A stretch of 55,305 bases of DNA from Candidatus Magasanikiibacteriota bacterium. Its GTDB lineage: Bacteria > Patescibacteriota > Patescibacteriia > Magasanikbacterales > UBA922. The DNA lies in the NCBI GenBank assembly GCA_016193335.1, contig JACPSK010000004.1, positions 1 through 55,305 on the forward strand, in the 5' to 3' direction. This document shows positions 1 to 55,305 of the stretch, one piece after another (position 1 is the first letter of the stretch; the number at the start of each line of letters is the position of its first letter). The notes beneath the pieces are model-generated. The model worked only from the letters and a program-made list of their open reading frames with translations. It did not search any database and was not told the origin of the DNA. The position numbers were made by a program, and so were the translations under genes.

Positions 1-82
1 ACCATCACAACGAAGTTGAACAGCCCTCACTCTTCGAGAAACTTACGTCATAACCACTAACTCACTTTAACCACCGCCCGCC

Positions 83-133
83 CTGCCGGCATGGGCCGGC
101 AGATACAAAACCACCAGCCCTTAGGCTGGTGGT
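83..133 (+). terminator. tandem GC-rich hairpins after a truncated upstream reading frame
   Basis: Hairpins ctgccggc-atgg-gccggcag (83-102) and accaccagcc-ctta-ggctggtggt (110-133). A frame open from position 1 stops at taa 58-60. There is no clear T-run, so terminator function is tentative. Confidence 0.3.
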
Positions 134-303
134 CGATTATTCCCCTTATTAAATAATCATCAAAATTCGCCCCTCAATTATCAAAAAATCGTAAAATGAA
201 AATAATTTATTTCCGATAACTAGCACCTATACGCATTGTTTACGTATAGTTAACCCCTTTGGTAGTATTATATGTACAATTTCAGTAAATATAACATCAT
301 AGT

Positions 304-1146
304 ATGTCCCTTGTAAACATAGATACAAATCCTGTTCGGAGCATGAAATATATCCTCGCCGAGCGGGATTACAGCCCAAGAACTATACAAGCTTATTGCG
401 CCACGTTTGCGGATTTCGTGGCTTTTTGTGAGGACCACGGTGGGTCGGTCACGTTTTTGGATCTAGATTTTATTAAGACATACATTCGCGAACTGAGTGA
501 TTATGACTATTCTTCGCAAACAATAGCGTTACACATCAATTCTATTAAATTCTATTATAAGTATGTGTCGTATTTGAGAACCGAGGTGGACATTCATTTC
601 CCAAAAAGAACGAGAAGGCTCCCGATAGTGTTGTCCAGAAATGAAATTAAGAAAATTTTAATAATGGTAACGAACAAAAAGCACAGACTTATGATAGCTC
701 TCGCCTATGGCGCTGGGTTGCGCGTGAGTGAGCTCATACATATTAAAGTTAAGGATGTGAATATCGATGAACGAATTTTACATCTGAAACACACAAAAAG
801 CATGAAAGAAAGAATCACCATAATCCCCGAGATGCTCGCGGACGGCCTTGCCCGCTGTACGGGAGACAAGGAACCGGACCAGTATCTTTTTGAAAGCGAA
901 CGTGGCGGCGCATTGCGACAACGTTCGATTCAGAACGTATTTAAAAAAGCTGTTCAGGAATGCGGTATAAAGAAAGACGCGACCTTTCATTCTTTGCGCC
1001 ATAGTTTTGCGACACATTTACTCGAGGATGGTGTTGATCTTCGGTATGTACAGCAGTTATTGGGGCATGCCAATGTTAAAACCACTCAATGGTACACTCA
1101 TGTTACAAATCCCATGATAAAAAATATAAGGAGCCCCCTAAAGTGA
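304..1146 (+). CDS. tyrosine site-specific recombinase (XerC/XerD-like, phage-integrase family)
   Basis: 280-aa ORF with catalytic-domain motifs AYGAGLRVSEL (Arg), HSLRHSFATHLL (His-x-x-Arg) and LLGHANVKTTQWYTHV (His and Tyr nucleophile). Confidence 0.85.
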   Translation: MSLVNIDTNPVRSMKYILAERDYSPRTIQAYCATFADFVAFCEDHGGSVTFLDLDFIKTYIRELSDYDYSSQTIALHINSIKFYYKYVSYLRTEVDIHFPKRTRRLPIVLSRNEIKKILIMVTNKKHRLMIALAYGAGLRVSELIHIKVKDVNIDERILHLKHTKSMKERITIIPEMLADGLARCTGDKEPDQYLFESERGGALRQRSIQNVFKKAVQECGIKKDATFHSLRHSFATHLLEDGVDLRYVQQLLGHANVKTTQWYTHVTNPMIKNIRSPLK

Positions 1147-1214
1147 TCACTTCGATTTTTTTTTGCGCATGCTTATTTATCCACACCATACCCACGAGGG
1201 CTGTCTATGGCCCC

Positions 1215-1243
1215 TTGACAGATTTTTTGTCCTATATTACAAT
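1215..1243 (+). promoter_or_regulatory. sigma70-like promoter candidate (TTGACA-17 nt-TACAAT)
   Basis: ttgaca at 1215-1220, a 17-nt spacer, then tacaat at 1238-1243. It may drive the rRNA unit or a short orphan transcript. Confidence 0.45.
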
Positions 1244-1385
1244 GTCCAAGCATTAAAAACTCTTAACCATGTCCCAACTGCGTTTGGACCTCTGGGTACT
1301 ATCACATACTTTACATGATGTATTGTATATCCATAGATTACTCAGAATTTCCAAGCGGTTAAGAATCAACTGACTTTATTGTCTG

Positions 1386-1407
1386 GCCGCTTCTAGCGGC
1401 TCTTTTT
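1386..1407 (+). terminator. short hairpin plus T-run
   Basis: ggccgc-ttcta-gcggct followed by ctttttatt. The stem is weak (6 bp including one G-U pair). Confidence 0.3.
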
Positions 1408-1574
1408 ATTAAAATTAAAAATTAACATTTAACGATTGGCAATTAACTCGTTCCCGAAAGAAGTTAATGGTTGATGGTGAAATGTTAAGATTGTTACCAA
1501 AGAGCTGACTGATCATTACAATTCAATCGTGGAAAAATTGCAAAAGCAAAGAAGCACTTTTCAGTGCTTCTGTA

Positions 1575-4983
<3,409 letters not shown>

Positions 4984-5033
4984 GAAGCACTGAGCAGTGC
5001 TTTGCAATGCAATTAAAATTAAAAGAGACAGTA

Positions 5034-5142
5034 TCTTGGTGGTTGTTGCGGTGGGGGTACACCCGATCCCATCCCGAACTCGGCAGTTAAGCCCGCCAGC
5101 GCCGATGATAGTCGAAAGGCGAAAGTAGGTCGCCGCCAAGAT
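5034..5142 (+). rRNA. rrf: 5S ribosomal RNA
   Basis: tcttggtggt...cccgatcccatcccgaactcggcagttaagcccgccagcgccgatg...ccgccaaga. It is enclosed by an extended stem gagacagtatcttgg / ccaagatactgtctc followed by a T-run. Confidence 0.9.
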
Positions 5143-5213
5143 ACTGTCTCTTTTTTATTTCTGATGAATCGATACGGGGGAGTTGTAAATTAAAAATTTC
5201 CAGTATTGATTGG

Positions 5214-6026
5214 CTAAACGATCATTTCAACGCCCACCGGACAATGATCAGAGCCCATGATTTCAGGGAGGATAAAAGCTTTTTTGATTTTTGGTTGGAG
5301 TTTTTTTGAAACACAAACATAATCAATGCGCCAGCCTATGTTTCTTTTTCTTGCTCCGGAGCGCAAAGACCACCAGCTGTAGGCTCCTGTTTTTTTTGGA
5401 TAGAGCGTACGGAAGGTATCTGTAAATCCGCTGTTGAGGAGCGCGTTGAATCCTTCTCGCTCTTCGTCGGTAAATCCGGGATTTCCGATATTGTCTTTTG
5501 GTCGGGCCAGATCTATTTCCTCGTGAGCTACGTTCATGTCCCCGCAGATGACCACTGGTTTTTTCTTTTCCAGGGCTTTGCAGTGTGACAAGAACAAGGG
5601 ATCCCATATCTTGTGAATGAACCGCAGTCTGGTAAGATCGTGTTTGGCATTTGGTCTGTATTGATTGACCAGGAAAAATGTTTTGTATTCAGCTGTTATC
5701 ACTCGGCCTTCGCTTGATACAGCGCGGCCTTGGTCATCCAACAATTTTTTCTTTTTTTCGAGTCCTGACAAAAACCCGAAATGAATTGAAAGCGGTTGTT
5801 CTTTTGTAAAAATGGCTGTGCCGGAATATCCGGCCTTATCGGCGGAATTCCAATATTCGTCATAGTTCGGCAAATCAATTTCCACTTGGTGCTTTGCCGC
5901 TTTTGTCTCTTGCAAACACAAAATATCAGGATCATGTGTTGTCATGAATGGCGTAAAACATTCTTTACGTAGTACGGCGCGTATGCCGTTGACGTTCCAG
6001 GAGATGATACGGACGGTGGATGACAT
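5214..6026 (-). CDS. xth: exodeoxyribonuclease III (AP endonuclease, EEP family)
   Basis: MSSTVRIISWNVNGIRA..., LCLQETK, DMNVAHEEIDL and SDHCPV motifs. The ATG at 6026 is preferred over the upstream TTG at 6041. Confidence 0.9.
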   Translation of the reverse strand: MSSTVRIISWNVNGIRAVLRKECFTPFMTTHDPDILCLQETKAAKHQVEIDLPNYDEYWNSADKAGYSGTAIFTKEQPLSIHFGFLSGLEKKKKLLDDQGRAVSSEGRVITAEYKTFFLVNQYRPNAKHDLTRLRFIHKIWDPLFLSHCKALEKKKPVVICGDMNVAHEEIDLARPKDNIGNPGFTDEEREGFNALLNSGFTDTFRTLYPKKTGAYSWWSLRSGARKRNIGWRIDYVCVSKKLQPKIKKAFILPEIMGSDHCPVGVEMIV

Positions 6027-6121
6027 GGGGTTTCTGTACAATAGGTGAAGGCATTGTTCTAAATTGGATTTTTGCTTGGGTTCTTAAATTCTGATTATAC
6101 CTTACGCATTATTTTTGTCCA

Positions 6122-6200
6122 TTCCTATCCCCGTACGATATTTTTTCAAAAAATCCGTGAAACCGGCCCGCTTCGCTCTCGCGTTCGTCCTTAGATTTTC
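6122..6200. repeat. degenerate, inverted copy of the hairpin element found at 37728-37830
   Basis: cctatcccc...atatt..tcaaaaaa..cccgcttcgctctcgcgttcgtcct matches the reverse complement of 37728-37830 (cctatccc...atatttcaaaaagcc...cccgcttcgctctcgcactcgtcct). Confidence 0.55.
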
Positions 6201-6316
6201 TAAATTAATACATGGTCCCGAAATAAGCGTTTGTTTGTCCACAATCCTATCATTTGCATAAGCATTTCATTATGCTATAGTCTTCGTTAGTTTAATTTAT
6301 GTAGCCCCTATCAGCT

Positions 6317-6592
6317 ATGGATGAACTCGATCATTCATCAGTAAAACAAGCTTTACTCAAGCACGTGAGAGAGATTTTTGAAGAGATAGAAAGTGAGCTT
6401 GCCCGCTCTCATGAAGAGCGATACGCTCTGCTCGAAGATTCCTTGGAAAACGCGTCTGATGGGGAAGAATTGCGTGTTGCTTTTGAACAATGGTATGCCG
6501 ATCACGCGGAAGATATGAGTTTGGATTACGGTTTGGAAGAAATTTGGGACAACGCGGTCCATGCGGCAGCTTCCTCTGGCGAAGAATATTGA
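6317..6592 (+). CDS. hypothetical small acidic protein (91 aa)
   Basis: The ORF is followed by an intrinsic terminator. It is very Glu/Asp-rich and I recognise no family. Confidence 0.5.
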   Translation: MDELDHSSVKQALLKHVREIFEEIESELARSHEERYALLEDSLENASDGEELRVAFEQWYADHAEDMSLDYGLEEIWDNAVHAAASSGEEY

Positions 6593-6615
6593 ACTATGAA
6601 CTTTTGATCTATGCG

Positions 6616-6645
6616 AAACTCCGTGCTTGCTGGCGCGGAGTTTTT
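6616..6645 (+). terminator. intrinsic terminator
   Basis: aaactccg-loop-cggagttt followed by tt(gg). Confidence 0.55.
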
Positions 6646-6667
6646 GGTATAGGATAATAGAGGATTA

Positions 6668-7618
6668 ATGTGGCATAGTATGGATAGGAATTTAGCTTTG
6701 GAATTCGTACGAGTAACCGAAGCCGCCGCCATAGCTTCTGCAGGGTGGCTCGGGCGCGGCAACAAACACGCGGCAGACCAGGCGGCCGTGGACGCCATGC
6801 GTGATCGTTTTAATTTTATAGATTTTTCAGGAGAAGTGGTAATCGGTGAAGGCACAAAAGATCAAGCCCCGGAATTGTATATTGGCGAGAAATTGGGGAA
6901 TGGAAACGGCGCTGAGTTTGATATCGCGGTGGATCCTTTGGAATGCACGGACAGCGTGGCCAATGGCAAGCCAAACGCTATGTCGGTGGTAGCTACAGGC
7001 GCAAAAGGCGCTTTGTTCAAAGCTCCTGACACGTATATGGATAAGATAGCCTGCGGACCCGCGGCTAAGGGTGCCGTAGATCTTGACGCATCGGTGGAAG
7101 AAAATATAGGCCGCGTGGCTGAGAAATTGAAAAAACATATTTCGGAAATGGTTCTTGTGGCTTTGGATAGAGATTATAATAAAGAAACAATAGAAGAAAT
7201 CAGACGCGTGGGGGCAAGAGTCTTACTTATCAGCGATGGAGACGTGGCCGGAGCCATAGCCACTTGTTTGCCGGATTCTGGAATAGATTTGCTCATTCAA
7301 AAAGGGGCCAGCGCGGAAGGGGTTTTGGCCGCTGTGGCCATAAAATGTTTGGGGGGTGATTTTCAAGGACGTTTGTCTCCAAAGAATGAAGAGCATTTGG
7401 CCCGAGCCAAAGCTATGGGTATAGAAGATGTTGGCCGCAAACTGAGCATGGAGGATCTCGCCCGTGGCGAAGATTTGACTTTTACAGCCAGCGGGGTGAT
7501 AGACGGGCCCTTGCTAAAAGGGGTACGTTATAGCGGGGGATATTGTGTCACTCATTCCGTGGTTATGAGAGTGCGGAGCGGGACCTTGAGGTTTTTGGAG
7601 ACCAGGCATAGAGTATAG
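6668..7618 (+). CDS. glpX: class II fructose-1,6-bisphosphatase (GlpX family)
   Basis: LALEFVRVTEAAAIASAGWLGRGNKHAADQAAVDAMR...VIGEGTKDQAPELYIGEKLG...DIAVDPLECT closely parallels GlpX. An alternative start is ATG 6680. Confidence 0.9.
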   Translation: MWHSMDRNLALEFVRVTEAAAIASAGWLGRGNKHAADQAAVDAMRDRFNFIDFSGEVVIGEGTKDQAPELYIGEKLGNGNGAEFDIAVDPLECTDSVANGKPNAMSVVATGAKGALFKAPDTYMDKIACGPAAKGAVDLDASVEENIGRVAEKLKKHISEMVLVALDRDYNKETIEEIRRVGARVLLISDGDVAGAIATCLPDSGIDLLIQKGASAEGVLAAVAIKCLGGDFQGRLSPKNEEHLARAKAMGIEDVGRKLSMEDLARGEDLTFTASGVIDGPLLKGVRYSGGYCVTHSVVMRVRSGTLRFLETRHRV

Positions 7619-7636
7619 GGTTTGAGTGATCTAGGA

Positions 7637-7720
7637 CACGAATCGACACGAATAGAACGAATTGAAAGAGACTGGATTCTAGCTTGTATATTGAATTATT
7701 ACAGATTCGTTGGATTCGTT
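7637..7720. promoter_or_regulatory. phased direct and inverted ACGAAT repeats in the fbaB upstream region
   Basis: cacgaat at 7637, cacgaat at 7647 and aacgaat at 7657 (10-bp phasing). Inverted copies attcgtt lie at 7705 and 7714, next to A/T-rich -10-like boxes. Confidence 0.4.
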
Positions 7721-7742
7721 TATATTTGTGTTCTATACTCAT

Positions 7743-8825
7743 ATGCCAAAAGTTACTGATTACGCGTCTATTCAAGGAATTCTCGGTAAAGACGCGGAAT
7801 CTCTCTTGCATTTTGCCAGTCCTAAAATTTTAAAAGAACGGCTTCACGCGCCCGCGCCGAATTTTTTGGATGAGGTTTTTTCGATTTCAGACCGGAATAA
7901 AACAGTTTTGAAAAATTTGAAGGCTTTGCGGGATCATGGGCGTCTTTCAGGGACCGGCTATTATTCCATTTTGCCGGTTGACCAAGGTATAGAACATTCG
8001 GCCGGGGGAAGTTTTGCAAAAAATCCGGACTATTTTGATCCTGAAAATATCGTCAAGCTTGCTCTCGAAGCCGGCTGTAACGCAGTGACTTCCACGCTTG
8101 GCGTTCTTGGAATGGTGAGCAAAAAATACGCGGACAAGATTCCTTTTATCGTCAAATTGAATCACAATGATTTTCTTCGTTACCCGAATGATTATGACCA
8201 ACACTTGTTCGCGAGTGTTCGGCAAGCTGCGGACATGGGGGCGAGAGGCGTGGGGGCAACGGTGTATTTTGGTTCGAGAGAATCGGCGAGACAAATACAA
8301 GAAGTAAGTGAAGCCTTTGCAGAAGCTCATCGTTTGGGCCTGTTTACCGTACTTTGGTGCTATCTCAGAAATAATGCTTTTAAAGTTGAAGGAACAGATT
8401 ATCATGATTCAGCGGATCTCACCGGACAGGCAAACCATCTGGGAGTTACCATTGAGGCGGATATCATAAAACAAAAATTGCCGGTGAAAAACGGCGGGTA
8501 CGAGGCTTTGAACACCGGGGACAAAAAATTTGGAAAATACGACGAGCGGATGTACAGCGAACTGTGTTCAGATCATCCTATAGATTTGTGTCGTTACCAG
8601 GTGGCGAATTGTTATATGGGCAGAATAGGGCTTATAAATTCGGGCGGAGAGAGCGGAGATAGCGACCTTGCTGACGCGGTAAAAACAGCGGTCATCAACA
8701 AACGGGCCGGAGGTTCCGGGCTCATACTCGGGCGCAAAGCTTTTCAAAAATCTTTTAAAGAAGGAGTGGAAATCATTCATGCTGTACAGGATGTGTATTT
8801 GTGCAAAGAGATAGAGGTGGCTTGA
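7743..8825 (+). CDS. fbaB: class I fructose-bisphosphate aldolase (FbaB/DhnA type)
   Basis: Near-colinear with E. coli FbaB as I recall it: [76 protein letters not shown]. The ATG at 7743 is preferred to the ORF-track start at 7710. Confidence 0.9.
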
Positions 8826-8843
8826 TGTCTGGTATCATTTTTT

Positions 8844-8870
8844 GAGAGGCGGGTAGCACGCCTCTTTTTT
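8844..8870 (+). terminator. intrinsic terminator after fbaB
   Basis: gagaggcg-ggtagca-cgcctc followed by tttttt. Confidence 0.65.
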
Positions 8871-8918
8871 GTTAAATATATATGTATATAGCTCCGAATT
8901 GACCGGGGTTTTTTGATA

Positions 8919-8947
8919 TTGACCAGGCTTTTGAACTGTGCTAGATT
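8919..8947 (+). promoter_or_regulatory. promoter candidate TTGACC-17-TAGATT
   Basis: ttgacc at 8919-8924 (a second ttgacc lies at 8899), a 17-nt spacer, then tagatt at 8942-8947, upstream of the GC-rich kinase gene. Confidence 0.35.
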
Positions 8948-8985
8948 TTATTTTGGGCAACAAGGAAGCATGGAGGCTAATACAG

Positions 8986-9993
8986 ATGATTCCGACTTTT
9001 GAGGGGGCAAGGATTTTCGTTGTCGGGGACTTGATTCTCGACAGCTTCACCTATTGCAGGAGGACAAGAACTTCGTCAGAAGACGGCCGTGCTTTTTGCG
9101 TGGACGTGGTCAAGCACGAATTGCAGATTGGCGGCGCGGGCAATGCCGCTCGCTGTGTGCGTGCTCTTGGCGGTTCGCCCGCCGTGTTCGCGGTGAGTGG
9201 CGCGGGCTACCATGCCCGGAAGCTGAATGACGCCCTCGTCGACGCGGGCGTGGATAGCGCTCTTGTGCGTACGGATGAACGTCCGACTACGTACAAGGAT
9301 CGCAACCGTGACGTTGACACCGGCGAACTTTTGCTGGTGGTTGAGCGACAGGATCGTTCGCCTATCCCGACTTGGGTTGGTGACGGTTTGCTCGGCCGTT
9401 TCGCGAGTGCTGCCGCCACGCGGCCACACGTGGTACTCGTCTCGGATTACGACCGAGGCGTGGTAACCGAACACGTGGCCAAGGGTGTCTCCCGCCTTTC
9501 CCAGAAGTGGGGGATTCCTCTCATCGTGGATGCCAGAGAGCGTCCTTTGGCTTGGTACAAACAAGCCTTTAAGTATCTGAGCCTGCTCACGCCCAACCGC
9601 CGAGAGCTGAGTAAGGTTGTTGGCCGAGAGCTCAATACTTCGGCTGAGATTGACACGGCGGCTCGAGAGGTCGCCGAGGCTCTGGACTGCGATGTGCTCG
9701 TTACCTTGTCCGAACAGGGTGCTCGGCTTTACACTCGAGACGGGCGAGTGCATCGCTTTGATGCCAAGAACGGCAGGCCTGTCTCGGTGTCCGGGGGCGG
9801 CGACGCGCTCGTCGCGGCCATCTCGGTTTGCCTCGCCAAGGGTATCCTCCTGGCCGAGGCCTGTGAGATCGCGCAGCACGCAGCCGCGGTATGCGTGGGT
9901 AAACCCGGCACAGACGTGTGTAGCTACGCAGAGCTGCTGGCTCACATCGAGAGCCACCCGCCGCGTTCCAAGAGGTCTGCTTCAGCCTGTTAA
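8986..9993 (+). CDS. PfkB-family carbohydrate kinase (HldE/RfaE kinase-domain-like), compositionally foreign
   Basis: ARIFVVGDLILDS, GGAGNAARCVRALGG, TPNRRELSKVVG and GGGDALVAA motifs. GGAGG lies 9 nt upstream of ATG 8986. The gene is much more GC-rich than its flanks. Confidence 0.75.
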   Translation: MIPTFEGARIFVVGDLILDSFTYCRRTRTSSEDGRAFCVDVVKHELQIGGAGNAARCVRALGGSPAVFAVSGAGYHARKLNDALVDAGVDSALVRTDERPTTYKDRNRDVDTGELLLVVERQDRSPIPTWVGDGLLGRFASAAATRPHVVLVSDYDRGVVTEHVAKGVSRLSQKWGIPLIVDARERPLAWYKQAFKYLSLLTPNRRELSKVVGRELNTSAEIDTAAREVAEALDCDVLVTLSEQGARLYTRDGRVHRFDAKNGRPVSVSGGGDALVAAISVCLAKGILLAEACEIAQHAAAVCVGKPGTDVCSYAELLAHIESHPPRSKRSASAC

Positions 9994-10010
9994 TTGGAGC
10001 AAGGAGATGA

Positions 10011-10039
10011 CAAGCCGATCGTTGGATACGATCGGCTTG
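10011..10039 (+). terminator. perfect 11-bp hairpin downstream of the kinase gene
   Basis: caagccgatcg-ttggata-cgatcggcttg. Only a weak T tract follows. Confidence 0.4.
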
Positions 10040-10150
10040 ATGTGTTTATAAGGGTTCCAGAGTAGGGATAGTGCATCCCTCTGTATCAATATCGGTGCTA
10101 AATTAATTCTGAGCGATTTTCAGTTTATCCACAGAACTGTCGAAATAAAA

Positions 10151-10178
10151 TTGACAGTTTTATTATATATGATATTAT
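10151..10178 (+). promoter_or_regulatory. promoter candidate TTGACA-16-TATTAT
   Basis: ttgaca at 10151-10156 and tattat at 10173-10178. The trmB-like ATG is at 10197. Confidence 0.5.
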
Positions 10179-10196
10179 CTAAAATAAGCTAAAAAT

Positions 10197-10931
10197 ATGG
10201 ATATACAAGTATTAAAAAAGTTGAACTTTAGTGAAAAAAATGCCAAAATTTACCTGGCTTTGCTCAGGCTTGGGCCCAGTTCTGTGCGAAGTTTAGCGGA
10301 ATTTTGCGGTTTGAACCGAGGCAGTACTTATGACGCGCTCAAATGGCTCCAGGAAAAGGGGCTGGTGAATTATTATAAAAAGGACAGCAAACAGCATTTT
10401 GTGGCCGACAGGCCGGAGAAGCTGAAAGCTCTGGTAGCAGAACAAAGGGAAGACTTGGACTCAGTAGATAAACAGCTCCATAGAGTGATATCAGAATTGC
10501 AGGCCTTGCATGATAAAGGTGGCGAGCGGCCGATAGCCCGGTATTACGACAAAAAAGAACTTGTCCATATTTTGGAAGACATACTCGAAACCTGTGAACA
10601 GTCCGAAGATCCTGAATACAGGATATATTCGGCAGAAGGACTTAGAGAATCGCTCTATGAAGATTTTTCCACCTTCAGCGACGTGCGCGTGGCAAAAGGA
10701 ATAAGGGTAAAGGTAATAGCCATAGGGAGAGGCGGAGAGTTGAGAGGTCTGGACGAACGGAAGTGGCTGGACAAGATTTCCAGCACTCCAACATACATTA
10801 TTATATATCCCGGGAAGACAGCCTATATATCGCTTGACGCAAAAGATGAGGCTATCGGTGTGGTGATAGAAAATGACGGTGTGTATGAAACACAGAAACA
10901 GATTTTCGATGCTTTGTGGAGTTCATTGTAG
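10197..10931 (+). CDS. TrmB-family (sugar-specific) transcriptional regulator
   Basis: N-terminal winged HTH LNFSEKNAKIYLALLRLGPSSVRSLAEFCGLNRGSTYDALKWLQEKGLV plus a C-terminal effector-like domain. Confidence 0.75.
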   Translation: MDIQVLKKLNFSEKNAKIYLALLRLGPSSVRSLAEFCGLNRGSTYDALKWLQEKGLVNYYKKDSKQHFVADRPEKLKALVAEQREDLDSVDKQLHRVISELQALHDKGGERPIARYYDKKELVHILEDILETCEQSEDPEYRIYSAEGLRESLYEDFSTFSDVRVAKGIRVKVIAIGRGGELRGLDERKWLDKISSTPTYIIIYPGKTAYISLDAKDEAIGVVIENDGVYETQKQIFDALWSSL

Positions 10932-11147
10932 CAGTCCCTGTTTTATTTTTTTGTCTTGTTTTCTGTTTTTACGCCTTCGGATCATTTTGCGGATTGAACT
11001 ATATGGGTGGTTAGGGAACCGGTAAAAGACCGGACGGTCTGAGACTTTATAAGAGCTCCCAACTTAATTCTGCCGAAGGTTCAGCGTCACATCTAATAAG
11101 TCTTTCGATCGCCCATTTCAAGTTTGTATCAATATCATTATATTATT

Positions 11148-11891
11148 ATGCAACAGATTCAAAATGAGATTCACACAGCCATATTTGATTTTGATAATAC
11201 TTTATTTGACACTGAAAAGCTCAAGAAAGTTTTGCGCGAAATCGTTATGAAATACGGGACCACGGAAAGAGAAGCCACGGAGGTGTATAAGAAAGCTCTT
11301 TCCGAGGGGGACACGAATACGTTTTCCATATCCCATTTTTTTGGAGTGCTTCAGCATGAGATGAGATCTCAGGGGGTTGAGATACCGGATGCAGAGTTGC
11401 AAATCGTTCGCGGACGGATTGTGGAGTCAGCCCGAGCGCTTGAGGGCGCTCAAGCTCTGCTCGAAGAATGTAAGCAAAAGAAATATAATATGTATCTTTT
11501 GAGTTTGGGGGTTCCGGAATGGCAGAGAGAAAAATTGGAACTTTCCGGTTTCAAAGATTATTTTTCCGATGACAACATTATGTACACCAGGGCTATTTCG
11601 CAGGGGAAAGTAGAGGCGCTTCAGGAACGCTTTGGGGCGGATTTTACCGGTTCCGGAGTTATGTTATTTAACGATAAACCTGATGAGACCGGAGCTCTGC
11701 TCAGCGCATTTCCCGACTTGCAGGTTCGACTTCGTTTTGACGAAGAAGATAAACGCTATAGAGAAGATCATTTTACTGCGCTTGCAAAGGATTTTCCCGG
11801 CAGGGTATCTTGGTCAAGGGATTTATCTGACTTTACTCGAGAATTAAGAAAGGAACGAGCATATGAAATCACAGACTCGCAAAAATATTGA
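11148..11891 (+). CDS. HAD-superfamily hydrolase / phosphatase / phosphomutase-like protein
   Basis: The DxDxT nucleophile motif AIFDFDNTLFDT is near the N-terminus. The 3' end overlaps the next gene by 29 nt. Confidence 0.7.
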   Translation: MQQIQNEIHTAIFDFDNTLFDTEKLKKVLREIVMKYGTTEREATEVYKKALSEGDTNTFSISHFFGVLQHEMRSQGVEIPDAELQIVRGRIVESARALEGAQALLEECKQKKYNMYLLSLGVPEWQREKLELSGFKDYFSDDNIMYTRAISQGKVEALQERFGADFTGSGVMLFNDKPDETGALLSAFPDLQVRLRFDEEDKRYREDHFTALAKDFPGRVSWSRDLSDFTRELRKERAYEITDSQKY

Positions 11892-12645
11892 AACAAGCGT
11901 TCTCATTCTCGCGGCCGGCGAAGGTAAACGGATGGGGAAAGATCTGCCCAAAGTTATGCATGAGATCAAGGATAAACCCATGCTTGCCTATGTGTTTGAC
12001 GCGGTCAAAAATTCCGGGGTTTGTGATCTTCCCTTTTTGGTGGTTTCTGAAAAAAATAAGTCTCTGATTCAACATTATTTCGGCGAGGCTTTCGAATATG
12101 TTGTCCAAACCGAACAGCTCGGAACAGGGCACGCGGTGGCCGCGGCAGAAGAAAGACTCAAGAATCTGTCGAAACACATAATGGTTTTATATGGAGACAT
12201 GCCTTTTTTGCGTTCTGCTTCGATTCGCGCTTTGGCGAGACATCACTCGGATACAGACGCGGTTATCACTCTTATGACCACTCTGGCTCCGGATTTTGAA
12301 GATTGGAGGAGGTCTTTCGAAAGTTTCGGCAGGATAGTGAGGAACGACAAAGGCGCTATTGAGCGGATTGTGGAATATAAAGACGCGAATTTTGAAGAAT
12401 TACATATAAAAGAATTGAGTACTGGTTTTTTTTGTTTCCGAGGAGATTGGCTTTGGGAGCATCTCAAGAAACTCAACAATGATAACAGACAAAGTGAACA
12501 TTATTTGGTTGATGTCATTCCATGGGCCATACAAGAAGGTCTTGGCGTCCGGACGATTAATGTCGGTTTGAAAGAGGCGTACGGGATCAATTCAAAAGAG
12601 GATCTTGTCTTGGCTGAAGCCTTGGCCCCGGATTGGGGGGCTTAA
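11863..12645 (+). CDS. glmU: sugar-1-phosphate nucleotidylyltransferase resembling the N-terminal (uridyltransferase) domain of GlmU; lacks the LbH acetyltransferase domain
   Basis: LILAAGEGKRMGKDLPKVMH and GTGHAV motifs. It is only 260 aa, against ~450 aa for bifunctional GlmU. Confidence 0.7.
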   Translation: MKSQTRKNIETSVLILAAGEGKRMGKDLPKVMHEIKDKPMLAYVFDAVKNSGVCDLPFLVVSEKNKSLIQHYFGEAFEYVVQTEQLGTGHAVAAAEERLKNLSKHIMVLYGDMPFLRSASIRALARHHSDTDAVITLMTTLAPDFEDWRRSFESFGRIVRNDKGAIERIVEYKDANFEELHIKELSTGFFCFRGDWLWEHLKKLNNDNRQSEHYLVDVIPWAIQEGLGVRTINVGLKEAYGINSKEDLVLAEALAPDWGA

Positions 12646-12727
12646 TGGAATTTTTGCCAGTGAGCGCCCTATGAATTCATCCTTTATCAAGAATCAGTTT
12701 TAAAGATACCTAATACTTAAAAATTGT

Positions 12728-14575
12728 ATGTGTGGAATTGTTGGCTATATTGGCAATAAACAAGCTCTACCTATCCTTCTCAAGGGCCTGCGTCGTTTGG
12801 AATATCGCGGGTATGACAGTGCCGGGATTTCTTTGTTTAATGATGGTTCTCTCTCCTGTATCAGGGCTGTGGGGAAAATAGAAAATTTGGAAGAAAAATT
12901 AAAAACAAAAGTTTTGGAAGGGAGCATGGGTATTGCTCATACACGCTGGGCGACGCATGGAGGAGTGAGCGAGGAGAACGCGCATCCTCATATGGCCTGT
13001 GGGTCTGAGCTGGCGCTTGCCCATAATGGCATTATTGAAAATTATAGAGAACTTAAAGATGAGCTTTCCAAGACGCACGCGCACAAGTCTGAAACCGATT
13101 CCGAAGTTCTGGCTCATTTGATAGAAGAGCATTATAAAGTCCAAGATCCGGCCGAAGGAGGCGCGGCTTTGAGAAAAGCGGTTCAATCTGCTTTGGCTCA
13201 TGTGAGAGGAACCTATGGCATCGTGGTGATGCATAAAAATCATCCGGATACTTTGATAACAGCTCGTCTGGGCAGTCCCATTGTTATTGGCATCAATGAT
13301 GAAGAATATTATGTAGCCAGCGATACGACACCCATGCTTGCTTACACCAAGAAAGTCATTTTTCTTGATGACGGAGAAATCGCTGAGATATCGAGAGAGG
13401 GAATGCAGACCTACACGCTCAGAGATAAGAGCGTGGTGAAATGCGTGGAAGAAATAGATTGGGATGAAGACACGGCGCAAAAACAAGGTTATGAACATTT
13501 CATGCTTAAGGAGATTTTCGACCAGCCCAGAGTTTTTCAAGACGCGATTAGAGGCAGATATAATTTGGCCGAAGGCACTGCGTACTTGGGCGGTTTGAAC
13601 ATGAATGAAGAAGAAATGCGTTCGGTAAAGCGGATTATTCTTATAGCCTGCGGCACCGCGAGCTACGCGGCCATGGTCGGCAAATACGCTTTTGAACGGC
13701 TCGCCGGGATCCCTACTGAAGTGGATGTGGCGAGCGAATTTCGCTACCGCGATCCGATTATAGATTCTCAGACTTTGGTGTTTTGCATTTCACAATCCGG
13801 AGAAACGGCAGACACCCTCGCGGCTTTGAGAGAGGCAAAACGCAAAGGCGCTTTTGTTCGCGGGATCGTAAACGCGGTCGGCTCCACCATTGCCAGAGAG
13901 AGCGATGGTGGAACCTATATACACGCAGGCCCGGAGCTTGCGGTGGCCTCTACAAAAGCGTTTACCAACATGATCGCCATTCTTATACTCTACGCGCTTC
14001 AGTTTGGCCGCTTGAAACGCATTACTCTTGCTACCGGTCAGCGTCTTTTGCACGCGCTTAGGGAAATCCCGGATAAAATGGAAACGATTCTCGCTCAATC
14101 TAACTCGATAAAGAAAGTCGCGCTCAAATATAAAGACGCGCCCAATTTTTTCTTTTTGGGGAGAGGCATCAATTATCCGGTTGCTCTTGAAGGCTCTCTC
14201 AAAGTAAAAGAAACCACATACATACACAGCGAGGCATATCCGGGCGGCGAACTGAAACATGGTCCGCTCGCTCTCTTGTCCAAAGATTTTCCGGTTCTTG
14301 GCGTTCTTTCAAAAGATCAGCTCTACGATAAAATGCTGAGCAACATAGAAGAAGTGCGGGCACGCAAAGCTCCGGTGATTTTGATCGCCACCGAAGGAGA
14401 CGAGAATGCTCAGGGTTTGGCCGAAGATGTGCTGTATGTGCCTAGCACTATGGAATTGTTGGAACCTTTGCTCAACGCCATTCCTTTGCAGCTTTTCGCC
14501 TATCACATGGCTGTGGCGCTTGGCCGCGATGTCGACCGTCCCAGGAATTTGGCTAAAAGTGTAACCGTAGAGTGA
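12728..14575 (+). CDS. glmS: glutamine--fructose-6-phosphate aminotransferase
   Basis: MCGIVGYIG N-terminal nucleophile, two SIS domains and C-terminal ...NLAKSVTVE. Confidence 0.97.
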   Translation: MCGIVGYIGNKQALPILLKGLRRLEYRGYDSAGISLFNDGSLSCIRAVGKIENLEEKLKTKVLEGSMGIAHTRWATHGGVSEENAHPHMACGSELALAHNGIIENYRELKDELSKTHAHKSETDSEVLAHLIEEHYKVQDPAEGGAALRKAVQSALAHVRGTYGIVVMHKNHPDTLITARLGSPIVIGINDEEYYVASDTTPMLAYTKKVIFLDDGEIAEISREGMQTYTLRDKSVVKCVEEIDWDEDTAQKQGYEHFMLKEIFDQPRVFQDAIRGRYNLAEGTAYLGGLNMNEEEMRSVKRIILIACGTASYAAMVGKYAFERLAGIPTEVDVASEFRYRDPIIDSQTLVFCISQSGETADTLAALREAKRKGAFVRGIVNAVGSTIARESDGGTYIHAGPELAVASTKAFTNMIAILILYALQFGRLKRITLATGQRLLHALREIPDKMETILAQSNSIKKVALKYKDAPNFFFLGRGINYPVALEGSLKVKETTYIHSEAYPGGELKHGPLALLSKDFPVLGVLSKDQLYDKMLSNIEEVRARKAPVILIATEGDENAQGLAEDVLYVPSTMELLEPLLNAIPLQLFAYHMAVALGRDVDRPRNLAKSVTVE

Positions 14576-14672
14576 AAAATTTTGTACGCTTGTTTTTTTC
14601 GGAGAAAAATAAATGAGCTGAAGATTTAAACGGCCTAACATTTTGAAGGAGTTTTATCGGTAAAAGATTTTT

Positions 14673-15629
14673 ATGAAAAAAAAAGTAGTAGTGCTGGGTG
14701 GAGGAAATGGCAGCGCCAAATCCATTGGAGCTTGCAAGACTTTTATAGACCGAATTGAATTGTCTGCCGTGATTTCGGTGAGTGACTCTGGCGGCTCGAG
14801 CGGAAGGCTCCGTGATGAATATGATATCTTGCCTCCGGGAGATATATTGCGCGCGGTTATGGCCATGTCTCAATATCCTTATGATATTTTGAAGTCTATA
14901 TTTTATAAGTCTCGTTTTGAGAATGTGGGAGTTTTGGACGGACATAATGTGGGAAATTTATTTTTGGTTTTTGCCGCCCAATACGCCGGAGGAGACTTTG
15001 TGTCCGCCATACGCGCTCTGGAACAAAGTCTAAGCGCTCGAGGCCGCGTATACCCGGCAACGCTTGGCGACACGCATCTCGTGGCCGAACTTGCAAATGG
15101 GGAGATCATAAGAACCGAGGCGCTCATAGACCGGCCTGTGTATGACAGATCTCTGAAAATAAGAAAGCTTTGGCTGGAGCCGGAAGTTCGGATATATGAA
15201 GACGCCGAGCGGGTTATCCGTGAGGCTGATTATATCGTTATGGGCCCCGGCAGTTTGTATTGCAGTGTGGTCGCGGCCCTATTACCTTCTGGATTCAGGG
15301 AAGCCATCAAAAAATCTTCCGCGCGTCTCGTATACGTGGTAGGCAATGCCTTTGAATGTGATGGAGAAACGGGCCCGGGACATTTGAGCGGTTTTGTGGC
15401 AGGACTTCAACAGTATCTTCCGCGCCCGATTGATATGGTTGTATACAATAATCATATTATTTCTGATGAAGAGCAAGCAGGCTACACGCGAAAAAATTGG
15501 GCTTTGTTTGAAGCGGATTTTGAAAATGTCAAAGACTCTGAATTGATACAAGGAGATTATGAACGCTTGGGGAAAATTGGTTTGGACGACAAAAAGTTGG
15601 GGGCCATACTTGATCGATTACTTATATAA
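14673..15629 (+). CDS. yvcK: YvcK/GlmR (CofD-like, UPF0052) family protein
   Basis: VVVLGGGNGSAK, SVSDSGGSSGRLR, LPPGDILRA and GPGSLYCSV motifs. Confidence 0.8.
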   Translation: MKKKVVVLGGGNGSAKSIGACKTFIDRIELSAVISVSDSGGSSGRLRDEYDILPPGDILRAVMAMSQYPYDILKSIFYKSRFENVGVLDGHNVGNLFLVFAAQYAGGDFVSAIRALEQSLSARGRVYPATLGDTHLVAELANGEIIRTEALIDRPVYDRSLKIRKLWLEPEVRIYEDAERVIREADYIVMGPGSLYCSVVAALLPSGFREAIKKSSARLVYVVGNAFECDGETGPGHLSGFVAGLQQYLPRPIDMVVYNNHIISDEEQAGYTRKNWALFEADFENVKDSELIQGDYERLGKIGLDDKKLGAILDRLLI

Positions 15630-15641
15630 TATTTTGAATGT

Positions 15642-16001
15642 ATGGATATCACCAAAACGCCGAGAGATGATTGTTATAGTATCCAGTTTACGGTGAAAGA
15701 AGAGGGCAAAAAAGTGGCTTGGGGTTTCTTGGTGGTCATTAGCAATGATCGCCACGCTGAGTCCTACGGCCTCCTCGAAAATGTGTATGTGGAACCTGAA
15801 TTCAGAGGAAGAGGTATAGGAACTAAACTTTTGCAAGAGATTATAGCCGAGGCCAAACGAATTGGCTGTTATAAATTGCTCGGACAAAGCAGATATGGAA
15901 AAGAAAACGTGCATGATTTGTATCTGAGCTTGGGCTTTAAGGACCATGGAAAAAATTTTAGGATGGATCTGAAAGAATCACCGATTAGGCAACAGGATTA
16001 A
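15642..16001 (+). CDS. small GNAT-family N-acetyltransferase
   Basis: Acetyl-CoA binding motif VEPEFRGRGIGTKLLQEIIAEAKRIG; 119 aa. Confidence 0.75.
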   Translation: MDITKTPRDDCYSIQFTVKEEGKKVAWGFLVVISNDRHAESYGLLENVYVEPEFRGRGIGTKLLQEIIAEAKRIGCYKLLGQSRYGKENVHDLYLSLGFKDHGKNFRMDLKESPIRQQD

Positions 16002-16005
16002 TGTT

Positions 16006-16031
16006 CCGTAGATATTCAAAAATATATAAAG
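16006..16031 (+). repeat. copy of the CGTAGATA + A/T-rich intergenic motif
   Basis: ccgtagatattcaaaaatatataaag, upstream of the aconitase-IDH gene. Confidence 0.4.
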
Positions 16032-16085
16032 CCTCGAATTTTGAACAAGCCGGTATGTAATGGCGAGGGCATACATAAAATATAT

Positions 16086-19000
16086 ATGTCTCAATTCATA
16101 GATATCCAACGCATGAAGGAATTGTACGATCGGATGCGCGCTGAGCTTTCTTCTCTGCGCGGTTGTTTGGGGCGGCCTCTTCTTTTGTCTGAAAAGATTT
16201 TGTACACCCATTTTTATGATAAGGCAATCTCAGCCGATCTGATAGAACGCGGGAAAACCGAGCTTCGCTTGAAACCGGACCGCGTGGTGATGCAAGACGC
16301 CACCGCGCAAATGACTCTGCTCCAGTTTATGAGCGCCGGAATGGATAGCGTGCTTACTCCGTCTTCGCTACATTGCGATCATCTGATTCGCGCCCGCGAT
16401 GGAGCGGCAGAAGACATGGAACGGGCCATGCAAGAAAATAAAGAAGTATACGCCTTCTTATCTTCGGCATGCCAAAAATACGGTATTGATTTTTGGGAAC
16501 CAGGTTCAGGGATTATTCATCAGGTTAATTTGGAGCATTACGCGTATCCGGGCGCTTTGTTTGTAGGGACCGATTCCCATACCCCCAATGTGGGAGGCCT
16601 TGCCTTGTTGGCCGTTGGCGTTGGCGGTGCGGAAGCCGTGGATCCTATGACAGGCCAGGCCTGGACTCTTCGCGCGCCCAAACATGTGGGAGTGTTTTTG
16701 AAAGGGAATTGCTCCGGCTGGACTTCACCAAAAGATATTATATTGAAAGTTTGTTCTCTCATGACCGTAAAAGGCGGTACAGGGAAAATTTTGGAATACT
16801 TTGGAGAAGGAGCCCGATCCCTGAGCTGCACGGGCAAAGCTACCATTTGCAATATGGGCGCTGAACTGGGAGCCACGACTTCAATTTTTTCTTATGATGA
16901 ACAGATGTCAGAATATCTCAGAGCGACAGGAAGAGACGATGTGGCAGATCTGGCCGAGTCTTACGCGGATCTTTTGTCGGGTGATCCCGAAGTGTATGAA
17001 AATCCGGCCCTATATTTTGATGAAGTTATTGAAATAGATCTGAACGCTCTTGAACCTGGCTTGACCGGGCCAGACACCCCAGACGCGTATCATCCGGTTT
17101 CCAAGCTAAAGGGTTTAGCGGAACATTGTCAGATACCGAATACTATTGACGTCTGTCTGGTTGGAAGCTGTACCAATTCATCGTATGAAGATATAAGGAG
17201 AGTGGCCGAACTTTGTGATTTTGCCGACCGGAAAGGACTGAAATTGCGTTCCCGTTTTATGCTTACCCCTGGTTCGAGACAGATAGAAGAAACGATGAAA
17301 CGCGATGGTTATGTTGCCATCTTTGAAAAAGTAGGAGCGACGATTTTGAGCAATGCCTGCGGACCCTGCGTGGGTCAATGGGACAGAAATGACCTTCCGA
17401 AAGAACAAAAAAGCGTGGTAGTTTCCAGTTTTAATAGGAATTTTAAACGGCGCAATGACGGAAGAGCAGAAACCTACGCCTTTGTCGCGAGTCCGGAAAT
17501 CACCACCGCGCTGGCTTTTGCAGGCAGACTCGATTTTAATCCTTTGGAAGATTCTCTCGAAAATGAAGCAGGGGAAGCAATTCGTTTTGAGATAAAAACA
17601 ACTCAAAGTCTGCCCACGGTCGGTTTTGCCGCTACAGAGCGAGATGGCTTTGTGAAACCTTCGGAAGATCCTCGTTCATTGAAGGTAGAGGTAGGTCCAG
17701 ACAGCGACAGGATTCAGCTTCTCGAAGCTTTTAATGTGTGGAATCTTGAAAAAGATTTTACGGATTTGGTGGTTTTGGGTAAGGCGAAAGGAAAGTGCAC
17801 TACAGATCATATTTCTCCGGCCGGAGTGTGGTTTAAATATAGAGGACATCTCGATAATATCAGCAACAATTTATTTATTGGGGTCAATAACGCATTTTGT
17901 CCGGACGAAGGTAAGGGACATTATATAGAAAGCGGAAGAACTGATGAATTGAATAAAATTGCTCGGCGCTATAAGGAACAGAAAATTGGCTGGATTTTTG
18001 TGGCAGATGAAAATTATGGCGAAGGTTCAAGCCGAGAACACGCGGCCATGGAGCCTCGCTATCTTGGCTGCAGGGCCATCATAGCCAAAAGTTTTGCCCG
18101 CATTGCTGAGACTAATCTTAAAAAACAAGGATTACTTGCCCTCCAACTCAAAAATGCCAATGACTACGAAAGTATCCAGGAAAAAGACAAGATTTCCATT
18201 ATAGGTCTTTCCGAACTTGCTCCTGGCAGAGATATTATTGTGGAATTGAACCATTCAGACGGCAGCACAGATTTGATTTCCTGCGCGCATTCATTGAGTT
18301 TGGAGCAGATTGCCTGGTTTTACGCGGGTTCGGCGCTCAATGACGCAGGGCAGAAGCTTAAAAAAGCCTCTGTCGGTGCATCTGTTCCAAAAGAGACTTC
18401 CGCATTCGCGGAATTCAAAAAAATAAAAGTTCAGAATCCCATTGTGGAAATAGATGGCGATGAGATGGCGCGGGTTATCTGGCAGATGATAAAGGAGCGG
18501 CTTATTTTGCCTTATCTTGATATTGATATTAGATATTTTGATTTGCATATAAAAAATAGAGAGCGGACTGATGACCGCGTGACCGGTGAAGCGGCAGAAG
18601 CGATTAAGACATATAAGGTTGGCATCAAATGCGCGACTATTACTCCGAATAAGGCGCGCGTGGAAGAGTATACACTCAAGAAAGAATATAAATCGCCGAA
18701 TGGCACTATTCGCAATACGCTTGGCGGCACGGTATTTCGCGCGCCCATCGTTATTAAGAATATACCGAGACTGGTACCTGCTTGGCAACGCCCTATCGTG
18801 GTTGCCCGTCACGCGCACGCGGATCAGTACAAAGCTCTTGAGATGAATATCGATATTCCAGGCAAGCTGAGCATGAAATTCGCGGGAGCGGATACTTCGC
18901 TTCGCGAAGAGTCTCTGTATGAATACAAAACTCCGGGCATCGCGATTGGCATGTACAATACATTGGAATCTATAGAAGATTTCGCGCGCAGTTGCTTTCA

Positions 19001-19646
19001 ATATGGTCTTTTGATGAAGTACCCGGTGTATTTTAGCGCCAAAGAAACCATTTTAAAAATATATGATACCGCGTTCAGAGATATATTTCAGAACATTTTC
19101 GAAATTGAATTTAAGGAACGCTTTCTCGCGGCCGGCATATTCTATGATTACAAACTGATTGACGACATGGTGGCTCGGGTTCTCAAAATGGAAGGTGGTT
19201 TTGTCTGGGCCCTCAAGAACTATGACGGAGACGTTCAGTCTGACATGGTGGCCCAAGGTTTTGGTTCTTTGGGGCTCATGACTTCTGTGCTCATGTGTTC
19301 TGATGGCAAGACCATAGAAACCGAAGCGGCTCATGGCACGGTAACCCGCCATTATCAATTGCATAAAGAGGGGAAGCAGACGAGCACCAACCCTATGGCG
19401 AGTATTTTTGCGTGGACCCGCGGGCTCGCTCATAGGGGGAAACTGGATGAAAATCCGCGTTTGATTAGCTTTTCGGAAACGCTTGAGCGTGTTTGCGTGG
19501 AGACTGTTGAAAGCGGCTGTATGACTCAAGATCTGGCACGAGCTGTCCATGCCACAGAAGATCCGCCGGAAGGATCTTGGCTTAGCACTGAAGAATTTTT
19601 TTCAGAAATTGAAAAAAGGTTCGAGCAAGAAATTCAAAGCATATAA
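16086..19646 (+). CDS. fusion protein: mitochondrial-type aconitase (N, to ~18365) + type-II homodimeric NADP isocitrate dehydrogenase (C, from ~18417)
   Basis: The N part has [44 protein letters not shown] and [11 protein letters not shown], and ends [12 protein letters not shown] like the aconitase C-terminus. A linker [17 protein letters not shown] follows. The C part then has [51 protein letters not shown] and [16 protein letters not shown], as in IDH1/2-type IDH. It is a single uninterrupted frame. ATG 16086 is preferred over TTG 16041. Confidence 0.85.
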
Positions 19647-19708
19647 AGTTTTTTGATTTTTGGAGTGTTCATTTTTTCCGGGCGAACTGGCCGGGCTTCG
19701 ATTCTCTT

Positions 19709-19736
19709 AAAAATTATAAATTATAAATTAAAAATT
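19709..19736 (+). repeat. A/T-rich intergenic motif copy (aaaaattataaattataaattaaaaatt)
   Basis: Ends 7 nt before ATG 19743. Confidence 0.6.
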
Positions 19737-19742
19737 CACGCT

Positions 19743-20909
19743 ATGAATCTCTACGAATTCGAGGGGAAACATTTTTTTGAAAAGAGCGGTATTGCGGTTC
19801 CTAAAGGAATTATGGTATCGCGTGGCATGGACTATGCCACTGCGTATCAGAATTTGGGATTGACCGAAGTCGTGATAAAGGCGCAAGTTCTTTCCGGCAA
19901 AAGAGGCAAAAATAATGGCATACGTTTTTGCTCTTCGGCCGAGGGGGTGAATCGTGTCTGTACAGAACTCTTCGATTCGGAGCTGAATGGTCAATACATT
20001 TCGGCTCTGCGAATTGAAGAAAAATTGGACATAGCTGAGGAACATTACATGTCTATAAGCTATGATACCAATTCCAAACAGCCGGTTTTCATATACAGCA
20101 AAGAAGGAGGAATGGATATAGAAGACGTGGATGATGGGAACATCGACACATACATGCTGGATATCCGAGAGGATATGCTTTCGGTGCAAGCAAATAAAAA
20201 TGATTTCCCTTTAGAAATCGCCTTGAAATTATGGAATTGTTTTAAACAAAATGATGCTCGAATGGTGGAAATAAATCCTTTGGTAAAGACAAGCGGGGGT
20301 TTATGGATAGCGGCTGACGCCAAAATGGCTTTGGATGATGATGCTTTTTATCGTCATGAGGAATGGAGGAATCTCGAGCCTCGGAGCATGATGGGCAGGC
20401 CTGTCACGGATAGGGAAATTGAAGTTAAAAAAATTGATGAAGGGGAAAAATATTATCAGGGTACAGCGGGCAAATATATAGAAATGAACGGAGACATAGC
20501 GATATTGTTTTCCGGTGGCGGCGCGAGTATCGCGAACATGGATGCCTTGATAAAGGCTGGTTTGAAACCGGCAAATTATACTGAGTACTCCGGAAACCCG
20601 CCGAGAGAAAAAGTTTTTGAACTGACGAAAATTGTGCTCTCTAAACCCGGATTGCGGGGGTTGTGGATAGCCGGCGGTGTGGCCAATTTTACCAATATAA
20701 AAGAAACATTCAATGGGATTGTTGACGCCTTTGACGAACTCAAGCCGTCCTATCCGATTGTCGTGCGTCGGGCAGGGCCTTATGAAAGCGAAGGAATGGA
20801 ATTGATGCGAGACTGCGCGGCCAGGAACAATTTGAACATTCGTTTTTTTGGCAAAGAAACATCTATGAGCGAAACCGCGGGAGTCTTGGCGGGTATGTTG
20901 AATAATTGA
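19743..20909 (+). CDS. ATP-grasp SucC-like subunit; probable citryl-CoA synthetase large subunit (or succinyl-CoA synthetase beta)
   Basis: MNLYEFEGKHFFEKSGIAVPKG resembles the SucC/AclB N-terminus. The product is ~388 aa from ATG 19743. Gene context includes a citryl-CoA-lyase-like gene. Confidence 0.7.
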   Translation: MNLYEFEGKHFFEKSGIAVPKGIMVSRGMDYATAYQNLGLTEVVIKAQVLSGKRGKNNGIRFCSSAEGVNRVCTELFDSELNGQYISALRIEEKLDIAEEHYMSISYDTNSKQPVFIYSKEGGMDIEDVDDGNIDTYMLDIREDMLSVQANKNDFPLEIALKLWNCFKQNDARMVEINPLVKTSGGLWIAADAKMALDDDAFYRHEEWRNLEPRSMMGRPVTDREIEVKKIDEGEKYYQGTAGKYIEMNGDIAILFSGGGASIANMDALIKAGLKPANYTEYSGNPPREKVFELTKIVLSKPGLRGLWIAGGVANFTNIKETFNGIVDAFDELKPSYPIVVRRAGPYESEGMELMRDCAARNNLNIRFFGKETSMSETAGVLAGMLNN

Positions 20910-20993
20910 AAATGTAAATCGAAAACGAGGGTTTATATTTTTAAGATCCCCACCAGGGGATGATAGCAGAACTTGATTAACAAAAATTAAACT

Positions 20994-21890
20994 ATGGCTA
21001 TACTTATAGACAAAAACAGCAAAGTACTCATTCAGGGCATCACGGGCAAAGAAGGCCAAAAAGCCGCTCAGGCCATGATTGCGTATCACACTAATGTGGT
21101 GGGTGGGGTGCGTCCTGGCAAAGCCGGAGAAATGGTGGAAGGCAGACCGGTTTTCAATACAGTAGGCGAGGCTCTGGAAGCTGTCCCCGATATTTCGGTA
21201 AGTGCGATTTATGTGCCCCCTTTCGCCGCAAAAGCCGCTATGATGGAGGCTATAGACGCGGGTTTGCCACAAATCAATGTAATTGTAGAGCGTATCCCAA
21301 TCCAAGATACTGCCTACTGTTTGGCCGCGGCAAGAGAAAAAAATATCAGAATTATTGGCCCCAGTTCATTGGGTTATATCGCGCCCGGCCTTGGTAGGAT
21401 CGGCGTGGTGGGAGGGCCCGAGCAATTGGTGAATGAGATTTATCAGCCCGGCGGTATTGGGATTATATCTCGTTCCGGAGGCATGACCAATGAAGTCAGC
21501 TGGCAGATTCGAAAAGCCGGTTTGGGACAGAGCACGGCCGTGCACGCGGGCGGTGATTTGCTTATGGGTATGACCTATACTGATTTGCTCAAGGATTTTG
21601 AAAAGGATGAACAAACAAAAGCCGTGGTTATTTTCGGTGAACACGGAGGTAGTTATGAATTTGAGATCGTGGAATTGATTCAAGATAAGGGATATACCAA
21701 ACCCCTTGCCATATATATAGGAGGTAAATTCGCGCAGGTTCTGCCCGAGGGTATGAATATAGGCCATGCGGGGGCTATAGTAGAGCGGGGAAAGGGCGCG
21801 GTAGAGAAAGAAGCGGCTTTGAAGTCCGCCGGCGTCATGATCGCCGAACGCTATGAAGATTTGGTCGAATTGGTGAAGCCCCATGTTTAG
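20994..21890 (+). CDS. SucD-like CoA-binding subunit; probable citryl-CoA synthetase small subunit
   Basis: ILIDKNSKVLIQGITGKEG, IISRSGGMTNE and the phosphohistidine loop NIGHAGAIV. Confidence 0.75.
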   Translation: MAILIDKNSKVLIQGITGKEGQKAAQAMIAYHTNVVGGVRPGKAGEMVEGRPVFNTVGEALEAVPDISVSAIYVPPFAAKAAMMEAIDAGLPQINVIVERIPIQDTAYCLAAAREKNIRIIGPSSLGYIAPGLGRIGVVGGPEQLVNEIYQPGGIGIISRSGGMTNEVSWQIRKAGLGQSTAVHAGGDLLMGMTYTDLLKDFEKDEQTKAVVIFGEHGGSYEFEIVELIQDKGYTKPLAIYIGGKFAQVLPEGMNIGHAGAIVERGKGAVEKEAALKSAGVMIAERYEDLVELVKPHV

Positions 21891-21942
21891 CTGAAGTATT
21901 TTTTGTCCATTTGGAATATTCACTTTAACCATACATTAATAT

Positions 21943-22668
21943 ATGAGATTTAAAACATCCATCACGCGCATTGAAGAAGGCAAAGAAATTATACGCGGGC
22001 ATGAGCTTAGAGATTTGGTTCGAGAGAACAATTTTTCAGAGTCCATTTATTTGATTCTGAAAGGGAAACTTCCAAACAAACAAGAGGCCCGCATGTTTGA
22101 CGCCATTTTGACTTCGGTTATAGACCATGGCCCCGGAGTGGCATCGGCTATCGCGGCTCGAGTTTCAGCGAGCGCGAAAAATAGCATGCATACGTCTCTC
22201 GCCGCCGGTATTTTGAGTTTTGGGGACCGGCATGGCGTAGCTTCTGGGGCTGCCATGAAATTTTTTTATGATCATATTAAAGACTCGGATTTGGAAGCTA
22301 CTCTCAAGAGTATGAAAGAGAAAAAAGAATACGTTCCGGGTTTGGGTCATAAACTATTTCAAAAAGAAGATCCACGCTCGACGACACTCTTTGAAATCGC
22401 CAAAGAAACAGGAATCTTCGGGTCTTATTGTGTTTTTGCTCTAGCTGTATCTGAGATTTCAAACAGACTCTCTTCAAAAATGCTTCCGCTCAATGTTGAC
22501 GGAGCCATAGCGGCCATACTCTGCGACATGGGCTTTGATTATAGACTGGGAAAAGGTATATTTATGATAGGAAGAGTTCCTGGTCTTATCGCTCATATTT
22601 ATGAAGAAACGCTTAATGATGAAGGCATACGGCGCATTCCAGAGGAACAAATTGATTACACGGATTGA
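21943..22668 (+). CDS. short citrate-synthase-family protein; probable citryl-CoA lyase
   Basis: 241 aa. DHGPGVAS, SFGDRHGVASG and PGLGHKLFQKEDPRS correspond to the citrate-synthase catalytic core (GxGHxx...DPR). Confidence 0.7.
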   Translation: MRFKTSITRIEEGKEIIRGHELRDLVRENNFSESIYLILKGKLPNKQEARMFDAILTSVIDHGPGVASAIAARVSASAKNSMHTSLAAGILSFGDRHGVASGAAMKFFYDHIKDSDLEATLKSMKEKKEYVPGLGHKLFQKEDPRSTTLFEIAKETGIFGSYCVFALAVSEISNRLSSKMLPLNVDGAIAAILCDMGFDYRLGKGIFMIGRVPGLIAHIYEETLNDEGIRRIPEEQIDYTD

Positions 22669-22705
22669 TTGAATTTTATTATTTTTTTGAGATGGATTCC
22701 TGTGT

Positions 22706-23158
22706 ATGTTAAATGTTTTACTTGGGTTTTTCCTGGTGATTTTGACGAGCTACACCTCGGTATTTGCTTTATTTTTTTTAGTGAAATACTTGAGTGGCTG
22801 GAAGGAATTGGAGCAGATTTATCCTGCATCCCGAACAGATGAAACCGGCCCAAAGAGATATTTCGTGAGTTTAAGGTTGAATTGGCTTTCTTACAATAAT
22901 AGCGCCAAGCTCGAGGCATTGAACGGAGGATTGCGGATACAGCAAACTTTTTTTGGTTTTTTTGGAACACACAAACCGGCTTTTATCCCCTGGACTGAAA
23001 TTTTTTATGTCGAAAAAACAGAAAATCCCGGAGTTTTTGTTCGAAATGAATACTTGTTCCGCTTGAGCCGTTTAAATAGACTTTCTTTGCGAATTCCGTC
23101 TCGGGTCGGGTCTTGGATTCTCGAGCAAAAGAATTTTTATACATTGCCCAGATCTTGA
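22706..23158 (+). CDS. hypothetical membrane-anchored protein
   Basis: 150-aa ORF with an N-terminal hydrophobic helix LLGFFLVILTSYTSVFALFFLV. I recognise no family. Confidence 0.45.
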   Translation: MLNVLLGFFLVILTSYTSVFALFFLVKYLSGWKELEQIYPASRTDETGPKRYFVSLRLNWLSYNNSAKLEALNGGLRIQQTFFGFFGTHKPAFIPWTEIFYVEKTENPGVFVRNEYLFRLSRLNRLSLRIPSRVGSWILEQKNFYTLPRS

Positions 23159-23305
23159 TGTCCTACGATTAGGGCATGGAGGCTTAGATACCAGGCGACA
23201 ATAGACACTTACCACAGATACGCGGCCGAATACGCCAGACGGAGCGATCCGCTTCTTTATTACTTTATTACATTTTTTGAACGCATTTCTAAGGAGACTC
23301 TCAAT

Positions 23306-24580
23306 ATGATTAAACAGATTCTCGACCTGCACATCCATTCAAAATATTCCCGTGCTTGTTCGAAACATCTGGATTTTGAAACCATTGCCAAGACCTGCGA
23401 GATTCGAGGAATAAATATCGTGGCGACGGGAGATTTTACTCATCCGAAATGGTTTGCGTCAATCAAGGAAGAATTAAAAGAAGTGAACCCGGGTCTTTAC
23501 GCGCTTAAGAATGGATCCAGTAAAACGAGATTTATTATTGGCACTGAAGTGGCCAGTATAAAAAAACATAAGGGCAAAACGAGGCGCGTGCATCTGCTTT
23601 TGTTTGCTCCGACTTTGGAAACAGCCGAGCGTTTTAATGGGGAACTCATGCGGCGGGGTTTTAACGTGCGCGCGGACGGACGTCCCATTCTTGGTTTAAC
23701 TTCGAAAGAACTTTTGGAATTGATGCTGAACGTGGATAAACGCATGGTTATGATTCCTGCTCACGCGTGGACGCCCTGGTTTGGCATATTTGGATCCAAA
23801 GGCGGCTATGACTCTGTGGAAGAAGCTTTCGATGAATATTCCAGCCAGGTATTCGCGATTGAGACCGGACTCTCGAGCGACCCATTGATGAATTGGCGGA
23901 TTTCCGGCCTTGATCGGCTTACCCTTATTTCAAATTCCGACGCCCATAGCCCGCAGAAGCTCGGACGCGAGGCCAACGTGATGGCCTTTGATTCTGAATC
24001 CGAGATCAGTTATGACGGGATCATGCGTCTTATTCGCGAAGGCGACAAAAACAAATTTTTATATACTATTGAATTTTATCCTGAAGAGGGGAAGTATCAT
24101 CTGGATGGGCATAGCGCTTGCGGCTTTGTATGTCATCCGAGCGAAACGAAAAAATACGCCGGTCTTTGTCCAAAATGCAAAAAACCTTTGGTTATAGGTG
24201 TGATGAATCGAGTGTCCGAGCTTGCGGACAGAGATGAAATTCAGGCCAAGCGCTCGGCGCGTATTCCATACAAAAGTCTTGTTCCTTTGCCGGAAATCAT
24301 TGCCGACGTTTTGGGAAAAGGAGTACATACCAAATCTGTTCAAGCCGAATATACTAAACTTGTGAGAGGGCTCGGTTCTGAATTTTTTATTTTACTCGAG
24401 GCCCGGCTTGAAGATATAGCTCTGTCCAGCTCTTCTCGGATTGCCGACGCGGTTGATCGAGCGCGTCGCGGGGATATTTACATCAAGCCCGGCTTTGATG
24501 GAGTTTTTGGAGTAGTAAAAATTTTTGCTGATCATGAAAAAAAAGAAGAAGCGGCCCAAGGATCTTTTTTATTGGATTGA
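23306..24580 (+). CDS. PHP-domain protein of the endonuclease Q (EndoQ / TIGR00375) family
   Basis: DLHIHSKYS, RVHLLLFAP, ADGRP, PAHAWTPW, SNSDAHSPQKLGRE, GKYHLDGH, Zn-ribbon CPKCKK and C-terminal PGFDGVFG. At 424 aa it is the same length as archaeal EndoQ. AAGGAG lies 9 nt upstream of the start. Confidence 0.75.
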   Translation: MIKQILDLHIHSKYSRACSKHLDFETIAKTCEIRGINIVATGDFTHPKWFASIKEELKEVNPGLYALKNGSSKTRFIIGTEVASIKKHKGKTRRVHLLLFAPTLETAERFNGELMRRGFNVRADGRPILGLTSKELLELMLNVDKRMVMIPAHAWTPWFGIFGSKGGYDSVEEAFDEYSSQVFAIETGLSSDPLMNWRISGLDRLTLISNSDAHSPQKLGREANVMAFDSESEISYDGIMRLIREGDKNKFLYTIEFYPEEGKYHLDGHSACGFVCHPSETKKYAGLCPKCKKPLVIGVMNRVSELADRDEIQAKRSARIPYKSLVPLPEIIADVLGKGVHTKSVQAEYTKLVRGLGSEFFILLEARLEDIALSSSSRIADAVDRARRGDIYIKPGFDGVFGVVKIFADHEKKEEAAQGSFLLD

Positions 24581-24716
24581 TACCAGGCTTGCCGGCCGGG
24601 AATCTTGGATTTTAATTTTTTTGCTCGCTATCTTGGTGAATAGTTTTTTGCTCCCCGGTCCAGTAAAGGCTGTTCACCATTAGAGTGTTCTTGAACCCGG
24701 ATTTTTATAGAAACAC

Positions 24717-24740
24717 AAAACCCCCATTTAGGGGGTTTTT
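24717..24740. terminator. bidirectional intrinsic terminator
   Basis: aaaaccccc-attta-gggggtttt, flanked by A/T runs on both sides. Confidence 0.7.
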
Positions 24741-24754
24741 GCGTGAAATAGTGA

Positions 24755-24856
24755 TTATTTCTTCTTGCGTTTTGCAGCTTTTCGTTTGGCTGGTTTGCGT
24801 TTTGCAGCTTTTCGTTTGGCTGGTTTGCGTTTTGCAGCTTTTTTGCGTGTTGGCAT
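24755..24856 (-). CDS. 33-aa Lys/Ala/Arg-rich basic protein (MPTRKKAAKRKPAKRKAAKRKPAKRKAAKRKKK), histone-H1-tail-like composition
   Basis: Found by hand translation of the third minus-strand frame. A G-rich RBS (gggaaggggg) lies ~8 nt upstream of the ATG and the stop TAA lies 14 nt before the terminator at 24717-24740. The ORF is below the track's size cut-off. Confidence 0.55.
   Translation of the reverse strand: MPTRKKAAKRKPAKRKAAKRKPAKRKAAKRKKK
24767..24842. repeat. perfect 30-bp tandem repeat x2.5 (gcgttttgcagcttttcgtttggctggttt)
   Basis: Copies at 24767-24796 and 24797-24826, with a partial copy at 24827-24842. The repeat encodes the KPAKRKAAKR unit of the small ORF on the minus strand. 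Confidence 0.9.
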
Positions 24857-25221
24857 AATGTACACCCCCTTCCCTTGGGAAATTGTCGCACATGTTTTGG
24901 TATGACCATGGTACACACCAAATTACATACCATCGCGACAGAAGAAATATTTACGTGACAAGCATTGACGTAAAAATTTCCTGAAACATCTGTGTCTCGA
25001 CCTTTTGGAGTAGTATAACCTTTTTTTAATGTTAAAAACATAGTTTGCAATACTGAGCTGTGAATAACTTTTATTTTTTTAGAAATTAAACATCGTGTGT
25101 GTTTCGTTTGTTTGTTTATTTTTTTAAAAAGAATATTTGTTTCTATTTTTTTGAGTATGAATGTAATTCGAATGAATGAGCCCGCAGAAACCCGCGGGGA
25201 ATTTATCTGCGGGGGTTGGAA

Positions 25222-25262
25222 ATCAAAAAAGAAAAAAGGCGGCCGATTTTACCGGACGCCTT
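25222..25262 (-). terminator. intrinsic terminator downstream of the tRNA pair
   Basis: On the minus strand: aaggcg-tccggtaaaatcggc-cgcctt followed by ttttcttttttg. Confidence 0.5.
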
Positions 25263-25394
25263 CGAGTATTTGAATTTCACTTTTTGTCTCGAATTTGGGA
25301 CGAACCTCGCGCTGAAATGAAGATTGATTCAAAAAAATGAAAAGAAACTTGATATTTTTTTTAAAATTTTTTCTCCTGCTAATTCAAAGTATTG

Positions 25395-25466
25395 TCCTCC
25401 CGGAGGGAATCGAACCCCCATCGCAGGTTCCGGAAACCTGTGTTCTATCCATTGAACTACGAGAGG
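25395..25466 (-). tRNA. tRNA-Arg (anticodon CCG)
   Basis: Manual cloverleaf: acceptor cctctcg/cgggagg, D arm gttc-aatggata-gaac, anticodon arm caggt-ttCCGga-acctg, T arm ggggg-ttcgatt-ccctc. CCA is not encoded. Confidence 0.8.
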
Positions 25467-25480
25467 ATTCTCTATGACTG

Positions 25481-25556
25481 TGGTGCGCCTGGGTGGATTC
25501 GAACCACCGACTCCGACGTTATAAGCGTCGTACTCTAACCGCTGAGTTACAGGCGC
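25481..25556 (-). tRNA. tRNA-Ile with genomically encoded UAU anticodon
   Basis: Manual cloverleaf: gcgcctg-ta-actc-agcggtta-gagt-a-cgacg-ctTATaa-cgtcg-gagtc-ggtgg-ttcgaat-ccacc-caggcgc-a-cca. The body resembles bacterial tRNA-Ile. Confidence 0.8.
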
Positions 25557-25647
25557 GGATTTATTGGAATCACGGTAAAGGCACAAGGATCTTGTCCAGG
25601 GATGAGTAATGGTTTGTCCGTGTGGCTCTATAATATACTAAGACGAT

Positions 25648-25676
25648 AATGTACCATAGAAGGCTTGATTTTTCAA
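25648..25676 (-). promoter_or_regulatory. promoter candidate for the tRNA pair (TTGAAA-17-TACATT on the minus strand)
   Basis: The -35 is the reverse complement of 25671-25676 and the -10 is the reverse complement of 25648-25653. It sits back-to-back with the rluD promoter. Confidence 0.45.
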
Positions 25677-25693
25677 GTCATATTTACTATACT
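25665..25693 (+). promoter_or_regulatory. promoter candidate TTGATT-17-TATACT
   Basis: ttgatt at 25665-25670 and tatact at 25688-25693, with the ATG at 25708. Confidence 0.45.
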
Positions 25694-25707
25694 CTTCGGA
25701 CATATAT

Positions 25708-26730
25708 ATGGAGCATATTGAAGGCAAAAAATTCGAGGTTTCCGATGATGGCCGGGCGATTCGTCTAGACGTTTTTTTAAGCTCTCGCGCCGGAGTCACC
25801 AGATCCCAAGTCCAAAAATGGATCAAACGCGGAGCAGTCTTCTTGAACGGCGCCGCCCCGAAAAAATTCGGTGTCATGCTCGTATCTGGAGATATGGTTT
25901 CCGTGCTTCCGGAAAAAATTCCCACAGAACGTAAAGAACAATTTGACATCCACGAAGATGAAATCATGGAATCGGTGAAGATAATCGCGCAAAGCGAAAA
26001 CTATCTGCTTATAGACAAACCGAGCGGTCTCGTCAGTCATCCGGGCCTTCACATTTTAAAAAAAGAAGACATTACCCAAACCGTGTCGGTTTCTTCTTGG
26101 ATATTGCGGCATTGGCCGGAGCTGTGGTCCGTGGGGGAATATCCCAATAGGCCGGGTATGGTTCATCGTTTGGACAAGGAAACTTCGGGCTTGATGCTCA
26201 TTGCCAAACATCAGGCCATGTTTGATCATTTAAAAAAACAATTCAAAGGGCGCCGTGTTGAGAAGTATTACTTCGCTTTGATCCACGGGAGAATCCTTGA
26301 GGAGCACGGTATACTCGACTTTGACGTGTCACTCGGCAAGAATGGAAAGATGGTTTCTCTGCCCAAGTGCGGTCCGCTTACTTTGGATAAGGTTTCTTCC
26401 GCCCAAGAGGGAAAGAAAGCAAAGACAGAGTTTTGGGTCAAAGAGCGTTTTGTGAATCACACTTTTGTGGAAGTCCGCACTCACACGGGACGAACTCACC
26501 AGATACGCGTTCATTTTTTTGCTTTTAACCATCCTCTCGCAGGTGATCCTCTGTATTATCACAAGAAAACCAAAAAAGATGTAAGATGCGGAAGCCTCTT
26601 TCTTCAGGCATATCGTTTGTGTTTCGATGATTTGAATGGCGAGCGTCTGAGCTTCGAAATACCTCTCGAACCAAGATTTCGACATATTCTTGATCAGCTC
26701 CCCAAGCTTCGGCCCTCTTTACCCAGTTGA
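25708..26730 (+). CDS. rluD: RluA-family 23S rRNA pseudouridine synthase with N-terminal S4 domain (RluD-like)
   Basis: S4-like N-terminus, catalytic HRLDKETSGLMLIAK, and GRTHQIRVH. Confidence 0.8.
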   Translation: MEHIEGKKFEVSDDGRAIRLDVFLSSRAGVTRSQVQKWIKRGAVFLNGAAPKKFGVMLVSGDMVSVLPEKIPTERKEQFDIHEDEIMESVKIIAQSENYLLIDKPSGLVSHPGLHILKKEDITQTVSVSSWILRHWPELWSVGEYPNRPGMVHRLDKETSGLMLIAKHQAMFDHLKKQFKGRRVEKYYFALIHGRILEEHGILDFDVSLGKNGKMVSLPKCGPLTLDKVSSAQEGKKAKTEFWVKERFVNHTFVEVRTHTGRTHQIRVHFFAFNHPLAGDPLYYHKKTKKDVRCGSLFLQAYRLCFDDLNGERLSFEIPLEPRFRHILDQLPKLRPSLPS

Positions 26731-26749
26731 TTTTTCGAAAGTCGGAGAT

Positions 26750-26795
26750 CGTAGATTAAAAATTATAAATTAATAATTAAAAATTCAAATTATAA
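26750..26795 (+). repeat. CGTAGAT + A/T-rich intergenic motif copy
   Basis: cgtagattaaaaattataaattaataattaaaaattcaaattataat. It ends 4 nt before ATG 26800. Confidence 0.6.
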
Positions 26796-26799
26796 TCCT

Positions 26800-27351
26800 A
26801 TGGGAGCTCTAATACTTATTTCATCTCCATCCGGAGGAGGCAAAACTTCGGTGATACATGCTTTGCTTGAGCGGCTCCAAGGCTCCACTCGTCTCGTCAC
26901 CACCACTACCCGCTCTCCGCGCTCGGGAGAAAGGGAAGGTTTTGATTATCATTTTATGAGCGATTTTGAATTTGAAAAAAAAATACAGCGAGGCGATTTT
27001 GTGGAGTACGTACGTTACGCAAACTGCTATTATGGCACCGATCGCAGGATTTTGGAGGACACGCTCTCCGCGCATACATATGTGTTCGCGGCTCTCGATA
27101 CTCGAGGCAAGCGGAGTTTAAAAGATTTGGGTATTTCTTTTTTTTCCATTTTTTTACTCCCTGAAAGCATGGCTGTGCTCAGAGAACGGCTTGGACAGCG
27201 TCCTGAAATGAGCCAGAAAGACATTGATGAACGGCTGAAGGAAGCGGAACGTGAGATAAAAGAAGCTCAAGATTATGATGTACACATTACGAATCGGCAA
27301 GGATATTTTGATAAAACCATACAAGATATCATAGACAGTCTGCCGCGCTAA
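26800..27351 (+). CDS. gmk: guanylate kinase
   Basis: P-loop SSPSGGGKTS, TTTRSPRSGEREGFDYHF and YYGT motifs. Confidence 0.9.
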   Translation: MGALILISSPSGGGKTSVIHALLERLQGSTRLVTTTTRSPRSGEREGFDYHFMSDFEFEKKIQRGDFVEYVRYANCYYGTDRRILEDTLSAHTYVFAALDTRGKRSLKDLGISFFSIFLLPESMAVLRERLGQRPEMSQKDIDERLKEAEREIKEAQDYDVHITNRQGYFDKTIQDIIDSLPR

Positions 27352-27413
27352 GGTTCTACCTACGCAAGGATGGCGCTGTAAGCCTATGACCCTTGCACCT
27401 ATGACCCTTGCTC

Positions 27414-27442
27414 TTGACACCATTGTCCCCTCGTAGTACACT
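27414..27442 (+). promoter_or_regulatory. promoter candidate TTGACA-17-TACACT
   Basis: ttgaca at 27414-27419 and tacact at 27437-27442. It is preceded by the direct repeat ctatgacccttgc x2. Confidence 0.5.
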
Positions 27443-27482
27443 ATTCGCATATTTTATAAGCTATGATGTTGGTTTTTTAAAA

Positions 27483-27848
27483 ATGCCAACCTCTCAAACA
27501 TACATGATTATGGATATGATCAAAGATAACAGAGCCGATTTAAAACCGGGAATGGTGGTAAAAGTGCATCAAAGAGTAAAAGAGTTAAACGCCAAGGGTG
27601 AAGAAAAAGAGCGTATTCAGATATTTGAGGGTATTGTGCTCGCCATTAAGCATGGAATGGGAATTTCAGGCACCTTTACGGTGCGTAAAGACTCAAAAGG
27701 TTATGGAGTTGAAAAGATTTTTCCGATTCATTCTCCGAACGTAGTTAAGATAGAACTCGTGAGACAAATGAGAGTGCGGCAAGCGCGTCCATATTATATA
27801 CGCGCATACAAGAAGAAGCTCAAAGAAGAGAAAGCCCCCGCAAAATAA
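27483..27848 (+). CDS. rplS: 50S ribosomal protein L19
   Basis: [15 protein letters not shown]...[27 protein letters not shown]...[22 protein letters not shown] 27483 is preferred over the track start. Confidence 0.9.
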
Positions 27849-27853
27849 AAAAT

Positions 27854-27877
27854 AAAACCCCGTCTATACGGGGTTTT
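27854..27877 (+). terminator. intrinsic terminator after rplS
   Basis: aaaaccccg-tctata-cggggtttt. It is followed by an A/T-motif copy (ataaattaaaaattacaaag, 27878-27897). Confidence 0.7.
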
Positions 27878-27938
27878 ATAAATTAAAAATTACAAAGTTC
27901 TCATCGTGTCTTTCGACCATTGTAAAGTTTTTTTGAAA

Positions 27939-30773
27939 TTATTTTTTGCCTTCCCTGCGTTTCAGGTATCGGCCTGTCCAACTGCCTTTGATCTCGGCCA
28001 CTTCTTTTGGTGTGCCCTCGGCCAAGATTTGTCCGCCTTTGCGGCCGCCTTCTGGTCCCAGGTCTATCACCCAGTCCGAAGATTTGATGATATCAAGATT
28101 ATGCTCAATGATAAGCACTGTGTTTCCTTTGTCTACAAGTTGGTTTAGGACAAGCAAAAGCTTTTTTATGTCTTCAAAGTGGAGCCCGGTGCTTGGTTCG
28201 TCGAGTATGTAGAGTGTTTTTCCCGTGGAGCGGCGTGAAAGTTCAGTGGCCAGCTTGATACGCTGGGCTTCTCCGCCCGAGAGCGTGGTGGCCGCTTGTC
28301 CCAGTTTCAAATAGCCCAAACCCACGTTTCTCAAAATCTGCAACTTGTCTCTTATGCTTTGTTTGCTTTGAAAAAATTTGAAAGCTTCTTCTATGGTCAT
28401 GGACAAAACGTCGGCGATATGTTTGTTGTTGTAGTGTATTTCCAATACCTCGCTCGTGTAGCGCGTACCGCCGCATTCATTGCATTCCATAAACACATCA
28501 TTCAAGAAATGCATGGGAATGGTTACATAGCCTTCTCCTGAACAGGCTTCGCAGCGGCCGTCGTCTTTTACGTTAAAACTGAAGGTCCCCGCGGTGAAGC
28601 CTCGCATTTTCGCTTCCGGAAGTTCAGCGTAAAGGTCTCTTATAAGCGTGAAGACTCCGGTGTAGGTGGCCGGGTTGCTCCGCGGAGTTCGGCCAATGGG
28701 AGTCTGATCTATGTCTATCACTTTGTCTATCGCGTTAATCCCGTTTATTTTTTTGTGCTCGGCAGGTTCTTTTTTTGCTCTATAAAAATACTGGCTTAGA
28801 GCCGCGCTCAGAGTGTCTATAATGAGTGTTGATTTGCCGGAACCGGAGACTCCTGTTATGGAACTTAGGGTCCCGAGCGGTATATGCACGTCAATATTTT
28901 TTAAATTATTTCCTTTGGCGCCAAGGATGCTCAGTTGTTTTCCATTGCCTTTGCGAATTTTTTTCGGAATGGAAATTTGTTCTTTGCCGCTGAGATATTG
29001 CCCGGTGATGGAGGCCTTATTTTGTTTTATTTTTGCGGGTGTTCCTTCCGCCACCAAGAGGCCTCCGTATTCTCCGGCTCCCGGGCCTATGTCGATAACA
29101 TAGTCGGCCCGTTCCATGATTTCTTTGTCGTGTTCAACTACAATAACCGTGTTGCCCGTGTCTCTGAGAGAAATAAGGGTTTCAATCAATTGGTCGTTGT
29201 CCTTGGGATGCAGTCCTATGGATGGTTCATCGAGAATATAGATAAGCCCCGAAAGTCCCGCGGATAATTGCGTTGAAAGTCGGACTCTTTGCGATTCTCC
29301 GCCTGAGAGCGTATTGAGGGGCCGGTCGAGATTCACATAAGGCAGGCCAACTTGGCTGAGATAATCCACTCGTCTAAAAATTTCTTTGCTAATAGGCAAT
29401 GCCACGGAGAGTTGTTTGTTGTCGAGTTTTTTTGCGAGTTCTGATTTTGGATCCAAGATATCTTTAAAAAATTCTCGCGTATCCTCGATGCTCAATTCTA
29501 CGATGTCGGATATGGTGAAGTCATTAATTTTTATGAATGAATTTTCTTCTTTGAGTCTTTTGCCTTTGCACACAGAACAGATTTTTTCTTTCATGTACTG
29601 TTCGATTTCTTTTTTTACATAATCGGATTTGGTTTCGAGGTAACGCTGTGTAAGATTGGGGATTACGCCTTCGAATATTTTTTTACTGCCCAAGACCTGG
29701 TATCCGCGGCCGTCGGTGCCATATAGAATAATGTCCATGACAGCCTGGGGAAGCTGTTCAACCGGAGTATCCATAGAGAAAGCATGCTCTTCGGCCACTA
29801 CTTTGAGTATGTCGTGATACTGGGTATGATTGCCCACCAACCTGGTCCAAGGCTGTATGGCGCCTTCGGACAGAGTCAGCCGAGGGTTTGGAATTACAAG
29901 TTCGGGATCAACTTCTAAAGTTTTCCCCAGGCCCGTGCAGCGTTGACAAGCGCCATAGGGACTGTTGAAGCTGAAAGAACGCGGTTCTACCGGAGAAAAG
30001 GTCCGGTGACAGCTTTGACACAGAGGCACCTGCGCGTAGATATGTTCTTCTCCCGTGCTTTGCTTGACCGTTTTCAGAAAACCATTCGACAGGTCCAGGC
30101 CTTTCTCAAGGTGGGCGCTCCATTTTTGTTTTTGTTTGAGATCAACTTCAGCGATCAAAATGTCCACGTCGTACAGCAATTCAGAATTGAATTTGACGTT
30201 TGAAAGTTTTTTGAGATGCATTTCAACGCCATTAAGCCGCACGGTATTGTAACCTGTTTTTTCCAGTCTCGGTTTGAGCTGTTTGAGGCTGAGCGATTCC
30301 TGTCTGATAATGGGAGAAAAAACACGTACAGTATCGCCGGTACGAGCTTGTTTTCGAATGGATTCCACGATGTCCCCAAGGCTTTGAGGCTTCACTTCTA
30401 TCCGGCAGTTGGGGCAGTATTGCACTCCGAGCCGCGCGAAGAGCAGACGCAAATAATCATAAATTTCAGTTGCGGTGCCCACGGTGGAGCGAGGATTTTG
30501 CGTGAAGTTTCTTTGGTTTATGGCAATGGTGGGAGAGAGTCCCAGTATCTCGTCCACATCCGGTTTGTCGTGGATCCCCATAAATTGTCGCGCGTAAGCG
30601 TTTAAACTTTCCGCGTAGCGCCGCTGACCTTCGGCGTATATGGTGTCAAAAGCCAAAGAAGATTTCCCTGAGCCGGAAATTCCCGTTATGACCACCAATT
30701 TATTTTTTGGAATATTGAGAGAGATGCTTTTGAGATTGTTGACCCGGGCGTTTTTGATCTTGATGTAATCCAT
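27939..30773 (-). CDS. uvrA: excinuclease ABC subunit A
   Basis: 944 aa. Two ABC ATPase modules ([38 protein letters not shown]) and zinc fingers. Confidence 0.97.
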
Positions 30774-30822
30774 AGCTTACGAGGTACGTTTTTGTTCGTA
30801 CCAGTAAACCATAGTTTCAAGA

Positions 30823-32220
30823 TTATTTCAAGAGGCGTTTGATATCTGCTCCGCTGAGCTCAACCTCGAGGAAGATTCCTTTTTCGAGTTCTTTTTTAGG
30901 TATATAATTGTTTTCCCAATCTATTTCTTCAAGGCTATCCCCCACTATTGTTTTTCCTCCATTGTATCCTATATAGACATTTGGGTCCGCGACCGCCCAC
31001 TCTTTGTTAAGCTCCACAAGTAAAATAAAACCTATGCTTTCTTCGCCCGTATTATCACACCAGCCGCTCCATGGAGCCTCGTTGTCTGGGAAATCCAGTA
31101 TTGTTTTAAATTGATATATATATTCTTCAGGATATTCATTTATCTCCCACACCTTTAATTCATCACCGTCGTTCCAGTCTTCCGCGTTTCTTTTTTTTGC
31201 TTTACTTGAATTTGGTCCTTTGCATATACCGATGACTTCCGTACCACTGGAGTCCAACCAAGTTCCAGATTCAAGCGTATCCCATTTGATACCCACCAAA
31301 GGAATTTCTTTTTTGAGTGCTTCCCAGGAAAAGGCAAGCTTCATATTCAGAATAATATTGCCGAACCAACAAGTGAATCCAGGTATTTTTTTGTTTTGCT
31401 TAACGTCAAAAGGGCTACAAGTGGAATCTGTGTTGCAGGCCGAACCCACGCAACTCTGCATTCCGGCATTTTCAACAAAGTATTGGTCCCCGCAATTCAA
31501 TTTATTTTTATCCGCGAGTGTGTAAGAATTATTTTTGACCACTTCTTCATACTTGCTTTTTAATTTTTTATCTTTTAAAGGACTGTCTTTTGTGAAAGCC
31601 AAGGCGGTTTTTTCTTCGTCCTGGAGATTTTTGCAGAATTCAGGGGCATAGCCCTGTGTATTGATGAGCCAGATTTGAGGCAGTCTCAAATTTACCAGAT
31701 AGGGATTTATGGTCACCAAAATCGTGTAAGAAAGGGCGAGAAGCACGAGACCCATTATGGCCCCGCCTATTCGTTTTTTGGCTGATTCAATGAGCGCGCT
31801 ATTTCCTCCGGACACGGTCCATTGCACGGCGGCTATCAGTATCATGGCCACCGCCACTACGCCGCTTGCCCAAACACCGTACTCGTATACCGTTTTTATA
31901 AAATCGCCTATATGTTCAAATTCTCGTCTGCCGCCAAAAGCAATGGCTGTTTTTGTTTTCCCGGCCGGGAGACAAAAACCGAATTCTTGCTCTTTGTTTT
32001 GTTCGTCTCTGTAAGTTCCACAGCCTTTGCTTGATTGCTCGCTTACCACAAACCCATCAATATAGGTTTGTTCCGATTGGCTGGGATACATGTCTTTGCG
32101 GATGGCAATGCAGTCCGGTTTTTTCCAACAGCGCTGGTCCAACTGGGCAGAAGCCGCGAGAGGCAGAGCGGTATAGAGGAGAAAGCCGATGAGCGCTGTT
32201 ATGCGCAATGCGCGTTTCAT
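30823..32220 (-). CDS. secreted/membrane Cys-rich protein with a VirB2/TrbC-pilin-like two-helix core
   Basis: Signal peptide MKRALRITALIGFLLYTALPLAASA. Two TM helices flank SGGNSALIESAKKRIGG. The ~270-aa C-terminal domain has many Cys. The family call is tentative. Confidence 0.5.
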   Translation of the reverse strand: MKRALRITALIGFLLYTALPLAASAQLDQRCWKKPDCIAIRKDMYPSQSEQTYIDGFVVSEQSSKGCGTYRDEQNKEQEFGFCLPAGKTKTAIAFGGRREFEHIGDFIKTVYEYGVWASGVVAVAMILIAAVQWTVSGGNSALIESAKKRIGGAIMGLVLLALSYTILVTINPYLVNLRLPQIWLINTQGYAPEFCKNLQDEEKTALAFTKDSPLKDKKLKSKYEEVVKNNSYTLADKNKLNCGDQYFVENAGMQSCVGSACNTDSTCSPFDVKQNKKIPGFTCWFGNIILNMKLAFSWEALKKEIPLVGIKWDTLESGTWLDSSGTEVIGICKGPNSSKAKKRNAEDWNDGDELKVWEINEYPEEYIYQFKTILDFPDNEAPWSGWCDNTGEESIGFILLVELNKEWAVADPNVYIGYNGGKTIVGDSLEEIDWENNYIPKKELEKGIFLEVELSGADIKRLLK

Positions 32221-32242
32221 ATGGATATGGATGTGGAAGTTA

Positions 32243-33022
32243 TTATCTTTTAAGATTTTTAAGTATGGTCTCTGCCCATACGGAAGCCGGTGCTACGCCT
32301 TCTATAATGTCTTGATTCACGAAATAGGTGGGAGTTCCGCGCACGCCGAGTTCTACCGCGTCGAGCATGTCTTGCTCTATATTCGATTGGTATCGTTTTG
32401 TTTGCAGGCATTGTTTGAAGCGAGCCATGTCCAACCGTAAGGTTTCAGCGTAAGCAAGCAAGGCTGTTTCGTCCAGGTTTTTATTTTCAAATACAAGCCG
32501 ATAATATTCCCAGAATGCTTTTTGTTCTCCGGCGCAGGAGCTGGCCAGTGCCGCGTCCATGGCCTGAGGATGGATGGCTGTGAGAGGCAGATGCTTAAAA
32601 GTTATCTGCGCCGCTGATCCATATGTGTCTATGACCTGGTTAAATACGCGGTATGATTCTTGGCTGAAGGGGCATTGGAAATCTATGAAGGCTATTATGT
32701 TGATTTCAGCTTCGGGGTTTCCTATTTTGGGGTTGTGAGGGCGTATGAATGAGGCCGGGTTCTGCTCGCTTTTTTCTCTTTTTTGCGCGTTGGCATCGGC
32801 CAAGGTGAAGCGCGGTTTTTCAAATTCTTGGGAAAAATTTTTCAGCCGTCCTGCGTCTCCAAATCTGAATTGCCAAAGATAATATACGAATAAGGCCGTA
32901 AAAATGAGGGCGGCCAGACCGAAAAGAGAGGCAAGAATGGTCAAGCATATTTTGCCCGCCCGCGCGGTAGACGGACCGAATCCATGCTTTTTTTTTGGCG
33001 GGTCTATGGCAGGTGAGTCCAT
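32243..33022 (-). CDS. membrane-anchored DsbA-like thioredoxin-fold protein with a CXXS (CPFS) active-site variant
   Basis: N-terminal TM helix, FIDFQCPFSQ, and the cis-Pro loop RGTPTYFVN. Confidence 0.7.
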   Translation of the reverse strand: MDSPAIDPPKKKHGFGPSTARAGKICLTILASLFGLAALIFTALFVYYLWQFRFGDAGRLKNFSQEFEKPRFTLADANAQKREKSEQNPASFIRPHNPKIGNPEAEINIIAFIDFQCPFSQESYRVFNQVIDTYGSAAQITFKHLPLTAIHPQAMDAALASSCAGEQKAFWEYYRLVFENKNLDETALLAYAETLRLDMARFKQCLQTKRYQSNIEQDMLDAVELGVRGTPTYFVNQDIIEGVAPASVWAETILKNLKR

Positions 33023-33152
33023 ACGAGAGAATTTTCATTTTTACATGACTCTGGTATCGCGACTATGGCAAAGGGATTCGTCTCATGTCCAGAGATGAAT
33101 TCAAAAGCATTTTATAGTATAGCATAGAGTACTCAAATTCGACAGGTTCTGC

Positions 33153-33181
33153 TTGACAAAAAGGTGCTCTCATGATATGGT
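33153..33181 (+). promoter_or_regulatory. promoter candidate TTGACA-17-TATGGT
   Basis: ttgaca at 33153-33158 and tatggt at 33176-33181, upstream of secG. Confidence 0.4.
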
Positions 33182-33296
33182 GTTTTGGCTCTCTATAAAG
33201 TACTTGTATATTTTTGCTTTTTAAGCTACACTAGTAGCTGAGTTTCCGGCCAATTTTAAAATGTCGGCCGCGTTCTAAAGTTCTAAATGTTTTTTT

Positions 33297-33515
33297 GTGC
33301 TTACTTCAATCATATCAATTCTACAAATTATTTTGGCCGCTTTGTTAATTTTGGTTGTTTTGTTGCAACAAAAGGGTTCGGGTCTTGGGGCGGCTTTTGG
33401 AGGTTCAAACACCGTGTATACCACGAAACGAGGCGTGGACAAAGTTTTGTTCCAATCCACTATTGTCATCTCTATTTTATTCTTCGCTACGGCCCTCGCG
33501 AACGTTCTTCTCTAA
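33297..33515 (+). CDS. secG: preprotein translocase subunit SecG
   Basis: 72 aa, two TM helices, and LLQQKGSGLGAAFGGS, which is typical of SecG. Confidence 0.85.
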   Translation: MLTSIISILQIILAALLILVVLLQQKGSGLGAAFGGSNTVYTTKRGVDKVLFQSTIVISILFFATALANVLL

Positions 33516-33533
33516 ACGTTTTATTATTGTTTT

Positions 33534-35522
33534 GTGCCCAGTTTCCGTTTTCAAAAATTTTTTGATTTACTAAACAAAAAAAGACGCAACCCGCGTCCTA
33601 TCGTGTCTTTACGTCATGATCTGACCATGTTGCGCAAGGTTCGCGGACGGCGTCTTCCATCTCTCAAGCAATGTTTTCATATCAGGAGCATACTTAGTCG
33701 CTTCGAGGGTTTTGTCCTCAGTGTCGCGATTTTGGTTTTTTTCTTTGGCATTGTCTGGTTTTTGAAAAATGTCTCCGCGCAATTTAGAATAGAGGTGCCT
33801 GCCGTGGGCGCCGCCTATACCGAAGGAGTGGTCGGTTCGCCTCAGCTCATTAATCCACTTTTTGCAACCTTAAATGACGTGGATATGGATCTGGTGCGAC
33901 TCGTGTACTCGGGTCTTATGAGATACGATGAAAATGGCAGGCTGGTGATGGACTTGGCAAGCCGCTACGAAGTAAGTGAAGACAAAAAGACCTATACCTT
34001 TGAGTTGAAAAAAGATGTCCGCTGGCATGATGGAGAAATTTTTGACGCTGCGGATGTTTTGTTTACTTTTCAAGCCCTAAGAGACCAGGCGGTAAGCAGT
34101 CCATATCGTCTTTCTTTTCAGGGGATTGAAGTAAGGGCTCTCGATGATTATACCGTGCAGTTTAGCCTGTCTGAGCCTTTCCAGTCTTTTTTGTCGAGCT
34201 TAACTCTTGGCATCTTGCCAGAACATATTTGGGCTAGTATCAGCATAGACACCATGCGTCTTGCGCAAAGGAATCTCAAGCCTATCGGCACGGGTCCTTA
34301 TTTTTTCAAACGTCTCTTAAAGGGCGAGTCTGGCTTTATAAGTTCGGTAGAGCTCGAGCGTTTTGAGGTTTTTTACCGTCAGCCTCCTTTTATAAAAGAA
34401 TTGGATTTTCAATTTTTTAGGGAATACGAAGGCCTTGACGGGGCCATAGAAGCCTTGCGTGAGGGGAAAATTCAAGGTCTCCAATTTATCCCATTCCATT
34501 TGAGGGAAAAGGTAAAACGCAAACACAATGTGTTATATACCCTGCAGCTTCCGCAGTATTCTGCTTTGTTTTTCAATCAGGATCATTCCGAGGTTCTCAA
34601 AGACAAGGAACTCCGCAAAGCCTTGGCCCAAGGTTTGGATAAGGAGCGCATCCTTAATGAGACCATTCTGAACGAAGGGACCATCATTAATGGCCCTTTG
34701 TTGCCCGGCAATCCGGGTTATGATCCGGAATTCGACAGCTACCTCTATTCTGTGGCAGAAGCAAATGCTCTCCTTGATAAAAAATGGAAAGCGATTGGGG
34801 CGGACATTTACCGTGAAGAGCTCAAACAACAGATTCTGGGGCAAAAAAAGGCCGAGATTGCCTCGAGCACTTCTCAGACAGATGGACAAAGTAATCCAGA
34901 TCCGGAGATTGATAAACGATTGGATCAAGAAGCTGAACAATCGGTAAAAGAACAGCTAAGCGAGGCTCAACTTTTTTACAGAAAAAATGAGGCTGGAGAT
35001 ATTCTGAAGTTCAAGATCGTTACTGCCGATACTCCGGAATATCAAAAAGCGGTCCACGTTATAGCAGGTTTTTGGCAAGAATTGGGAGTGGCAACCGAAA
35101 TTAGCTTGGTTCCTCCCAAAGATATGGCCCGGGAAGTTTTGCGGGGTCGAAATTATGATGTTTTACTCTACGGAGTTATCGTAGGCAGTGACCCGGATCA
35201 ATTTCCTTTCTGGCATTCATCGCAGATTGATTACCCCGGTTTGAATTTGTCCCGTTATGTCAACAGAAACGTGGATACTATCATACAGAAGGCCAGGGAA
35301 ATTTCGGATCAAACAGAGATCGAATCTTTATTTAAGAAATTTCAAGAGGCTGTGCTTGAAGATATTCCCGCGATATTTTTGTACACCCCGACCTATACCT
35401 ATGTTCTAAGCGATAAGATACAAGGTTTTGACACTAAACGCATCGCCCATCCCTCGGATCGTTTTGCTGGCGTGAACAGTTGGTATATAAAGACGAAACA
35501 TACATGGAGTTTCAAAAGATAA
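33534..35522 (+). CDS. family-5 extracellular solute-binding protein (peptide/oligosaccharide ABC-type SBP, OppA-like), membrane-anchored
   Basis: N-terminal TM helix FVLSVAILVFFFGIVWFL followed by an SBP_bac_5-like body (YTFELKKDVRWHDGEIFDAADV, GTGPYFF). The start is uncertain: GTG 33534 or ATG 33627. Confidence 0.75.
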   Translation: MPSFRFQKFFDLLNKKRRNPRPIVSLRHDLTMLRKVRGRRLPSLKQCFHIRSILSRFEGFVLSVAILVFFFGIVWFLKNVSAQFRIEVPAVGAAYTEGVVGSPQLINPLFATLNDVDMDLVRLVYSGLMRYDENGRLVMDLASRYEVSEDKKTYTFELKKDVRWHDGEIFDAADVLFTFQALRDQAVSSPYRLSFQGIEVRALDDYTVQFSLSEPFQSFLSSLTLGILPEHIWASISIDTMRLAQRNLKPIGTGPYFFKRLLKGESGFISSVELERFEVFYRQPPFIKELDFQFFREYEGLDGAIEALREGKIQGLQFIPFHLREKVKRKHNVLYTLQLPQYSALFFNQDHSEVLKDKELRKALAQGLDKERILNETILNEGTIINGPLLPGNPGYDPEFDSYLYSVAEANALLDKKWKAIGADIYREELKQQILGQKKAEIASSTSQTDGQSNPDPEIDKRLDQEAEQSVKEQLSEAQLFYRKNEAGDILKFKIVTADTPEYQKAVHVIAGFWQELGVATEISLVPPKDMAREVLRGRNYDVLLYGVIVGSDPDQFPFWHSSQIDYPGLNLSRYVNRNVDTIIQKAREISDQTEIESLFKKFQEAVLEDIPAIFLYTPTYTYVLSDKIQGFDTKRIAHPSDRFAGVNSWYIKTKHTWSFKR

Positions 35523-35530
35523 TAAGCTTA

Positions 35531-35568
35531 CTTGTAATTTTTAGTTTATAATTTATAAACTAAAAATT
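35531..35568. repeat. palindromic copy of the A/T-rich motif
   Basis: ttgtaatttttagtttataa/tttataaactaaaaatttca, so both orientations are fused. Confidence 0.5.
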
Positions 35569-35594
35569 TCATTGTGAATAATCCTGGAAAAAGT

Positions 35595-35676
35595 GCCGCG
35601 GTGGCGGAACTGGCAGACGCGCGTGATTCAGGTTCACGTATCGCAAGATGTGAGAGTTCGAGTCTCTCCCGCGGCA
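35595..35676 (+). tRNA. tRNA-Leu (anticodon CAG), class II with long variable arm
   Basis: gccgcgg-tg-gcg-gaactggcaga-cgc-g-cgtga-ttCAGgt-tcacg-(tatcgcaagatgt)-gagag-ttcgagt-ctctc-ccgcggc-a. CCA is not encoded. Confidence 0.85.
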
Positions 35677-35839
35677 CTTTTTCCAGGATATACCTCAGAG
35701 TTTTTATTTTTTTCTTTTCAGCTTAAATGCATGGAGGAATTTTACTCACTTTTTTTAAGAGTCTAAAAACAGACGCTTTTCAGCTTTGAAGGGAGCTGCG
35801 GAAACTTCGTTTTGGCTCTGGAGTCATACATATATATAT

Positions 35840-37699
35840 ATGGATCTGTCAACGCAAACGGTATCTCAGCCTCGTCCGTCTTCCAGGCCTTCGGGACAAA
35901 CCTCTCGAAATTCAGCCAAAAAAAGACGTCATGGGACTTTTGGCCGCCAACAGAAAAAAGACGGCCCCCCGTCTCGATTTGACCAGAGGCCCGCCTCTTC
36001 TGTCCGGCACCTTTCGCCTCCACAAGGTGTTTCTCAAAATACCTTGCGGATCATCACGGTTGGCGGCTGTGAAGAAGTGGGAAGAAATATGACCATATTC
36101 GAATATGGCGATGATATCATTATTCATGATATGGGTCTTCAGTTTCCTGAAGAAGACATGCCGGGGATCGATTATATTATCCCGAACATCAAATACTTGA
36201 AAGGCAAAGAGAGAAAAGTCAGGGGAGTTGTATTCAGTCATGGCCACCTCGATCATATAGGAGCGGCGCCTCTTCTTTTGGAACAGCTCGGCTATCCTCC
36301 GATTGTAGGTATGCCTTTAACCCTCGCGATGATAAAGCACAAACAGGAAGATTACAAAAAGGGAAGCATTAAATCTCTCAAGACCATTACCATAAAGAAT
36401 GTTCATGAACATGTGTCTTTGGGTTCTTTTAGAGTTGGATTTTTTCAGGTGGAACATTCCATTATGGATTCAGTGGGAGTGCGTATAGAGACTCCGGTAG
36501 GGACTGTTTTGCATCCCGGAGATTGGACTATGGAACGGGATAGGGAAGGGAAGACGCATATTACCTATGATCATCTGAGAGACGTGAAAAAGCCAAGCAT
36601 TCTTATGCTCGAAAGTTTGGGCGCTTTGAAAGAGGGCCGTCACGCCACTCATGAGGAGCTCTATGAAAATTTGTATACTATCATGGGTAAGGCTGAAGGA
36701 AGGGTGATCATAGCAACCTTTTCTTCTCAGGTGGAACGAGTGAAATGGGTTATAGAGGCCGCCCAGAAGCTCAACAAAAAAGTCGCCTTGGATGGCTTTA
36801 GCATGAAAAAGAATATTGAAATAGCCAAAGAATTGGGTTATGTGAAACCGAAGCGTGGCGTGCTTATCGATGTCCGCCAGATAGATAATTTTAAAGATAA
36901 CCAAATCGTGGTGGTTTGCACGGGTGCTCAGGGAGAAGAAAACGCGGTTTTGAACAGAATCGCGAGCGGCCAGCACCGCAGTGTAAACTTGCGGAAAACC
37001 GATACCGTAATTTTTTCTTCTTCGATTATTCCGGGGAATGAGCGCTCGATACAGAGACTCAAAGATAATATTTATCGCCAAAGCGATCATGTTATACATG
37101 GGGATTTGATGGATGTGCATGTGAGCGGCCATTCCACGAGACGAGATATTTTGGACATGCTGTCTCAAGTAAAACCCGACTATTATATTCCGGTTTTTGG
37201 CAACCATTTCTTTTTGAAAGAATCTCGGAATTTGGCCATTGAAAACGGTTTTGATCCTGGAAAAATTATCGTTCCGGACAATGGTTCTATTATAGAGCTT
37301 GACAAAAACGGTCTTCGCGTCTTGGATTATAAGGCTCCTGCGGATTACGTCTTTGTAGACGGACTTGGCGTGAGTGACACTCAGCAGATTGTTCTTCGAG
37401 ACCGGCAGGTTTTGGCCGAGGATGGCATGATCGTGATTATCGCGACTGTCGAGACCAAGACCGGCAAATTGGTTCAAAATCCGGATATTATTTCACGGGG
37501 TTTCGTGTTTCTTAAGGACAATAAAAAATTGATAGAAGACATACGGCACAAAGTCAAAACCATGGTCATAGCCTCCAATCCTTCCACTTGGGCGGACAGC
37601 AACCAGATTAGAAATGATGTGCGGGATAAAATAGGTCAATTTATTTTCACCAAGACTCAAAAGCGCCCTATGGTGCTCCCCGTAGTCATACAAGTGTAG
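35840..37699 (+). CDS. rnj: ribonuclease J (metallo-beta-lactamase/beta-CASP) with a ~70-aa basic Ser/Pro/Arg-rich N-terminal extension
   Basis: VGRNMTIFEYGDDIIIHDMG, HGHLDHIGA and HVSGHS motifs. ATG 35840 is preferred. Confidence 0.9.
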   Translation: MDLSTQTVSQPRPSSRPSGQTSRNSAKKRRHGTFGRQQKKDGPPSRFDQRPASSVRHLSPPQGVSQNTLRIITVGGCEEVGRNMTIFEYGDDIIIHDMGLQFPEEDMPGIDYIIPNIKYLKGKERKVRGVVFSHGHLDHIGAAPLLLEQLGYPPIVGMPLTLAMIKHKQEDYKKGSIKSLKTITIKNVHEHVSLGSFRVGFFQVEHSIMDSVGVRIETPVGTVLHPGDWTMERDREGKTHITYDHLRDVKKPSILMLESLGALKEGRHATHEELYENLYTIMGKAEGRVIIATFSSQVERVKWVIEAAQKLNKKVALDGFSMKKNIEIAKELGYVKPKRGVLIDVRQIDNFKDNQIVVVCTGAQGEENAVLNRIASGQHRSVNLRKTDTVIFSSSIIPGNERSIQRLKDNIYRQSDHVIHGDLMDVHVSGHSTRRDILDMLSQVKPDYYIPVFGNHFFLKESRNLAIENGFDPGKIIVPDNGSIIELDKNGLRVLDYKAPADYVFVDGLGVSDTQQIVLRDRQVLAEDGMIVIIATVETKTGKLVQNPDIISRGFVFLKDNKKLIEDIRHKVKTMVIASNPSTWADSNQIRNDVRDKIGQFIFTKTQKRPMVLPVVIQV

Positions 37700-37727
37700 T
37701 TGAAATTTGTAATTTTTATCTATCGAA

Positions 37728-37830
37728 GCCTATTCCTTCATAACATATTTTAAAAAGCCGGAGGACGAGTGCGAGAGCGAAGCGGGATGACTTCCGTAGG
37801 CTTTTTGAAATATGTTATGAAGGGATAGGC
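37728..37830. repeat. long hairpin element: 32-bp arms (2 mismatches) around a 39-nt GC-rich loop
   Basis: The left arm gcctattccttcataacatattttaaaaagcc (37728-37759) pairs with ggctttttgaaatatgttatgaagggataggc (37799-37830). The loop carries gcgagagcgaagcggg, which is also present (inverted) at 6168-6183. Confidence 0.8.
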
Positions 37831-37852
37831 AGGTATCTATCCACACTCTGAA

Positions 37853-37881
37853 TTGACTTTTTTTCTCTTGTAATCTATAGT
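37853..37881 (+). promoter_or_regulatory. promoter TTGACT-17-TATAGT of the aromatic operon leader
   Basis: ttgact at 37853-37858, a 17-nt spacer, tatagt at 37876-37881. The ATG lies 9 nt further downstream. Confidence 0.6.
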
Positions 37882-37890
37882 ATTTGCATT

Positions 37891-37941
37891 ATGCAAGGTA
37901 CAAGCTCAAGATCTTACTTTTATTTTTACTTTACCTCTTAG
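37891..37941 (+). CDS. 16-codon Tyr/Phe-rich leader peptide MQGTSSRSYFYFYFTS
   Basis: atg caa ggt aca agc tca aga tct tac ttt tat ttt tac ttt acc tct tag. It sits between a promoter and an intrinsic terminator, directly upstream of the Phe/Tyr biosynthesis operon. Confidence 0.6.
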   Translation: MQGTSSRSYFYFYFTS

Positions 37942-37994
37942 CCGAGGCCTTGTTGCTGTATCCCGCGAAAGAGCGGAAAATAAATTACAACATC

Positions 37995-38022
37995 AAGAAC
38001 CTCGGTAAGAGGTTCTTTTTTT
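37995..38022 (+). terminator. attenuator terminator upstream of aroA
   Basis: aagaacctc-ggtaa-gaggttctt plus a T run (9-bp stem). Its 5' arm cctcgg (38000-38005) can alternatively pair with ccgagg (37942-37947), which lies immediately after the leader stop codon. Confidence 0.7.
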
Positions 38023-38050
38023 CTATAACATTGATTGTACAATTCTACAT

Positions 38051-39340
38051 ATGGAATTGATCGTAGAAACAACTAATCGTCTCAAAGGCTCTGTAACTCC
38101 GCCTTCATCAAAATCGCACAGCGTCCGTGCTGTTCTTTTGGCGAGCCTTTGCAGAGGGACGAGCAAAATAAGGAATCTCCTCAAAAGCGATGATACGGAA
38201 GCTGCTTTGGACATAGCAAAAGCACTTGGGGCCAACATTGAAGAAAGAAAAGACATGCTTTTGCTTAATGGTTTTGGCCTTCCTCTTAATCCGAAAGACA
38301 GACTATTTTCCAGGGATTCGGGTATCAGTACAAAATTTACATTACCTCTTCTCGGTTTCCAGAAAGACGGAAACAAAACTATTATTCTCGACGCCGGGGA
38401 GCAAATGCGCAGGCGTCCCATTATGCCCTTGGTAGAGACTTTGAATAAACTCGGCATGAATATCGTTCCTGCAAGGTCCGATTGTCCTTTTCCTTTGGCT
38501 GTTTCAGGAATTTTGCGGGGAGGTATTGCGGAAGTGGATGGAAAAAGTTCACAGTATATTTCCGCGCTTTTACTGGCGCTTCCTCTCGCGCCCGCGGATT
38601 CGGTTATGAGGGTTAAAAACTTGCAAGAACGGCCTTACGTGGATATGACGCTTTCTTGGCTGGATCGTTTGGGAGTTTTTTATAAACATTCACACTCAGG
38701 AGATACAGATCTGTATGAAATTCCCGGTCAGCAAGCCTATCTGCCCTTTGAGATCAGTATTCCCGGAGATTTTTCCTCAGCCTCGTATACCATCGCGGCA
38801 GCCGCCCTTATCCATGGCGATGTGCTGGTTAAGGGATTAGACATGAATGATCCGCAGAGCGACAAACGACTAATTGAGATTTTGCGGGATATGGGCGCGG
38901 ATATACAAAAGCTTGCTGAAGGATTGCAGATCCGCGGCAGAGGGACTTTGCGCGGTATGACGATTGACGCGAATGATATTCCTGATATGCTTCCGACCCT
39001 TGCTGTTGTCGGCGCATGCGCAGAGGGCGAAACGCGTATCGTGAATGTGGCCCACGCGCGTATTAAAGAAACCGATAGGATTCATTCCATGTACGAGGGC
39101 TTGAAGGCGATGGGCGCGGATATAGAAGAACTCCCGGATGGTTTGCTTGTACGGCAGAGCCGTTTGACCGGCGCCCGGGTTCATGGCTGTCATGACCACC
39201 GCAGCGTGATGGCGCTTGCGCTTGCGGGCATGATCGCAGAGGGCCAAACGGTCATCGACACCGCTGAATCGGTTGGGAAAACCTATCCCGGATTTGTGGA
39301 AGATATGAAGGGATTAGGAGGGGTGATGGCTCTCGGCTGA
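38051..39340 (+). CDS. aroA: 3-phosphoshikimate 1-carboxyvinyltransferase (EPSP synthase)
   Basis: 429 aa; PPSKSHSVRAVLLASL, LGNSGT-like region, and KETDRI. Confidence 0.93.
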   Translation: MELIVETTNRLKGSVTPPSSKSHSVRAVLLASLCRGTSKIRNLLKSDDTEAALDIAKALGANIEERKDMLLLNGFGLPLNPKDRLFSRDSGISTKFTLPLLGFQKDGNKTIILDAGEQMRRRPIMPLVETLNKLGMNIVPARSDCPFPLAVSGILRGGIAEVDGKSSQYISALLLALPLAPADSVMRVKNLQERPYVDMTLSWLDRLGVFYKHSHSGDTDLYEIPGQQAYLPFEISIPGDFSSASYTIAAAALIHGDVLVKGLDMNDPQSDKRLIEILRDMGADIQKLAEGLQIRGRGTLRGMTIDANDIPDMLPTLAVVGACAEGETRIVNVAHARIKETDRIHSMYEGLKAMGADIEELPDGLLVRQSRLTGARVHGCHDHRSVMALALAGMIAEGQTVIDTAESVGKTYPGFVEDMKGLGGVMALG

Positions 39341-39361
39341 TTTTTATGACTATGATTGAAT

Positions 39362-39389
39362 AAAAATTATAAATGGTAAATTATAAATT
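39362..39389 (+). repeat. A/T-rich intergenic motif copy
   Basis: aaaaattataaatggtaaattataaatt. It ends 9 nt before ATG 39399. Confidence 0.6.
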
Positions 39390-39398
39390 CCAATATCT

Positions 39399-39932
39399 AT
39401 GTCTCATCTTATTCTCATCGGATTCAAGCATGTGGGAAAATCCGTTATCGGACAAGCGCTCGCTAAGGCTTTGAATTTGCCTTACTTAGACACAGACCGC
39501 GAGATAGAGAGAATCCATTTCGAAAAATCGGGCGATTCATTGAGCTGTCGCCAAATCGCGGAAAAGTTCGGTCTGGATTATTTTCGAGATCTGGAATCCG
39601 AAGCTTTGGTCAGTCTTCTTGCGCGCGTCGAACCGCAGGTGCTTTCCACGGGTGGCGGCACGCCAATACGAAACGGCAATCGTGACCGGATTAAAGAGCA
39701 CACTGTTATTCATGTTCAGGCCCCCAAGGGCCATGTCTACGAGAGAATTTTATCGGACGGACGGCCCGCGTTTTGTCCGCCAGGCTCAGAGCCGCTTATC
39801 GCACTCCAAAAGATTTGGGAAGAGCGCGAACCAGTATACCGGGCGCTTGCCAACATAAGCATAGTAAACGACGGCACCATAGACAAAGCTGTGGAACGTA
39901 TTATTGAAGCCGTATCAGTACGGACTCTATGA
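39399..39932 (+). CDS. aroK: shikimate kinase
   Basis: P-loop LIGFKHVGKSVIG, DTDREIE, and STGGG. Confidence 0.85.
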   Translation: MSHLILIGFKHVGKSVIGQALAKALNLPYLDTDREIERIHFEKSGDSLSCRQIAEKFGLDYFRDLESEALVSLLARVEPQVLSTGGGTPIRNGNRDRIKEHTVIHVQAPKGHVYERILSDGRPAFCPPGSEPLIALQKIWEEREPVYRALANISIVNDGTIDKAVERIIEAVSVRTL

Positions 39933-40354
39933 AGACGATTTTACTTATTCATGGCCCGAATTTAAATATGCTTGGGAAACGTGATCCGGAGCATTATGGT
40001 TCATTTACTTTGCCTGAACTTGAGGATCGGATGGTGGAGGAGTCTGAGAAGCGCTGTATAAACCTCATCATGTTTCAGTCCAATCACGAGGGGGCATTGA
40101 TTGATTTTTTGCAGGTAGAGGGGAGAAACGCGGACGCGATTATTATCAATCCCGGAGCTCTGACGCATTACAGCTATGCTTTGCACGACGCGATACAAGA
40201 CGCGAAACTACCGGCTCTTGAAGTTCATCTTTCCGATATAAAGAATCGCGAAGCCTGGCGCTCGGTCTCAGTTATCGCGCCGGCTTGCCTGGGCCAGATC
40301 ATGGGCAAGGGGATCGAGGGGTATATAGAGGCCTTGGACATATTGGCGCGGTAA
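39929..40354 (+). CDS. aroQ: type II 3-dehydroquinate dehydratase
   Basis: ILLIHGPNLNMLGKRDPEHYG, NPGALTHYSYALHDA and EVHLSDI. Confidence 0.93.
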   Translation: MKTILLIHGPNLNMLGKRDPEHYGSFTLPELEDRMVEESEKRCINLIMFQSNHEGALIDFLQVEGRNADAIIINPGALTHYSYALHDAIQDAKLPALEVHLSDIKNREAWRSVSVIAPACLGQIMGKGIEGYIEALDILAR

Positions 40355-40356
40355 AA

Positions 40357-41202
40357 ATGATTTTTATGCAATCTTTTCACAATTCTCAGATCACAGACAA
40401 CGCAATTATCGGTTATCCGCTCTCGCATAGTTTGAGCCCTGTTTTGCACGCATTCGTGTATGAAAAATACGGCCTGTCCGCGCGTATGGAAAAGCTTGAA
40501 GAAAAAAATATTGAGCGCGCCATGCAAGCTATTCGTAAAAAGCCTTATGCGCTCATCGCGGTAACGATTCCGCATAAAGTTGAGATCTTGAAGTATCTCG
40601 ATGAAATTAGCGAGACTGCGCGAGATATAGGCGCGGTGAATACCGTAATCAATATGGGCGGAGTTTTGAAAGGCTATAATACAGATATTACTGGCCTTGA
40701 ATACGCGCTCGGAGATATTCAAATACAAGATAAAGCCGTTTTGCTTCTCGGAGCAGGCGGAGCCGCTCGCCCGGCCGCTTATTGGGCAAAACAAAAAGGG
40801 CTTAATATACTATGCGCGAATCGTTCTCAGAAAGGCGCGGAAAATTTGGTTCAGAAGTTTGGCGGAGGCCTTGTTTCAATTGGACAGGTGGATCCGGAAA
40901 GGATCGGATTGATTATCAACGCCACGCCGATTGGAATGTATCCCAAGAGTGATCTTTCACCTTTGCCCTCCGAATTTTTCCGGCCGCATCATAGTATTTT
41001 TGATATGGTATATTCACCGCTTGAAACCATCTTACTCAAAAAGGCCAGAGCCGCGGGCGCGCGTACTATTTCCGGTCTCAACATGTTCGTGGCGCAGGGG
41101 TTGGAACAGATTCGATTGTGGAGCGGTTTTGACACTCTTTCATATGGGAGCCAGGCATTTGAATACCTCAGGTGTATGCTTATCCAGCCTGCTCGTGAAT
41201 GA
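40357..41202 (+). CDS. aroE: shikimate 5-dehydrogenase
   Basis: GYPLSHSLSPVLHA, VTIPHK, GAVNT, GYNTD and LLGAGGAAR. ATG 40357 follows directly after the aroQ stop. Confidence 0.9.
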   Translation: MIFMQSFHNSQITDNAIIGYPLSHSLSPVLHAFVYEKYGLSARMEKLEEKNIERAMQAIRKKPYALIAVTIPHKVEILKYLDEISETARDIGAVNTVINMGGVLKGYNTDITGLEYALGDIQIQDKAVLLLGAGGAARPAAYWAKQKGLNILCANRSQKGAENLVQKFGGGLVSIGQVDPERIGLIINATPIGMYPKSDLSPLPSEFFRPHHSIFDMVYSPLETILLKKARAAGARTISGLNMFVAQGLEQIRLWSGFDTLSYGSQAFEYLRCMLIQPARE

Positions 41203-41212
41203 TAAAGGAACC

Positions 41213-41240
41213 CGTAGATAAATTATAAATTAAAAATTTT
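41213..41240 (+). repeat. CGTAGATA + A/T-rich intergenic motif copy
   Basis: cgtagataaattataaattaaaaatttt. It ends 6 nt before ATG 41247. Confidence 0.6.
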
Positions 41241-41246
41241 CCTCTT

Positions 41247-42284
41247 ATGAATCTCAGAAAAATAAAAAAAATTCCGACTTCAGAAGAAATCATTCAGCAG
41301 TTTCCGCTTTCAGAAGCCGGTTTGGAACAAATCGCGAAAGACCGTCAGGAAATTAAAGATATTCTGGCCGGCAAAGATGACCGTATGATTTTTATTATTG
41401 GTCCTTGTTCGGCTTGGCCGCGTGAGGCCGTGATTGAATACGCAACTCGGCTTAAAGCATGCGGTGAAGGAATTAAAGATAAGATAAAACTTGTTTTGCG
41501 GGTTTACATTCAAAAACCCCGAACCACCAAAGGCTGGACTGGTCCGGTAAACCAGCCCGATCCTTTGGGTGTGCCGGATATAGAAGAGGGGATGAAATAT
41601 TCTCGATCTCTTATGGTCAGGGCGATTGAAATGGGTTTGCCTATAGCGGATGAAGCTCTGTTTACTCATAACGCGAAAGGATTTCTTGAACTTTTGAGCT
41701 GGGTTGCCGTGGGAGCGCGAAGCACCGAAGACCAGGAACATCGGATTTTCGCTTCTGCGATCGAGTGCGCGGTGGGCATGAAAAACCCGACCAGTGGCTC
41801 GATTGAGATCGGAGTAAACAGCATCATCGCGGCCCAATACCCGCATACGGCTGTTTTTCATGGCTATCAGGTGGAAACGGGCGGCAACCCTTACGCTCAT
41901 CTTGTCTTGCGTGGAGGAGATAAGGGCCCGAATTATGGCCTCGGGTCTATTGAGGAAGCGGCGCGCTTGATGGAAAAACATCAGATCAAAAATCCGGCCA
42001 TTATCATTGACGCCAGCCATGACAATTGTAAAATAGACGGAGAAAAATCGCTCGAACAACAGGAGAATATTGTGCATAGCGTGATAGAAACTCGCAAAAA
42101 GAATCCTCAAGCTCATAAAGTTGTCAAAGGATTTATGGTGGAAAGTTTTCTCAAACCCGGGAGCCAAAAGATTGATCCGCGTAAGCCCGAAGAAGTTGAC
42201 AGGGGAGGACTTTCGATCACTGATCCCTGTTTGGGCTGGCAAGAAACCGAAGATCTGCTCAAGCGTGCGGCGGGCGTGATTTAG
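41247..42284 (+). CDS. aroG: 3-deoxy-7-phosphoheptulonate (DAHP) synthase, class I-alpha (AroF/G/H type)
   Basis: DDRMIFIIGPCS, RVYIQKPRTTKGWTG, WVAVGARSTEDQEHR, VGMKN, LRGG, IIDASHDN and SITDPCLGWQETE parallel E. coli AroG. Confidence 0.9.
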   Translation: MNLRKIKKIPTSEEIIQQFPLSEAGLEQIAKDRQEIKDILAGKDDRMIFIIGPCSAWPREAVIEYATRLKACGEGIKDKIKLVLRVYIQKPRTTKGWTGPVNQPDPLGVPDIEEGMKYSRSLMVRAIEMGLPIADEALFTHNAKGFLELLSWVAVGARSTEDQEHRIFASAIECAVGMKNPTSGSIEIGVNSIIAAQYPHTAVFHGYQVETGGNPYAHLVLRGGDKGPNYGLGSIEEAARLMEKHQIKNPAIIIDASHDNCKIDGEKSLEQQENIVHSVIETRKKNPQAHKVVKGFMVESFLKPGSQKIDPRKPEEVDRGGLSITDPCLGWQETEDLLKRAAGVI

Positions 42285-42341
42285 GGGGGACAATCTGGGA
42301 GAAATTCAGTGTGACATAATTTGAATATTGGAGGTTAATTT

Positions 42342-43457
42342 ATGAATACAAAAAGTATTCAAGTCCGATTAGGTTCAGACATCAATCGAACATATTCCGT
42401 ACTCATAGGATCCGGGCTCTTTGATATTCTTGCTGAGCGTCTTGCCGGATATTCGGATATTTATCGTTTTGCTCTGATCAGTGATAAATCGGTGGCCGAT
42501 ATGTTTGCCGAACCGCTGATGCGGGCCCTTAGGGAGAAAAATCTTGATGTTGAATCTCTCGCATTTCCCACGGGCGAGGAACACAAAAATCAGGCAACAA
42601 AAACCTTGCTTGATAGCGAACTCCTCAAGCGCGGATTTGGACGCGATAGTATGATAATCGCCCTTGGAGGCGGAGTGAGCGGTGATATGGCAGGCTTTGT
42701 GGCGGCCACCTATATGCGCGGTATTCCTTATGTGCATGTGCCAACAACATTTCTCTCGATGGTGGACAGTTCGATTGGCGGTAAAACCGGCGTCAATACC
42801 GCCTATGGGAAAAATCTTATCGGCGCGTATCATCAGCCGCGACTGGTACTGCAAGATTTAAAGATGCTTAAAGATCTGCCGGAACACCAGATGGTGAATG
42901 GACTTTTTGAAGCGATAAAAATGTTTTGCACGAGTGACGCGGATATGTTCGCATATGTTCGCGATAATCGAGAGGCTCTCTTTGCCAAAGACCAAACAGT
43001 ACTCCTTCGGATTGTTGAAGGAGCCGTGAAAATAAAAGCAGGCATTGTATCTATGGATGAACGGGAATCCAATGAACGTATGCTGCTGAATTTCGGCCAT
43101 ACTATTGGACATGCTCTGGAATTGCTTTCAGATTATAGGATTCCTCACGGATACGCGGTAGCTTGCGGCATGATCGCGGAAACCAAAATGGCTGAGCTTG
43201 CTGGCATAGCCGAGCCCGGACTAACGACACAGATCAAAGAGTTATTGGTCTCGTGTGGGCTTGATACAGAACCCCTCAGTTTATTCAATCCAGAAGATGT
43301 GCTATCGGCAACGGCAAAAGACAAAAAGACGAGAAAAGCCGTGGTTCGCTACATCCAGCTTGAAAGAATAGGCGAACCGCACCGAGCGGACGAAGCCTAT
43401 GCCGTTCCAGTTGATGGGAATATCGCGCTCAAGGCGCTCAAAGAATTAAAATCGTAA
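42342..43457 (+). CDS. aroB: 3-dehydroquinate synthase
   Basis: ALGGGVSGDMAGFVAATYMRGIPYVHVPTT, SSIGGKTGVN and NFGHTIGHALE. GGAGG lies upstream of the start. Confidence 0.93.
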   Translation: MNTKSIQVRLGSDINRTYSVLIGSGLFDILAERLAGYSDIYRFALISDKSVADMFAEPLMRALREKNLDVESLAFPTGEEHKNQATKTLLDSELLKRGFGRDSMIIALGGGVSGDMAGFVAATYMRGIPYVHVPTTFLSMVDSSIGGKTGVNTAYGKNLIGAYHQPRLVLQDLKMLKDLPEHQMVNGLFEAIKMFCTSDADMFAYVRDNREALFAKDQTVLLRIVEGAVKIKAGIVSMDERESNERMLLNFGHTIGHALELLSDYRIPHGYAVACGMIAETKMAELAGIAEPGLTTQIKELLVSCGLDTEPLSLFNPEDVLSATAKDKKTRKAVVRYIQLERIGEPHRADEAYAVPVDGNIALKALKELKS

Positions 43458-43460
43458 TAT

Positions 43461-44573
43461 ATGGCAGGTAACAGTTTTGGACAAGTATTTCGGATAAGTA
43501 CCTTTGGAGAATCGCATGGCGGCGCGCTTGGTGTTGTGATTGACGGTTGTCCGGCAGGGCTTGGAATTTCCGCGGACGAAATAGAAGCAGAGCTGAAACG
43601 TCGGGCTACCGGACAGAGTGAAATCACTTCGCCCCGCAAAGAAGAAGACAGAGTGGAAATTCTTTCCGGAGTATTTGAAGGGATGTCGCTCGGTACTCCC
43701 ATTGCTTTGCAAGTGAGAAATAAGGATGCCAGACCCGAGGATTATGAAAAATTAAAAGACATTTTCCGTCCCAGCCACGCGGATTTTACCTACGAACAAA
43801 AGTATGGACGCCGCATGTGGGCCGGCGGCGGACGTGCCAGCGCCCGCGAAACCACGGCCAGGGTTATGGCTGGCGCTTTGGCTCGAAACTTGCTCAAACA
43901 AGAAGCTGGCATAGAAATTTCGGCCGGCGTAACGCGGGTTTATGATATTGAAAGTGATGGGAATCTAAATGCGATAAGACGAGAAAATACAGAATCAAAT
44001 CTCATGCGTTGCCCGGACCCCGAGCTTGCCAAACGTATGCAGGCCGCGGTTGAGCGGGCAAAAGAAGAAGGTGATTCTTTGGGCGGAGTCATTACTTGCG
44101 TTGTTCGTAATGTCCCCGTGGGCTTGGGCGAGCCGGTATTTGATAAACTCGAAGCAGACTTGGCAAAAGCCTGTTTGTCTCTTCCGGCGACCAAGGGATT
44201 TGAAATCGGTTCAGGCTTTGCCGGAACTTTTATGAAAGGATCAGAGCATAATGACGCGTTTATTTCAAAAAAAGACGGGTCAATCGGCACTCTTAGCAAT
44301 CATTCCGGCGGTGTCCAAGGCGGCATTTCAAATGGAGAAGATATTGTCATTCGCGTGGCGTTCAAACCGGTTTCCACGATCAATAAGACACAAGACACGG
44401 TTGATCGAGAAGGAAACGCGGTAAAAATGGAAAATGTAAAGGGCCGGCATGATCCCTGCGTTTTGCCCCGAGCCGTGCCGATTGTGGAAGCCATGGTCGC
44501 CTTGGTTTTGGCGGATCATCTTTTAAGAGCTCGTCTTGCTCGGGTGAATGGGAAAATTGCTCGTGGTTTGTAA
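43461..44573 (+). CDS. aroC: chorismate synthase
   Basis: [43 protein letters not shown] and GRHDPCV. Confidence 0.95.
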
Positions 44574-44590
44574 TAAATAATTGTGGTAGA

Positions 44591-44689
44591 AGAAATCCAA
44601 GGAATATTTTTTTCATAATGGCAAAACTCGTCCGGCCGAAGCTGGACTTAAACAGTTGCCATTATGAAAAAAATATTCCTTGGATTTCT
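44591..44689. repeat. perfect 34-bp inverted repeat with a 31-nt loop between aroC and pheA
   Basis: agaaatccaaggaatatttttttcataatggcaa (44591-44624) is the exact reverse complement of 44656-44689. The loop contains the mini-hairpin tccggc-cgaa-gctgga. Confidence 0.9.
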
Positions 44690-44738
44690 CAGCTCCATCC
44701 GTTATTTTAGATACATGTTATATAATTTTAGAGATATT

Positions 44739-45311
44739 ATGTCAGTACTGGATAAAAAAATGATCGCAGTCTCAGGTCTCGCCGGTTCATTTTCCGAAGA
44801 AGCGGGACTTTTGTATGCTCAGCGCGAAGGCTTCGAAGCAGAGTTTGTATTTTCTATTGATATGGAAGGCGTGCTCGCGGATCTTGACGCAGGTAGAGCG
44901 GAATTTGGCGTGTTTCCGGTGGTAAATTCACGGGGCGGTTTGGTACAAACCGCGTTTGAAGCCATGGGTAGACATCTGTTTAAAATGGTGGATGAGATCT
45001 GGATGGAAGTTCATCAATGTCTAATGGTTTTGTCTGACACGAAATTGGAAAATATCAAAAGAATAGCTACTCATCCTCAAGCCATTTCGCAATGCGAGCG
45101 ATATATCCGCCGTGAATTTCCGGACGCCGCCCTCGTAGAGTGGGAAGATACGGCAAAAGCGGCCGAAGATCTTGCAAAAGGGAAGTTTGACAAAAATACC
45201 GCGGTCATCGCCCCGGCCCGTTCGGCTCATTTGTATGGGCTTAAATTATTGGCAAAAGGAATTCAAGATAATCATCCGAATCTGACGACTTTTATTGTGG
45301 TAACAAAGTGA
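44739..45311 (+). CDS. pheA: prephenate dehydratase, catalytic PDT domain only (no ACT domain)
   Basis: IAVSGLAGSFSEEA, THPQAISQC and TAVIAPARSAHLYGL. The protein ends at NLTTFIVVTK, where an ACT domain would begin. The start is uncertain (44715, 44739 or 44760), and the track start 44664 lies inside the inverted repeat. Confidence 0.8.
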   Translation: MSVLDKKMIAVSGLAGSFSEEAGLLYAQREGFEAEFVFSIDMEGVLADLDAGRAEFGVFPVVNSRGGLVQTAFEAMGRHLFKMVDEIWMEVHQCLMVLSDTKLENIKRIATHPQAISQCERYIRREFPDAALVEWEDTAKAAEDLAKGKFDKNTAVIAPARSAHLYGLKLLAKGIQDNHPNLTTFIVVTK

Positions 45312-46078
45312 TTATGAGGTTTGGTGTTATTGGATATGGAAGATTTGGGAAATTGTGGGCGCAATTGTTGCGCTCTTTTGGGCATGTTTTGGTCTCAGAG
45401 ATCTCATGTGAATCGGGGACGCAAGATGAAGGCCTTGTTTTTGTGACTCTTCGAGAAGTCGTTGAAGTTGATTTGCTTTTTTTGCTGGTTCCGATTTCCG
45501 CGATGGAAGACTTATGTCGGGATTTGGAGCATATAATTGGTCCAAAAACTATTGTGGTAGACGCCTGTTCGGTAAAATGTTATCCTGCGCGTGTGATGAA
45601 AGAATACCTTCCACAGGGCCAAGAGATTATAGCCACTCATCCGCTTTTTGGCCCGGATTCGGTTGCAAAATTTGGATTGGAAGGGCGACAAATAGCCGTT
45701 TGCCCTGTGAGCGCGAAGGAAAAGAATGTGGTTTTTTTCAACTCAATGATGAAACGGATGGGCCTCTCTGTCATAGAAACGACGCCGGAAGAGCACGACA
45801 AACAAATGGCCCGTTCTCAAGCCTTGGTGCATTTTATAGGGAGAGGCCTCGGCCCTTTGGAGTTGAAGGATCAGGAAATTGCAACTCCCGATTACAAAAC
45901 TTTACTTCAAATGAACGCGATGGTGGAACATGATACCTGGGAATTGTTTTACGATATGCAGACATATAATCCCTACGCGGCAGATATGAGACAAGTATTT
46001 TTGAAGGAACTTGGAGAGCTTGAAACAAAGATCGAAGCTAGAACCCATCTCAAAAATAATTTTGAGCCGGGGTTCTAA
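45308..46078 (+). CDS. tyrA: prephenate/arogenate dehydrogenase
   Basis: Rossmann motif FGVIGYGRFGK, THPLFGPDS and PEEHDKQMARSQAL. An alternative ATG is at 45314. Confidence 0.85.
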   Translation: MIMRFGVIGYGRFGKLWAQLLRSFGHVLVSEISCESGTQDEGLVFVTLREVVEVDLLFLLVPISAMEDLCRDLEHIIGPKTIVVDACSVKCYPARVMKEYLPQGQEIIATHPLFGPDSVAKFGLEGRQIAVCPVSAKEKNVVFFNSMMKRMGLSVIETTPEEHDKQMARSQALVHFIGRGLGPLELKDQEIATPDYKTLLQMNAMVEHDTWELFYDMQTYNPYAADMRQVFLKELGELETKIEARTHLKNNFEPGF

Positions 46079-46205
46079 ATAGCTTGTTTGGAGCATTGAA
46101 AAATTCCGAAAAATGATGTCCAATGTAAGAAGAAATCGCTGCGCTTTGTTCCTCTTTCCCTTTTCAAGGGGGGTGAGAGGAGATTAGGAACTCAACATAG
46201 TATAT

Positions 46206-46469
46206 ATGAATAGTGATTTGCAAACATTTCGTCTCAAACTCGACAAGATAGATCGGAGCATCATGGGATTCTTGGCCGAGCGATGCGAAATAGCGCGATT
46301 GATCGGCGAGCACAAACGCGCGCAAGAGATTTCGGTCGAAGATCCGAATCGAGAATCAGTGATGCGCCAAGAACGAAAGCGTTTCGCTTCCGAGCATGGT
46401 CTCGATTTTGATTTTGTAGAAGCTGTGTTTTCTTTGTTGATACAAGAGTCCAAACATCTGCAACTTTGA
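46206..46469 (+). CDS. monofunctional chorismate mutase (AroQ class)
   Basis: 87 aa; LQTFRLKLDKIDRSIMGFLAERCEIARLIGEHK, which is typical of the CM_2 helical fold. Confidence 0.8.
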   Translation: MNSDLQTFRLKLDKIDRSIMGFLAERCEIARLIGEHKRAQEISVEDPNRESVMRQERKRFASEHGLDFDFVEAVFSLLIQESKHLQL

Positions 46470-46472
46470 TAT

Positions 46473-47639
46473 ATGAGATTCGCTCAAAGAACCCATATTC
46501 AAGCTTCCGCGACTGTTACTATCAATGGTTTGGCTTTAAAAAAACGCGCCGCTGGCGAGCGAGTGTTCAATTTATCGGCCGGAGAACCGATGGTCAACAC
46601 TAATTCCTTTGTTCTCGAAGCCGCTCGAAAGGCTATGGAAGAAGGGCGAACCCATTATACACCTGTGCCCGGCATCTCGGAGCTTCGGTCCGTGGCAAGC
46701 GTCTGGATGAACCGTTTTTACCAAAGCGATTTTTCACAGAGTCAGACTCTTGTAAGCGCCGGCGGCAAATCTGCTTATCATCTTGCCGTTCAAGCATTGG
46801 TAGAGCCCGGAGATGAAGTCATTATGATTGCTCCGTACTGGGTTTCGTATTCTTCCATAGTGGAATTGTACGGCGGCACTCCGATTGTGGTCAGTACAAA
46901 AGAATCTGATCATTGGAAATTGTCGCCTGAAGGATTAATAAAATTGTGCACCGGTAAAACAAAACTTTTTGTTTTAAATAATGCTTCAAATCCCACCGGA
47001 GTTTTGTACACGAGAGAAGAATTGAAAGCCTTACTCCAAATCGCCGCAGAGCGCGGTATTTTTGTGATATCGGATGAAGTCTACGGCGGTCTTGTATATG
47101 ATGATCATGAATTTGTTTCCGTTGGATCTTTTCGGGAATATAAGGATAAGGTCGCTATCATTCAAAGCGCTTCAAAGCAGTTTGCCATGACCGGTTGGCG
47201 GCTTGGTTTTGCCTTTGGACCGGAGGAATTTATAAAAGTTTTAATCACCCTTCAGGGCCAAGATACCACCTGCGCTTCAAGTATCAGCCAATATGCCGCG
47301 CTCGCGGCCTTTCAAAACGCGGATAAAATAATACCGGCGGTTCGGGGCTGTATGCAGGAAAGGAGAAATGTTTTTGTCCAAAGCTTCAATGAATTATTCC
47401 CCGAGCCTATAGACCCGCCTCTGTCATCATTATATTGTTTTATTCCTATTCGAGCTTTTGGTTCAAGTGAAATAAATTCAGTGGCTTTTTGTGAGCGCGT
47501 TCTTAAGGAAGCGAACGTGGCCATGGTTCCGGGAATGGCGTTTGGAACCGAAGCTTATGTGCGCTGTTCTTTTGGGGAAGAGGCAGAAGAGTTGACCGCA
47601 GGCTTGCAGGCTCTCGGTGAGTATCTTTCAAAATACTAA
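46473..47639 (+). CDS. class I/II PLP-dependent aminotransferase (aspartate/aromatic aminotransferase-like)
   Basis: 388 aa. NLSAGEP, NNASNPTG, and the PLP-lysine region SASKQFAMTGWRLG. Confidence 0.85.
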   Translation: MRFAQRTHIQASATVTINGLALKKRAAGERVFNLSAGEPMVNTNSFVLEAARKAMEEGRTHYTPVPGISELRSVASVWMNRFYQSDFSQSQTLVSAGGKSAYHLAVQALVEPGDEVIMIAPYWVSYSSIVELYGGTPIVVSTKESDHWKLSPEGLIKLCTGKTKLFVLNNASNPTGVLYTREELKALLQIAAERGIFVISDEVYGGLVYDDHEFVSVGSFREYKDKVAIIQSASKQFAMTGWRLGFAFGPEEFIKVLITLQGQDTTCASSISQYAALAAFQNADKIIPAVRGCMQERRNVFVQSFNELFPEPIDPPLSSLYCFIPIRAFGSSEINSVAFCERVLKEANVAMVPGMAFGTEAYVRCSFGEEAEELTAGLQALGEYLSKY

Positions 47640-47702
47640 GGTATGGACTAACGGCGTATGAGTGTTGTACCATAGATGTCGTCAGTTCAGATTTTTTAAA
47701 AT

Positions 47703-47733
47703 CAAAAATTACAAATTAAAAATTGAAAATTTT
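47703..47733 (+). repeat. A/T-rich intergenic motif copy
   Basis: caaaaattacaaattaaaaattgaaaatttt, upstream of trpS. Confidence 0.55.
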
Positions 47734-47744
47734 AGAACCAATGT

Positions 47745-48728
47745 ATGTCCAAACCAGTTATTTTTTCCGGCATCCAGCCCACAGGCAATCTGCATCTTGG
47801 CAATTATCTTGGCGCCATTAAGAATTGGGTTGAGATTCAAAACAGCGGTGAATATACCTGTTTTTTTTCGGTGGTTGATTATCATTCATTGAGCGGCGGC
47901 ATAAGCTCCGAAGAACGGCGCGAGCAGATTGCGCGGATCGCGGCGGAGCTGATCGCCGCGGGCATTGATCCGGATAAGTCAACACTGTTTGTCCAGTCTC
48001 ATGTTCCCGAACATACGGAATTGGCCTGGATTTTTAATTGCCTTACGCCGGTCGCTGAGCTTGAGCGTATGACGCAATTTAAAGATAAATCCAAAGCCCA
48101 GGCAAAAAATATAAACGCCGGCCTTTTCACTTACCCCGTTCTCCAAGCCGCCGATATCCTTCTTTATCACGGCACCCATGTGCCGGTTGGCGAAGATCAG
48201 ATCCAGCATGTGGAATTGACCCGAAACATAGCCCGCTGGTTCAACAAACGCTACGGGGATTATTTTCCAGAGACAAAAGTGATTCTCACCAAAACTCCGC
48301 GTGTAAAAAGTTTGTTGGATCCTGCGGCGAAAATGAGCAAGAGCAAAGGCGCTGGACATGTGATAGAGCTTGCGGACGAGCCGGAACTTGTTTTTAAAAA
48401 AATGAAAAAAGCCGTTACTGCCACCGAAGGGGGCGGCAGGGCGCCCGGGGTGGAAAATTTATTTGTTTTATTAAAAGAATTCGCGCCCGAAGAAATTTAC
48501 ACGCAGTTTAAACAAGAAGAAAAAAACGCTTCTATCCAATATGGATCTCTAAAAGAAGAATTGGGCCGTTGTATCGGCGAGCGCTTTGCGGAATTCAGGG
48601 AACGTCGCCGCGAATTGCTTGACACTCACGATGAATTGGCAGAAGTTTTGGCCAAGGGGGCGGAGAAAGCGCAACACGTGGCCATCGGGACCATAAAACG
48701 AGTGCGCGAAATGATTGGAGTCCGATGA
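47745..48728 (+). CDS. trpS: tryptophan--tRNA ligase
   Basis: FSGIQPTGNLHLGNYLGA (HIGH-type motif) and KMSKS; 327 aa. Confidence 0.95.
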   Translation: MSKPVIFSGIQPTGNLHLGNYLGAIKNWVEIQNSGEYTCFFSVVDYHSLSGGISSEERREQIARIAAELIAAGIDPDKSTLFVQSHVPEHTELAWIFNCLTPVAELERMTQFKDKSKAQAKNINAGLFTYPVLQAADILLYHGTHVPVGEDQIQHVELTRNIARWFNKRYGDYFPETKVILTKTPRVKSLLDPAAKMSKSKGAGHVIELADEPELVFKKMKKAVTATEGGGRAPGVENLFVLLKEFAPEEIYTQFKQEEKNASIQYGSLKEELGRCIGERFAEFRERRRELLDTHDELAEVLAKGAEKAQHVAIGTIKRVREMIGVR

Positions 48729-48896
48729 TATTGCCGTGCCATTCATGATTTTGTATTTAAGTTGTTGGTCGCGATTTTAATCGCTGGCAAGATCGGACGG
48801 AGAATTGTTGACTTTGTTTTTCATTTGCTTAGATAAAAATTCACTCGTGCGGATTTTTACTTGCCGGAACGAATTACACAAAAAATAAAAACATAC

Positions 48897-48925
48897 TTGA
48901 CGATGTTATTTTTTAGTACTATCAT
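48897..48925 (+). promoter_or_regulatory. promoter candidate TTGACG-17-TATCAT
   Basis: ttgacg at 48897-48902 and tatcat at 48920-48925. Confidence 0.45.
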
Positions 48926-48991
48926 ATTGTGATTCTGTCTGATTTTTGAGGATGTTCGAGTCGTCCTTTTCCAAACGAGGAGAGAGAAACC

Positions 48992-49576
48992 ATGGACTTG
49001 GCACGAGGGCTTAAAGAAATTCGACGTCTGAGGGACGCCGGAGTGCTCCTGGACATTGAGGGCCATCGTCTTGACCAGAGCGCGGGTGTGGTAATGGTCT
49101 GTTGCGCGGACGGCGACCAGATGCATGATGTCTACACGACCCAGGCGGAGATGCAACGTGAACAGCGCGGAGAACCGCGCGTTCATCTTTTGTCCTGGAA
49201 TGGCGGGGCTTTGAGGCTTTTGGCCGATTCGCCCACGAATCGTCGTATTACGACAGCCCAAGAATTCTTGGACGAGATCAGGGACGCCTCGGTTCTGAAG
49301 AGTATCCCGGTTGTGGCGCTTTACGCTCACTTTCCTTGCGGAAAGGTGAAAGATACTCGCTTGGAGATTCAGCAAGTCTTTGCGGGCCTGATTGCCGCGA
49401 AGCAACGTCTCAAGCGGGAAATTCCCGGGGTCAGAGTAGCTTGCTTTTTTCATGTGGACTATCCAGATGTAGAAGCAGGCGAAACAGGATCTGGCCCTCG
49501 CAAGCGCACCTATTTCTTGTCCGTTGCTCGGTACATGGAGCTATACGACGCTAGGAGTGTTGGCTGTGTCGCGTAG
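48992..49576 (+). CDS. hypothetical protein (194 aa), GC-rich relative to neighbours
   Basis: The ORF has a purine-rich RBS (aggagagag). I recognise no family. Confidence 0.5.
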   Translation: MDLARGLKEIRRLRDAGVLLDIEGHRLDQSAGVVMVCCADGDQMHDVYTTQAEMQREQRGEPRVHLLSWNGGALRLLADSPTNRRITTAQEFLDEIRDASVLKSIPVVALYAHFPCGKVKDTRLEIQQVFAGLIAAKQRLKREIPGVRVACFFHVDYPDVEAGETGSGPRKRTYFLSVARYMELYDARSVGCVA

Positions 49577-49699
49577 CACAAGCCCCCATCGCTCCCTGAG
49601 GAACAAGCTCCTCGGGGAGTGTGGGGGAAGAAACAGTTTGAGAGAATTTTGGATGTCTTTTTGACAGACTATTCTGACCATGATAGTCTATAAATACAT

Positions 49700-49744
49700 A
49701 TGAAAAAGATTTTGAATAATAATTTGAATCCAAACAGCGTGTAG
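49700..49744 (+). CDS. candidate 14-codon Asn-rich leader peptide MKKILNNNLNPNSV
   Basis: atg aaa aag att ttg aat aat aat ttg aat cca aac agc gtg tag. It is preceded by TTGACA (49661)-17-TAGTCT (49684-49689), overlapping TATAAAT. Mutually exclusive hairpins follow it. Confidence 0.3.
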   Translation: MKKILNNNLNPNSV

Positions 49745-49765
49745 CGCGGTTTTTTTGCATAAGCT

Positions 49766-49792
49766 AAAAAAGCCCGCGCCCGCGGGTTTTTT
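49766..49792. terminator. intrinsic (bidirectional) terminator 25 nt upstream of tRNA-Asn
   Basis: aaaaaag-cccgc-gccc-gcggg-tttttt. Its 5' arm ccgcgc (49774-49779) can instead pair with gcgcgg (49744-49749), and the A-run can pair with the T-run at 49751-49756. Confidence 0.6.
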
Positions 49793-49816
49793 GTTCCTTC
49801 CAGATTCTATAAGTAT

Positions 49817-49891
49817 TCCCCTGTAGTTCAATGGTAGAACACCTCGCTGTTAACGAGGACGTTGTAGGTTCGAGTCCTACCGGGGGAGCCA
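49817..49891 (+). tRNA. tRNA-Asn (anticodon GUU), CCA encoded
   Basis: tcccctg-ta-gttc-aatggta-gaac-a-cctcg-ctGTTaa-cgagg-acgtt-gtagg-ttcgagt-cctac-cggggga-g-cca. Confidence 0.9.
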
Positions 49892-51493
49892 TATGGGATG
49901 AGCAGAGCCAAAAGCTCTGCTTTTCTCTTTATTTACGGGCTTATTCAGATGTTCGAATATTTTATTTTGGTCTATTTTCTCTCCCATAAGCTCGCCGACT
50001 CGGTCAAAGATGATTTTAAACGCTTTGTGGAATGAAACCTCGACTTTTTTGCCGTTTAGCGTGGTGTTCGAAAAAATCAGGGACAAAAGCAGTTTCTTGT
50101 CGTCCACCATCTCCTGTTTGTCCCGGTTGATGTAAATTTTCCATGCCTTCTTGGCCACTTGCAGGACTGTCTCTCCCATTTCGTAGTACTTCAGGTTGGC
50201 ATCCTTGTGCTTATTGAGGCTGTCCAGTATCTGTTCTTGCTCGACTTTGTACTGGTCGTACTTCTTTTTGTAAAATTCCTCGCTGATTTTCTCGTCGATC
50301 TTGTCATCGTATATCTTATCCAGCCGTTGCGTGGCGACTTCATACCGGCGGTTGAGCTCGGCCGTGGACTTGTCGCGGAATTCTATCTCCTCGCTATGGC
50401 TTTCTTTGAGGGCTTCCTGAACCCATGAAAGCATGCTTTCTACGGCCTGCTCACCTTTGGGATTTAAGGTATTGATGGTTTCTATCAACTGCGTATCCAA
50501 GACCTCCTGCCGGACAAACTCCCGTTGTTGGCAGTTTTTGTAATGGTTGCAGTGACCGTACCAGTGGCCTCGTTGTATTTCCCAAGTTATCCGGCCCTTG
50601 CATTCGTTGCATCGGAAGACATTTTTAAAGAACGGATTATGCTTGAAGTATCTCGGCGTACCGTTGGCGTGCATTATCTCCTGGCACCGGTCGAATAATT
50701 CCTTGGTGATAAGCGGCTCGTGTCCGCCTTTGGTCAGCCGGTTATTCCAGCGATTCATGCCAAAGTAGAACGGATCGCCTAAGAGCTGATGGACTCGCGA
50801 GTGGCTCACTTTATTTCCTCCTCGGGACCGCATACCCTGCTCGTGCATGACATCCGCAAGTTTTTTAGTTGAATAGCGGTTGCTGGCATAAAGATCAAAC
50901 ATTTTCTTGACTAGCGGTGCTTTGTCTGGATCAGGCACATGGATTTTGTGCCCTTTCTCGCCGACGGTTTTATATCCAAGCGGCGGTTTGGCCGGAAGCC
51001 AGCCTTGCGAGAGTTTTTCTTTCTGTCCTTTTCTTACGTTTTCGGAAAGCAGACGGATGTAGTATTCGGCTGTGGCAACTTTCACTCGCCACATAAACCA
51101 CTCATGCGACTTGGAGTCTTTGTGGAGCGTACAGCTTTCTTTGACGAGATGGATCGTGTGCTTTTCATCGGCCAGTATCCACTCGTCTATGACCGGCACA
51201 TCGGCGAAGTTTCTGGTGAGACGGTCAGTTGTTTCCACAAAGACCGTATTGATCTTGGCCTTGGTTACGAACGCCATCATTTCGTGGAATATCTTGCGCT
51301 GGATTTTTCCGGCGGCCGATTCCTGAATGGCAAACACTTTTACGAGCTCATAGCCATTCCGGTCGGCATAGTCCCGTAAAAGTTTCTCCTGGGCCGGTAG
51401 CGAGTAGCCGGTGTCCTCCTGATCCTTGGAAGACACCCGGGCGTAGCCTACGGCTTGCATCGATTGATTTTCTTGATTCATTGTCATAGTCAT
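49877..51493 (-). CDS. large serine recombinase (phage-integrase-type)
   Basis: Resolvase catalytic motif VGYARVSSKDQ, a recombinase domain, the zinc ribbon CNECKGR...HCNHYKNC, and a long coiled-coil C-terminal region; 538 aa. Confidence 0.9.
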   Translation of the reverse strand: MTMTMNQENQSMQAVGYARVSSKDQEDTGYSLPAQEKLLRDYADRNGYELVKVFAIQESAAGKIQRKIFHEMMAFVTKAKINTVFVETTDRLTRNFADVPVIDEWILADEKHTIHLVKESCTLHKDSKSHEWFMWRVKVATAEYYIRLLSENVRKGQKEKLSQGWLPAKPPLGYKTVGEKGHKIHVPDPDKAPLVKKMFDLYASNRYSTKKLADVMHEQGMRSRGGNKVSHSRVHQLLGDPFYFGMNRWNNRLTKGGHEPLITKELFDRCQEIMHANGTPRYFKHNPFFKNVFRCNECKGRITWEIQRGHWYGHCNHYKNCQQREFVRQEVLDTQLIETINTLNPKGEQAVESMLSWVQEALKESHSEEIEFRDKSTAELNRRYEVATQRLDKIYDDKIDEKISEEFYKKKYDQYKVEQEQILDSLNKHKDANLKYYEMGETVLQVAKKAWKIYINRDKQEMVDDKKLLLSLIFSNTTLNGKKVEVSFHKAFKIIFDRVGELMGEKIDQNKIFEHLNKPVNKEKSRAFGSAHPIWLPR

Positions 51494-51567
51494 TTTTGGT
51501 TAATAATTATTTGTTCGAATGCGACCTTTGGTACCACTACGCACCCTATACTAATTTTTCGGACAAG

Positions 51568-52104
51568 CTAAGCTCGAGTTGCCCACATTCTCCTTTCAAG
51601 TGATTTTCTAGACGCGAAACCGCAAATTTCTATAAGGGTTTCTGTCGGCACGTAGGTCTTATGTGCTATCAGCGTCCGGATCATCTTGTCCCGGTAGCTA
51701 TTTACTTCCAAACGGTAACAGTGATCGCTTTTTGGTTCGCAATACAACTCATTGTCGGCCGAGAAGAAGACCACTGTTTTATTCTTGACCGGCTGGATCG
51801 GCGTGGTTACTTTTTCAAACCAATAATCCACGACGTCCTTGGCAATCTTTTTTCTTTCAGTATCGTCCTGCTTCCGATATTCTTTGATGCCCGACAAAAT
51901 CTGTTCCGTCTTGGCGACATAGTTTTTATATTCCTGTCTCGTCTCTCGTAATTCATCGACGAGCATTCTTACGACATCCGTCGCTTGTCTTAAAGCCAAC
52001 ACCAGCCCGGCATTATCAAAAGCGTTTTGGACCGCGGACTTCGTCTCGAGAATATCAAATTTGTAGCAGGTCTCCATCGAGACCGTTCTCATTTTCATAA
52101 TCAT
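51568..52104 (-). CDS. hypothetical protein (178 aa)
   Basis: ORF co-oriented with the recombinase. I recognise no family. Confidence 0.45.
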   Translation of the reverse strand: MIMKMRTVSMETCYKFDILETKSAVQNAFDNAGLVLALRQATDVVRMLVDELRETRQEYKNYVAKTEQILSGIKEYRKQDDTERKKIAKDVVDYWFEKVTTPIQPVKNKTVVFFSADNELYCEPKSDHCYRLEVNSYRDKMIRTLIAHKTYVPTETLIEICGFASRKSLERRMWATRA

Positions 52105-52107
52105 TGT

Positions 52108-52217
52108 CAGTTAAACAAAAGGGCTCGCGATCCGTAATCACAAAAGTGATGTCAGACCGCGAGCCCTTGGACTCGGAATACCATTCAGGTCGCCCCTTGA
52201 AGCGATTATTTAACTGT
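52108..52217. promoter_or_regulatory. nested inverted repeats immediately upstream of the 178-aa gene
   Basis: Outer pair cagttaaa (52108-52115) / tttaactg (52210-52217). Inner perfect 11-bp pair aagggctcgcg (52119-52129) / cgcgagccctt (52158-52168), enclosing atcac-aaaa-gtgat. Confidence 0.45.
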
Positions 52218-52243
52218 TGAATTTATTGTAGCACTTTTTCGGG

Positions 52244-52297
52244 TTTGTTTACATCACCAAGCTAAATGTAAACAAACTGGCATATTTTGTTTACATT
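52244..52297. promoter_or_regulatory. three copies of TTGTTTACAT (one inverted): operator/iteron-like
   Basis: gtttgtttacat at 52244-52255, atgtaaacaaac at 52266-52277 and ttgtttacat at 52288-52297. Confidence 0.45.
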
Positions 52298-52601
52298 TTG
52301 GACTGGAATCGTCCTTTAAGGCTCTTTCCAGTCGGCGTTTCTGTAATGATACAAAAGTGTCATATTGCGGAAACGGCTCAAAGTTTAGTGAATGGGACCC
52401 ATTTTATGACCCTCATTCACTAAAGTTATTTATATTGCAACTTCAGACTCAAACTTGGAATATGGCTTTTCTTAATTGCGACTTAAGCATATTTGCTTAC
52501 CCGGACGTCGCCCTTGCATTTCCTTGTTTTGTGCATTATACTACTTGTAGTGCACAAGATTAGCTACTTTTGTGCAATAGACATAAAATAGTGCTAAAAA
52601 T

Positions 52602-53885
52602 ATGCTCAAAGACATAGTTTTAAAGCAAAAACTGAAAAAAGAAGAGCTTTTGCAGTCCGAGTACGTGGATAGAACCAAAGAGCCATTTGCCAAAAAATGG
52701 CTGGATTCGAATTTGATAAAAGTTGTTCTTGGGCCCCGACGTGCAGGAAAATCGGTGTTTTCGCTCCTGCTTTTGAAGGATCGCGATTTTATGTATTTTG
52801 ATTTTGACGACGAAGTATTAGCCTCGGAAGGTAGCATAGAAACAGCCGAATTAATGAAAGAATTGCATAGTGCGTATGGCGATGTTAAAACCATTCTTTT
52901 TGATGAAATTCAAAACTTGCCAGCTTGGGAATTATTTGTGAATCGGCTCCATCGGGAAGGTTATAACCTCGTCCTTACAGGATCGAATGCTCATCTCCTG
53001 TCCAAAGAGCTTGCAACTCACCTTACGGGCAGGCATATGCCGATAGAGTTACTCCCGTTCGATTTTAAGGAATTTTTGAAAGGTAAAAAATTTGAAATAG
53101 ACCCGGAGTATAAATCCTTGCCTGAAAAACATGGCCAGCTTTTGAATTTACTGGATCAATATTTATTAAAGGGCGGCTTTCCGGAAGTCGTGGTGAGCAA
53201 TCTTGATCCGGCGGACTATCTCGAAGTCCTCTTTGATTCGTTGCTCTTTAAAGATGTTGTAAAAAGGCACCGTGTAAAATTTTCAACGCAGATAAGCACG
53301 CTTGGATCGCACTTAGTCAATAATTTCGCCTCGCCCTACACGCTAAACAAATTGATGAATGCATTAAATCTAAAAAGCGTGCATACCGTGGCTAAATACA
53401 CCGCCTATTTAGAGGAGGCATATTTAATATTCTCACTCTCGCGATATTCTCCAAAATCAAGGCAACGAATAAACTCGCCGAAAAAAGTATATGTCGTGGA
53501 CAATGGTTTTGTGACCGCAAAAGCCATTCAGCATTCGCCGGACAAGGGCAAGCTCATGGAGAACTTGGTCTTCACAGAATTGGTAAAACGCGGAGTGAAG
53601 CCAAGTCGGGAACTGTTTTATTACAAAACCCGCAATGACCGCGAAGTTGATTTTGTCGTTAAAAAAGAGACGGAAGTAACCGAACTTATACAGGTATGCT
53701 ATGAGTCCATAAATCCGGATGTCGAGCAAAGAGAAACCAAAGCCCTCTTTGAAGCAAGCGGTGAATTACATGTCAAAAAACTTACTATCCTGACATGGGA
53801 TGAAAAACGAGAAGTAGAAAAAGACGGCTTGATGATACAATTTAAACCGCTTTGGGAATGGTTGCTTGAACCAGCAAAAAATTAA
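52602..53885 (+). CDS. AAA-family ATPase of the AAA_14 + DUF4143 type
   Basis: Walker A LGPRRAGKS and Walker B ILFDEIQ. The C-terminal region is typical of DUF4143 proteins; 427 aa. Confidence 0.75.
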   Translation: MLKDIVLKQKLKKEELLQSEYVDRTKEPFAKKWLDSNLIKVVLGPRRAGKSVFSLLLLKDRDFMYFDFDDEVLASEGSIETAELMKELHSAYGDVKTILFDEIQNLPAWELFVNRLHREGYNLVLTGSNAHLLSKELATHLTGRHMPIELLPFDFKEFLKGKKFEIDPEYKSLPEKHGQLLNLLDQYLLKGGFPEVVVSNLDPADYLEVLFDSLLFKDVVKRHRVKFSTQISTLGSHLVNNFASPYTLNKLMNALNLKSVHTVAKYTAYLEEAYLIFSLSRYSPKSRQRINSPKKVYVVDNGFVTAKAIQHSPDKGKLMENLVFTELVKRGVKPSRELFYYKTRNDREVDFVVKKETEVTELIQVCYESINPDVEQRETKALFEASGELHVKKLTILTWDEKREVEKDGLMIQFKPLWEWLLEPAKN

Positions 53886-53889
53886 ATAT

Positions 53890-54093
53890 ATGCCAAAGGA
53901 AATCGCCAACACAACTAAAAAGGAAATTCATTACAGGTGCAAAAAGTGCGGGGACGAAATTTATTGGAATACGCACAAGAAAATGATTATGTGCAAATAC
54001 GGAGCTCTCGGAGTCGATGGTTGCGAATTTTATGTGCGACTCATCGGCGATGAAACTGATCGGGAAGAAATTAAGAAACAAAGGAAATTATGA
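53890..54093 (+). CDS. small zinc-ribbon protein (hypothetical)
   Basis: CKKCGDEIYW...C..(x)..C. ATG 53890 lies just after the ATPase stop and the 3' end overlaps the radC start (ATGA). Confidence 0.45.
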   Translation: MPKEIANTTKKEIHYRCKKCGDEIYWNTHKKMIMCKYGALGVDGCEFYVRLIGDETDREEIKKQRKL

Positions 54094-54755
54094 AAATCAA
54101 AGATTTGCCAAAAGTCGATAGACCGCGAGAAAAACTGGAGAAATACGGCCCCGAGCGACTTTCGGATTCGGAACTTTTGGCTATTCTGTTACGAACCGGA
54201 AGCGAAGGCATAAATGTCGTGGAATTATCAAGTAAGATTTTAAGGAAATTCAGCGGTGTCGGTTTGGCCAAGGCATCGGTCAAGGAATTGAAAAACACAT
54301 TCGGTCTTGGAAGCGCGAAAGCGTGCGAGGTTGTTGCTTGTTACGAGCTCGGCCGCCGGCATTTACAAAACAAACAGTCGGTCCTGCTGTTATCCCCAAA
54401 AGACGTTTGGGATGAGCTTAAAGATATTCGCGATCACAAAAAAGAGCATTTCGTGATTTTCTTTTTGGATTCCAGAAATCAGGAAATCAAGCGCGAGATC
54501 GTTTCAGTCGGTTCACTTAATGCAAATCTCGTTCATCCGCGCGAAGTATTTGAGCCAGCTGTCCGGCATTTAGCCGCGCAGGTTATTATCGCTCACAATC
54601 ATCCAGCCGGCGATCCATCGCCATCGCAAGAAGATTCAGATATAACTAAGCAATTAGTTGATGCGGGAAAAATTTTGGGGATTGAAATTATAGACCATGT
54701 TATAGTTACGAAAGGTAAATTTTTAAGCATGAAGGAAAAAGGAATTTTAAAATAA
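54090..54755 (+). CDS. radC: RadC-family JAB/MPN-domain protein
   Basis: N-terminal SDSELLAILLRTG (HhH-like) and the JAMM motif AHNHPAGDPSPSQED. Confidence 0.9.
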   Translation: MKIKDLPKVDRPREKLEKYGPERLSDSELLAILLRTGSEGINVVELSSKILRKFSGVGLAKASVKELKNTFGLGSAKACEVVACYELGRRHLQNKQSVLLLSPKDVWDELKDIRDHKKEHFVIFFLDSRNQEIKREIVSVGSLNANLVHPREVFEPAVRHLAAQVIIAHNHPAGDPSPSQEDSDITKQLVDAGKILGIEIIDHVIVTKGKFLSMKEKGILK

Positions 54756-54759
54756 AACT

Positions 54760-55305
54760 ATGGATAATAAAATACAAAAATCAATTATAAATTATTTGGA
54801 AAGTCAGCCAAAAAAAGTTGCGAAATTTATTTTGCGTGAGAAAAAAGCAGAATACGGAGCCGATATTCAAAAACATCGTGACATTAAAAATATTTCCGGC
54901 GATGAAGAACTTGTCAGGGGTTATCTTATAACCAAATTAGTCAACGAATTGGGATATAAAGAGGCAAGTATTGAACTTGAAAAGGAATATGACATCGGAA
55001 GGCCAAAGGTAAATAAGCCGAGAATAGATGTGATTGTTCGAGACGAAAAAGGCAACGCCTTTTTGTACGTTGAGCTTAAGAGTCCGCAAGATTACGAAAA
55101 AGACAAAGATGAGGTTATTGAAAAACAACTTTTTAATCTCGCTTCGCAAGAACAAGGTCAGGGTAAAAAAGTAAAATATCTCGTTCTTTATACCGTTGAG
55201 GTTATTGGAGAAGAAATAAAAGACAAATGTATACTCATTGATTATGAAAAATTCAAATCTTTTGACTCATGGAAAGAGATCAGAGATTTTGCTGACGAAC
55301 TTCCG
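54760..55305 (+). CDS. 3'-truncated ORF starting with an HsdR_N-like PD-(D/E)xK nuclease domain (restriction/helicase-type enzyme N-terminus)
   Basis: The hand-translated frame is open from ATG 54760 to the window end (182 codons). RIDVIVRDEKGNAFLYVELKSP fits the D...E-x-K motif. This ORF is absent from the ORF track. Confidence 0.5.
   Translation, partial: MDNKIQKSIINYLESQPKKVAKFILREKKAEYGADIQKHRDIKNISGDEELVRGYLITKLVNELGYKEASIELEKEYDIGRPKVNKPRIDVIVRDEKGNAFLYVELKSPQDYEKDKDEVIEKQLFNLASQEQGQGKKVKYLVLYTVEVIGEEIKDKCILIDYEKFKSFDSWKEIRDFADELP

Follow-up and report, generated by a model that had tools for sequence, protein, structure and literature searches.

A probable natural fusion of aconitase with NADP-isocitrate dehydrogenase at the head of a putative citryl-CoA synthetase/lyase operon in a Patescibacteria bacterium

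Our analysis indicates that one open reading frame (ORF) in the window, the whole 55,305-nt stretch of DNA analysed here, joins aconitase to NADP-isocitrate dehydrogenase (IDH). This acn-idh ORF is probably a genuine gene fusion that was derived from an adjacent acn–idh pair, encodes one 132-kDa polypeptide with two catalytic modules and stands at the head of a citryl-CoA synthetase/citryl-CoA lyase (CCS/CCL) operon. No other example of a fusion of these consecutive enzymes was found in the public proteins searched. The reading rests on a continuous and reproducible ORF with two complete halves, on the operon and on an unfused relative. The ORF listing gives an uninterrupted frame on the + strand from 16041 (TTG) or 16086 (ATG) to 19646. 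The features of the locus are as follows.

16086..19646, + strand: fused acn-idh ORF, 1186 aa, 132.2 kDa, stop codon included
16041, + strand: alternative TTG start of the fused ORF, giving a product of 1201 aa instead of the 1186 aa from ATG 16086
16086..18341, + strand: aconitase half, residues 1-752, mitochondrial type with Aconitase and Aconitase_C (swivel) domains, from TIGR01340, the 5ACN alignment and motifs
18342..18416, + strand: connector, residues 753-777, with about 10 aa of native aconitase tail, about 14 new aa and Phe777 at the position of the IDH start Met
18417..19646, + strand: NADP-IDH half, residues 778-1186, type II (IDH1/2-like homodimeric family), from NF006156, TIGR00127, PDB matches and motifs
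19653, + strand: TTG start of the longest ORF of the CcsA-like gene; ATG 19743 is the start in the existing gene call
19743..20909, + strand: putative citryl-CoA synthetase large subunit (CcsA-like; ATP-grasp_2 and Citrate_bind), from PF08442, PF16114 and a PDB match
20994..21890, + strand: putative citryl-CoA synthetase small subunit (CcsB-like; CoA_binding and Ligase_CoA), from Pfam, with a GHAGA phosphohistidine loop at 257
21943..22668, + strand: putative citryl-CoA lyase (Ccl-like; 241 aa, citrate-synthase C-terminal module only), matching Pfam Citrate_synt profile positions 164-354 only
22706..23158, + strand: ORF of 150 aa without a family match; a hydrophobic segment lies at its N-terminus

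Both halves of the fused protein are complete. Pfam assigned residues 36-480 to Aconitase (E 5e-137), 564-690 to Aconitase_C (E 8e-35) and 781-1154 to Iso_dh (E 3.5e-51), and chance cannot account for match scores of this size on an ORF of 3.6 kb. The aconitase half scored 963.3 bits with TIGR01340 (aconitase_mito; NCBIfam cut-off 825.35), residues 14-752 covering positions 1-743 of the 745 in the model, and pig mitochondrial aconitase (5ACN) matched it with 849 bits, aligned over 18-746 of 754. Its [4Fe-4S] ligands Cys362 (GSCTNSS) and Cys425/Cys428 (CGPC) align with pig Cys358, Cys421 and Cys424. In the same alignment, motifs matching the pig catalytic and substrate sites Gln72, Asp100/His101, His147, Asp165/His167, Asn258/Glu262, Arg447/Arg452 and Ser642/Arg644 are conserved, and a GSSREH motif is found in this half. 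The IDH half exceeded the NCBIfam cut-offs of NF006156 (NADP-IDH, 661.3 bits vs 335) and TIGR00127 (nadp_idh_euk, 607.8 bits vs 397), with residues 778-1184 covering model positions 1-408 of 409. In the PDB it matched 3US8 (561 bits) and IDH2 (558 bits), both over the full length. The substrate and metal motifs and the NADP motif HGTVTRH are intact, and by motif we take the sites to be those of IDH1 Thr77, Ser94, Arg100, Arg109, Arg132, Tyr139, Lys212, Asp252, Asp275, Asp279 and His309-His315.

The continuous ORF and the full-length matches above cut-off bear out the preliminary description, which had read it as a complete mitochondrial-type aconitase joined to a complete IDH1/2-type NADP-IDH, and the strings that it quoted as motifs of the aconitase end and the IDH start are present in the translation. 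It had also called both halves members of eukaryote-like subfamilies. Both do fall in the named subfamilies; a eukaryotic origin is unsupported, and these subfamilies are widespread in bacteria. The best matches to the halves come from Ignavibacteria, Binatia, Sumerlaeia, Melainabacteria and Alphaproteobacteria, and because these are bacterial they give no hint of a eukaryotic origin. The linker of about 17 residues that it proposed lies exactly at residues 761-777 (nt 18366-18416). The connection between the two enzymes is better taken as about 25 residues (753-777), with boundaries set by comparison with the C-termini of 117 stand-alone aconitases and the N-termini of 116 stand-alone IDHs.

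The connector is rich in Ala, Ser, Lys and Glu, and its GC content is 0.50, compared with a mean of 0.34 over 28 intergenic spacers. Residues 740-786 contain no stop and no in-frame ATG, GTG or TTG, so that the IDH is without a start codon of its own; TTC (Phe) stands in place of its start Met. The alternative frames at the junction have no IDH-compatible start. An AlphaFold2 model built from a mixed alignment of aconitases and IDHs was set aside, since MAFFT had put the C-terminal domain of the aconitase in the wrong place and pLDDT was below 50 over residues 562-776; it carries no information on the geometry of the connector.

The closest relative of both halves is the locus L001 (GCA_964531415.1), with 59% identity in the aconitase and 70% in the IDH. 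Here a TAA stop and a 25-nt spacer lie between acn and idh, which are adjacent genes in different frames, and this pair looks like the state that preceded fusion. The order acn, idh and then three citrate-cleavage genes recurs in at least 22 unrelated metagenome loci. None of the 80 loci of the metagenome scan has an acn-idh fusion, and all have an in-frame stop between the two genes. Among public proteins, a full-length query returned the window's own protein as the only one with both domains. The top 150 representatives held no fusion; the cluster that contains the query has another protein as its representative, so that fusions may hide within clusters. The GTDB species representatives, which do not include the source genome, likewise held none. 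A junction-spanning query of an index of 5.8 billion proteins gave no reliable second fusion and also missed the window's own protein, and thus does not cover long fused proteins. The usable negatives for a second fusion are the full-length query and the exhaustive representative search. In the literature we found no described Acn-IDH fusion; the search returned the Schizosaccharomyces pombe Aco2 protein and the fusion history of ATP-citrate lyase (ACL). The earlier remark that this domain architecture was not known to have been characterised can thus be extended, in that the protein, GTDB and metagenome searches yielded no second example, characterised or not. Nor did these searches find independent, diverged members that would make Acn-IDH a recurrent protein family, and the 90% clusters of ten window proteins contained no close relatives. 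The fusion is known from one population with no diverged fused ortholog, and for this reason purifying selection on the fused state cannot be demonstrated.

One further locus, L054, encodes a 258-aa product (P0273) that spans Aconitase_C into Iso_dh. We rejected it as a second fusion because its two genes contain at least four frameshifts. Its junction consists of GGAGG, 10 nt and TTG, with out-of-frame TAA/TGA codons, which also argues against a fusion, as does the in-frame stop between acn and idh in 80 of 80 Illumina-assembled JGI metagenome relatives.

The most informative context of the fusion, absent from the preliminary description, is provided by the CCS/CCL genes downstream and by the CPR host. 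The acn-idh ORF appears to be the first gene of an operon with CcsA-like, CcsB-like and Ccl-like genes. The best PDB match of the CcsA-like protein is 6HXQ_B, the citryl-CoA synthetase large subunit (208 bits vs 140 for succinyl-CoA synthetase beta), and it falls under the NCBIfam cut-offs for succinyl-CoA synthetase beta. The CcsB-like protein scored 279 against the NCBIfam cut-off of 336 for succinyl-CoA synthetase alpha; in the PDB it matched succinyl-CoA synthetase alpha with 235 bits and the CCS small subunit with 209, and alone it is not distinguishable from an alpha subunit. The Ccl-like protein matched citryl-CoA lyase 6HXP best (218 bits vs about 89 or less for citrate synthases), and the His/His/Asp motifs DHGP, GLGHK..DPR and NVDG were found in it. 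The 150-aa ORF may be the last gene of the operon, an uncertain assignment. A weak terminator-like hairpin lies at 23241-23255, and such sites are no commoner here than in shuffled sequence. Promoter and terminator scans of 15.5-25 kb likewise gave site counts not above those of shuffled sequence. The host is an uncultured groundwater bacterium, which UvrA similarity places in the Patescibacteria (CPR), near Magasanikbacteria; its provenance is taken from the neighbouring run SRR12113421. Patescibacteria usually lack the TCA cycle.

From these data we infer the activity of the protein, its oligomeric state, the direction of flux and a possible kinetic benefit of the fusion. On the way from the adjacent acn–idh pair to the fusion, the stop codon of acn, the short spacer and the start codon of idh would have disappeared. 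The N-terminal module would act as a [4Fe-4S] aconitase (citrate <-> cis-aconitate <-> isocitrate) and the C-terminal module as a type-II NADP-IDH (isocitrate + NADP+ <-> 2-oxoglutarate + CO2 + NADPH), with a presumably flexible connector of about 25 residues between them. The active sites of type-II IDHs are built from two subunits, as established in IDH1/2 structures. The protein is therefore expected to form an (Acn-IDH)2 dimer of about 264 kDa, in which an IDH core would carry two peripheral aconitases. Tethering would ensure a 1:1 stoichiometry and co-localise the two activities around isocitrate, the scarcest intermediate. Channelling of isocitrate by the fusion is a hypothesis, and proximity alone usually yields no true channelling. 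The operon as a whole would provide all the reactions that connect acetyl-CoA and oxaloacetate with citrate and with 2-oxoglutarate, and in a CPR cell that probably has no full TCA cycle it is expected to act as a compact 'citrate node' that supplies biosynthetic precursors. In the direction that we prefer, the fused enzyme would mainly convert citrate to 2-oxoglutarate and NADPH and feed glutamate, and CCS/CCL would split citrate or, reversed, make it with a gain of ATP. The window has no citrate transporter, 2-oxoglutarate:ferredoxin oxidoreductase or glutamate dehydrogenase. Published free energies (PMC13147460, Table 1) are -6.8 kJ/mol for aconitase from isocitrate to citrate, +11.7 for carboxylation by IDH, -5.9 for CCS and -2.1 for CCL. 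The whole chain thus lies within a few kJ/mol of equilibrium, and the reductive direction should be feasible too.

Since acn and idh commonly lie side by side with nothing but a stop and a short spacer between them (for example in L001, the Clostridia loci L039, L040 and L047, and 80 metagenome loci), a single error could mimic an acn-idh fusion. An assembly or sequencing artefact would have merged two adjacent genes through a miscalled stop codon or a missed indel; the frameshift-ridden contig of L054 is a doubtful case of just such merging, and the connector is flanked by two A-runs. We nevertheless regard an artefact as exceedingly improbable. An identical 1201-aa product is encoded on seven independently assembled contigs from separate sequencing runs as well as in the deposited record (L006 is 100% identical over 9.6 kb and L007 has one mismatch in 6.4 kb), and an artefact needs at least three changes, namely loss of the stop, an open frame over 75 nt and absence of the IDH start codon. 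Because of the seven independent contigs, the missing IDH start codon and the coding-like GC of the connector, to which the lack of an IDH-compatible start in the other frames can be added, the fusion is not an assembly artefact. A real ORF might also yield two mature proteins, by cleavage of a connector that is probably exposed and flexible or from an internal non-canonical IDH start, for which ATA (residue 780) and GTG (residue 787) lie near the IDH N-terminus. Most genes of the genome have no Shine-Dalgarno motif, and internal initiation is not to be judged from ribosome-binding sites. However, the first IDH beta-strand (KIKVQNPIV) has no canonical start ahead of it, a start at Val787 or Met794 would delete this strand, the DNA preceding the IDH half has a higher GC content than real leaders in the window, and evidence for a protease site is absent. 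Two separate products are accordingly very improbable. Less readily dismissed, though in our view unlikely, is a real fusion that is selectively neutral or very recent, in which the tethered enzymes work independently with no kinetic coupling or advantage. The occurrence in one population with no diverged fused orthologs, the relatives that manage with separate acn and idh genes, and a tether of about 25 residues that sets no defined geometry are consistent with it. On the other side, the start codon is fully lost, the spacer has been recoded to coding-like sequence and the composition is linker-like; start loss and recoding indicate that one recent point mutation is not enough to explain the fusion. 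Were a fusion of two essential-pathway enzymes harmful, it would also be expected to be purged from a genome under strong reduction. These points do not amount to proof.

The direction of the pathway permits a reading that we consider possible, if less than probable, in which the operon is the reductive arm of a complete or partial reverse TCA cycle. IDH would carboxylate 2-oxoglutarate, aconitase would draw isocitrate to citrate and CCS/CCL would cleave citrate to acetyl-CoA and oxaloacetate, which would parallel, in bacteria, the reductive metabolism of glutamine by IDH, aconitase and ACLY. The sole characterised CCS/CCL systems (Hydrogenobacter, 6HXQ/6HXP) serve citrate cleavage in the reverse TCA cycle, the gene order parallels the reductive sequence idh/acn -> ccsA -> ccsB -> ccl, and the values given above (PMC13147460) add up to a slightly negative free energy for the reductive chain as a whole. 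Against this, carboxylation by IDH (+11.7 kJ/mol) is the unfavourable step, and the window contains no 2-oxoglutarate:ferredoxin or pyruvate:ferredoxin oxidoreductase, fumarate reductase or other marker of the reverse TCA cycle. CPR bacteria are not known to be autotrophs. The most far-reaching view is that selection has produced a covalent 'metabolon' for an ultra-small CPR cell, in which the (Acn-IDH)2 dimer would hand isocitrate directly between active sites and reversed CCS/CCL would serve as an ATP-conserving substitute for citrate synthase. The chain would then run from acetyl-CoA + oxaloacetate + ADP + Pi to citrate + ATP and on to 2-oxoglutarate + NADPH, and a single operon of four genes would supply a symbiont that has no TCA cycle with both precursors of glutamate and ATP made at the substrate level. 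We offer this as speculation and think it improbable. Our preferred reading is still that of a genuine fusion that works mainly from citrate towards 2-oxoglutarate.

Transfer of intermediates between TCA enzymes in complexes has been debated for decades, mostly on the basis of weak, transient complexes or engineered fusions. A natural covalent Acn-IDH would offer a clean, expressible test case for the effect of tethering on isocitrate flux. Patescibacteria with aconitase, IDH and CCS/CCL would run counter to the usual view of the group as one without TCA chemistry, and the range of CCS/CCL would be widened well past Aquificota and Leptospirillum. The L001 pair, together with the many loci in which only a stop codon stands between in-frame acn and idh, shows that such a fusion can arise easily. 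Its rarity is therefore informative in itself.

The aconitase half resembles ACO2 (pig, 5ACN/7ACN; TIGR01340), in that residues 1-752 align end to end and the cluster Cys and the catalytic Ser, His, Asp and Arg motifs are conserved. ACO2 is a stand-alone monomer of about 750 aa in the mitochondrion, whereas the aconitase tail of the fusion runs on into a second enzyme, in a CPR bacterium. The C-terminal 409 residues correspond at full length to type-II NADP-IDHs (human IDH1/IDH2, Sinorhizobium 3US8) and keep the substrate, metal and NADP motifs, but they have no initiator Met of their own and their N-terminus is tethered to aconitase. This family tolerates N-terminal extensions, for example the IDH2 presequence. 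L001 shares gene order and strand with the fusion, and its acn–idh pair is likewise within a citrate-cleavage operon; it differs in having a two-subunit ATP-citrate lyase upstream of the pair, where the fusion locus has CCS/CCL downstream, and an adjoining CitMHS citrate transporter. The nearest relatives of solved structure to the large-subunit and lyase genes are those of Hydrogenobacter thermophilus CCS/CCL (6HXQ, 6HXP). In S. pombe Aco2, the aconitase C-terminus also takes on a second folded protein, but this partner is a mitoribosomal protein and not the enzyme of the next metabolic step (bioRxiv 10.1101/2019.12.16.879015). An aconitase–malate dehydrogenase protein (P0122) likewise has a C-terminal partner on aconitase that is not the enzyme of the next step. 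ATP-citrate lyase is a precedent for fusing consecutive pathway steps, since it combines the CCS small subunit with CCL (bioRxiv 10.1101/2022.10.25.513756). In the present locus, by contrast, the citrate-cleavage steps are split and the next two enzymes, aconitase and IDH, are fused, which reverses the pattern seen in organisms with ACL.

The preliminary description reported an in-frame fusion of aconitase and NADP-isocitrate dehydrogenase (IDH), and this was borne out by one unbroken plus-strand ORF, acn~idh, with Pfam and NCBIfam matches to both families. Read from an ATG, the ORF spans 16086–19646 and encodes 1186 aa; read from a TTG, it spans 16041–19646 and encodes 1201 aa. The Pfam domains, in residues of acn~idh, are as follows.

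36–480, Aconitase domain
564–690, Aconitase_C domain
781–1154, Iso_dh domain

In NCBIfam, residues 14–752 matched the mitochondrial-type aconitase model TIGR01340 (963 bits, equivalog cut-off 825), and residues 778–1184 matched the NADP-IDH model NF006156 (661 bits, cut-off 335) and TIGR00127, 'nadp_idh_euk' (608 bits, cut-off 397). With TIGR01340 and TIGR00127 both above cut-off, the proposed eukaryote-like subfamilies also held. The aconitase half aligned with 18–746 of the 754 residues of pig mitochondrial aconitase 5ACN (849 bits). The [4Fe-4S] cluster ligands Cys358/421/424 of the pig enzyme are conserved as Cys362/425/428, and the same alignment showed conservation of Gln72, Asp100/His101, His147, Asp165/Ser166/His167, Asn258/Glu262, Asn446/Arg447/Arg452 and Ser642/Ser643/Arg644. 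The IDH half aligned over its full length with Sinorhizobium IDH 3US8 (561 bits) and IDH2 (558 bits), and retains the motifs VFRxPI and RHAxxDQY and the NADP motif HGTVTRH. Judged from these alignments, both halves look functional.

The linker string in the preliminary description corresponds exactly to residues 761–777 (nt 18366–18416), and that observation was right in all its details. Among 117 homologous aconitases that stand alone, a tail of 4–21 residues (median 7) follows the G-S-A-L-N motif; the tails of the closest sequences are KAGEDLRGKE or KIGEELRKRLKSS. The head of stand-alone IDHs (116 sequences) comprises 12–17 residues (median 13) ahead of DGDEM and is typically M-x-KIKVxNPVVEL. 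At the junction of acn~idh, about 10 residues of native aconitase tail are followed by about 14 that are new and then by an IDH head that is complete save for Phe777 (TTC) in place of the initiator Met. No ATG, GTG or TTG occurs in frame across residues 740–786, and the earliest canonical starts in the IDH half, Val787 and Met794, would both drop the first IDH beta-strand. The two other frames at the junction contain stops and no candidate IDH start. The GC content of the connector (72 nt) is 50%, against 46% for the ORF and a mean of 34% (range 16–48%) for the 28 intergenic spacers of the window. It is very improbable that the fusion is a sequencing or assembly artefact, which would need to have removed a stop, kept the frame and erased a start in the same way in several assemblies. 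Seven contigs on record carry the exact 1201-aa product, among them contigs of the run-level Logan assemblies of SRR12113422 and SRR12113383; of these contigs, L006 is 100% identical to the window across 9.6 kb and L007 has a single mismatch across 6.4 kb. The two run numbers lie beside SRR12113421, groundwater sampled in 2018 at Modesto, California (He et al. 2021, PMC7906910), and the window probably stems from that project too.

Three genes on the same strand directly follow acn~idh.

19743–20909, plus strand, citryl-CoA synthetase (CCS) large subunit-like (CcsA-like), with ATP-grasp_2 and the citrate-binding domain of ATP-citrate lyase
20994–21890, plus strand, putative CCS small subunit (CcsB-like), CoA-binding/CoA-ligase alpha-type with a GHAGA phosphohistidine loop
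21943–22668, plus strand, citryl-CoA lyase (CCL)-like protein of 241 aa, whose match to citrate synthase is confined to the C-terminal module

The best solved relative of the first product is the CCS large subunit of Hydrogenobacter thermophilus, 6HXQ_B (208 bits, compared with 140 for succinyl-CoA synthetase beta). That of the third is by far the citryl-CoA lyase of H. thermophilus, 6HXP (218 bits, citrate synthases at most about 89). Both CCS-like subunits fall under the NCBIfam cut-offs for succinyl-CoA synthetase. Therefore, the predicted operon order is acn~idh–ccsA–ccsB–ccl, and a membrane-anchored ORF of 150 aa may be the final gene.

Elsewhere, the window carries ordinary chromosomal sequence, with 23S/5S rRNA, glpX, class-I aldolase, glmS, uvrA and RNase J genes, a shikimate/aromatic amino-acid cluster, TrpRS/TyrRS and two recombinases. 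The best named relatives of its UvrA belong to Candidatus Magasanikbacteria, Parcubacteria and 'Patescibacteria group' (64–79% identity), and no window protein searched had a relative of at least 90% identity from another organism. The 23S rRNA gene (1570–4986) measures 3417 nt, of which about 490 nt are insertions relative to a 2925-nt model, and contains no ORF of at least 150 aa; upstream lies an integrase gene (304–1146) and no 16S gene. The long 23S rRNA and the missing upstream 16S gene fit traits of the candidate phyla radiation (CPR). The integrase gene encodes a XerC/D-like tyrosine recombinase and adjoins the rRNA genes. At the right end, a large serine recombinase gene (49877–51493) lies beside tRNA-Asn (49817–49891), and an integrated element is possible there. 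A PfkB-family kinase gene (8938–9993), overlapped by a long antisense ORF (9076–9957), sits in a sharp GC spike (0.61 vs about 0.45 for the window) and may be a recent acquisition. A Shine-Dalgarno-like motif was found within 25 nt upstream of only 4 of the 29 plus-strand genes and AT-rich sequence precedes most start sites, so translation here seems to start mostly without the help of SD motifs.

The contig L135 (GCA_964522405.1) is syntenic with the window for tRNA-Ile(UAU), pseudouridine synthase, Gmk, DsbA, UvrA (79% identity), RNase J and shikimate genes. Synteny between window 22669–25707 and L135 1–1646 runs from tRNA-Ile onward and is lost beyond the tRNA genes towards the operon, where L135 has a DUF389 gene and then ends. 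The operon may sit in a variable region beside tRNA genes. The DsbA–hypothetical–UvrA block has opposite orientations in the two contigs. The tRNA-Ile with anticodon UAU (25481–25556, minus strand; 1317–1390 in L135) represents unusual AUA reading, which suggests that the lineage could perhaps do without lysidine (TilS).

With the full-length product as query, about 5.8 billion proteins yielded both domains only in the window's own protein, and the next matches were stand-alone aconitases of at most 59% identity. HMMER was also run exhaustively against 1.84 billion cluster representatives, and none of the best 150 hits covered both halves; fusions may hide inside clusters, because the cluster of acn~idh itself is represented by another protein. 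Among GTDB species representatives, both halves were matched only in Clostridia loci, with adjacent but separate genes. The preliminary description knew of no characterised example, and full-text literature searches likewise found no natural fusion of this kind described. Our data indicate that the fusion is real and apparently unique, from a single population.

The best match to both halves was the locus L001 (GCA_964531415.1; aconitase 59%, IDH 70%), which exceeds every GTDB representative. Its order is aclB–aclA–acn–idh, and a TAA stop and a 25-nt spacer part acn from idh, which lies in the +1 frame. In acn~idh, 42 new nt take the place of a stop, spacer and start of comparable total length (31 nt in L001). 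Most simply, acn~idh would have derived from an L001-like acn–idh pair. Unlike L001, the window has citrate cleavage of the CCS/CCL type, 28–34% identical to the ATP-citrate lyase (ACL) of L001, and the cleavage genes lie on opposite sides of acn/idh in the two loci. A CitMHS-family citrate transporter gene (7255–8526) just 3' of the L001 set hints that imported citrate feeds it.

A junction-spanning query matched P0273, a 258-aa protein with Aconitase_C and Iso_dh in one frame, on L054, an archaeal-looking 146-kb contig with the gene order of the window. It was rejected as a second fusion: the acn and idh genes of L054 contain at least four frameshifts, and the 'linker' contains GGAGG, 10 nt and TTG, plus out-of-frame stops, which counts against a genuine fusion. 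A metagenome scan with P0273 found 80 relatives (L055–L134; 49–88% identity), and in 80/80 only one or two stop codons part acn from an otherwise in-frame idh. In at least 22 of the loci, ccsA-, ccsB- and ccl-like genes come next, as in L057 (3315–9699), where a stop and a short in-frame spacer separate acn and idh. The loci are on JGI contigs from wetland, peat and sediment metagenomes, and the hosts are uncultured, archaeal-looking lineages. Unlike the fused state, the five-gene cluster acn–idh–ccsA–ccsB–ccl is widespread. Changing a single stop codon would generate a fusion in such loci.

The acn~idh product is predicted to be a bifunctional enzyme interconverting citrate, isocitrate and 2-oxoglutarate. 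By analogy with its family, it probably forms a homodimer of about 264 kDa built around the IDH modules. The aconitase equilibrium leaves isocitrate at a few per cent of total tricarboxylate. The advantage of fusion would lie in expression locked at 1:1 and in proximity of the two enzymes around isocitrate; true channelling by a flexible tether should not be assumed.

Estimated ΔG values are -6.8 kJ/mol for aconitase (isocitrate to citrate), +11.7 for reductive carboxylation by IDH, -5.9 for CCS, -2.1 for CCL and -8.0 for ACL overall (PMC13147460). Thus the chain between acetyl-CoA plus oxaloacetate and 2-oxoglutarate lies no more than about 3 kJ/mol from equilibrium (1 mM standard states), and either direction is possible. 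Three modes fit. (a) Citrate may be a node from which CCS/CCL yields acetyl-CoA and oxaloacetate and the fused enzyme yields 2-oxoglutarate and NADPH, both branches being downhill; the CitMHS gene beside the L001 genes hints at this mode. (b) Flux may be fully oxidative, with CCL/CCS reversed as an ATP-conserving citrate synthase. ATP-citrate lyase runs backwards in this way in Desulfobacter postgatei. (c) The pathway may be reductive, an arm of the reverse TCA cycle. Synthesis of aromatic amino acids and glucosamine-6-phosphate by this genome creates a demand for glutamate and 2-oxoglutarate. Because of this demand and because the 55,305-nt window holds no reverse-TCA marker, an oxidative role, (a) or (b), is thinly favoured.

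Both halves of acn~idh belong to well-known families and are typical of them, and hence no new chemistry or fold is involved. What is new is the architecture, in a CPR genome and heading a CCS/CCL operon, and it is directly testable. P0122 (1099 aa; L136 5001–8300, JGI Ga0484955_0001923) joins a mitochondrial-type aconitase to malate dehydrogenase (Ldh_1_N/Ldh_1_C), is present on two contigs and is followed in L136 by a citrate synthase gene (8424–9566); it is apparently a further, undescribed natural TCA-enzyme fusion. P0185 (1163 aa), an uncharacterised protein of the representative library, joins a type-II Iso_dh (6–395) to a monomeric IDH (PF03971, 424–1157) and, unlike acn~idh, carries two different isocitrate dehydrogenases on one polypeptide. 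Besides these two uncharacterised proteins, precedents for fusion in this pathway are ATP-citrate lyase, a fusion of the CCS small subunit and CCL (bioRxiv 10.1101/2022.10.25.513756), and Aco2 of S. pombe, a natural aconitase fusion (bioRxiv 10.1101/2019.12.16.879015).

Follow-up and report, generated by a model that had tools for sequence, protein, structure and literature searches.

We found that a tiny-genome groundwater bacterium of the candidate phyla radiation (CPR), a Magasanikbacteria-like organism, carries a single gene in which aconitase is fused to isocitrate dehydrogenase (Acn-IDH), followed by three genes, ccsA, ccsB and ccl, for a predicted citryl-CoA synthetase (CCS) and citryl-CoA lyase (CCL). 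As judged from sequence, the enzyme identities of all four genes are very probably correct. Our best explanation, to which we give a probability of roughly 0.4, is that the cluster is a citrate node, at which citrate taken from the surroundings or from a host is the common substrate of a cleavage branch and an oxidation branch. The substrates in use, possible channelling and the flux direction are inferred, the last from context only.

Results

Four genes on one strand make up the citrate cluster

The window, by which we mean the whole 55,305-nucleotide stretch of DNA that was analysed, contains four co-directional genes that fill positions 16086-22668, with intergenic gaps of 96, 84 and 52 nt (Table 1). 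All four open reading frames (ORFs) of the first-pass annotation are thus present, and its description of the genome as reduced agrees with the closest relatives being Candidatus Magasanikbacteria/Patescibacteria. It had also listed no other TCA-cycle genes in the window, and we likewise found none among the 30 other window ORFs of at least 150 aa in a Pfam scan; scans of the 119-aa GNAT protein and with NCBIfam added none. Possible consumers of the cluster products are encoded upstream (GlmS, YvcK and GNAT) and downstream (an aspartate aminotransferase (AspAT)-like aminotransferase and an NADPH-using shikimate pathway).

Table 1. Features of the citrate cluster and its flanks (window positions)
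Feature	Position	Strand	Description or basis
Upstream context as a whole, glmS to GNAT	12728-16001	+	Conserved in relatives
glmS	12728-14575	+	Upstream context
YvcK/GlmR-like UDP-GlcNAc-binding protein	14673-15629	+	TIGR01826 YvcK 212 bits (cutoff 196); CofD Pfam match
GNAT acetyltransferase, 119 aa	15642-16001	+	GNAT Pfam match
Aconitase/NADP-isocitrate dehydrogenase fusion gene	16086-19646	+	1186 aa; Pfam, TIGR01340, NF006156
Aconitase half (aa 1-760, mitochondrial-type AcnA)	16086-18365	+	Homologue alignment, Fe-S motifs
Fusion junction/linker (~16 aa)	18366-18413	+	Comparison with unfused relatives
NADP-isocitrate dehydrogenase half (aa 777-1186, homodimeric "eukaryote-type" IDH)	18414-19646	+	NF006156, TIGR00127
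ccsA, predicted citryl-CoA synthetase large (SucC-like) subunit, 388 aa	19743-20909	+	Pfam, PDB match, motifs, tree
ccsB, predicted citryl-CoA synthetase small (SucD-like) subunit, 298 aa	20994-21890	+	Pfam, partner genes, synteny
ccl, predicted citryl-CoA lyase, 241 aa (citrate-synthase C-terminal core only)	21943-22668	+	NF004869, PDB match
Downstream context as a whole	22706-24580	+	Conserved in relatives
150-aa ORF, hydrophobic N terminus	22706-23158	+	Without Pfam match
PHP/MJ0043_C-family protein, 424 aa	23306-24580	+	Downstream context

Aconitase and isocitrate dehydrogenase are fused in a single gene

The fusion ORF opens at a TTG codon at 16041 (1201 aa); its likely start is the ATG at 16086, from which the protein (MSQFIDIQ...) agrees with the N terminus of stand-alone homologues. 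Pfam places Aconitase at aa 36-480, Aconitase_C at 564-690 and Iso_dh at 781-1154, and the family scores are 963 bits for TIGR01340 (cutoff 825) and 661 bits for NF006156 (cutoff 335), the IDH half being above the cutoff for TIGR00127 as well. The aconitase half carries the Fe-S ligand motifs GSCTNS (aa 360) and CGPC (aa 425) and is 59% identical to the 766-aa stand-alone aconitase of the related locus L005 and 56-59% identical to the aconitases of L092, L094, L176 and L177. The nearest relatives of the IDH half (67-70% identity) are from Candidatus Moranbacteria, Candidatus Peregrinibacteria and the idh genes of L005, L177 and L094.

Because the fusion is known from one population only, its junction contains A-rich runs, and acn and idh of relatives are separate genes 25-176 nt apart, we considered whether it reflects an error of assembly or sequencing, or pseudogene-like read-through from one gene into the next. 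This is highly improbable. The 1201-aa ORF recurs in five further assemblies (L007-L011; a second NCBI assembly and four SRA runs), which come from different pipelines and at least four sequencing runs; a 100-nt stretch spanning the junction is identical in all five, and the module as a whole is 100% identical in L007, L008, L009 and L011 and differs in L010 by 1 SNP outside the junction. Further, at the junction acn has no stop codon, idh has no ATG, GTG or TTG start near its N terminus, and the other frames are closed, so that a single indel error would not give back two functional genes. In the unfused L005 and L177, acn ends in ...LKSS and a stop codon, followed by a spacer of 25-26 nt and the idh start, in place of which the fusion has its linker. 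Neither half is truncated, their motifs are intact, their family scores lie far above cutoff, and the codon usage agrees with that of neighbouring genes. Given the junction without acn stop and idh start and its identity in five further assemblies, we conclude that the Acn-IDH fusion reported by the first-pass annotation is a genuine single gene.

No second protein spanning both halves was present in the best 120 matches of a search of 5.8 billion proteins or in the best 150 matches when 1.84 billion representatives were scanned exhaustively with HMMER; the fusion is so far unique to one population. The closest counterparts of its halves are adjacent acn-idh pairs that lie behind true ATP-citrate lyase genes on other CPR contigs, and the fusion probably arose through loss of the stop codon, the spacer and the start codon that separate such CPR-type genes.

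The SucC-like, SucD-like and 241-aa proteins resemble a split ATP-citrate lyase

The ccsA ORF opens at 19653, the canonical start being the ATG at 19743 (MNLYEFEGK). Its product combines ATP-grasp_2 with the Citrate_bind domain of ATP-citrate lyase (ACL) (PF16114, 108 bits) instead of Ligase_CoA, scores below the NCBIfam SucC cutoffs, and has as its top PDB match the CCS large subunit of H. thermophilus (2.4e-60, versus 8e-40 for the succinyl-CoA synthetase (SCS) beta subunit). For the C-terminal domain alone, the order was CCS (119.8 bits), AclB (99.3), human ACLY (67.5) and SCS-beta (50.9). The conserved motifs YSGNP, ANFT and VRRAGP, aligned with G309, N346-F347-T348 and R379 of human ACLY, agree with ACL and CCS and not with SCS-beta, which has GGGA, GGI(T/V)R and VR(V/L)xG at these positions. 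In a neighbour-joining tree, SCS-beta was split from CCS, ACL and the CPR sequences in 100% of 200 bootstraps, which supplies the phylogenetic placement proposed with the first-pass annotation; within the latter group the CPR large subunit was sister to CcsA in 53% and to AclB in 47% of bootstraps, a near-even split that counts among the points against the citrate node. More than 100 relatives are 66-72% identical to CcsA.

The ccsB product has CoA_binding and Ligase_CoA/Succ_CoA_lig domains and, at aa 257, the phosphohistidine loop GHAGA; it scores 279 bits against a SucD cutoff of 336. It matched archaeal SCS-alpha slightly better than the CCS small subunit (235 versus 209 bits as a single sequence, 289 versus 249 bits as a CPR profile). 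The sequence of the small subunit does not by itself separate the two, a point that also weighs against the citrate node, and we assign it to CCS because of its partner genes and conserved synteny. The ccl product corresponds to the C-terminal half of Citrate_synt, carries GLGHKLFQKEDPR, and exceeds the cutoff of the citryl-CoA lyase family NF004869 (272.7 bits, cutoff 212). Its top PDB match is H. thermophilus CCL (6hxp_A, 1e-63, residues 3-240), with citrate synthases at 1e-24 or worse, and the catalytic His/His/Asp residues H62, H136 and D186 are invariant in four CPR sequences.

The possibility that the SucCD-like genes encode a standard succinyl-CoA synthetase or a different acyl-CoA ligase (for example malate-CoA ligase), and the 241-aa protein a truncated or degenerate citrate synthase, draws on the small-subunit scores and on the label "succinyl-CoA synthetase beta subunit" given to CcsA homologues in several databases. 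We consider it very unlikely: both subunits fall below the NCBIfam cutoffs for SucC, SucD and MtkA, the large subunit has the citrate-binding domain and conserved citrate-contact motifs and is split from SCS-beta in the tree, the 241-aa protein aligns end to end with H. thermophilus CCL, and the three genes occur together in unchanged order in dozens of genomes. Overall, domain and family scores, PDB matches, motifs (including both quoted in the first-pass annotation) and the tree indicate that the SucC-like gene is a citryl-CoA synthetase large subunit and that the trio, as proposed there, is a split ATP-citrate lyase of the Hydrogenobacter kind rather than a standard SucCD accompanied by part of a citrate synthase.

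The trio is conserved in relatives and the fusion is not

We detected ccsA-ccsB-ccl, with the order conserved, in loci of 30 Magasanikbacteria-like species, and in none of these (0/30) is Acn or IDH encoded within 10 kb. In 21 of the 30, GlmS is encoded upstream of ccsA, with YvcK and GNAT next in the same order in nearly all 21 (this context is also present in L001 and L004), and 17 have the PHP/MJ0043_C gene downstream of ccl. The same gene (46% identity) follows the ACL-acn-idh cluster of L005. The database searched includes numerous Magasanikbacteria proteins, and we found no close Acn or IDH orthologue among them; no Acn relative exceeded 60% identity, and the IDH relatives at 67-70% number only about eight, none named Magasanikbacteria. 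Since about 30 species keep the trio with no aconitase or IDH beside it and no close orthologues found, the fusion is a lineage-specific later addition to an ancestral, conserved trio, and CCS/CCL must serve a function independent of it. The earlier view of one self-contained four-gene pathway is therefore not supported as stated. A functional link of citrate cleavage with Acn and IDH does recur in CPR, as seen from the aclB-aclA-acn-idh clusters of the contigs L005, L092 (Candidatus Moranbacteria) and L177.

Discussion

A CitMHS-family permease adjoins citrate genes in two related loci, which suggests that citrate is a substrate of external origin. In L005, idh is immediately followed by a CBS protein and the permease (PF03600, 308 bits); in L017, from a Magasanikiibacteriota metagenome-assembled genome, a pair 58-59% identical to them directly follows ccl. 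Citrate is a putative substrate of this permease, which falls below every NCBIfam cutoff (MamN, ArsB and DASS). Of about 35 related loci, just two have it beside citrate genes, and the Pfam scan of the window ORFs found no citrate transporter; both observations weigh against the citrate node.

The first-pass annotation suggested that the module may run oxidatively and conserve ATP. In such a linear branch, CCL would condense acetyl-CoA and oxaloacetate to citryl-CoA, reversed CCS would make ATP from ADP and Pi and free citrate, and Acn-IDH would irreversibly turn citrate into 2-oxoglutarate, CO2 and NADPH for glutamate, a pull that would offset the unfavourable equilibrium. Overall, ATP-citrate lyase catalyses a reaction close to equilibrium, and fusing Acn to IDH would help to hold citrate low. 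Desulfobacter postgatei runs the reaction towards synthesis, with formation of ATP (Moller et al. 1987, as cited in PMC12137691). The reactions of the four gene products follow one another, three other CPR contigs also have these four functions in a cluster, and no citrate synthase was seen in the window or in those clusters; GlmS and the aminotransferase of the window need a Gln/Glu/2-oxoglutarate pool. A conserved four-gene acl-acn-idh operon for successive reactions is explained by a linear pathway no less readily than by a branch, which counts against the citrate node. However, in the roughly 30 related species that have CCS/CCL with no Acn or IDH nearby, and apparently no close orthologues of them, CCS/CCL must have some role other than the oxidative pathway, the permease suggests exchange of citrate with the outside, and ATP is more simply obtained from acetyl-CoA through acetate formation, which consumes no oxaloacetate. 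The oxidative direction is thus unlikely and, as stated, not supported.

We consider the opposite direction, which the first-pass annotation also allowed, just as doubtful. Here the IDH half would carboxylate 2-oxoglutarate with NADPH, the aconitase half would form citrate, and CCS/CCL would release acetyl-CoA and oxaloacetate, resembling the reductive glutamine metabolism of hypoxic mammalian cells or the final steps of the reductive TCA (rTCA) cycle. Imported glutamate or glutamine would supply the 2-oxoglutarate, or else the GlmS and transaminase reactions would; the window codes for an oligopeptide-binding protein and for enzymes that produce glutamate. IDH of the homodimeric NADP type is reversible in vivo. 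In three Leptospirillia/Nitrospirota loci (L042, L043 and L045) acn lies right after ccl. PntAB transhydrogenase, usually an NADPH supplier, is encoded directly upstream of the Moranbacteria aclBA-acn-idh genes, which could mean that IDH there uses NADPH. According to the summary in bioRxiv 10.1101/2022.10.25.513756, cleavage is the direction of all characterised CCS/CCL systems, in rTCA organisms (Aoshima et al. 2004). Against this, the reductive route leaves the relatives with CCS/CCL and no Acn or IDH unexplained, as external citrate would still be needed there, the window contains no 2-oxoglutarate:ferredoxin oxidoreductase or other rTCA genes, and both NADPH and ATP would be spent by an organism expected to be energy-limited.

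Our best explanation, the citrate node, resembles the ACLY, ACO1 and IDH1 node of the eukaryotic cytosol. In the cleavage branch, CcsA and CcsB would convert citrate, ATP and CoA to citryl-CoA, ADP and Pi via the phosphohistidine of the small subunit, and Ccl would split citryl-CoA into acetyl-CoA and oxaloacetate, CCS and CCL together acting as a split ATP-citrate lyase at the expense of ATP. Acetyl-CoA could feed acetylations, for example in amino-sugar synthesis, and oxaloacetate could feed aspartate synthesis or gluconeogenesis. In the oxidation branch, the fusion polypeptide, a mitochondrial-type [4Fe-4S] aconitase joined to a homodimeric NADP-IDH, would convert citrate through isocitrate to 2-oxoglutarate, CO2 and NADPH, the 2-oxoglutarate serving as amino-group acceptor on the way to glutamate. 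The cluster would thus give an organism with no Krebs cycle visible in the window scan a compact route from citrate to acetyl-CoA, oxaloacetate, 2-oxoglutarate and NADPH.

RESULTS

Gene content of the citrate cluster

We examined four plus-strand genes at positions 16086-22668, which are separated by intergenic gaps of 96, 84, and 52 nt and are listed in the table together with the other features of the window. The first-pass annotation had described a fusion of aconitase (Acn) and isocitrate dehydrogenase (IDH) followed by genes resembling sucC, sucD, and the core of citrate synthase, and this description was accurate with respect to the ORFs, their domains, the quoted motifs, and their positions. 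The Acn half of the fusion matches Pfam Aconitase and Aconitase_C, scores 963 bits against the equivalog model TIGR01340 (cutoff 825), and retains intact the [4Fe-4S] Cys-ligand motifs GSCTNS and CGPC (three Cys). The IDH half, which matches Pfam Iso_dh, NF006156 (661 bits, cutoff 335), and TIGR00127 (608 bits, cutoff 397; profile positions 1-409), is assigned to the homodimeric NADP-dependent type (IDH1/2). The C-terminal half of CcsA, the SucC-like protein, matches PF16114 (Citrate_bind) with 108 bits (cutoff 26.8); there is no Pfam match to PF00549 (Ligase_CoA) in CcsA, and the protein stays under the SucC models TIGR01016 (227.9 bits, cutoff 375.6) and NF001913 (224.7 bits, cutoff 370). 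CcsB likewise stays under the SucD model NF004230 (279 bits, cutoff 336) and carries at residue 257 the phosphohistidine loop GHAGA, which is invariant across 8 sequences from the candidate phyla radiation (CPR; Patescibacteria). The last protein passes the curated citryl-CoA lyase (CCL) model NF004869 (272.7 bits, cutoff 212) and covers only profile positions 164-354 of PF00285; its residues 3-240 align to the solved CCL of Hydrogenobacter thermophilus (6hxp_A) with an E value of 1e-63, compared with 1e-24 at best for citrate synthases. Its residues His-62 (IDHGPG), His-136 (GLGHKLF), and Asp-186 (LNVDGA), the presumed catalytic His/His/Asp of the citrate synthase fold, are invariant in 4 CPR CCLs, and the motifs (IDHG, GxGH, and NVDG) align with conserved motifs of CCL and citrate synthase. 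Since a gene of its own encodes each of the SucD-like and lyase parts, the trio ccsA-ccsB-ccl has the split form of citryl-CoA synthetase (CCS) plus CCL rather than that of AclAB. ATP-citrate lyase (ACL) of the AclAB type (EC 2.3.3.8) was rejected, because ccsB stops at position 21890 and ccl begins 52 nt later, whereas the AclA alpha subunit is one polypeptide of ~610-620 aa. Overall, these predicted gene identities are well supported.

Features of the window
Feature	Position	Strand	Description
Tyrosine-recombinase/integrase gene	304-1146		Upstream of 23S rRNA gene
23S rRNA gene	1570-5141		Region; the gene itself spans 3417 nt, model 2925 nt; ~490 nt of insertions
Sugar kinase gene	8938-9993		PfkB/RfaE-domain-I-like; GC 0.60, GC3 0.65, neighbors ~0.45
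glmS-yvcK-GNAT-trio-PHP/MJ0043_C arrangement	12728-24580		Conserved in relatives
Gene 1, Acn-IDH fusion	16086-19646	+	1186 aa; complete mitochondrial-type aconitase and complete homodimeric NADP-IDH
Acn-IDH junction	18366-18413		Frame runs from aconitase straight into IDH
Gene 2, ccsA	19743-20909	+	388 aa; SucC-type ATP-grasp and citrate-binding domain
Gene 3, ccsB	20994-21890	+	298 aa; SucD-like; 84 nt from ccsA
Gene 4, ccl	21943-22668	+	241 aa; C-terminal core of citrate synthase only
ORF with repeated peptide	24628-25050		KLQNANQPNE, encoded opposite the 18-mer repeats
18-mer repeats	~24775-24822		Hairpin-forming; two identical copies 30 nt apart
tRNA-Ile	25481-25556	-	Anticodon TAT (ARAGORN); adjoins tRNA-Arg(CCG)
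Shikimate-to-Phe/Tyr genes	38051-48728		Contiguous, complete pathway: EPSP synthase, shikimate kinase, shikimate dehydrogenase, DAHP synthase, DHQ synthase, chorismate synthase, prephenate dehydratase, prephenate dehydrogenase, AspAT-like aminotransferase; then class I (Trp/Tyr-type) tRNA synthetase
tRNA-Asn	49817-49891		3' end overlapped by serine recombinase gene
Candidate mobile element	49817-54755		Looks like an element integrated at a tRNA
Large serine recombinase gene	49877-51493	-	Followed by AAA_14/DUF4143 ATPase and RadC-like protein

The SucC/SucD-like pair is a well-supported candidate citryl-CoA synthetase

As the alternative identity for the pair, we considered ordinary succinyl-CoA synthetase (SCS; SucCD), with which it shares a homologous fold and mechanism (ATP-grasp beta and phosphohistidine alpha subunits). 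The top match of CcsA among all solved structures is the large subunit of H. thermophilus CCS (6hxq_B, 2.4e-60), followed by Chlorobium ACL beta (4.7e-43) and then SCS-beta (8e-40 and worse). When the C-terminal domain of CcsA alone was compared with the PDB, CCS scored 119.8 bits, AclB 99.3, archaeal ACL 74.4, and human ACLY 67.5, against 50.9 bits or less for SCS-beta. At the alignment positions of ACLY G309, N346-F347-T348, and R379, reportedly the citrate contacts (Sun et al. 2010), CcsA reads YSGNP, ANFT, and VRRAGP; Chlorobium AclB reads YSGDP, ANFT, and VRRGGP, and Hydrogenobacter CcsA reads IGGNP, ANNT, and VRRNGP, whereas three SCS-beta proteins read GGGA, GGI(T/V)R, and VR(V/L)xG. 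In a neighbor-joining tree of the large subunit with a small reference set (16 CPR sequences, H. thermophilus CcsA, 2 AclB, and 3 SCS-beta), SCS-beta was split from all other sequences in 100% of 200 bootstraps, and the CPR sequences formed a clade with 100% support that was sister to CcsA in 53% of the replicates and to AclB in 47%. The large subunit thus groups with CcsA/AclB and not with SCS-beta; the small subunit does not discriminate. CcsB scored slightly higher against archaeal SCS-alpha (235 and 227 bits) than against the CCS small subunit (209 bits), as did a profile of eight CPR sequences (289 and 275 versus 249 bits), which would suit SucCD, but alpha subunits are too conserved for this subunit to be diagnostic, and the window's protein is as close to SCS-alpha as to the CCS small subunit. 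Against an ordinary SucCD stand the scores of both subunits under the SucC and SucD cutoffs, the large subunit with its citrate-binding motifs and without Ligase_CoA, its separation from SCS-beta in every bootstrap, and the lyase gene as partner, and we regard this identity as very improbable. We conclude that a citryl-CoA synthetase, with the predicted activity of converting citrate, CoA, and ATP to citryl-CoA, is well supported.

A genuine and apparently unique aconitase-IDH fusion

At the junction, the aconitase has no stop, there is no ATG, GTG, or TTG near the N terminus of IDH, and the other two frames are closed. In the nearest unfused relatives, the aconitase ends in LRKRLKSS*, and a spacer of 25-26 nt precedes the IDH start; set against these, the open junction indicates that a 15-residue bridge has replaced stop, spacer, and start. 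Eight contigs carry an identical CcsA protein, and five of them were retrieved for comparison (NCBI GCA_964404105.1 and the Logan assemblies SRR12113420, SRR12113428, SRR12113383, and SRR4343435). The fused reading frame is present in all five, being complete (1201 aa) in four and cut by the contig end in the fifth (L011); over the shared region, the module is 100% identical in four and differs by a single SNP in one. An assembly artefact joining two neighboring genes is hardly credible given that the junction is identical in 5/5 further assemblies, which excludes a one-off assembly error. The fusion is therefore genuine.

We found no second Acn-IDH fusion among the best 120 matches in 5.8 billion protein clusters, all of which, apart from the window's own protein, were stand-alone aconitases of ≤60% identity, and no protein matching both halves among the best 150 when HMMER was run exhaustively over 1.84 billion cluster representatives. 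As a caveat, a fused protein may go unseen where the representative of its 50%-identity cluster is unfused, which has evidently happened to the window's own protein. A search of metagenome contigs with an alignment of CPR IDHs gave no further fusion or new citrate cluster among the matches listed, in which the IDHs were ≤64% identical. The closest CcsA relative (L175, 87% identity) lies on a contig of 1955 bp with just 60 nt upstream, too short to show the slot of the fusion. No natural aconitase-IDH fusion is reported in the literature that could be searched, and the present one is apparently the first as well as apparently unique. We note two other composite proteins in the databases: P0241, a 1099-aa protein that joins aconitase and a lactate/malate dehydrogenase (Ldh_1_N and Ldh_1_C), shares 50% identity with the Acn half of the window's fusion, and is another natural aconitase fusion to a TCA-type dehydrogenase, and P0304, a double protein of Iso_dh and monomeric IDH.

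The nearest relatives of the IDH half (67-70% identity) are from Candidatus Moranbacteria and Candidatus Peregrinibacteria where named, together with several other contigs. On three contigs (L005; L092 from Moranbacteria; L177 from a groundwater metagenome), the genes aclB-aclA-acn-idh occur in that order; their acn matches the Acn half of the fusion at 56-59% identity and their idh the IDH half at 67-70%, and in L005 and L177 the two genes are a mere 25-26 nt apart; on a fourth (L094), a small 23S-rRNA-IVP gene lies between acn and idh. The ACL proteins of the three contigs are of the true fused-alpha type and are 28-34% identical to the window's CcsA, CcsB, and CCL. This recurrence of acn-idh beside citrate cleavage indicates that genes for a citrate-cleaving enzyme, aconitase, and NADP-IDH have come to lie together more than once in CPR bacteria. 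By sequence comparison, the window represents a variant of this cluster in which the resident Magasanikbacteria CCS/CCL is the predicted cleaving enzyme and the acn-idh pair has merged into one gene. In GC content and codon usage, the fusion resembles its neighboring genes, so that composition gives no hint of a recent transfer. In L092 (Candidatus Moranbacteria, GCA_014729795.1), pntAA, pntAB, and pntB (1202-4095), which we take to encode a three-gene proton-translocating NAD(P) transhydrogenase, lie directly upstream of aclB-aclA-acn-idh. A gene of the 23S_rRNA_IVP/bAvd four-helix-bundle family directly follows aconitase on two unrelated contigs (L094:9474-9947, where it is the gene between acn and idh, and L176:9454-9843); bAvd genes are usually part of diversity-generating retroelements.

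The trio is conserved in relatives without the fusion

CcsA has >100 database relatives at 66-72% identity, and the named ones belong to Candidatus Magasanikbacteria or Patescibacteria. When a CCL alignment was run against GTDB with each species represented by a single genome, at least 593 relatives were returned, the window's own species not among them; the best 30 are 45-63% identical and Magasanikbacteria-like; 11 are titled so, single ones are titled Uhrbacteria, Paceibacter, and Patescibacteria, and many bear an evidently wrong placeholder title. Loci L012, L015, L016, L019, L021-L023, L025, and others, for example, are titled "uncultured Gammaproteobacteria bacterium" despite synteny of the Magasanikbacteria type and 50-63% CCL identity; the titles of that TPA assembly series are apparently unreliable placeholders. 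More distant CCL copies occur in other Patescibacteria, in DPANN archaea (Aenigmatarchaeota and Nanoarchaeia), and in Leptospirillia/Nitrospirota, Zixibacteria, Ignavibacteria, and others. In three Leptospirillia/Nitrospirota loci of the reductive TCA (rTCA) type (L042, L043, and L045), aconitase, 54-55% identical to the window's Acn half, directly follows ccl, and ccsA and ccsB lie a few kb upstream of ccl.

The order ccsA, ccsB, ccl is kept in all 30 close loci. GlmS lies upstream of the trio in 21 of them, nearly all of these then having a YvcK-like protein and a GNAT acetyltransferase in the same order, and a PHP/MJ0043_C gene lies downstream in 17; this conserved arrangement is exactly that of the window. 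No aconitase or IDH was found within 10 kb of the trio in any of the 30 loci. In relatives, the slot of the fusion is taken by unrelated small genes. Database matches to Acn include no relative above 60% identity, and those to IDH just ~8 at 67-70%, none named Magasanikbacteria; with so many close relatives of CcsA against so few of Acn and IDH, most Magasanikbacteria probably lack both enzymes altogether. In many relatives (L015, L016, L022-L025, L032, and others), one to six small or medium ORFs interrupt the trio with gene order kept; most have no Pfam match, and some recur (clusters c3, c4, c6, and c7). Ten large variable ORFs from the surroundings of the trio were searched with Pfam, and no recurrent metabolic partner emerged: the matches were to FG-GAP, Peripla_BP_6, DAO, and sugar-modifying enzymes, and several ORFs had none.

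Proposed function and direction of the module

By the established chemistry of these families, CCS uses ATP and a phosphohistidine to activate citrate as citryl-CoA, CCL cleaves the latter into acetyl-CoA and oxaloacetate, and aconitase and NADP-IDH interconvert citrate, isocitrate, and 2-oxoglutarate plus CO2 with NADP(H). The direction of flux cannot be read from sequence, but three observations favor externally supplied citrate that is consumed. First, the trio is kept in many relatives that apparently have no Acn and IDH, where only the interconversion of citrate with acetyl-CoA and oxaloacetate is possible and citrate has to be either imported or exported. Second, in L005, a CBS protein and a CitMHS-family permease (PF03600, 308 bits) directly follow idh, and this pair recurs at 58-59% identity right after ccl in the Magasanikiibacteriota locus L017; the permease is under all NCBIfam cutoffs, and citrate is a putative substrate. 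Third, the characterized CCS and CCL all work in the cleavage direction, as far as the summary of Aoshima et al. 2004 in bioRxiv 10.1101/2022.10.25.513756 goes. A citrate-consuming hub is thus the best-supported reading: external citrate would be the shared substrate of two arms, CCS/CCL yielding acetyl-CoA and oxaloacetate at the expense of ATP and the fusion yielding 2-oxoglutarate and NADPH. We put the full reading, by analogy with ACLY, ACO1, and IDH1 of the eukaryotic cytosol, at roughly 40%. For its parts taken singly, CCS/CCL probably acts in the cleavage direction, and for the fusion the oxidative direction appears somewhat the likelier one.

Two other directions were weighed. The split lyase could run backwards as an ATP-yielding substitute for citrate synthase, in which CCL would condense acetyl-CoA and oxaloacetate, CCS would make ATP from the citryl-CoA thioester, and the fusion would have evolved to drain citrate and so pull the near-equilibrium step. 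Such an ATP-conserving oxidative pathway, which the first-pass annotation had put forward as one option, is consistent with a four-gene cluster of consecutive steps and chemically feasible, the ACL reaction being near equilibrium, and Desulfobacter postgatei offers a precedent, using the ACL reaction to make ATP according to the citation of Moller et al. 1987 in PMC12137691. That species, however, has a complete oxidative cycle and sulfate respiration, and nothing comparable is visible in the window; nor can such a pathway explain in general what CCS/CCL does in the numerous relatives that have neither Acn nor IDH. We consider this direction unlikely. If true, it would give an ultra-small fermentative symbiont an additional site of substrate-level phosphorylation en route to glutamate, and an energy-conserving oxidative half-cycle of this sort is not known to have been described in CPR bacteria. 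The second, a reductive half-cycle from 2-oxoglutarate through citrate to acetyl-CoA and oxaloacetate, would fit the PntAB transhydrogenase genes directly upstream of the Moranbacteria cluster and the ccl-acn adjacency in rTCA Leptospirillia, but it costs ATP and NADPH and leaves the relatives without Acn and IDH unexplained, and we find it similarly doubtful. No 2-oxoglutarate:ferredoxin oxidoreductase, fumarate reductase, or pyruvate:ferredoxin oxidoreductase was found in the 55-kb window.

With respect to the citrate-consuming hub, genes that could plausibly act as sinks for its products lie on both sides. Upstream are GlmS, a UDP-GlcNAc-binding protein of the YvcK/GlmR type (TIGR01826, 212 bits, cutoff 196), and GNAT, and further upstream GlpX fructose-1,6-bisphosphatase and a class I aldolase; downstream is the complete shikimate/Phe/Tyr pathway, with the AspAT-like aminotransferase last. 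In Bacillus subtilis, YvcK controls GlmS and is required when cells grow on intermediates of the Krebs cycle, which would suit a route from gluconeogenic carbon to amino sugars, though this link is speculative. A scan of positions 12500-25000 for promoters and terminators returned no more sites than shuffled sequence and therefore says nothing on operon structure.

Other features of the window

The insertion-bearing 23S rRNA gene contains no ORF of ≥90 aa in the rRNA sense and is directly followed by 5S; no 16S gene was detected anywhere in the window, which is one entire contig of 55,305 bp. A genomically encoded tRNA-Ile with the UAU anticodon is uncommon in bacteria. Between the PHP gene and the tRNAs lies a short tandem repeat of the 18-mer CAGCTTTTCGTTTGGCTG. 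The shikimate-Phe/Tyr block is unusually rich biosynthesis for a CPR genome. The GC-rich sugar kinase gene may be a recent horizontal acquisition.

DISCUSSION

The module closely recalls CcsAB and Ccl of H. thermophilus (PDB 6HXQ and 6HXP), from the genus in which CCS and CCL were reportedly defined (Aoshima et al. 2004): both comprise three separate polypeptides of the same domain make-up, with a lyase of ~250 aa that is the citrate synthase core alone and a large subunit with an ACL-type citrate-binding domain. In contrast to that system, the window's CcsA is just ~38% identical, its citrate loop is ANFT, as in ATP-citrate lyases, rather than ANNT, its three genes are contiguous and beside a fused Acn-IDH gene, and its host is a non-autotrophic-looking CPR bacterium of reduced genome rather than an rTCA autotroph. 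With AclBA (Chlorobium limicola, PDB 6HXJ) and the CPR aclB-aclA-acn-idh clusters it shares the overall chemistry, with the latter also the grouping of citrate cleavage, aconitase, and NADP-IDH, and with L005 a PHP/MJ0043_C neighbor. Unlike the window, where they are two genes, ACL has the SucD-like and lyase parts in one ~618-aa polypeptide (true AclA of 616-619 aa in L005, L092, and L177, ~30% identical to the window's proteins), and the CPR clusters have acn and idh as separate genes, placed last instead of first. The suggested likeness to ACLY, ACO1, and IDH1 of the eukaryotic cytosol, where citrate is split by an ATP-dependent lyase with aconitase and NADP-IDH in parallel, extends to an IDH of the same sequence type (TIGR00127, "nadp_idh_euk", above cutoff) but would reflect analogous function rather than common descent: the window's organism has bacterial enzymes, a lyase divided among three genes, and a fused Acn-IDH, and its import of citrate is only surmised. 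Schizosaccharomyces pombe Aco2, in which aconitase is joined to a mitochondrial ribosomal protein (bioRxiv 10.1101/2019.12.16.879015), and P0241 resemble the fusion in being mitochondrial-type aconitases with an extra C-terminal domain, with a different partner in each.

Overall, these findings are variants and contexts of known enzymes and not a new kind of system. Homologs of CCS/CCL mis-annotated as SCS and citrate synthase have been noted in passing in CPR and DPANN genomes (bioRxiv 10.1101/2022.10.25.513756), and aclAB is enriched in Saccharimonadia MAGs (PMC12577380); beyond these two sources, the literature searched gave nothing on TCA, citrate, or ACL genes specifically in Magasanikbacteria. 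As far as we searched, the fusion, the glmS-yvcK-GNAT-ccsA-ccsB-ccl synteny in Magasanikbacteria, the recurrent CPR clusters of citrate cleavage with acn and idh, and their association with a CitMHS-family permease are undescribed. The trio is syntenic in dozens of Magasanikbacteria-like species, CCS/CCL or ACL genes occur also in other CPR bacteria and DPANN archaea, and the stretches examined from those reduced-genome organisms showed no TCA-cycle genes. In metagenome surveys, ccsAB/ccl and aclAB are routine markers of autotrophy via the reductive TCA cycle. Should these genes instead serve to scavenge citrate or supply acetyl-CoA in organisms that are not autotrophs, the interpretation of these markers would change. 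The finding is a useful corrective for such surveys.

The fusion, in which two consecutive enzymes are joined by a 15-residue bridge, is a ready test case for substrate channeling of isocitrate. The position of the CPR large subunit between CcsA and AclB, together with the occurrence of split and fused lyases within the CPR, bears on the evolution of ACL and, ultimately, of citrate synthase. To our knowledge, TCA enzymes are usually said to be missing from CPR bacteria. The recurrent cluster of a cleaving enzyme with aconitase and NADP-IDH, in three ACL versions and one CCS/CCL version, suggests a defined citrate node, and this node could be among what CPR episymbionts take from their hosts.

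Follow-up and report, generated by a model that had tools for sequence, protein, structure and literature searches.

A probable leader-peptide attenuator with alternating Tyr and Phe codons upstream of a Phe/Tyr biosynthesis operon in CPR/Patescibacteria

In most accounts CPR/Patescibacteria lack amino acid biosynthesis, and knowledge of their gene regulation is scant. The stretch of 55,305 nucleotides analysed here (the window) carries an operon for Phe and Tyr synthesis, preceded by a very short open reading frame and a hairpin with a T-run. The locus thus raises the question of whether the region upstream of the operon adjusts its transcription to the supply of the two amino acids. We conclude that this region is probably a classical ribosome-mediated (leader-peptide) transcription attenuator of an aromatic amino acid operon. 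The genes downstream of it are arranged as follows.

38051-47639, + strand: Phe/Tyr operon of 11 genes (Pfam and NCBIfam scans)
47644-47697: candidate hairpin with U-run before trpS
47745-48728, + strand: trpS (tryptophan--tRNA ligase), the 12th gene (TIGR00233, 304 bits)

The eleven genes are aroA, aroK, aroQ, aroE, a DAHP synthase gene, aroB, aroC and the genes for prephenate dehydratase (PDT), prephenate dehydrogenase (PDH), chorismate mutase and a class I/II aminotransferase; they encode the full DAHP-to-Phe/Tyr route. An earlier reading of the locus from its sequence alone had counted twelve genes devoted exactly to Phe and Tyr, which is one too many because the twelfth is trpS. This gene, to judge from the DNA, may be transcribed separately from the operon. 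The same reading was right that PDT (215 aa) and PDH (256 aa) have no ACT domains. Its proposal that attenuation may be the main feedback on the pathway is weakened, since the DAHP synthase is of the AroFGH type, and attenuation need therefore not be the main feedback. Characterised E. coli AroFGH enzymes are feedback-inhibited.

Upstream of aroA, the promoter and the leader ORF comprise the following elements.

37837-37845, + strand: CTATCCACA, DnaA-box-like, one mismatch from TTATCCACA, 7 nt upstream of the -35 element
37853-37881, + strand: sigma-70-type promoter TTGACT-17-TATAGT, read from the sequence (-35 at 37853-37858, -10 at 37876-37881)
37888, + strand: predicted transcription start, an A, the 7th nucleotide after the -10 box
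37891-37941, + strand: leader ORF MQGTSSRSYFYFYFTS, 16 codons and TAG, with homologous ORFs in 10 relatives
37915-37932, + strand: regulatory codons Tyr9 Phe10 Tyr11 Phe12 Tyr13 Phe14 (tac ttt tat ttt tac ttt)

A consensus scan placed the promoter among six top-scoring sites (10 of 12 matches) between positions 35000 and 50000. Nine nucleotides separate its TATAGT, ending at 37881, from the ATG at 37891, and the predicted start would leave a 5' UTR of three nucleotides (AUU) ahead of the AUG. This layout recurs in related genomes. We refer to the leader design of the window as type A; it is represented by 11 sequences, namely the window and ten distinct relatives, all MAGs of Magasanikbacteria/Parcubacteria type whose AroA proteins are 51-57% identical to that of the window. 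The 10 type A relatives for which upstream sequence is available all have a promoter with 9-11 of 12 matches at this position, the gap between -10 box and ATG is 8-10 nt in all 11 leaders, and the gap sequences, read by eye, have a purine at the 7th or 8th nucleotide after the -10 box. An inverted repeat further upstream (37728-37830) has no second copy within the window.

The leader ORF reads atg caa ggt aca agc tca aga tct tac ttt tat ttt tac ttt acc tct tag, its TAG occupying 37939-37941. That it has no SD sequence, a point stressed in the sequence-only reading, is correct; it is not special, because most genes of the operon, aroA included, likewise lack one. A 58-aa ORF in another frame (37884-38060) is open in the window, and was rejected because 9 of 11 relatives interrupt the frame and only 2 keep it open.

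The pairing segments of the leader are listed here with the central hairpin and the terminator.

37893-37911, + strand: putative segment 1 (from the G of the start codon to codon 7), tentatively placed by co-transcriptional snapshot folds
37933-37947, + strand: segment 2, antiterminator 5' strand, ACCUCUUAgCCGAGG; the stop codon and the two sense codons before it lie inside
37949-37997, + strand: central hairpin that extends the antiterminator helix (base CUUG/CAAG, apical CCGC/GCGG stem-loop at 37963-37976)
37995-38022, + strand: intrinsic terminator AAGAACCUC-GGUAA-GAGGUUCUU and U-run (stem 37995-38017, 9 pairs, loop of 5, then TTTTTCT)

Promoter, 16-codon ORF and 9-bp terminator with T-run all lie where they had been placed initially, and the terminator ends 28 nt before the aroA start (38051). 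Complementary motifs were located at 37934-37937 (cctc), 37942-37947 (ccgagg) and 38000-38005 (cctcgg). The antiterminator had been described as a helix of only 6-7 bp; it is in fact 14 bp long with one bulge, joining 37933-37947, stop codon included, to 38000-38013. In the minimum free energy structure 37933-37940 pairs with 38006-38013 and 37942-37947 with 38000-38005. Folding energetics, to which the sequence-only reading had looked for a check, agree with two mutually exclusive structures. The free leader RNA folds into one long hairpin that contains the antiterminator (-37.3 kcal/mol, z = -3.55), and none of 200 shuffled sequences folded as well. When the ribosome was modelled as a 9-nt mask, the antiterminator (counted here as 13 bp) formed with the A site on any codon from Tyr9 to Phe12; with a 12-nt mask it formed with the A site on Tyr9 to Tyr11. 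Placing the A site on later codons or on the stop gave the 9-bp terminator, and a stall on the last two regulatory codons would itself cover segment 2.

At equilibrium the untranslated RNA favours the antiterminator by about 15 kcal/mol, and termination should therefore need a ribosome on, or just off, the stop codon. Termination may in addition depend on a tentative pairing of segments 1 and 2, modelled as an anti-antiterminator that joins 37893-37911 to 37936-37953. Cognate 1:2 duplexes were stronger than non-cognate ones (permutation p = 0.0006), with the pairing weak in 5 of the 11 sequences.

These structures suggest the following course of events. Transcription would begin about 3 nt before the AUG at 37891, and a ribosome would translate the 16-codon leader closely behind RNA polymerase. 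Were Tyr-tRNA or Phe-tRNA scarce, the ribosome would stall on the first four of the six Tyr/Phe codons (37915-37926) and leave segment 2 (37933-37947) free to pair with 38000-38013, a helix that the central hairpin would extend. The sequestered stretch comprises the top of the terminator 5' arm, the loop and most of the 3' arm, so that the terminator would be blocked and the polymerase would proceed into aroA and the other ten genes. With both charged tRNAs plentiful, the ribosome would reach the TAG within segment 2 and cover that segment; the 9-bp terminator and its U-run could then form, and transcription would stop near 38022. Once the ribosome has left, codons 2-7 may, tentatively, pair around segment 2 and so prevent the antiterminator from forming.

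The comparison with relatives favours this reading over a simpler one, in which the hairpin and T-run are a constitutive partial terminator or a 5' structure that stabilises the mRNA, and the mini-ORF is a chance or non-regulatory occurrence in a U-rich leader. Phe and Tyr codons do arise easily from U-rich sequence, and, with most genes here lacking an SD, nothing marks the ORF as translated. However, runs of at least six Phe, Tyr or Trp codons in any frame number two in the window against 0.095 expected, that is only about 0.1 per window. Moreover, the run, its frame relative to the ATG and the stop within segment 2 recur in 11 sequences with diverged flanks, aromatic leaders of unrelated design precede aroA in other CPR lineages, and the antiterminator covaries. 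We consider a constitutive structure very unlikely.

In all ten relatives the sequence upstream of aroA shows the type A design of promoter, ATG, aromatic run and two exclusive folds. Their leader peptides include MNIRTKAQSFYFYFWTSS, MKHTSAANFYFYFFGNL, MNIHSQAFYFYFFGTS, MNINKKVFYFYFWKTS, MNREQQSFYFYFWKTS, MNMHTQTFYFYWKAS and MNMQSQSFYFYFWRTS. The FYFYF(W/F) run is preserved through synonymous changes between TTT and TTC and between TAT and TAC. The stop codon separates the CCUC half of segment 2 from its xCGAG half in 9 of the 11 sequences, and lies 8-12 codons further downstream in L016/L046 and L083. For all 11 sequences the free RNA folds into the antiterminator, and masking of the first 24 nt yields the terminator.

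Outside the aromatic run and the last two residues the peptides are not conserved, the N-terminal half varying freely. This pattern bears on the idea that the peptide itself is a functional product, either a small hydrophobic peptide or a trans-acting one such as peTrpL, with the 58-aa ORF as a variant. Trans-acting leader peptides exist (PMC7298713), and the longer frame is open in the window. An unconstrained N-terminal half and the failure of the 58-aa frame in most relatives argue against this idea, which would also leave the covarying antiterminator unexplained, though such a function could coexist with attenuation. As an account of the locus we regard it as extremely improbable.

Covariation gives the antiterminator support of its own. 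The terminator stem is 84% paired across the 11 sequences (pair 30-50 being GC, GU or AU). Two pairs between segment 2 and the first two nucleotides past the conserved CCUC of the terminator 5' arm are paired in all 11, and vary as CG:6/UA:5 and CG:9/UA:2 in alignment A3; their partner nucleotides are loop positions of the terminator in the window, and the covariation is specific to the antiterminator. The score was matched by 1 of 500 shuffles, and slid controls scored about half as high. A3 is a hand-anchored alignment of 11 related sequences, L004/L047 and L003/L016 being close pairs, and the number of independent compensatory events is accordingly small (at least 2-3). A covariance model trained on four relatives recovered the window element (41.1 bits, E = 3e-5) with no second hit in the window and, among the retrieved loci, all remaining type A leaders; in the covariance-model alignment (A5) all 11 sequences pair in the inner helix and the covarying position is UA:5, CG:5, GC:1. 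Two MAFFT alignments (A1 and A2) had been discarded in favour of A3 and A5, as segment 2 and the loop were out of register in them; RNAalifold on A2 returned a meaningless structure of 7 pairs. The comparison of orthologous leaders thus yielded both results that the sequence-only reading had proposed as checks, aromatic codons conserved in ten relatives and compensatory C-G/U-A changes in the antiterminator, and its central claim of a Tyr/Phe-sensing attenuator is backed by folding, mask modelling, the ten relatives and covariation alike. The best relative in AroA scans of genomes and metagenomes was at most 54% identical (57% in the protein search), and the leader in two sequencing runs was identical to that of the window, so no within-species variation could be used.

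A leader might also act mainly on translation or mRNA decay, through access to the aroA start or through Rho, in place of intrinsic termination. The lack of an SD at aroA is compatible with this, as is a type C leader (L081) that has no evident U-run terminator and whose helix adjoins the aroA start. In type A, however, all 11 leaders carry a run of at least 4 U behind the 3' hairpin, and the aroA start lies at least 28 nt past the terminator hairpin and takes part in neither fold. Control at translation or decay accordingly seems a poor explanation of type A, and we give it very little credence.

We searched Rfam for families that could account for the element. At gathering thresholds a scan of the whole window gave no family, none was found at the loci of about 14-15 relatives, and riboswitch and T-box models had no match in the window or the relatives. 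In a scan of the region with E up to 10, the best match was RF01859 Phe_leader (21.4 bits, E = 0.16-0.41), below its gathering score of 55; other weak matches to miRNA, snoRNA and sRNA families were dismissed as noise. These results bear on the alternative of an RNA-only or factor-dependent switch (a riboswitch, a T-box-like tRNA sensor or a protein-dependent antiterminator), in which a ligand decides and the aromatic codons are incidental. The two exclusive structures do not require translation of the ORF, and segments 2 and 3 are separated by a central hairpin. Yet among relatives that hairpin varies in length and sequence (the stretch between last aromatic codon and U-run being 77-97 nt long), which leaves no conserved pocket, and a T-box would not fit into a region of about 80 nt. 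Conservation is seen in the reading frame, in the aromatic residues through synonymous changes and in the position of the stop, and even the best sub-threshold Rfam match is to an attenuator leader. A switch of this kind is in our view very improbable. The locus combines an aromatic codon run, a terminator before the first gene, an exclusive antiterminator that a ribosome can cover, and conserved codons and frame, as expected of a leader-peptide attenuator.

Several known systems resemble the element in part. One is the C. glutamicum aroR/aroF leader, a mixed Phe-Tyr-Phe peptide at which stalling raises read-through (Neshat et al. 2014, cited in PMC11802643; PMC4046766). Like the window it has a mixed Phe/Tyr leader upstream of a shikimate-pathway operon. 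It differs in having three regulatory codons, an aroF operon and a reported response to Phe only, whereas the window has six alternating Tyr/Phe codons ahead of the whole 11-gene DAHP-to-Phe/Tyr route; the two leaders show no sequence relationship and belong to different phyla. In the same species the ilvBNC attenuator has a leader peptide made without a ribosome-binding site (Morbach 2000, cited in PMC4046766). Leaderless short ORFs that encode polycysteine attenuate mycobacterial operons through stalling (bioRxiv 10.1101/834739). Like them, the window is predicted to have a sensory short ORF at the mRNA 5' end without SD; the mycobacterial ORFs sense Cys, and their leaderless status is experimental, whereas the near-leaderless status of the window is predicted from the gap between -10 box and ATG. 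Upstream of aroF in Acholeplasma, the uORFC-13-1 motif is a candidate uORF attenuator, present only in Acholeplasma and environmental sequences (PMC8632094). It is like the window in its Phe codons, promoter elements, adjacent terminator stem and position before the first shikimate-pathway gene, and unlike it in having an RBS, at least one Phe codon from a U run and a different RNA design.

At E. coli pheA (pheL; RF01859) and pheST, as in the window, an ORF with an aromatic run ends just before or within the antiterminator strand and is followed by an intrinsic terminator. Those leaders contain Phe codons only, and control a single gene (pheA) and a tRNA synthetase operon (pheST). Both E. coli leaders are SD-led. 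At E. coli trpL the stop codon lies about 70-80 nt before the terminator end. The stop-to-terminator geometry of the window is similar, and a four-segment logic of 1:2, 2:3 and 3:4 pairings may be common to both. In trp, however, the stop precedes segment 2 and a strong 1:2 helix causes termination of untranslated RNA, whereas in the window the stop is inside segment 2, segment 2 is complementary to the terminator arms and loop, and the 1:2 pairing is weak or uncertain.

Our literature searches found no report of a leader-peptide attenuator in CPR/Patescibacteria, nor of the type A element family. The sequence-only reading had called such an element undescribed; this holds for the family and for attenuators in CPR, and fails for the parts, as mixed Phe/Tyr leaders, an aroF uORF and leaderless attenuators have been published. 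The element is therefore new for CPR/Patescibacteria while the mechanism itself is not, and the gain is one of breadth and not of principle because the mechanism is textbook. A conserved attenuator before a complete Phe/Tyr pathway would mean that some CPR make Phe and Tyr and set the output of the pathway by tRNA charging. Such an attenuator also suggests that in these cells the ribosomes closely trail RNA polymerase, and that an AUG lying 2-3 nt from the mRNA end suffices for translation. In practice the element is a compact candidate Rfam family and an annotation marker for aro operons in CPR MAGs.

Aromatic leaders are not confined to type A. In Peribacteria, Gracilibacteria and others, about seven leaders of other designs precede aroA; one of these designs has the textbook helices 1:2, 2:3 and 3:4. 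Several CPR aroA loci (L002, L007, L075, L080) have no leader. We offer tentatively, and hold as somewhat doubtful, the broader proposal that CPR with aromatic synthesis use near-leaderless aroA attenuators throughout the lineage, in at least four RNA designs, with the type A codon mix perhaps tuned to the pathway and the TTATCCACA box perhaps an extra control. If true, attenuators on this scale would imply tight transcription-translation coupling in ultra-small bacteria.

With regard to the codon mix, a Trp codon is present in the leaders of the five type A relatives whose operon directly follows trpA and absent otherwise, the window included. Although it holds at 10 of 10 type A loci, the link is confounded by relatedness and fails beyond type A, as L081 has an adjacent trp operon and a leader without W, and we treat it as a lead only. 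With regard to the box, TTATCCACA is the DnaA-box consensus, and 8 of 10 type A relatives have a sequence like it 6-8 nt upstream of the -35 element. Within the window the box also precedes other near-consensus promoters, at positions 1177, 10125 and 6235, and the DnaA-box-like site may be a general promoter-upstream element.

The leader upstream of the Phe/Tyr operon is probably a ribosome-mediated transcription attenuator that senses Tyr and Phe. This interpretation had been put forward in a sequence-only reading, and it is supported by folding under a modelled ribosome, by conservation in ten relatives and by covariation of the antiterminator. The DNA reads exactly as that reading had placed its promoter, ORF, stop codon, ccgagg and cctcgg segments and hairpin:

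37853-37858 and 37876-37881, + strand: promoter, TTGACT and TATAGT with a 17-nt spacer
37891, + strand: leader start ATG, nine nt past the -10 box
37891-37941, + strand: leader ORF, atg caa ggt aca agc tca aga tct tac ttt tat ttt tac ttt acc tct tag, encoding MQGTSSRSYFYFYFTS
37939-37941, + strand: leader stop codon
37942-37947, + strand: ccgagg, abutting the stop codon
38000-38005, + strand: cctcgg, within the terminator hairpin
37995-38022, + strand: terminator, a 9-pair hairpin (37995-38017) with a T-run to 38022

In a consensus scan the aro promoter matched at 10 of 12 positions and was among the six top-scoring sites in the 35-50 kb region; the terminator is in its output too. Runs of at least six aromatic codons, counted in any frame, occurred twice, against 0.095 expected per window. 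From the end of the terminator T-run (38022) to the aroA start (38051) there are 28 nt.

The leader RNA folds at -37.3 kcal/mol, well below shuffled controls (z = -3.55), and its minimum-energy fold is a single long hairpin. In this fold 37933-37940 (ACCUCUUA) is paired with 38006-38013, and CCGAGG at 37942-37947 with 38000-38005, giving an antiterminator of 14 bp with G37941 bulged, so that the earlier caveat of a helix limited to 6-7 bp no longer applies. The helix is continued by a central hairpin (37949-37997). Segment 2 (37933-37947), the 5' strand of the antiterminator, takes in the TAG stop along with the two sense codons before it and, as the pairing of 37933-37947 with 38000-38013 implies, is complementary to the top of the 5' arm of the terminator and to both its loop and 3' arm.

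The ribosome was modelled by barring a stretch of its size from pairing when the leader was folded; the results describe equilibrium folds and not kinetics. With the leading edge set 9 nt beyond the first nucleotide of the A site, the antiterminator forms when the A site is on Tyr9-Phe12, and with the edge at 12 nt when it is on Tyr9-Tyr11; at later codons and at the stop it gives way to the 9-bp terminator. Such folds fit the logic of attenuation, in which a stall early in the Tyr/Phe run would lead to read-through and a ribosome at the leader stop to termination. At equilibrium the RNA favours the antiterminator when it is not translated, so termination would require either a ribosome on the stop or an anti-antiterminator. 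A candidate for the latter is segment 1, codons 2-7 (37893-37911), which is predicted to pair with 37936-37953 and may thereby block the antiterminator. Duplexes of segment 1 with the segment 2 region were stronger for cognate than for non-cognate pairs across the relatives (permutation p = 0.0006), yet they were weak in five of the 11 sequences, and this step is therefore held as tentative.

No close relative of AroA was found, identities being at most 54% in GTDB species genomes and JGI metagenomes and at most 57% in a large protein set. The best matches belong to Patescibacteria (Magasanikbacteria, Parcubacteria, Peregrinibacteria/Peribacteria and Gracilibacteria). The same leader design, here called type A, lies 5' of aroA in ten distinct relatives. 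Their loci encode these leader peptides:

L003: MNIRTKAQSFYFYFWTSS
L004: MKHTSAANFYFYFFGNL
L009: MNIHSQAFYFYFFGTS
L010: MNINKKVFYFYFWKTS
L016: MDLYIKSQSFYFYFWASS...
L045: MNREQQSFYFYFWKTS
L047: MKHTSAANFYFYFGNL
L048: MNMHTQTFYFYWKAS
L074: MNMQSQSFYFYFWRTS
L083: MKNIVHKSYFSFYFTTS...

The N-terminal halves of the peptides vary freely and the aromatic run is preserved despite TTT/TTC and TAT/TAC changes. Such conservation excludes a chance origin of the ORF. In nine of the 11 type A sequences the CCUC and xCGAG halves of segment 2 flank the stop codon. All 11 form the long antiterminator as free RNA (-23 to -35 kcal/mol) and the terminator once the first 24 nt are masked. A switch operated by RNA alone or by a bound factor is unlikely: conservation is seen in the reading frame, the encoded amino acids and the position of the stop, but not in the length or sequence of the central hairpin. 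Nor does a mainly translational mechanism fit type A, in which the U-run is conserved and the aroA start is free. A 58-aa ORF in another frame was rejected, being open in only two of 11 relatives.

Automatic alignments of the type A leaders were out of register, and we anchored an alignment by hand on four conserved tetrads with N as the gap character. Two antiterminator pairs, between segment 2 and the first two nucleotides past the conserved CCUC of the terminator 5' arm, are formed in 11/11 sequences and covary (CG:6/UA:5 and CG:9/UA:2); a third pair is GC:6/AU:1. The two post-CCUC nucleotides are loop positions in the window's terminator and are unpaired in the terminator of most sequences, which therefore does not explain their changes. 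The covariation score was reached by one of 500 shuffles, and slid controls scored about half as high. The terminator is 84% paired across type A sequences. As a check less dependent on hand anchoring, a covariance model built from four relatives only recovered the element of the window with a score of 41.1 bits (E = 3e-5), detected all other type A leaders and gave no second match in the window. In the alignment made by this model the inner helix is again paired in 11/11, and the covarying position reads UA:5, CG:5 and GC:1. The chief limit of the covariation evidence is that the sequences are related, with two close pairs, and so represent few independent events.

A promoter matching at 9-11 of 12 positions is present in all ten type A relatives for which sequence upstream of the leader is available, and in 11/11 sequences the ATG follows the -10 box after a gap of 8-10 nt. 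By eye, the gap sequences have their 7th or 8th nucleotide past the -10 box as a purine, at the canonical position for transcription start. The conserved gap and purine predict a 5' UTR of 2-3 nt, and by this conserved proxy a near-leaderless mRNA start seems fairly likely. A Shine-Dalgarno sequence is not recognisable at most operon gene starts (38051-47745), only aroB having ggagg near its start; its absence before the leader ORF is hence not distinctive, and the organism seems to begin translation largely without one.

By Pfam and NCBIfam the operon comprises aroA, aroK, aroQ, aroE, a DAHP synthase of AroFGH type, aroB, aroC, prephenate dehydratase (215 aa, without an ACT domain), prephenate dehydrogenase (256 aa), chorismate mutase and a class I/II aminotransferase. 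Of the twelve genes earlier assigned to Phe and Tyr synthesis, these 11 stand and the twelfth is trpS. Attenuation as the main feedback is not compelling, since the AroFGH enzymes of E. coli are feedback-inhibited. The trpS gene (TrpRS, 47745-48728) directly follows the operon, and the 105-nt gap after the aminotransferase gene holds a hairpin plus U-run (AGAUUUUUU; 47644-47697), so that trpS may or may not be co-transcribed. A Trp codon (FYFYFW) occurs in the leaders of L003, L010, L016, L045 and L048, all five with trpA (Pfam Trp_syntA) immediately ahead of the aro operon; it is absent from those of the window, L004, L047, L009 and L083, where trpA is not upstream. This link among the ten type A loci is confounded by relatedness and is not shown by other leader designs.

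No Rfam family covers the element in the window or the relatives' loci; the best sub-threshold match was Phe_leader (21.4 bits, gathering value 55). In C. glutamicum the aroF operon is preceded by a leader peptide with Phe-Tyr-Phe, and limitation of Phe elicits its response (PMC11802643; PMC4046766); the ilvBNC leader peptide of the same species is reported to be formed without a ribosome-binding site (cited in PMC4046766). An attenuator motif with a uORF is described for aroF in Acholeplasma (PMC8632094), and in mycobacteria leaderless sensory short ORFs attenuate operons (10.1101/834739). The features that the sequence-only reading took to be undescribed thus have precedents. Our literature searches turned up no account of leader-peptide attenuation in CPR/Patescibacteria. 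The mechanism is known, while the sequence family is absent from Rfam and new for Patescibacteria.

An aromatic leader ORF is present at about 17 of 22 distinct CPR aroA loci, and at least three other, unrelated designs occur 5' of aroA in other Patescibacteria. Type B (L005, L006, L008 and L011; Peribacteria and Gracilibacteria) has MNN..YGYFFYNFS.LKA-type leaders and helices in the textbook arrangement: 1:2 (CUUCAG/CUGAAG), 2:3 (CUGAAGGC/GCCUUCA) and 3:4. Type C (L081, L082 and L087) has ..FFFFYFGH or ..SFFFYFW.. leaders with a GGCC hairpin at the end and no clear U-run terminator. At L081 a helix (GUUCUCGC/GCGAGAAC) adjoins the aroA start, a hint of a different output mechanism; a mainly translational one may apply to type C. 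Type D (L085) has a ..SFYFSFFNP.. leader. No leader was found at L002, L007, L075/L076 and L080.

The stretch from the RNase J gene end (37699) to the aro promoter contains a 32-nt inverted repeat (37728-37830; 94% complementary, 39-nt loop; -57.9 kcal/mol, z = -7.35) with no other copy within the window. Of the two strands, only the + strand turns both mismatches into G-U pairs when read as RNA; this points to a hairpin in + strand RNA, which may be the RNase J 3' end or serve as an insulator. The motif TTATCCACA, the DnaA-box consensus (37837-37845, 1177-1185, 10125-10133 and 6235-6243 in the window; 321-329 in L004), lies 6-29 nt upstream of the -35 box in several near-consensus promoters, the one before the 23S rRNA gene among them. 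At the aro promoter it is fixed 6-8 nt from the -35 box in the window, L004, L009, L010, L016, L045, L047 and L048. Its placement suggests either a general element upstream of promoters or a global regulator's site in this lineage. The 23S rRNA match (1570-4986) spans 3417 nt against a 2925-position model, implying insertion(s) of about 490 nt; such insertions are common in CPR rRNA genes. ARAGORN identified a tRNA-Ile with anticodon UAU (25481-25556, - strand), which is unusual, since in most bacteria the tRNA for AUA has a lysidine-modified CAU anticodon. A large serine recombinase gene (49877-51493, - strand; 538 aa, Resolvase and Recombinase domains) abuts and slightly overlaps a tRNA-Asn gene (49817-49891, - strand), a junction that may be one boundary of an integrated element.

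Follow-up and report, generated by a model that had tools for sequence, protein, structure and literature searches.

The locus under study raises the question of why a very short open reading frame rich in asparagine codons, preceded by a promoter and followed by a terminator-like hairpin, stands directly upstream of a tRNA-Asn gene. Individual bacterial tRNA genes are thought to be controlled mainly by global signals such as growth rate and the stringent response, and a preliminary description of this DNA had suggested a leader-peptide attenuator of the tRNA gene. In this study, the window (the whole stretch of 55,305 nt that was analysed) was investigated together with related loci, and all coordinates below refer to its forward strand. 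We consider it quite likely that the unit is a transcription attenuator operated by a leaderless leader peptide, in which the regulated gene would be tRNA-Asn itself, under negative feedback by the supply of Asn-tRNA(Asn). This reading, and with it the original suggestion, is supported by comparison across 19 loci and by structural inference.

With reference to the window, the leader promoter can be read directly from the sequence as a -35 hexamer TTGACA (49661..49666) and, after a 17-nt spacer, a -10 hexamer TAGTCT (49684..49689). The latter is weak, with three of six matches to TATAAT (T1, A2 and T6 are kept), and this window promoter was not called by the consensus promoter scan. A TATAAAT at 49689-49695 overlaps TAGTCT; if its TATAAA (49689-94) were the real -10 element, transcription would start after the ATG at 49700. 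This ATG lies 10 nt past TAGTCT, and no GGAG-type Shine-Dalgarno (SD) sequence was found before it. Judged from promoter spacing only, transcription would start at about 49696-49699 and yield a leaderless or near-leaderless mRNA. The leader ORF, MKKILNNNLNPNSV with its TAG stop, was likewise read directly and occupies 49700..49744, the stop being 49742-49744. It opens with the codons atg aaa aag att ttg, continues with aat aat aat (49715-49723), ttg, aat (49727-49729), cca and aac (49733-49735), and ends with agc gtg tag, so that 5 of its 14 codons specify Asn. It is the sole ATG mini-ORF with at least four Asn in seven codons in the 55-kb window. The promoter with its 17-nt spacer and overlapping TATAAAT, the SD-less ATG about 10 nt further on, the five Asn codons and the overlap of TAG with the gcgcgg+T7 arm discussed next are all present as the preliminary description gave them.

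Folding and a best-partner search placed the antiterminator 5' arm, gcgcgg+T7, at 49744..49756. Its first base is the last base of the TAG stop, so that a ribosome at TAG would cover it, and the window Asn codons begin 29, 26, 23, 17 and 11 nt upstream of it. Across the whole window leader, this arm is the best partner of the terminator 5' arm (shuffle p = 0.000). The 3' arm, A6-g-c-ccgcgc (49766..49779, from the fold), overlaps the terminator 5' arm at 49773-49779; its position had been given correctly before, but one C of its sequence had been missed, which forms a bulge in the antiterminator. The intrinsic terminator, serving as the putative attenuator, was located by folding at 49767..49792 and consists of the core cccgc-gccc-gcggg (49773-49786), an A/U-pair extension and T6 (49787-49792). 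The antiterminator (49742-49781) folds at -17.3 kcal/mol (z -3.6) and the terminator (49766-49793) at -15.6 kcal/mol (z -4.0), and none of 200 shuffles equalled either of them. Since the two structures share 49773-49779, they are mutually exclusive, as expected from the earlier claim that the pairing uses up the terminator 5' arm. The consensus scan listed the terminator hairpin on the minus strand only, and the hairpin looks bidirectional because A6 and T6 runs flank it. A candidate 1:2 protector hairpin at 49732-49752, in which the ORF end would pair with the arm as in the classical trp leader, is weak and not significant (-6.0 kcal/mol, z -0.8, equalled by 45 of 200 shuffles). With no convincing 1:2 protector, an untranslated leader should therefore read through by default, unlike in the trp attenuator.

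The presumed target, tRNA-Asn with anticodon GTT, occupies 49817..49891 (ARAGORN; Rfam RF00005, 70.3 bits). The terminator hairpin stands before this gene as previously described, except that 24 nt and not 25 nt separate the T-run from the tRNA. A hairpin with a T-rich tail follows the tRNA at 49895..49927 (scan 49900-49922, 9 pairs; fold -18.6 kcal/mol) and is the likely end of the leader-tRNA unit; homologous hairpins follow the tRNA in L050 and L029. On the other side, a strong hairpin without a T-run (49583..49627, from the fold of 49577-49895) lies just past the stop of the upstream 194-aa gene; this is probably where the preceding aro-trpS operon ends, and the hairpin lies outside the attenuator. 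The next gene after tRNA-Asn in the window is on the opposite strand. No AsnRS, GatCAB or AsnB was found among the approximately 38 window ORFs scanned against Pfam, and an exact-protein look-up of the window recombinase gave no match on record.

Conservation of the Asn-rich mini-ORF and of the pairing in relatives had been proposed as a check, and its outcome was strongly positive, as the leader architecture was observed in 18 further lineages, giving 19 distinct tRNA-Asn loci with that of the window. These further lineages are all Patescibacteria (CPR), and those that bear a name belong to the Magasanikbacteria or Komeilibacteria. When genomes were scanned with the tRNA 5' half, six species came up and five of them carry the leader unit; a metagenome scan provided 11 more distinct loci with it. 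Again, an independent route via TrpRS homologues led to three loci, two with tRNA-Asn nearby and both of these with the leader unit, and the tRNAs of these two do not fit the tRNA search pattern. Each of the 19 loci has a promoter closely followed by an ATG that lacks an SD, a run of Asn codons in the frame of this ATG, and a stop that coincides with the antiterminator arm or lies beside it. The runs comprise 3-8 codons in the 18 other loci, always in frame with the promoter-proximal ATG, and the peptides (e.g., MKYIFVNNNNNNN..., MMKRFIQNNNNNNNN..., MKMKIVNNNNNNNSQ) cannot be aligned and have nothing in common but the Asn run. Since the median pairwise identity of the leaders is 62%, it is the architecture that is conserved and not the sequence.

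The promoters follow the same plan. At least 10 orthologous loci have a perfect TTGACA in the corresponding position, and -10 boxes of TATAGT, TATATT, TATTAT, TAAAGT, TAAACT or TATACT occur at the same spacing. In most loci the pattern is TTGACA, 16-18 nt, TAnnnT, 6-11 nt and ATG, without SD, with the exception of L013, where 28 nt separate the -10 box from the ATG. The ortholog terminators are GC hairpins of -8 to -21 kcal/mol followed by a T-run, and they end 5-26 nt before tRNA-Asn in 15 of the 17 fully analysed loci. MAFFT/RNAalifold on 15 terminators gave a weak consensus of only four pairs (-1 kcal/mol), all four with compensatory changes. MAFFT cannot register stems of different length, and the terminators were judged by per-sequence folds and shuffles instead of by alignment. 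A different promoter of tRNA-Asn had been named beforehand as an observation that would speak against the attenuator, and none was detected: in the window, as in 16 of 17 loci, the stretch from terminator to tRNA shows no promoter signal, and a sigma-70-like site is missing from the 75 nt that precede the gene. The leader unit is absent from the related tRNA-Asn loci L014, L017 and L044 and degenerate in L029, and in L012, L021 and L036 it lies about 110-290 nt from the intact tRNA. L008 was tried as an "empty" integration site. It is 100% identical to L016 over 192 nt from 49860 onward, and L016 is a different species with unrelated flanks, so that L008, which may have been joined wrongly during assembly across the tRNA 5' half that the two share, was left out of the evidence as a possible chimera.

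The geometry of the switch recurs as well. When the entire leader was searched for the 14-nt segment that pairs best with the terminator 5' arm, 12 of 15 loci gave one whose first base falls between -12 and +3 relative to the stop, and the shuffle p is <=0.04 in 14 of the 15. In 14 of 15 loci, the arm as defined by hand begins between -10 and +6 nt relative to the stop codon; in the remaining one, L015, it precedes the stop by 25 nt. Almost every Asn codon has its first base 10-36 nt ahead of the hand-defined arm. Moreover, the association is specific to asparagine. Of the 18 Asn-rich ATG mini-ORFs in 295 kb of tRNA-Asn loci, 16 share the strand of tRNA-Asn and precede it by no more than 250 nt, a zone which makes up about 1.6% of the scanned sequence and in which about 0.3 would be expected. 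For the other 19 amino acids, the zone upstream of tRNA-Asn holds zero or one mini-ORF rich in the amino acid concerned, without enrichment. About 100 other tRNA genes, few of them from Patescibacteria chromosomes, have no cognate-rich leaders; they include tRNA arrays with the same D-arm, the sole yield of a viral contig scan, which served as negative controls. The one exception, a Lys-rich mini-ORF upstream of tRNA-Lys in L023, appears to be due to chance.

These observations bear on four other explanations of the locus. That AAT-rich DNA merely happens to lie beside the terminator of the upstream gene or of the convergent recombinase gene is hardly credible, even though the intergenic DNA of the genome is A/T-rich and the hairpin, with its A6 and T6 flanks, would terminate minus-strand transcription too. 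The unit is present in 19 lineages whose flanking genes differ, its antiterminator arm keeps its position at the stop codon, both window hairpins beat all 200 shuffles, and the enrichment of 16 out of 18 stands against about 0.3 expected; descent from one recently transferred segment is argued against by the median identity reported above. Two caveats of the preliminary description lose their ground here: the fortuitous AAT-rich string is countered by the position and Asn specificity of the 16 mini-ORFs, and a terminator serving the upstream gene by the facts that upstream genes differ between loci, that a promoter intervenes and that the window's upstream gene has its own hairpin. It is improbable, to a lesser degree, that promoter, mini-ORF and terminator form a separate small unit, a small RNA or micropeptide gene, beside an independently transcribed tRNA-Asn. 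A terminated RNA of about 95 nt would be expected in any case, and in Sinorhizobium an attenuator RNA and a leader peptide, rnTrpL and peTrpL, can reportedly act in trans (PMC7968998, PMC7298713). The 110-290 nt between leader unit and intact tRNA in L012, L021 and L036 also fit a separate unit, but the long gaps of L012 and L021 contain decayed tRNA-Asn fragments, which point to a later rearrangement. Against such a unit also stand the lack of a promoter-like site from terminator to tRNA in 16 of 17 loci, the gap of 5-26 nt in most of them and the fact that the peptides are alike in the Asn run only; and it leaves the match of Asn codons with tRNA-Asn, the alternative pairing and the stop-codon geometry unexplained.

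About equally improbable is an RNA switch independent of translation, in which the choice between terminator and antiterminator would depend on direct contact of the AAU/AAC repeats with a protein or, in a T-box-like manner, with the anticodon GUU of tRNA-Asn. The repeats do complement this anticodon, direct sensing of tRNAs occurs in T-box leaders, and translation of the leader ORF is a prediction here. Nevertheless, at gathering score only the tRNA passes among Rfam families; the T-box family RF00230 has no match in the window, and relaxing the threshold to E <= 10 over 49560-49960 brought up none either; Stem I, the specifier loop and the T-box sequence are likewise missing. The run is in frame in every locus with an ATG 6-11 nt past the -10 box, it is the stop codon and not the repeat that sits at the antiterminator arm, and between L025 and L031 the length of the Asn run differs by whole codons. 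An attenuator controlling a downstream protein-coding gene, with the tRNA as a mere passenger, is less probable still. A same-strand gene follows the tRNA without a clear terminator in L013, L015, L025 (gatC), L037 and L041, which would suit that arrangement, but the downstream genes are unrelated between loci (ABC transporter-like, glnA, gatC, NUDIX, P-type ATPase-like and recombinases, of which the transporter, glnA and ATPase labels come from reading translations, not from a family search). A hairpin with a T-run comes directly after the tRNA in 7 of the 17 loci checked, and the next gene in the window is on the opposite strand. The only constant downstream partner is tRNA-Asn, with no shared biosynthetic enzyme, transporter or synthetase gene.

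We thus return to the leader-peptide attenuator of tRNA-Asn, whose start site, ORF translation, and direction and size of response follow by inference from the sequence. In this mechanism, transcription would start a few bases before the ATG at 49700 and ribosomes would translate the leader from an mRNA that is leaderless or nearly so. With ample Asn-tRNA(Asn), the ribosome would pass the Asn codons to TAG and cover gcgcggUUU from 49744 onward; no antiterminator could then form, the terminator at 49773-49792 would fold, and the polymerase would stop 24 nt before the tRNA, leaving a transcript of about 95 nt. A shortage of Asn-tRNA(Asn) would make the ribosome stall at aat aat aat or the following aat, 17-29 nt upstream of the arm, and the free arm would pair with 49766-49779 and sequester the terminator 5' arm. 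The polymerase would then read into tRNA-Asn, and RNase P would release the tRNA. The outcome would be a negative feedback in which the supply of charged tRNA-Asn sets the transcription of the tRNA-Asn gene, and these bacteria probably set their tRNA-Asn level by sensing the speed of ribosomes on the tRNA's own codons.

As to the physiological reason, one possibility is that tRNA-Asn serves as the scaffold for tRNA-dependent Asn synthesis by a non-discriminating AspRS and GatCAB, and if this is true, tRNA-Asn would be the equivalent of a biosynthetic gene. More tRNA would not obviously be helpful if free Asn were limiting and AsnRS were used, a consideration that speaks against an attenuator. 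Such an attenuator suggests that asparagine or Asn-tRNA supply is a particular bottleneck for these bacteria. On balance, we incline to the broader view that a group of Patescibacteria (Magasanikbacteria, Komeilibacteria and relatives) controls tRNA-Asn by a leaderless leader peptide consisting largely of Asn codons, so that the tRNA would measure its own charged pool via the ribosome and correct its own transcription. It would be the first tRNA gene known to be attenuated in this way, maybe because tRNA-Asn is the scaffold of Asn synthesis (AspRS/GatCAB) in these reduced genomes.

The mechanism is of a known kind, and what is new is its target, a tRNA gene; in agreement with the preliminary description, our literature search yielded no example of a tRNA gene preceded by a leader peptide, nor of such a gene under a leader of its own codons. 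If true, gene-specific feedback read out by the ribosome on the codons of the tRNA concerned would add a new logic to the regulation of tRNA supply, and leader-peptide attenuation would extend beyond protein-coding targets. The mechanism would also be among the first concrete cis-regulatory ones in the Candidate Phyla Radiation, whose members are very poor in transcription factors and have yet to be grown on their own. The leader unit is small (about 130 nt plus the tRNA), and its design makes a simple pattern with which to look for controls of this type on other tRNAs.

Among known systems, the classical leader-peptide attenuators of E. coli (trp, his, pheA, thr, leu and ilv) likewise combine a short ORF, in which codons for one amino acid follow each other, with mutually exclusive antiterminator and terminator hairpins. 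The position of the ribosome selects between the two, stalling leading to read-through and arrival at the stop to termination. The Asn leader differs from them in its target, which is the tRNA decoding the regulatory codons and not a biosynthetic enzyme or a synthetase, as well as in its lack of an SD, its probably leaderless start and the absence of a convincing 1:2 protector hairpin. Rfam leader models stayed below gathering score in 49560-49960 (Leu_leader RF00512, 23.2 against 50 bits; Thr_leader RF00506, 18.0 against 55 bits; Trp_leader RF00513, 16.1 against 41), and the resemblance to these families is limited to the terminator-like part. Leader-peptide attenuators have reportedly also been predicted in Actinobacteria. 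T-box riboswitches are likewise cis-acting terminator/antiterminator switches that report the aminoacylation of one tRNA and adjust its supply genes, but their contact with uncharged tRNA is direct, needs no ribosome and is made by Stem I, a specifier codon and the T-box bulge, all of which the Asn leader lacks, and to our knowledge no T-box regulates a tRNA gene. A further comparison is with the leaderless leader peptides of Deinococcus deserti. There, the transcription start coincides with or adjoins the AUG of a very short ORF in which one amino acid is abundant, and the gene that follows was predicted to be attenuated (PMC4007540). Deinococcus belongs to a different phylum, and the start of the Asn leader is placed by promoter spacing only.

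Another parallel lies in the window itself, which has only two codon-biased units of a promoter and a mini-ORF with a close ATG, the Asn leader and an aromatic (Tyr/Phe) leader upstream of the aro operon (37853-38024), whose layout of promoter, ATG, TAG and hairpin the Asn leader mirrors, as had been claimed. It consists of TTGACT, 17 nt, TATAGT, 9 nt, ATG, the peptide MQGTSSRSYFYFYFTS and a TAG which abuts the antiterminator arm gccgagg, followed by the terminator gaacctc-ggtaa-gaggttc-T7, and it folds at -25.3 kcal/mol as antiterminator and at -13 kcal/mol as terminator. The design is identical to that of the Asn leader, with a target that is conventional, namely shikimate/aromatic amino-acid genes and trpS. 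The tRNA-Asn attenuator becomes more credible because the aromatic leader shows that this organism uses the device.

The Asn-rich unit at 49661-49891 was read directly from the sequence, and this confirmed the observation behind the preliminary description, which had proposed a leader-peptide attenuator of tRNA-Asn; all of its elements were found where they had been placed. On the plus strand, a -35 hexamer TTGACA (49661-66) is followed after 17 nt by the -10 hexamer TAGTCT (49684-89) and, 10 nt past the latter, by an ATG (49700) without a Shine-Dalgarno (SD) sequence, which opens a leader ORF of 14 codons, MKKILNNNLNPNSV, containing aat aat aat, aat and aac and ending at TAG (49742-44). The G of this stop codon is the first base of the antiterminator 5' arm gcgcgg+T7 (49744-56), hereafter the arm, and the Asn codons begin 29, 26, 23, 17 and 11 nt upstream of it. 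Its pairing with 49766-79 was present as described, except that this 3' arm, A6-g-c-ccgcgc, carries one extra, bulged C that had been overlooked. The terminator cccgc-gccc-gcggg-T6 (49773-92, plus strand) precedes tRNA-Asn(GTT) (49817-49891, plus strand), and the gap between T-run and tRNA, first given as 25 nt, is 24 nt. In isolation, the antiterminator segment folds at -17.3 kcal/mol and the terminator at -15.6 kcal/mol; each beats 200/200 dinucleotide shuffles, and the two structures are mutually exclusive because 49773-49779 is common to both. The weak point of the unit is TAGTCT, with just 3 consensus positions matched, and a consensus promoter scan did not call the window's leader promoter.

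With reference to its setting, the unit sits where a long block of plus-strand genes ends, made up of shikimate/aromatic amino-acid genes, trpS and a gene of 194 aa. This last gene (48992-49576) separates trpS from the Asn leader; its protein matches nothing in Pfam or PHROG, and an identical protein occurs on 12 contigs from several samples. DNA identical to the window is also present in NCBI MAG GCA_964404105.1, the closest TrpRS proteins to that of the window (65-72% identity) carry the name Candidatus Magasanikbacteria, and MAGs named Magasanikbacteria and Komeilibacteria have a tRNA-Asn with the window's tRNA 5' half. The 23S rRNA (1570-4986) measures 3417 nt against a 2925-position model, so that approximately 490 nt are inserted; such insertions are a typical trait of bacteria in the Candidate Phyla Radiation. 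Together, these features place the organism within the Patescibacteria (Candidate Phyla Radiation). We also observed at 16041-22668 a metabolic gene set unusually rich for a Patescibacterium. An aconitase and an isocitrate/isopropylmalate dehydrogenase are fused there in one protein of 1201 aa, and behind it come subunits resembling ATP-citrate lyase (ATP-grasp_2 + Citrate_bind; CoA_binding + Ligase_CoA; Citrate_synt C-terminal domain). At 25481-25556 (minus strand), next to tRNA-Arg(CCG), lies a tRNA-Ile whose TAT anticodon, uncommon in bacteria, is encoded in the genome.

Genomes, one per species, were searched with the 5' half of the window tRNA, leaving the anticodon stem unconstrained. 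Six species matched, and in five of them the unit lies directly upstream of tRNA-Asn, with a TTGACA promoter, an ATG close by, an Asn run within a short ORF and, abutting the tRNA, a GC hairpin and its T-run; the leader peptides are MFYTRNNSNNCNTNV, MKLLNNNNNYNNCP, MMMRKVTNSADNNNNGLTSR, MKYIFVNNNNNNNRPTGGMCLFVE and MKSYTYLNNSNNNYIRTIG. The same tRNA search in metagenome contigs disclosed 11 more distinct loci (e.g. MMKRFIQNNNNNNNNSRLRG, MKKSFRNLNNNNNNNRFIAG, MKYTTANNNYNNNRK). Additionally, a tRNA-independent route through contigs encoding TrpRS homologues gave 3 further loci, two of which have tRNA-Asn downstream of trpS; both carry the Asn leader unit, with the peptides MKMKIVNNNNNNNSQ, which belongs to a complete genome of 1.23 Mb, and MKINRNNNNNCNNYFLE, and their tRNAs fall outside the tRNA search pattern. 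The unit is therefore present in 19 distinct loci, the window included, with a median pairwise identity of 62% in leader DNA and just one pair above 75%; it is the design that is conserved rather than the sequence. The unit is not universal, being missing in three of the related loci fetched for comparison (L014, L017, L044) and degenerate in another (L029).

The preliminary description had itself cautioned that AAT-rich strings could arise by chance and that the terminator could simply serve the upstream gene. As regards chance, we scanned both strands of 295 kb from the 19 Patescibacteria-type loci for ATG mini-ORFs (up to 40 codons, 4 or more Asn within 7 codons), and 16 of the 18 found lie within 250 nt upstream of a tRNA-Asn on the same strand, a zone that makes up approximately 1.6% of the scanned sequence and would be expected to hold approximately 0.3. 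For none of the remaining 19 amino acids does that zone hold more than one cognate-rich mini-ORF. Moreover, the retrieved sequences contain approximately 100 further tRNA genes, including viral tRNA arrays whose tRNA-Asn has the same D-arm, and these lack a cognate-rich mini-ORF upstream, except for a Lys-rich one in locus L023 that is apparently due to chance. As regards the upstream gene, folding revealed a very stable 45-nt hairpin (49583-49627) that immediately follows the stop codon of the 194-aa gene and lacks a T-run; it may act as a terminator lacking a U-tract or affect RNA stability. Since the 194-aa gene has this strong hairpin of its own, the terminator at 49773 appears dispensable for ending the upstream operon.

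Most loci have TTGACA, perfect or nearly so, then 16-18 nt, TAnnnT and 6-11 nt to the ATG, a spacing that places the transcription start at or a few bases from the AUG, so that the leader mRNA would be leaderless. No SD precedes the leader ATG in most loci; ordinary window genes do have one, such as ggagagag ahead of the 194-aa gene. The same leaderless arrangement has been documented for predicted leader peptides of Deinococcus deserti (PMC4007540). In every locus the promoter-proximal ATG and the Asn run share one reading frame, and between the most similar pair, L025 and L031, the run differs by whole codons. When the best partner of the terminator's 5' arm was sought across the whole leader of 15 loci, it proved in 12 to be a 14-nt stretch starting -12 to +3 from the stop codon, and for 14 of the 15 no more than 4% of composition-matched shuffles attained the energy observed. 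The three exceptions reflect a narrow arm definition (L013, L034) or an arm earlier in the ORF (L015); arms defined by folding start -10 to +6 from the stop's first base in 14 of the 15 loci. Nearly all Asn codons start 10-36 nt upstream of these fold-defined arms, every locus has two or more such codons lying no less than 13 nt upstream, and the geometry of L049 and L050 agrees. Judged from sequence, this is the geometry required of a ribosome-position switch, because the arm would be covered by a ribosome whose A site has reached the stop codon and left free by one held in the Asn run.

The terminator stem ends 5-26 nt upstream of the tRNA in 15 of 17 fully analysed loci, and the last 75 nt before the tRNA hold no sigma-70-like site in 16 of the 17; as far as predicted promoters tell, transcription of the tRNA must therefore depend on read-through from the leader promoter. 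Past the tRNA, the genes vary by locus (ABC transporter-like, glnA, gatC, NUDIX, P-type ATPase-like and recombinases, with the gatC, NUDIX and recombinase labels taken from Pfam and the others from reading translations), and a hairpin with T-run follows it in 7 of the 17 loci checked, the window among them. tRNA-Asn is the sole constant partner of the leader.

The tRNA-Asn gene is also bordered by putative mobile DNA, which in the window takes in 49877-51493 and continues at least as far as 55305. On the minus strand, a gene for a large serine recombinase (Resolvase and Recombinase domains, phrog_95 integrase; 49877-51493) runs antisense into the tRNA 3' end, its terminal WLPR being encoded by the strand opposite the acceptor and T stems. 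Related recombinases are likewise placed in L029, where 58 nt across the junction are identical, and in L045, and many same-species contigs end at 49890. From the recombinase position and these contig ends, tRNA-Asn looks like an integration hot spot; no second att copy was found in the window. Decayed tRNA-Asn fragments, probably scars of past integrations, adjoin intact copies in L012 (~160-110 nt upstream), L021 (~60-10 nt upstream) and L049 (5411-5452, a 3'-half remnant ~60 nt past the intact tRNA), and in L012 and L021 the 5' fragment is interrupted by a ~30-nt double-hairpin insert (tccgccagaggcgga tccgcctagggcgga). L008 is identical to the window up to 49859, and its positions 943-1134 (192 nt) then agree with L016 at 100% identity, although L016 is from another species and has unrelated flanks elsewhere, indicating either an assembly chimera via the common tRNA 5' half or shared mobile DNA.

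The best-supported reading of the unit is a leader-peptide transcription attenuator that would close a negative feedback loop on tRNA-Asn. Plentiful Asn-tRNA(Asn) would lead to termination ahead of the tRNA gene, and scarce Asn-tRNA(Asn) to stalling, antitermination and more tRNA-Asn. The trp attenuator has a protector hairpin, whereas the only candidate in the Asn leader (-6.0 kcal/mol) is not significant and not convincing, so that an untranslated leader should read through by default. The 19 loci, the enrichment and the stop-codon geometry provide strong comparative evidence for the attenuator first proposed, and a functional Asn-sensing attenuator of tRNA-Asn is, in our judgment, probable. 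As to why asparagine should be controlled, we infer, as one explanation, that Asn-tRNA(Asn) may be made here by the tRNA-dependent route (non-discriminating AspRS plus GatCAB; reviewed in PMC2330236), in which case tRNA-Asn would be the scaffold of asparagine synthesis. In L025, gatC (PF02686), a tRNA-dependent amidotransferase subunit with its own TATAAT-like box, starts ~37 nt past tRNA-Asn, a single case that bears on this idea. Homeostasis of a single-copy essential tRNA and compensation for tRNA damage are other possible reasons.

Rfam leader models scored 16-23 bits on the Asn leader against thresholds of 41-55, assigning it to no described leader family, and Rfam found no T-box in it. 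The literature searched in full text reports no leader peptide ahead of a tRNA gene, and the attenuator survey of Naville and Gautheret does not mention tRNA genes. The resemblance to an aromatic leader noticed earlier holds, as an identical design of leaderless type was seen at 37853-38024, upstream of the shikimate/aromatic operon (aroA at 38051 through aminotransferase and trpS). It consists of TTGACT-17-TATAGT, 9 nt, ATG (37891), MQGTSSRSYFYFYFTS and TAG (37939-41), with a folded antiterminator gccgagg/cctcggu (-25.3 kcal/mol, z -4.1) and terminator gaacctc-ggtaa-gaggttc-T7 (-13.0 kcal/mol, z -3.9), which suggests that this lineage also applies such a device to a conventional target. The Asn unit would share its mode of action with classical ribosome-mediated attenuators and differ from all described cases, as from the aromatic leader, in its target, a tRNA gene; the mechanism appears to be a known one and the target to be without precedent, and the unit is conserved across a group of Patescibacteria.
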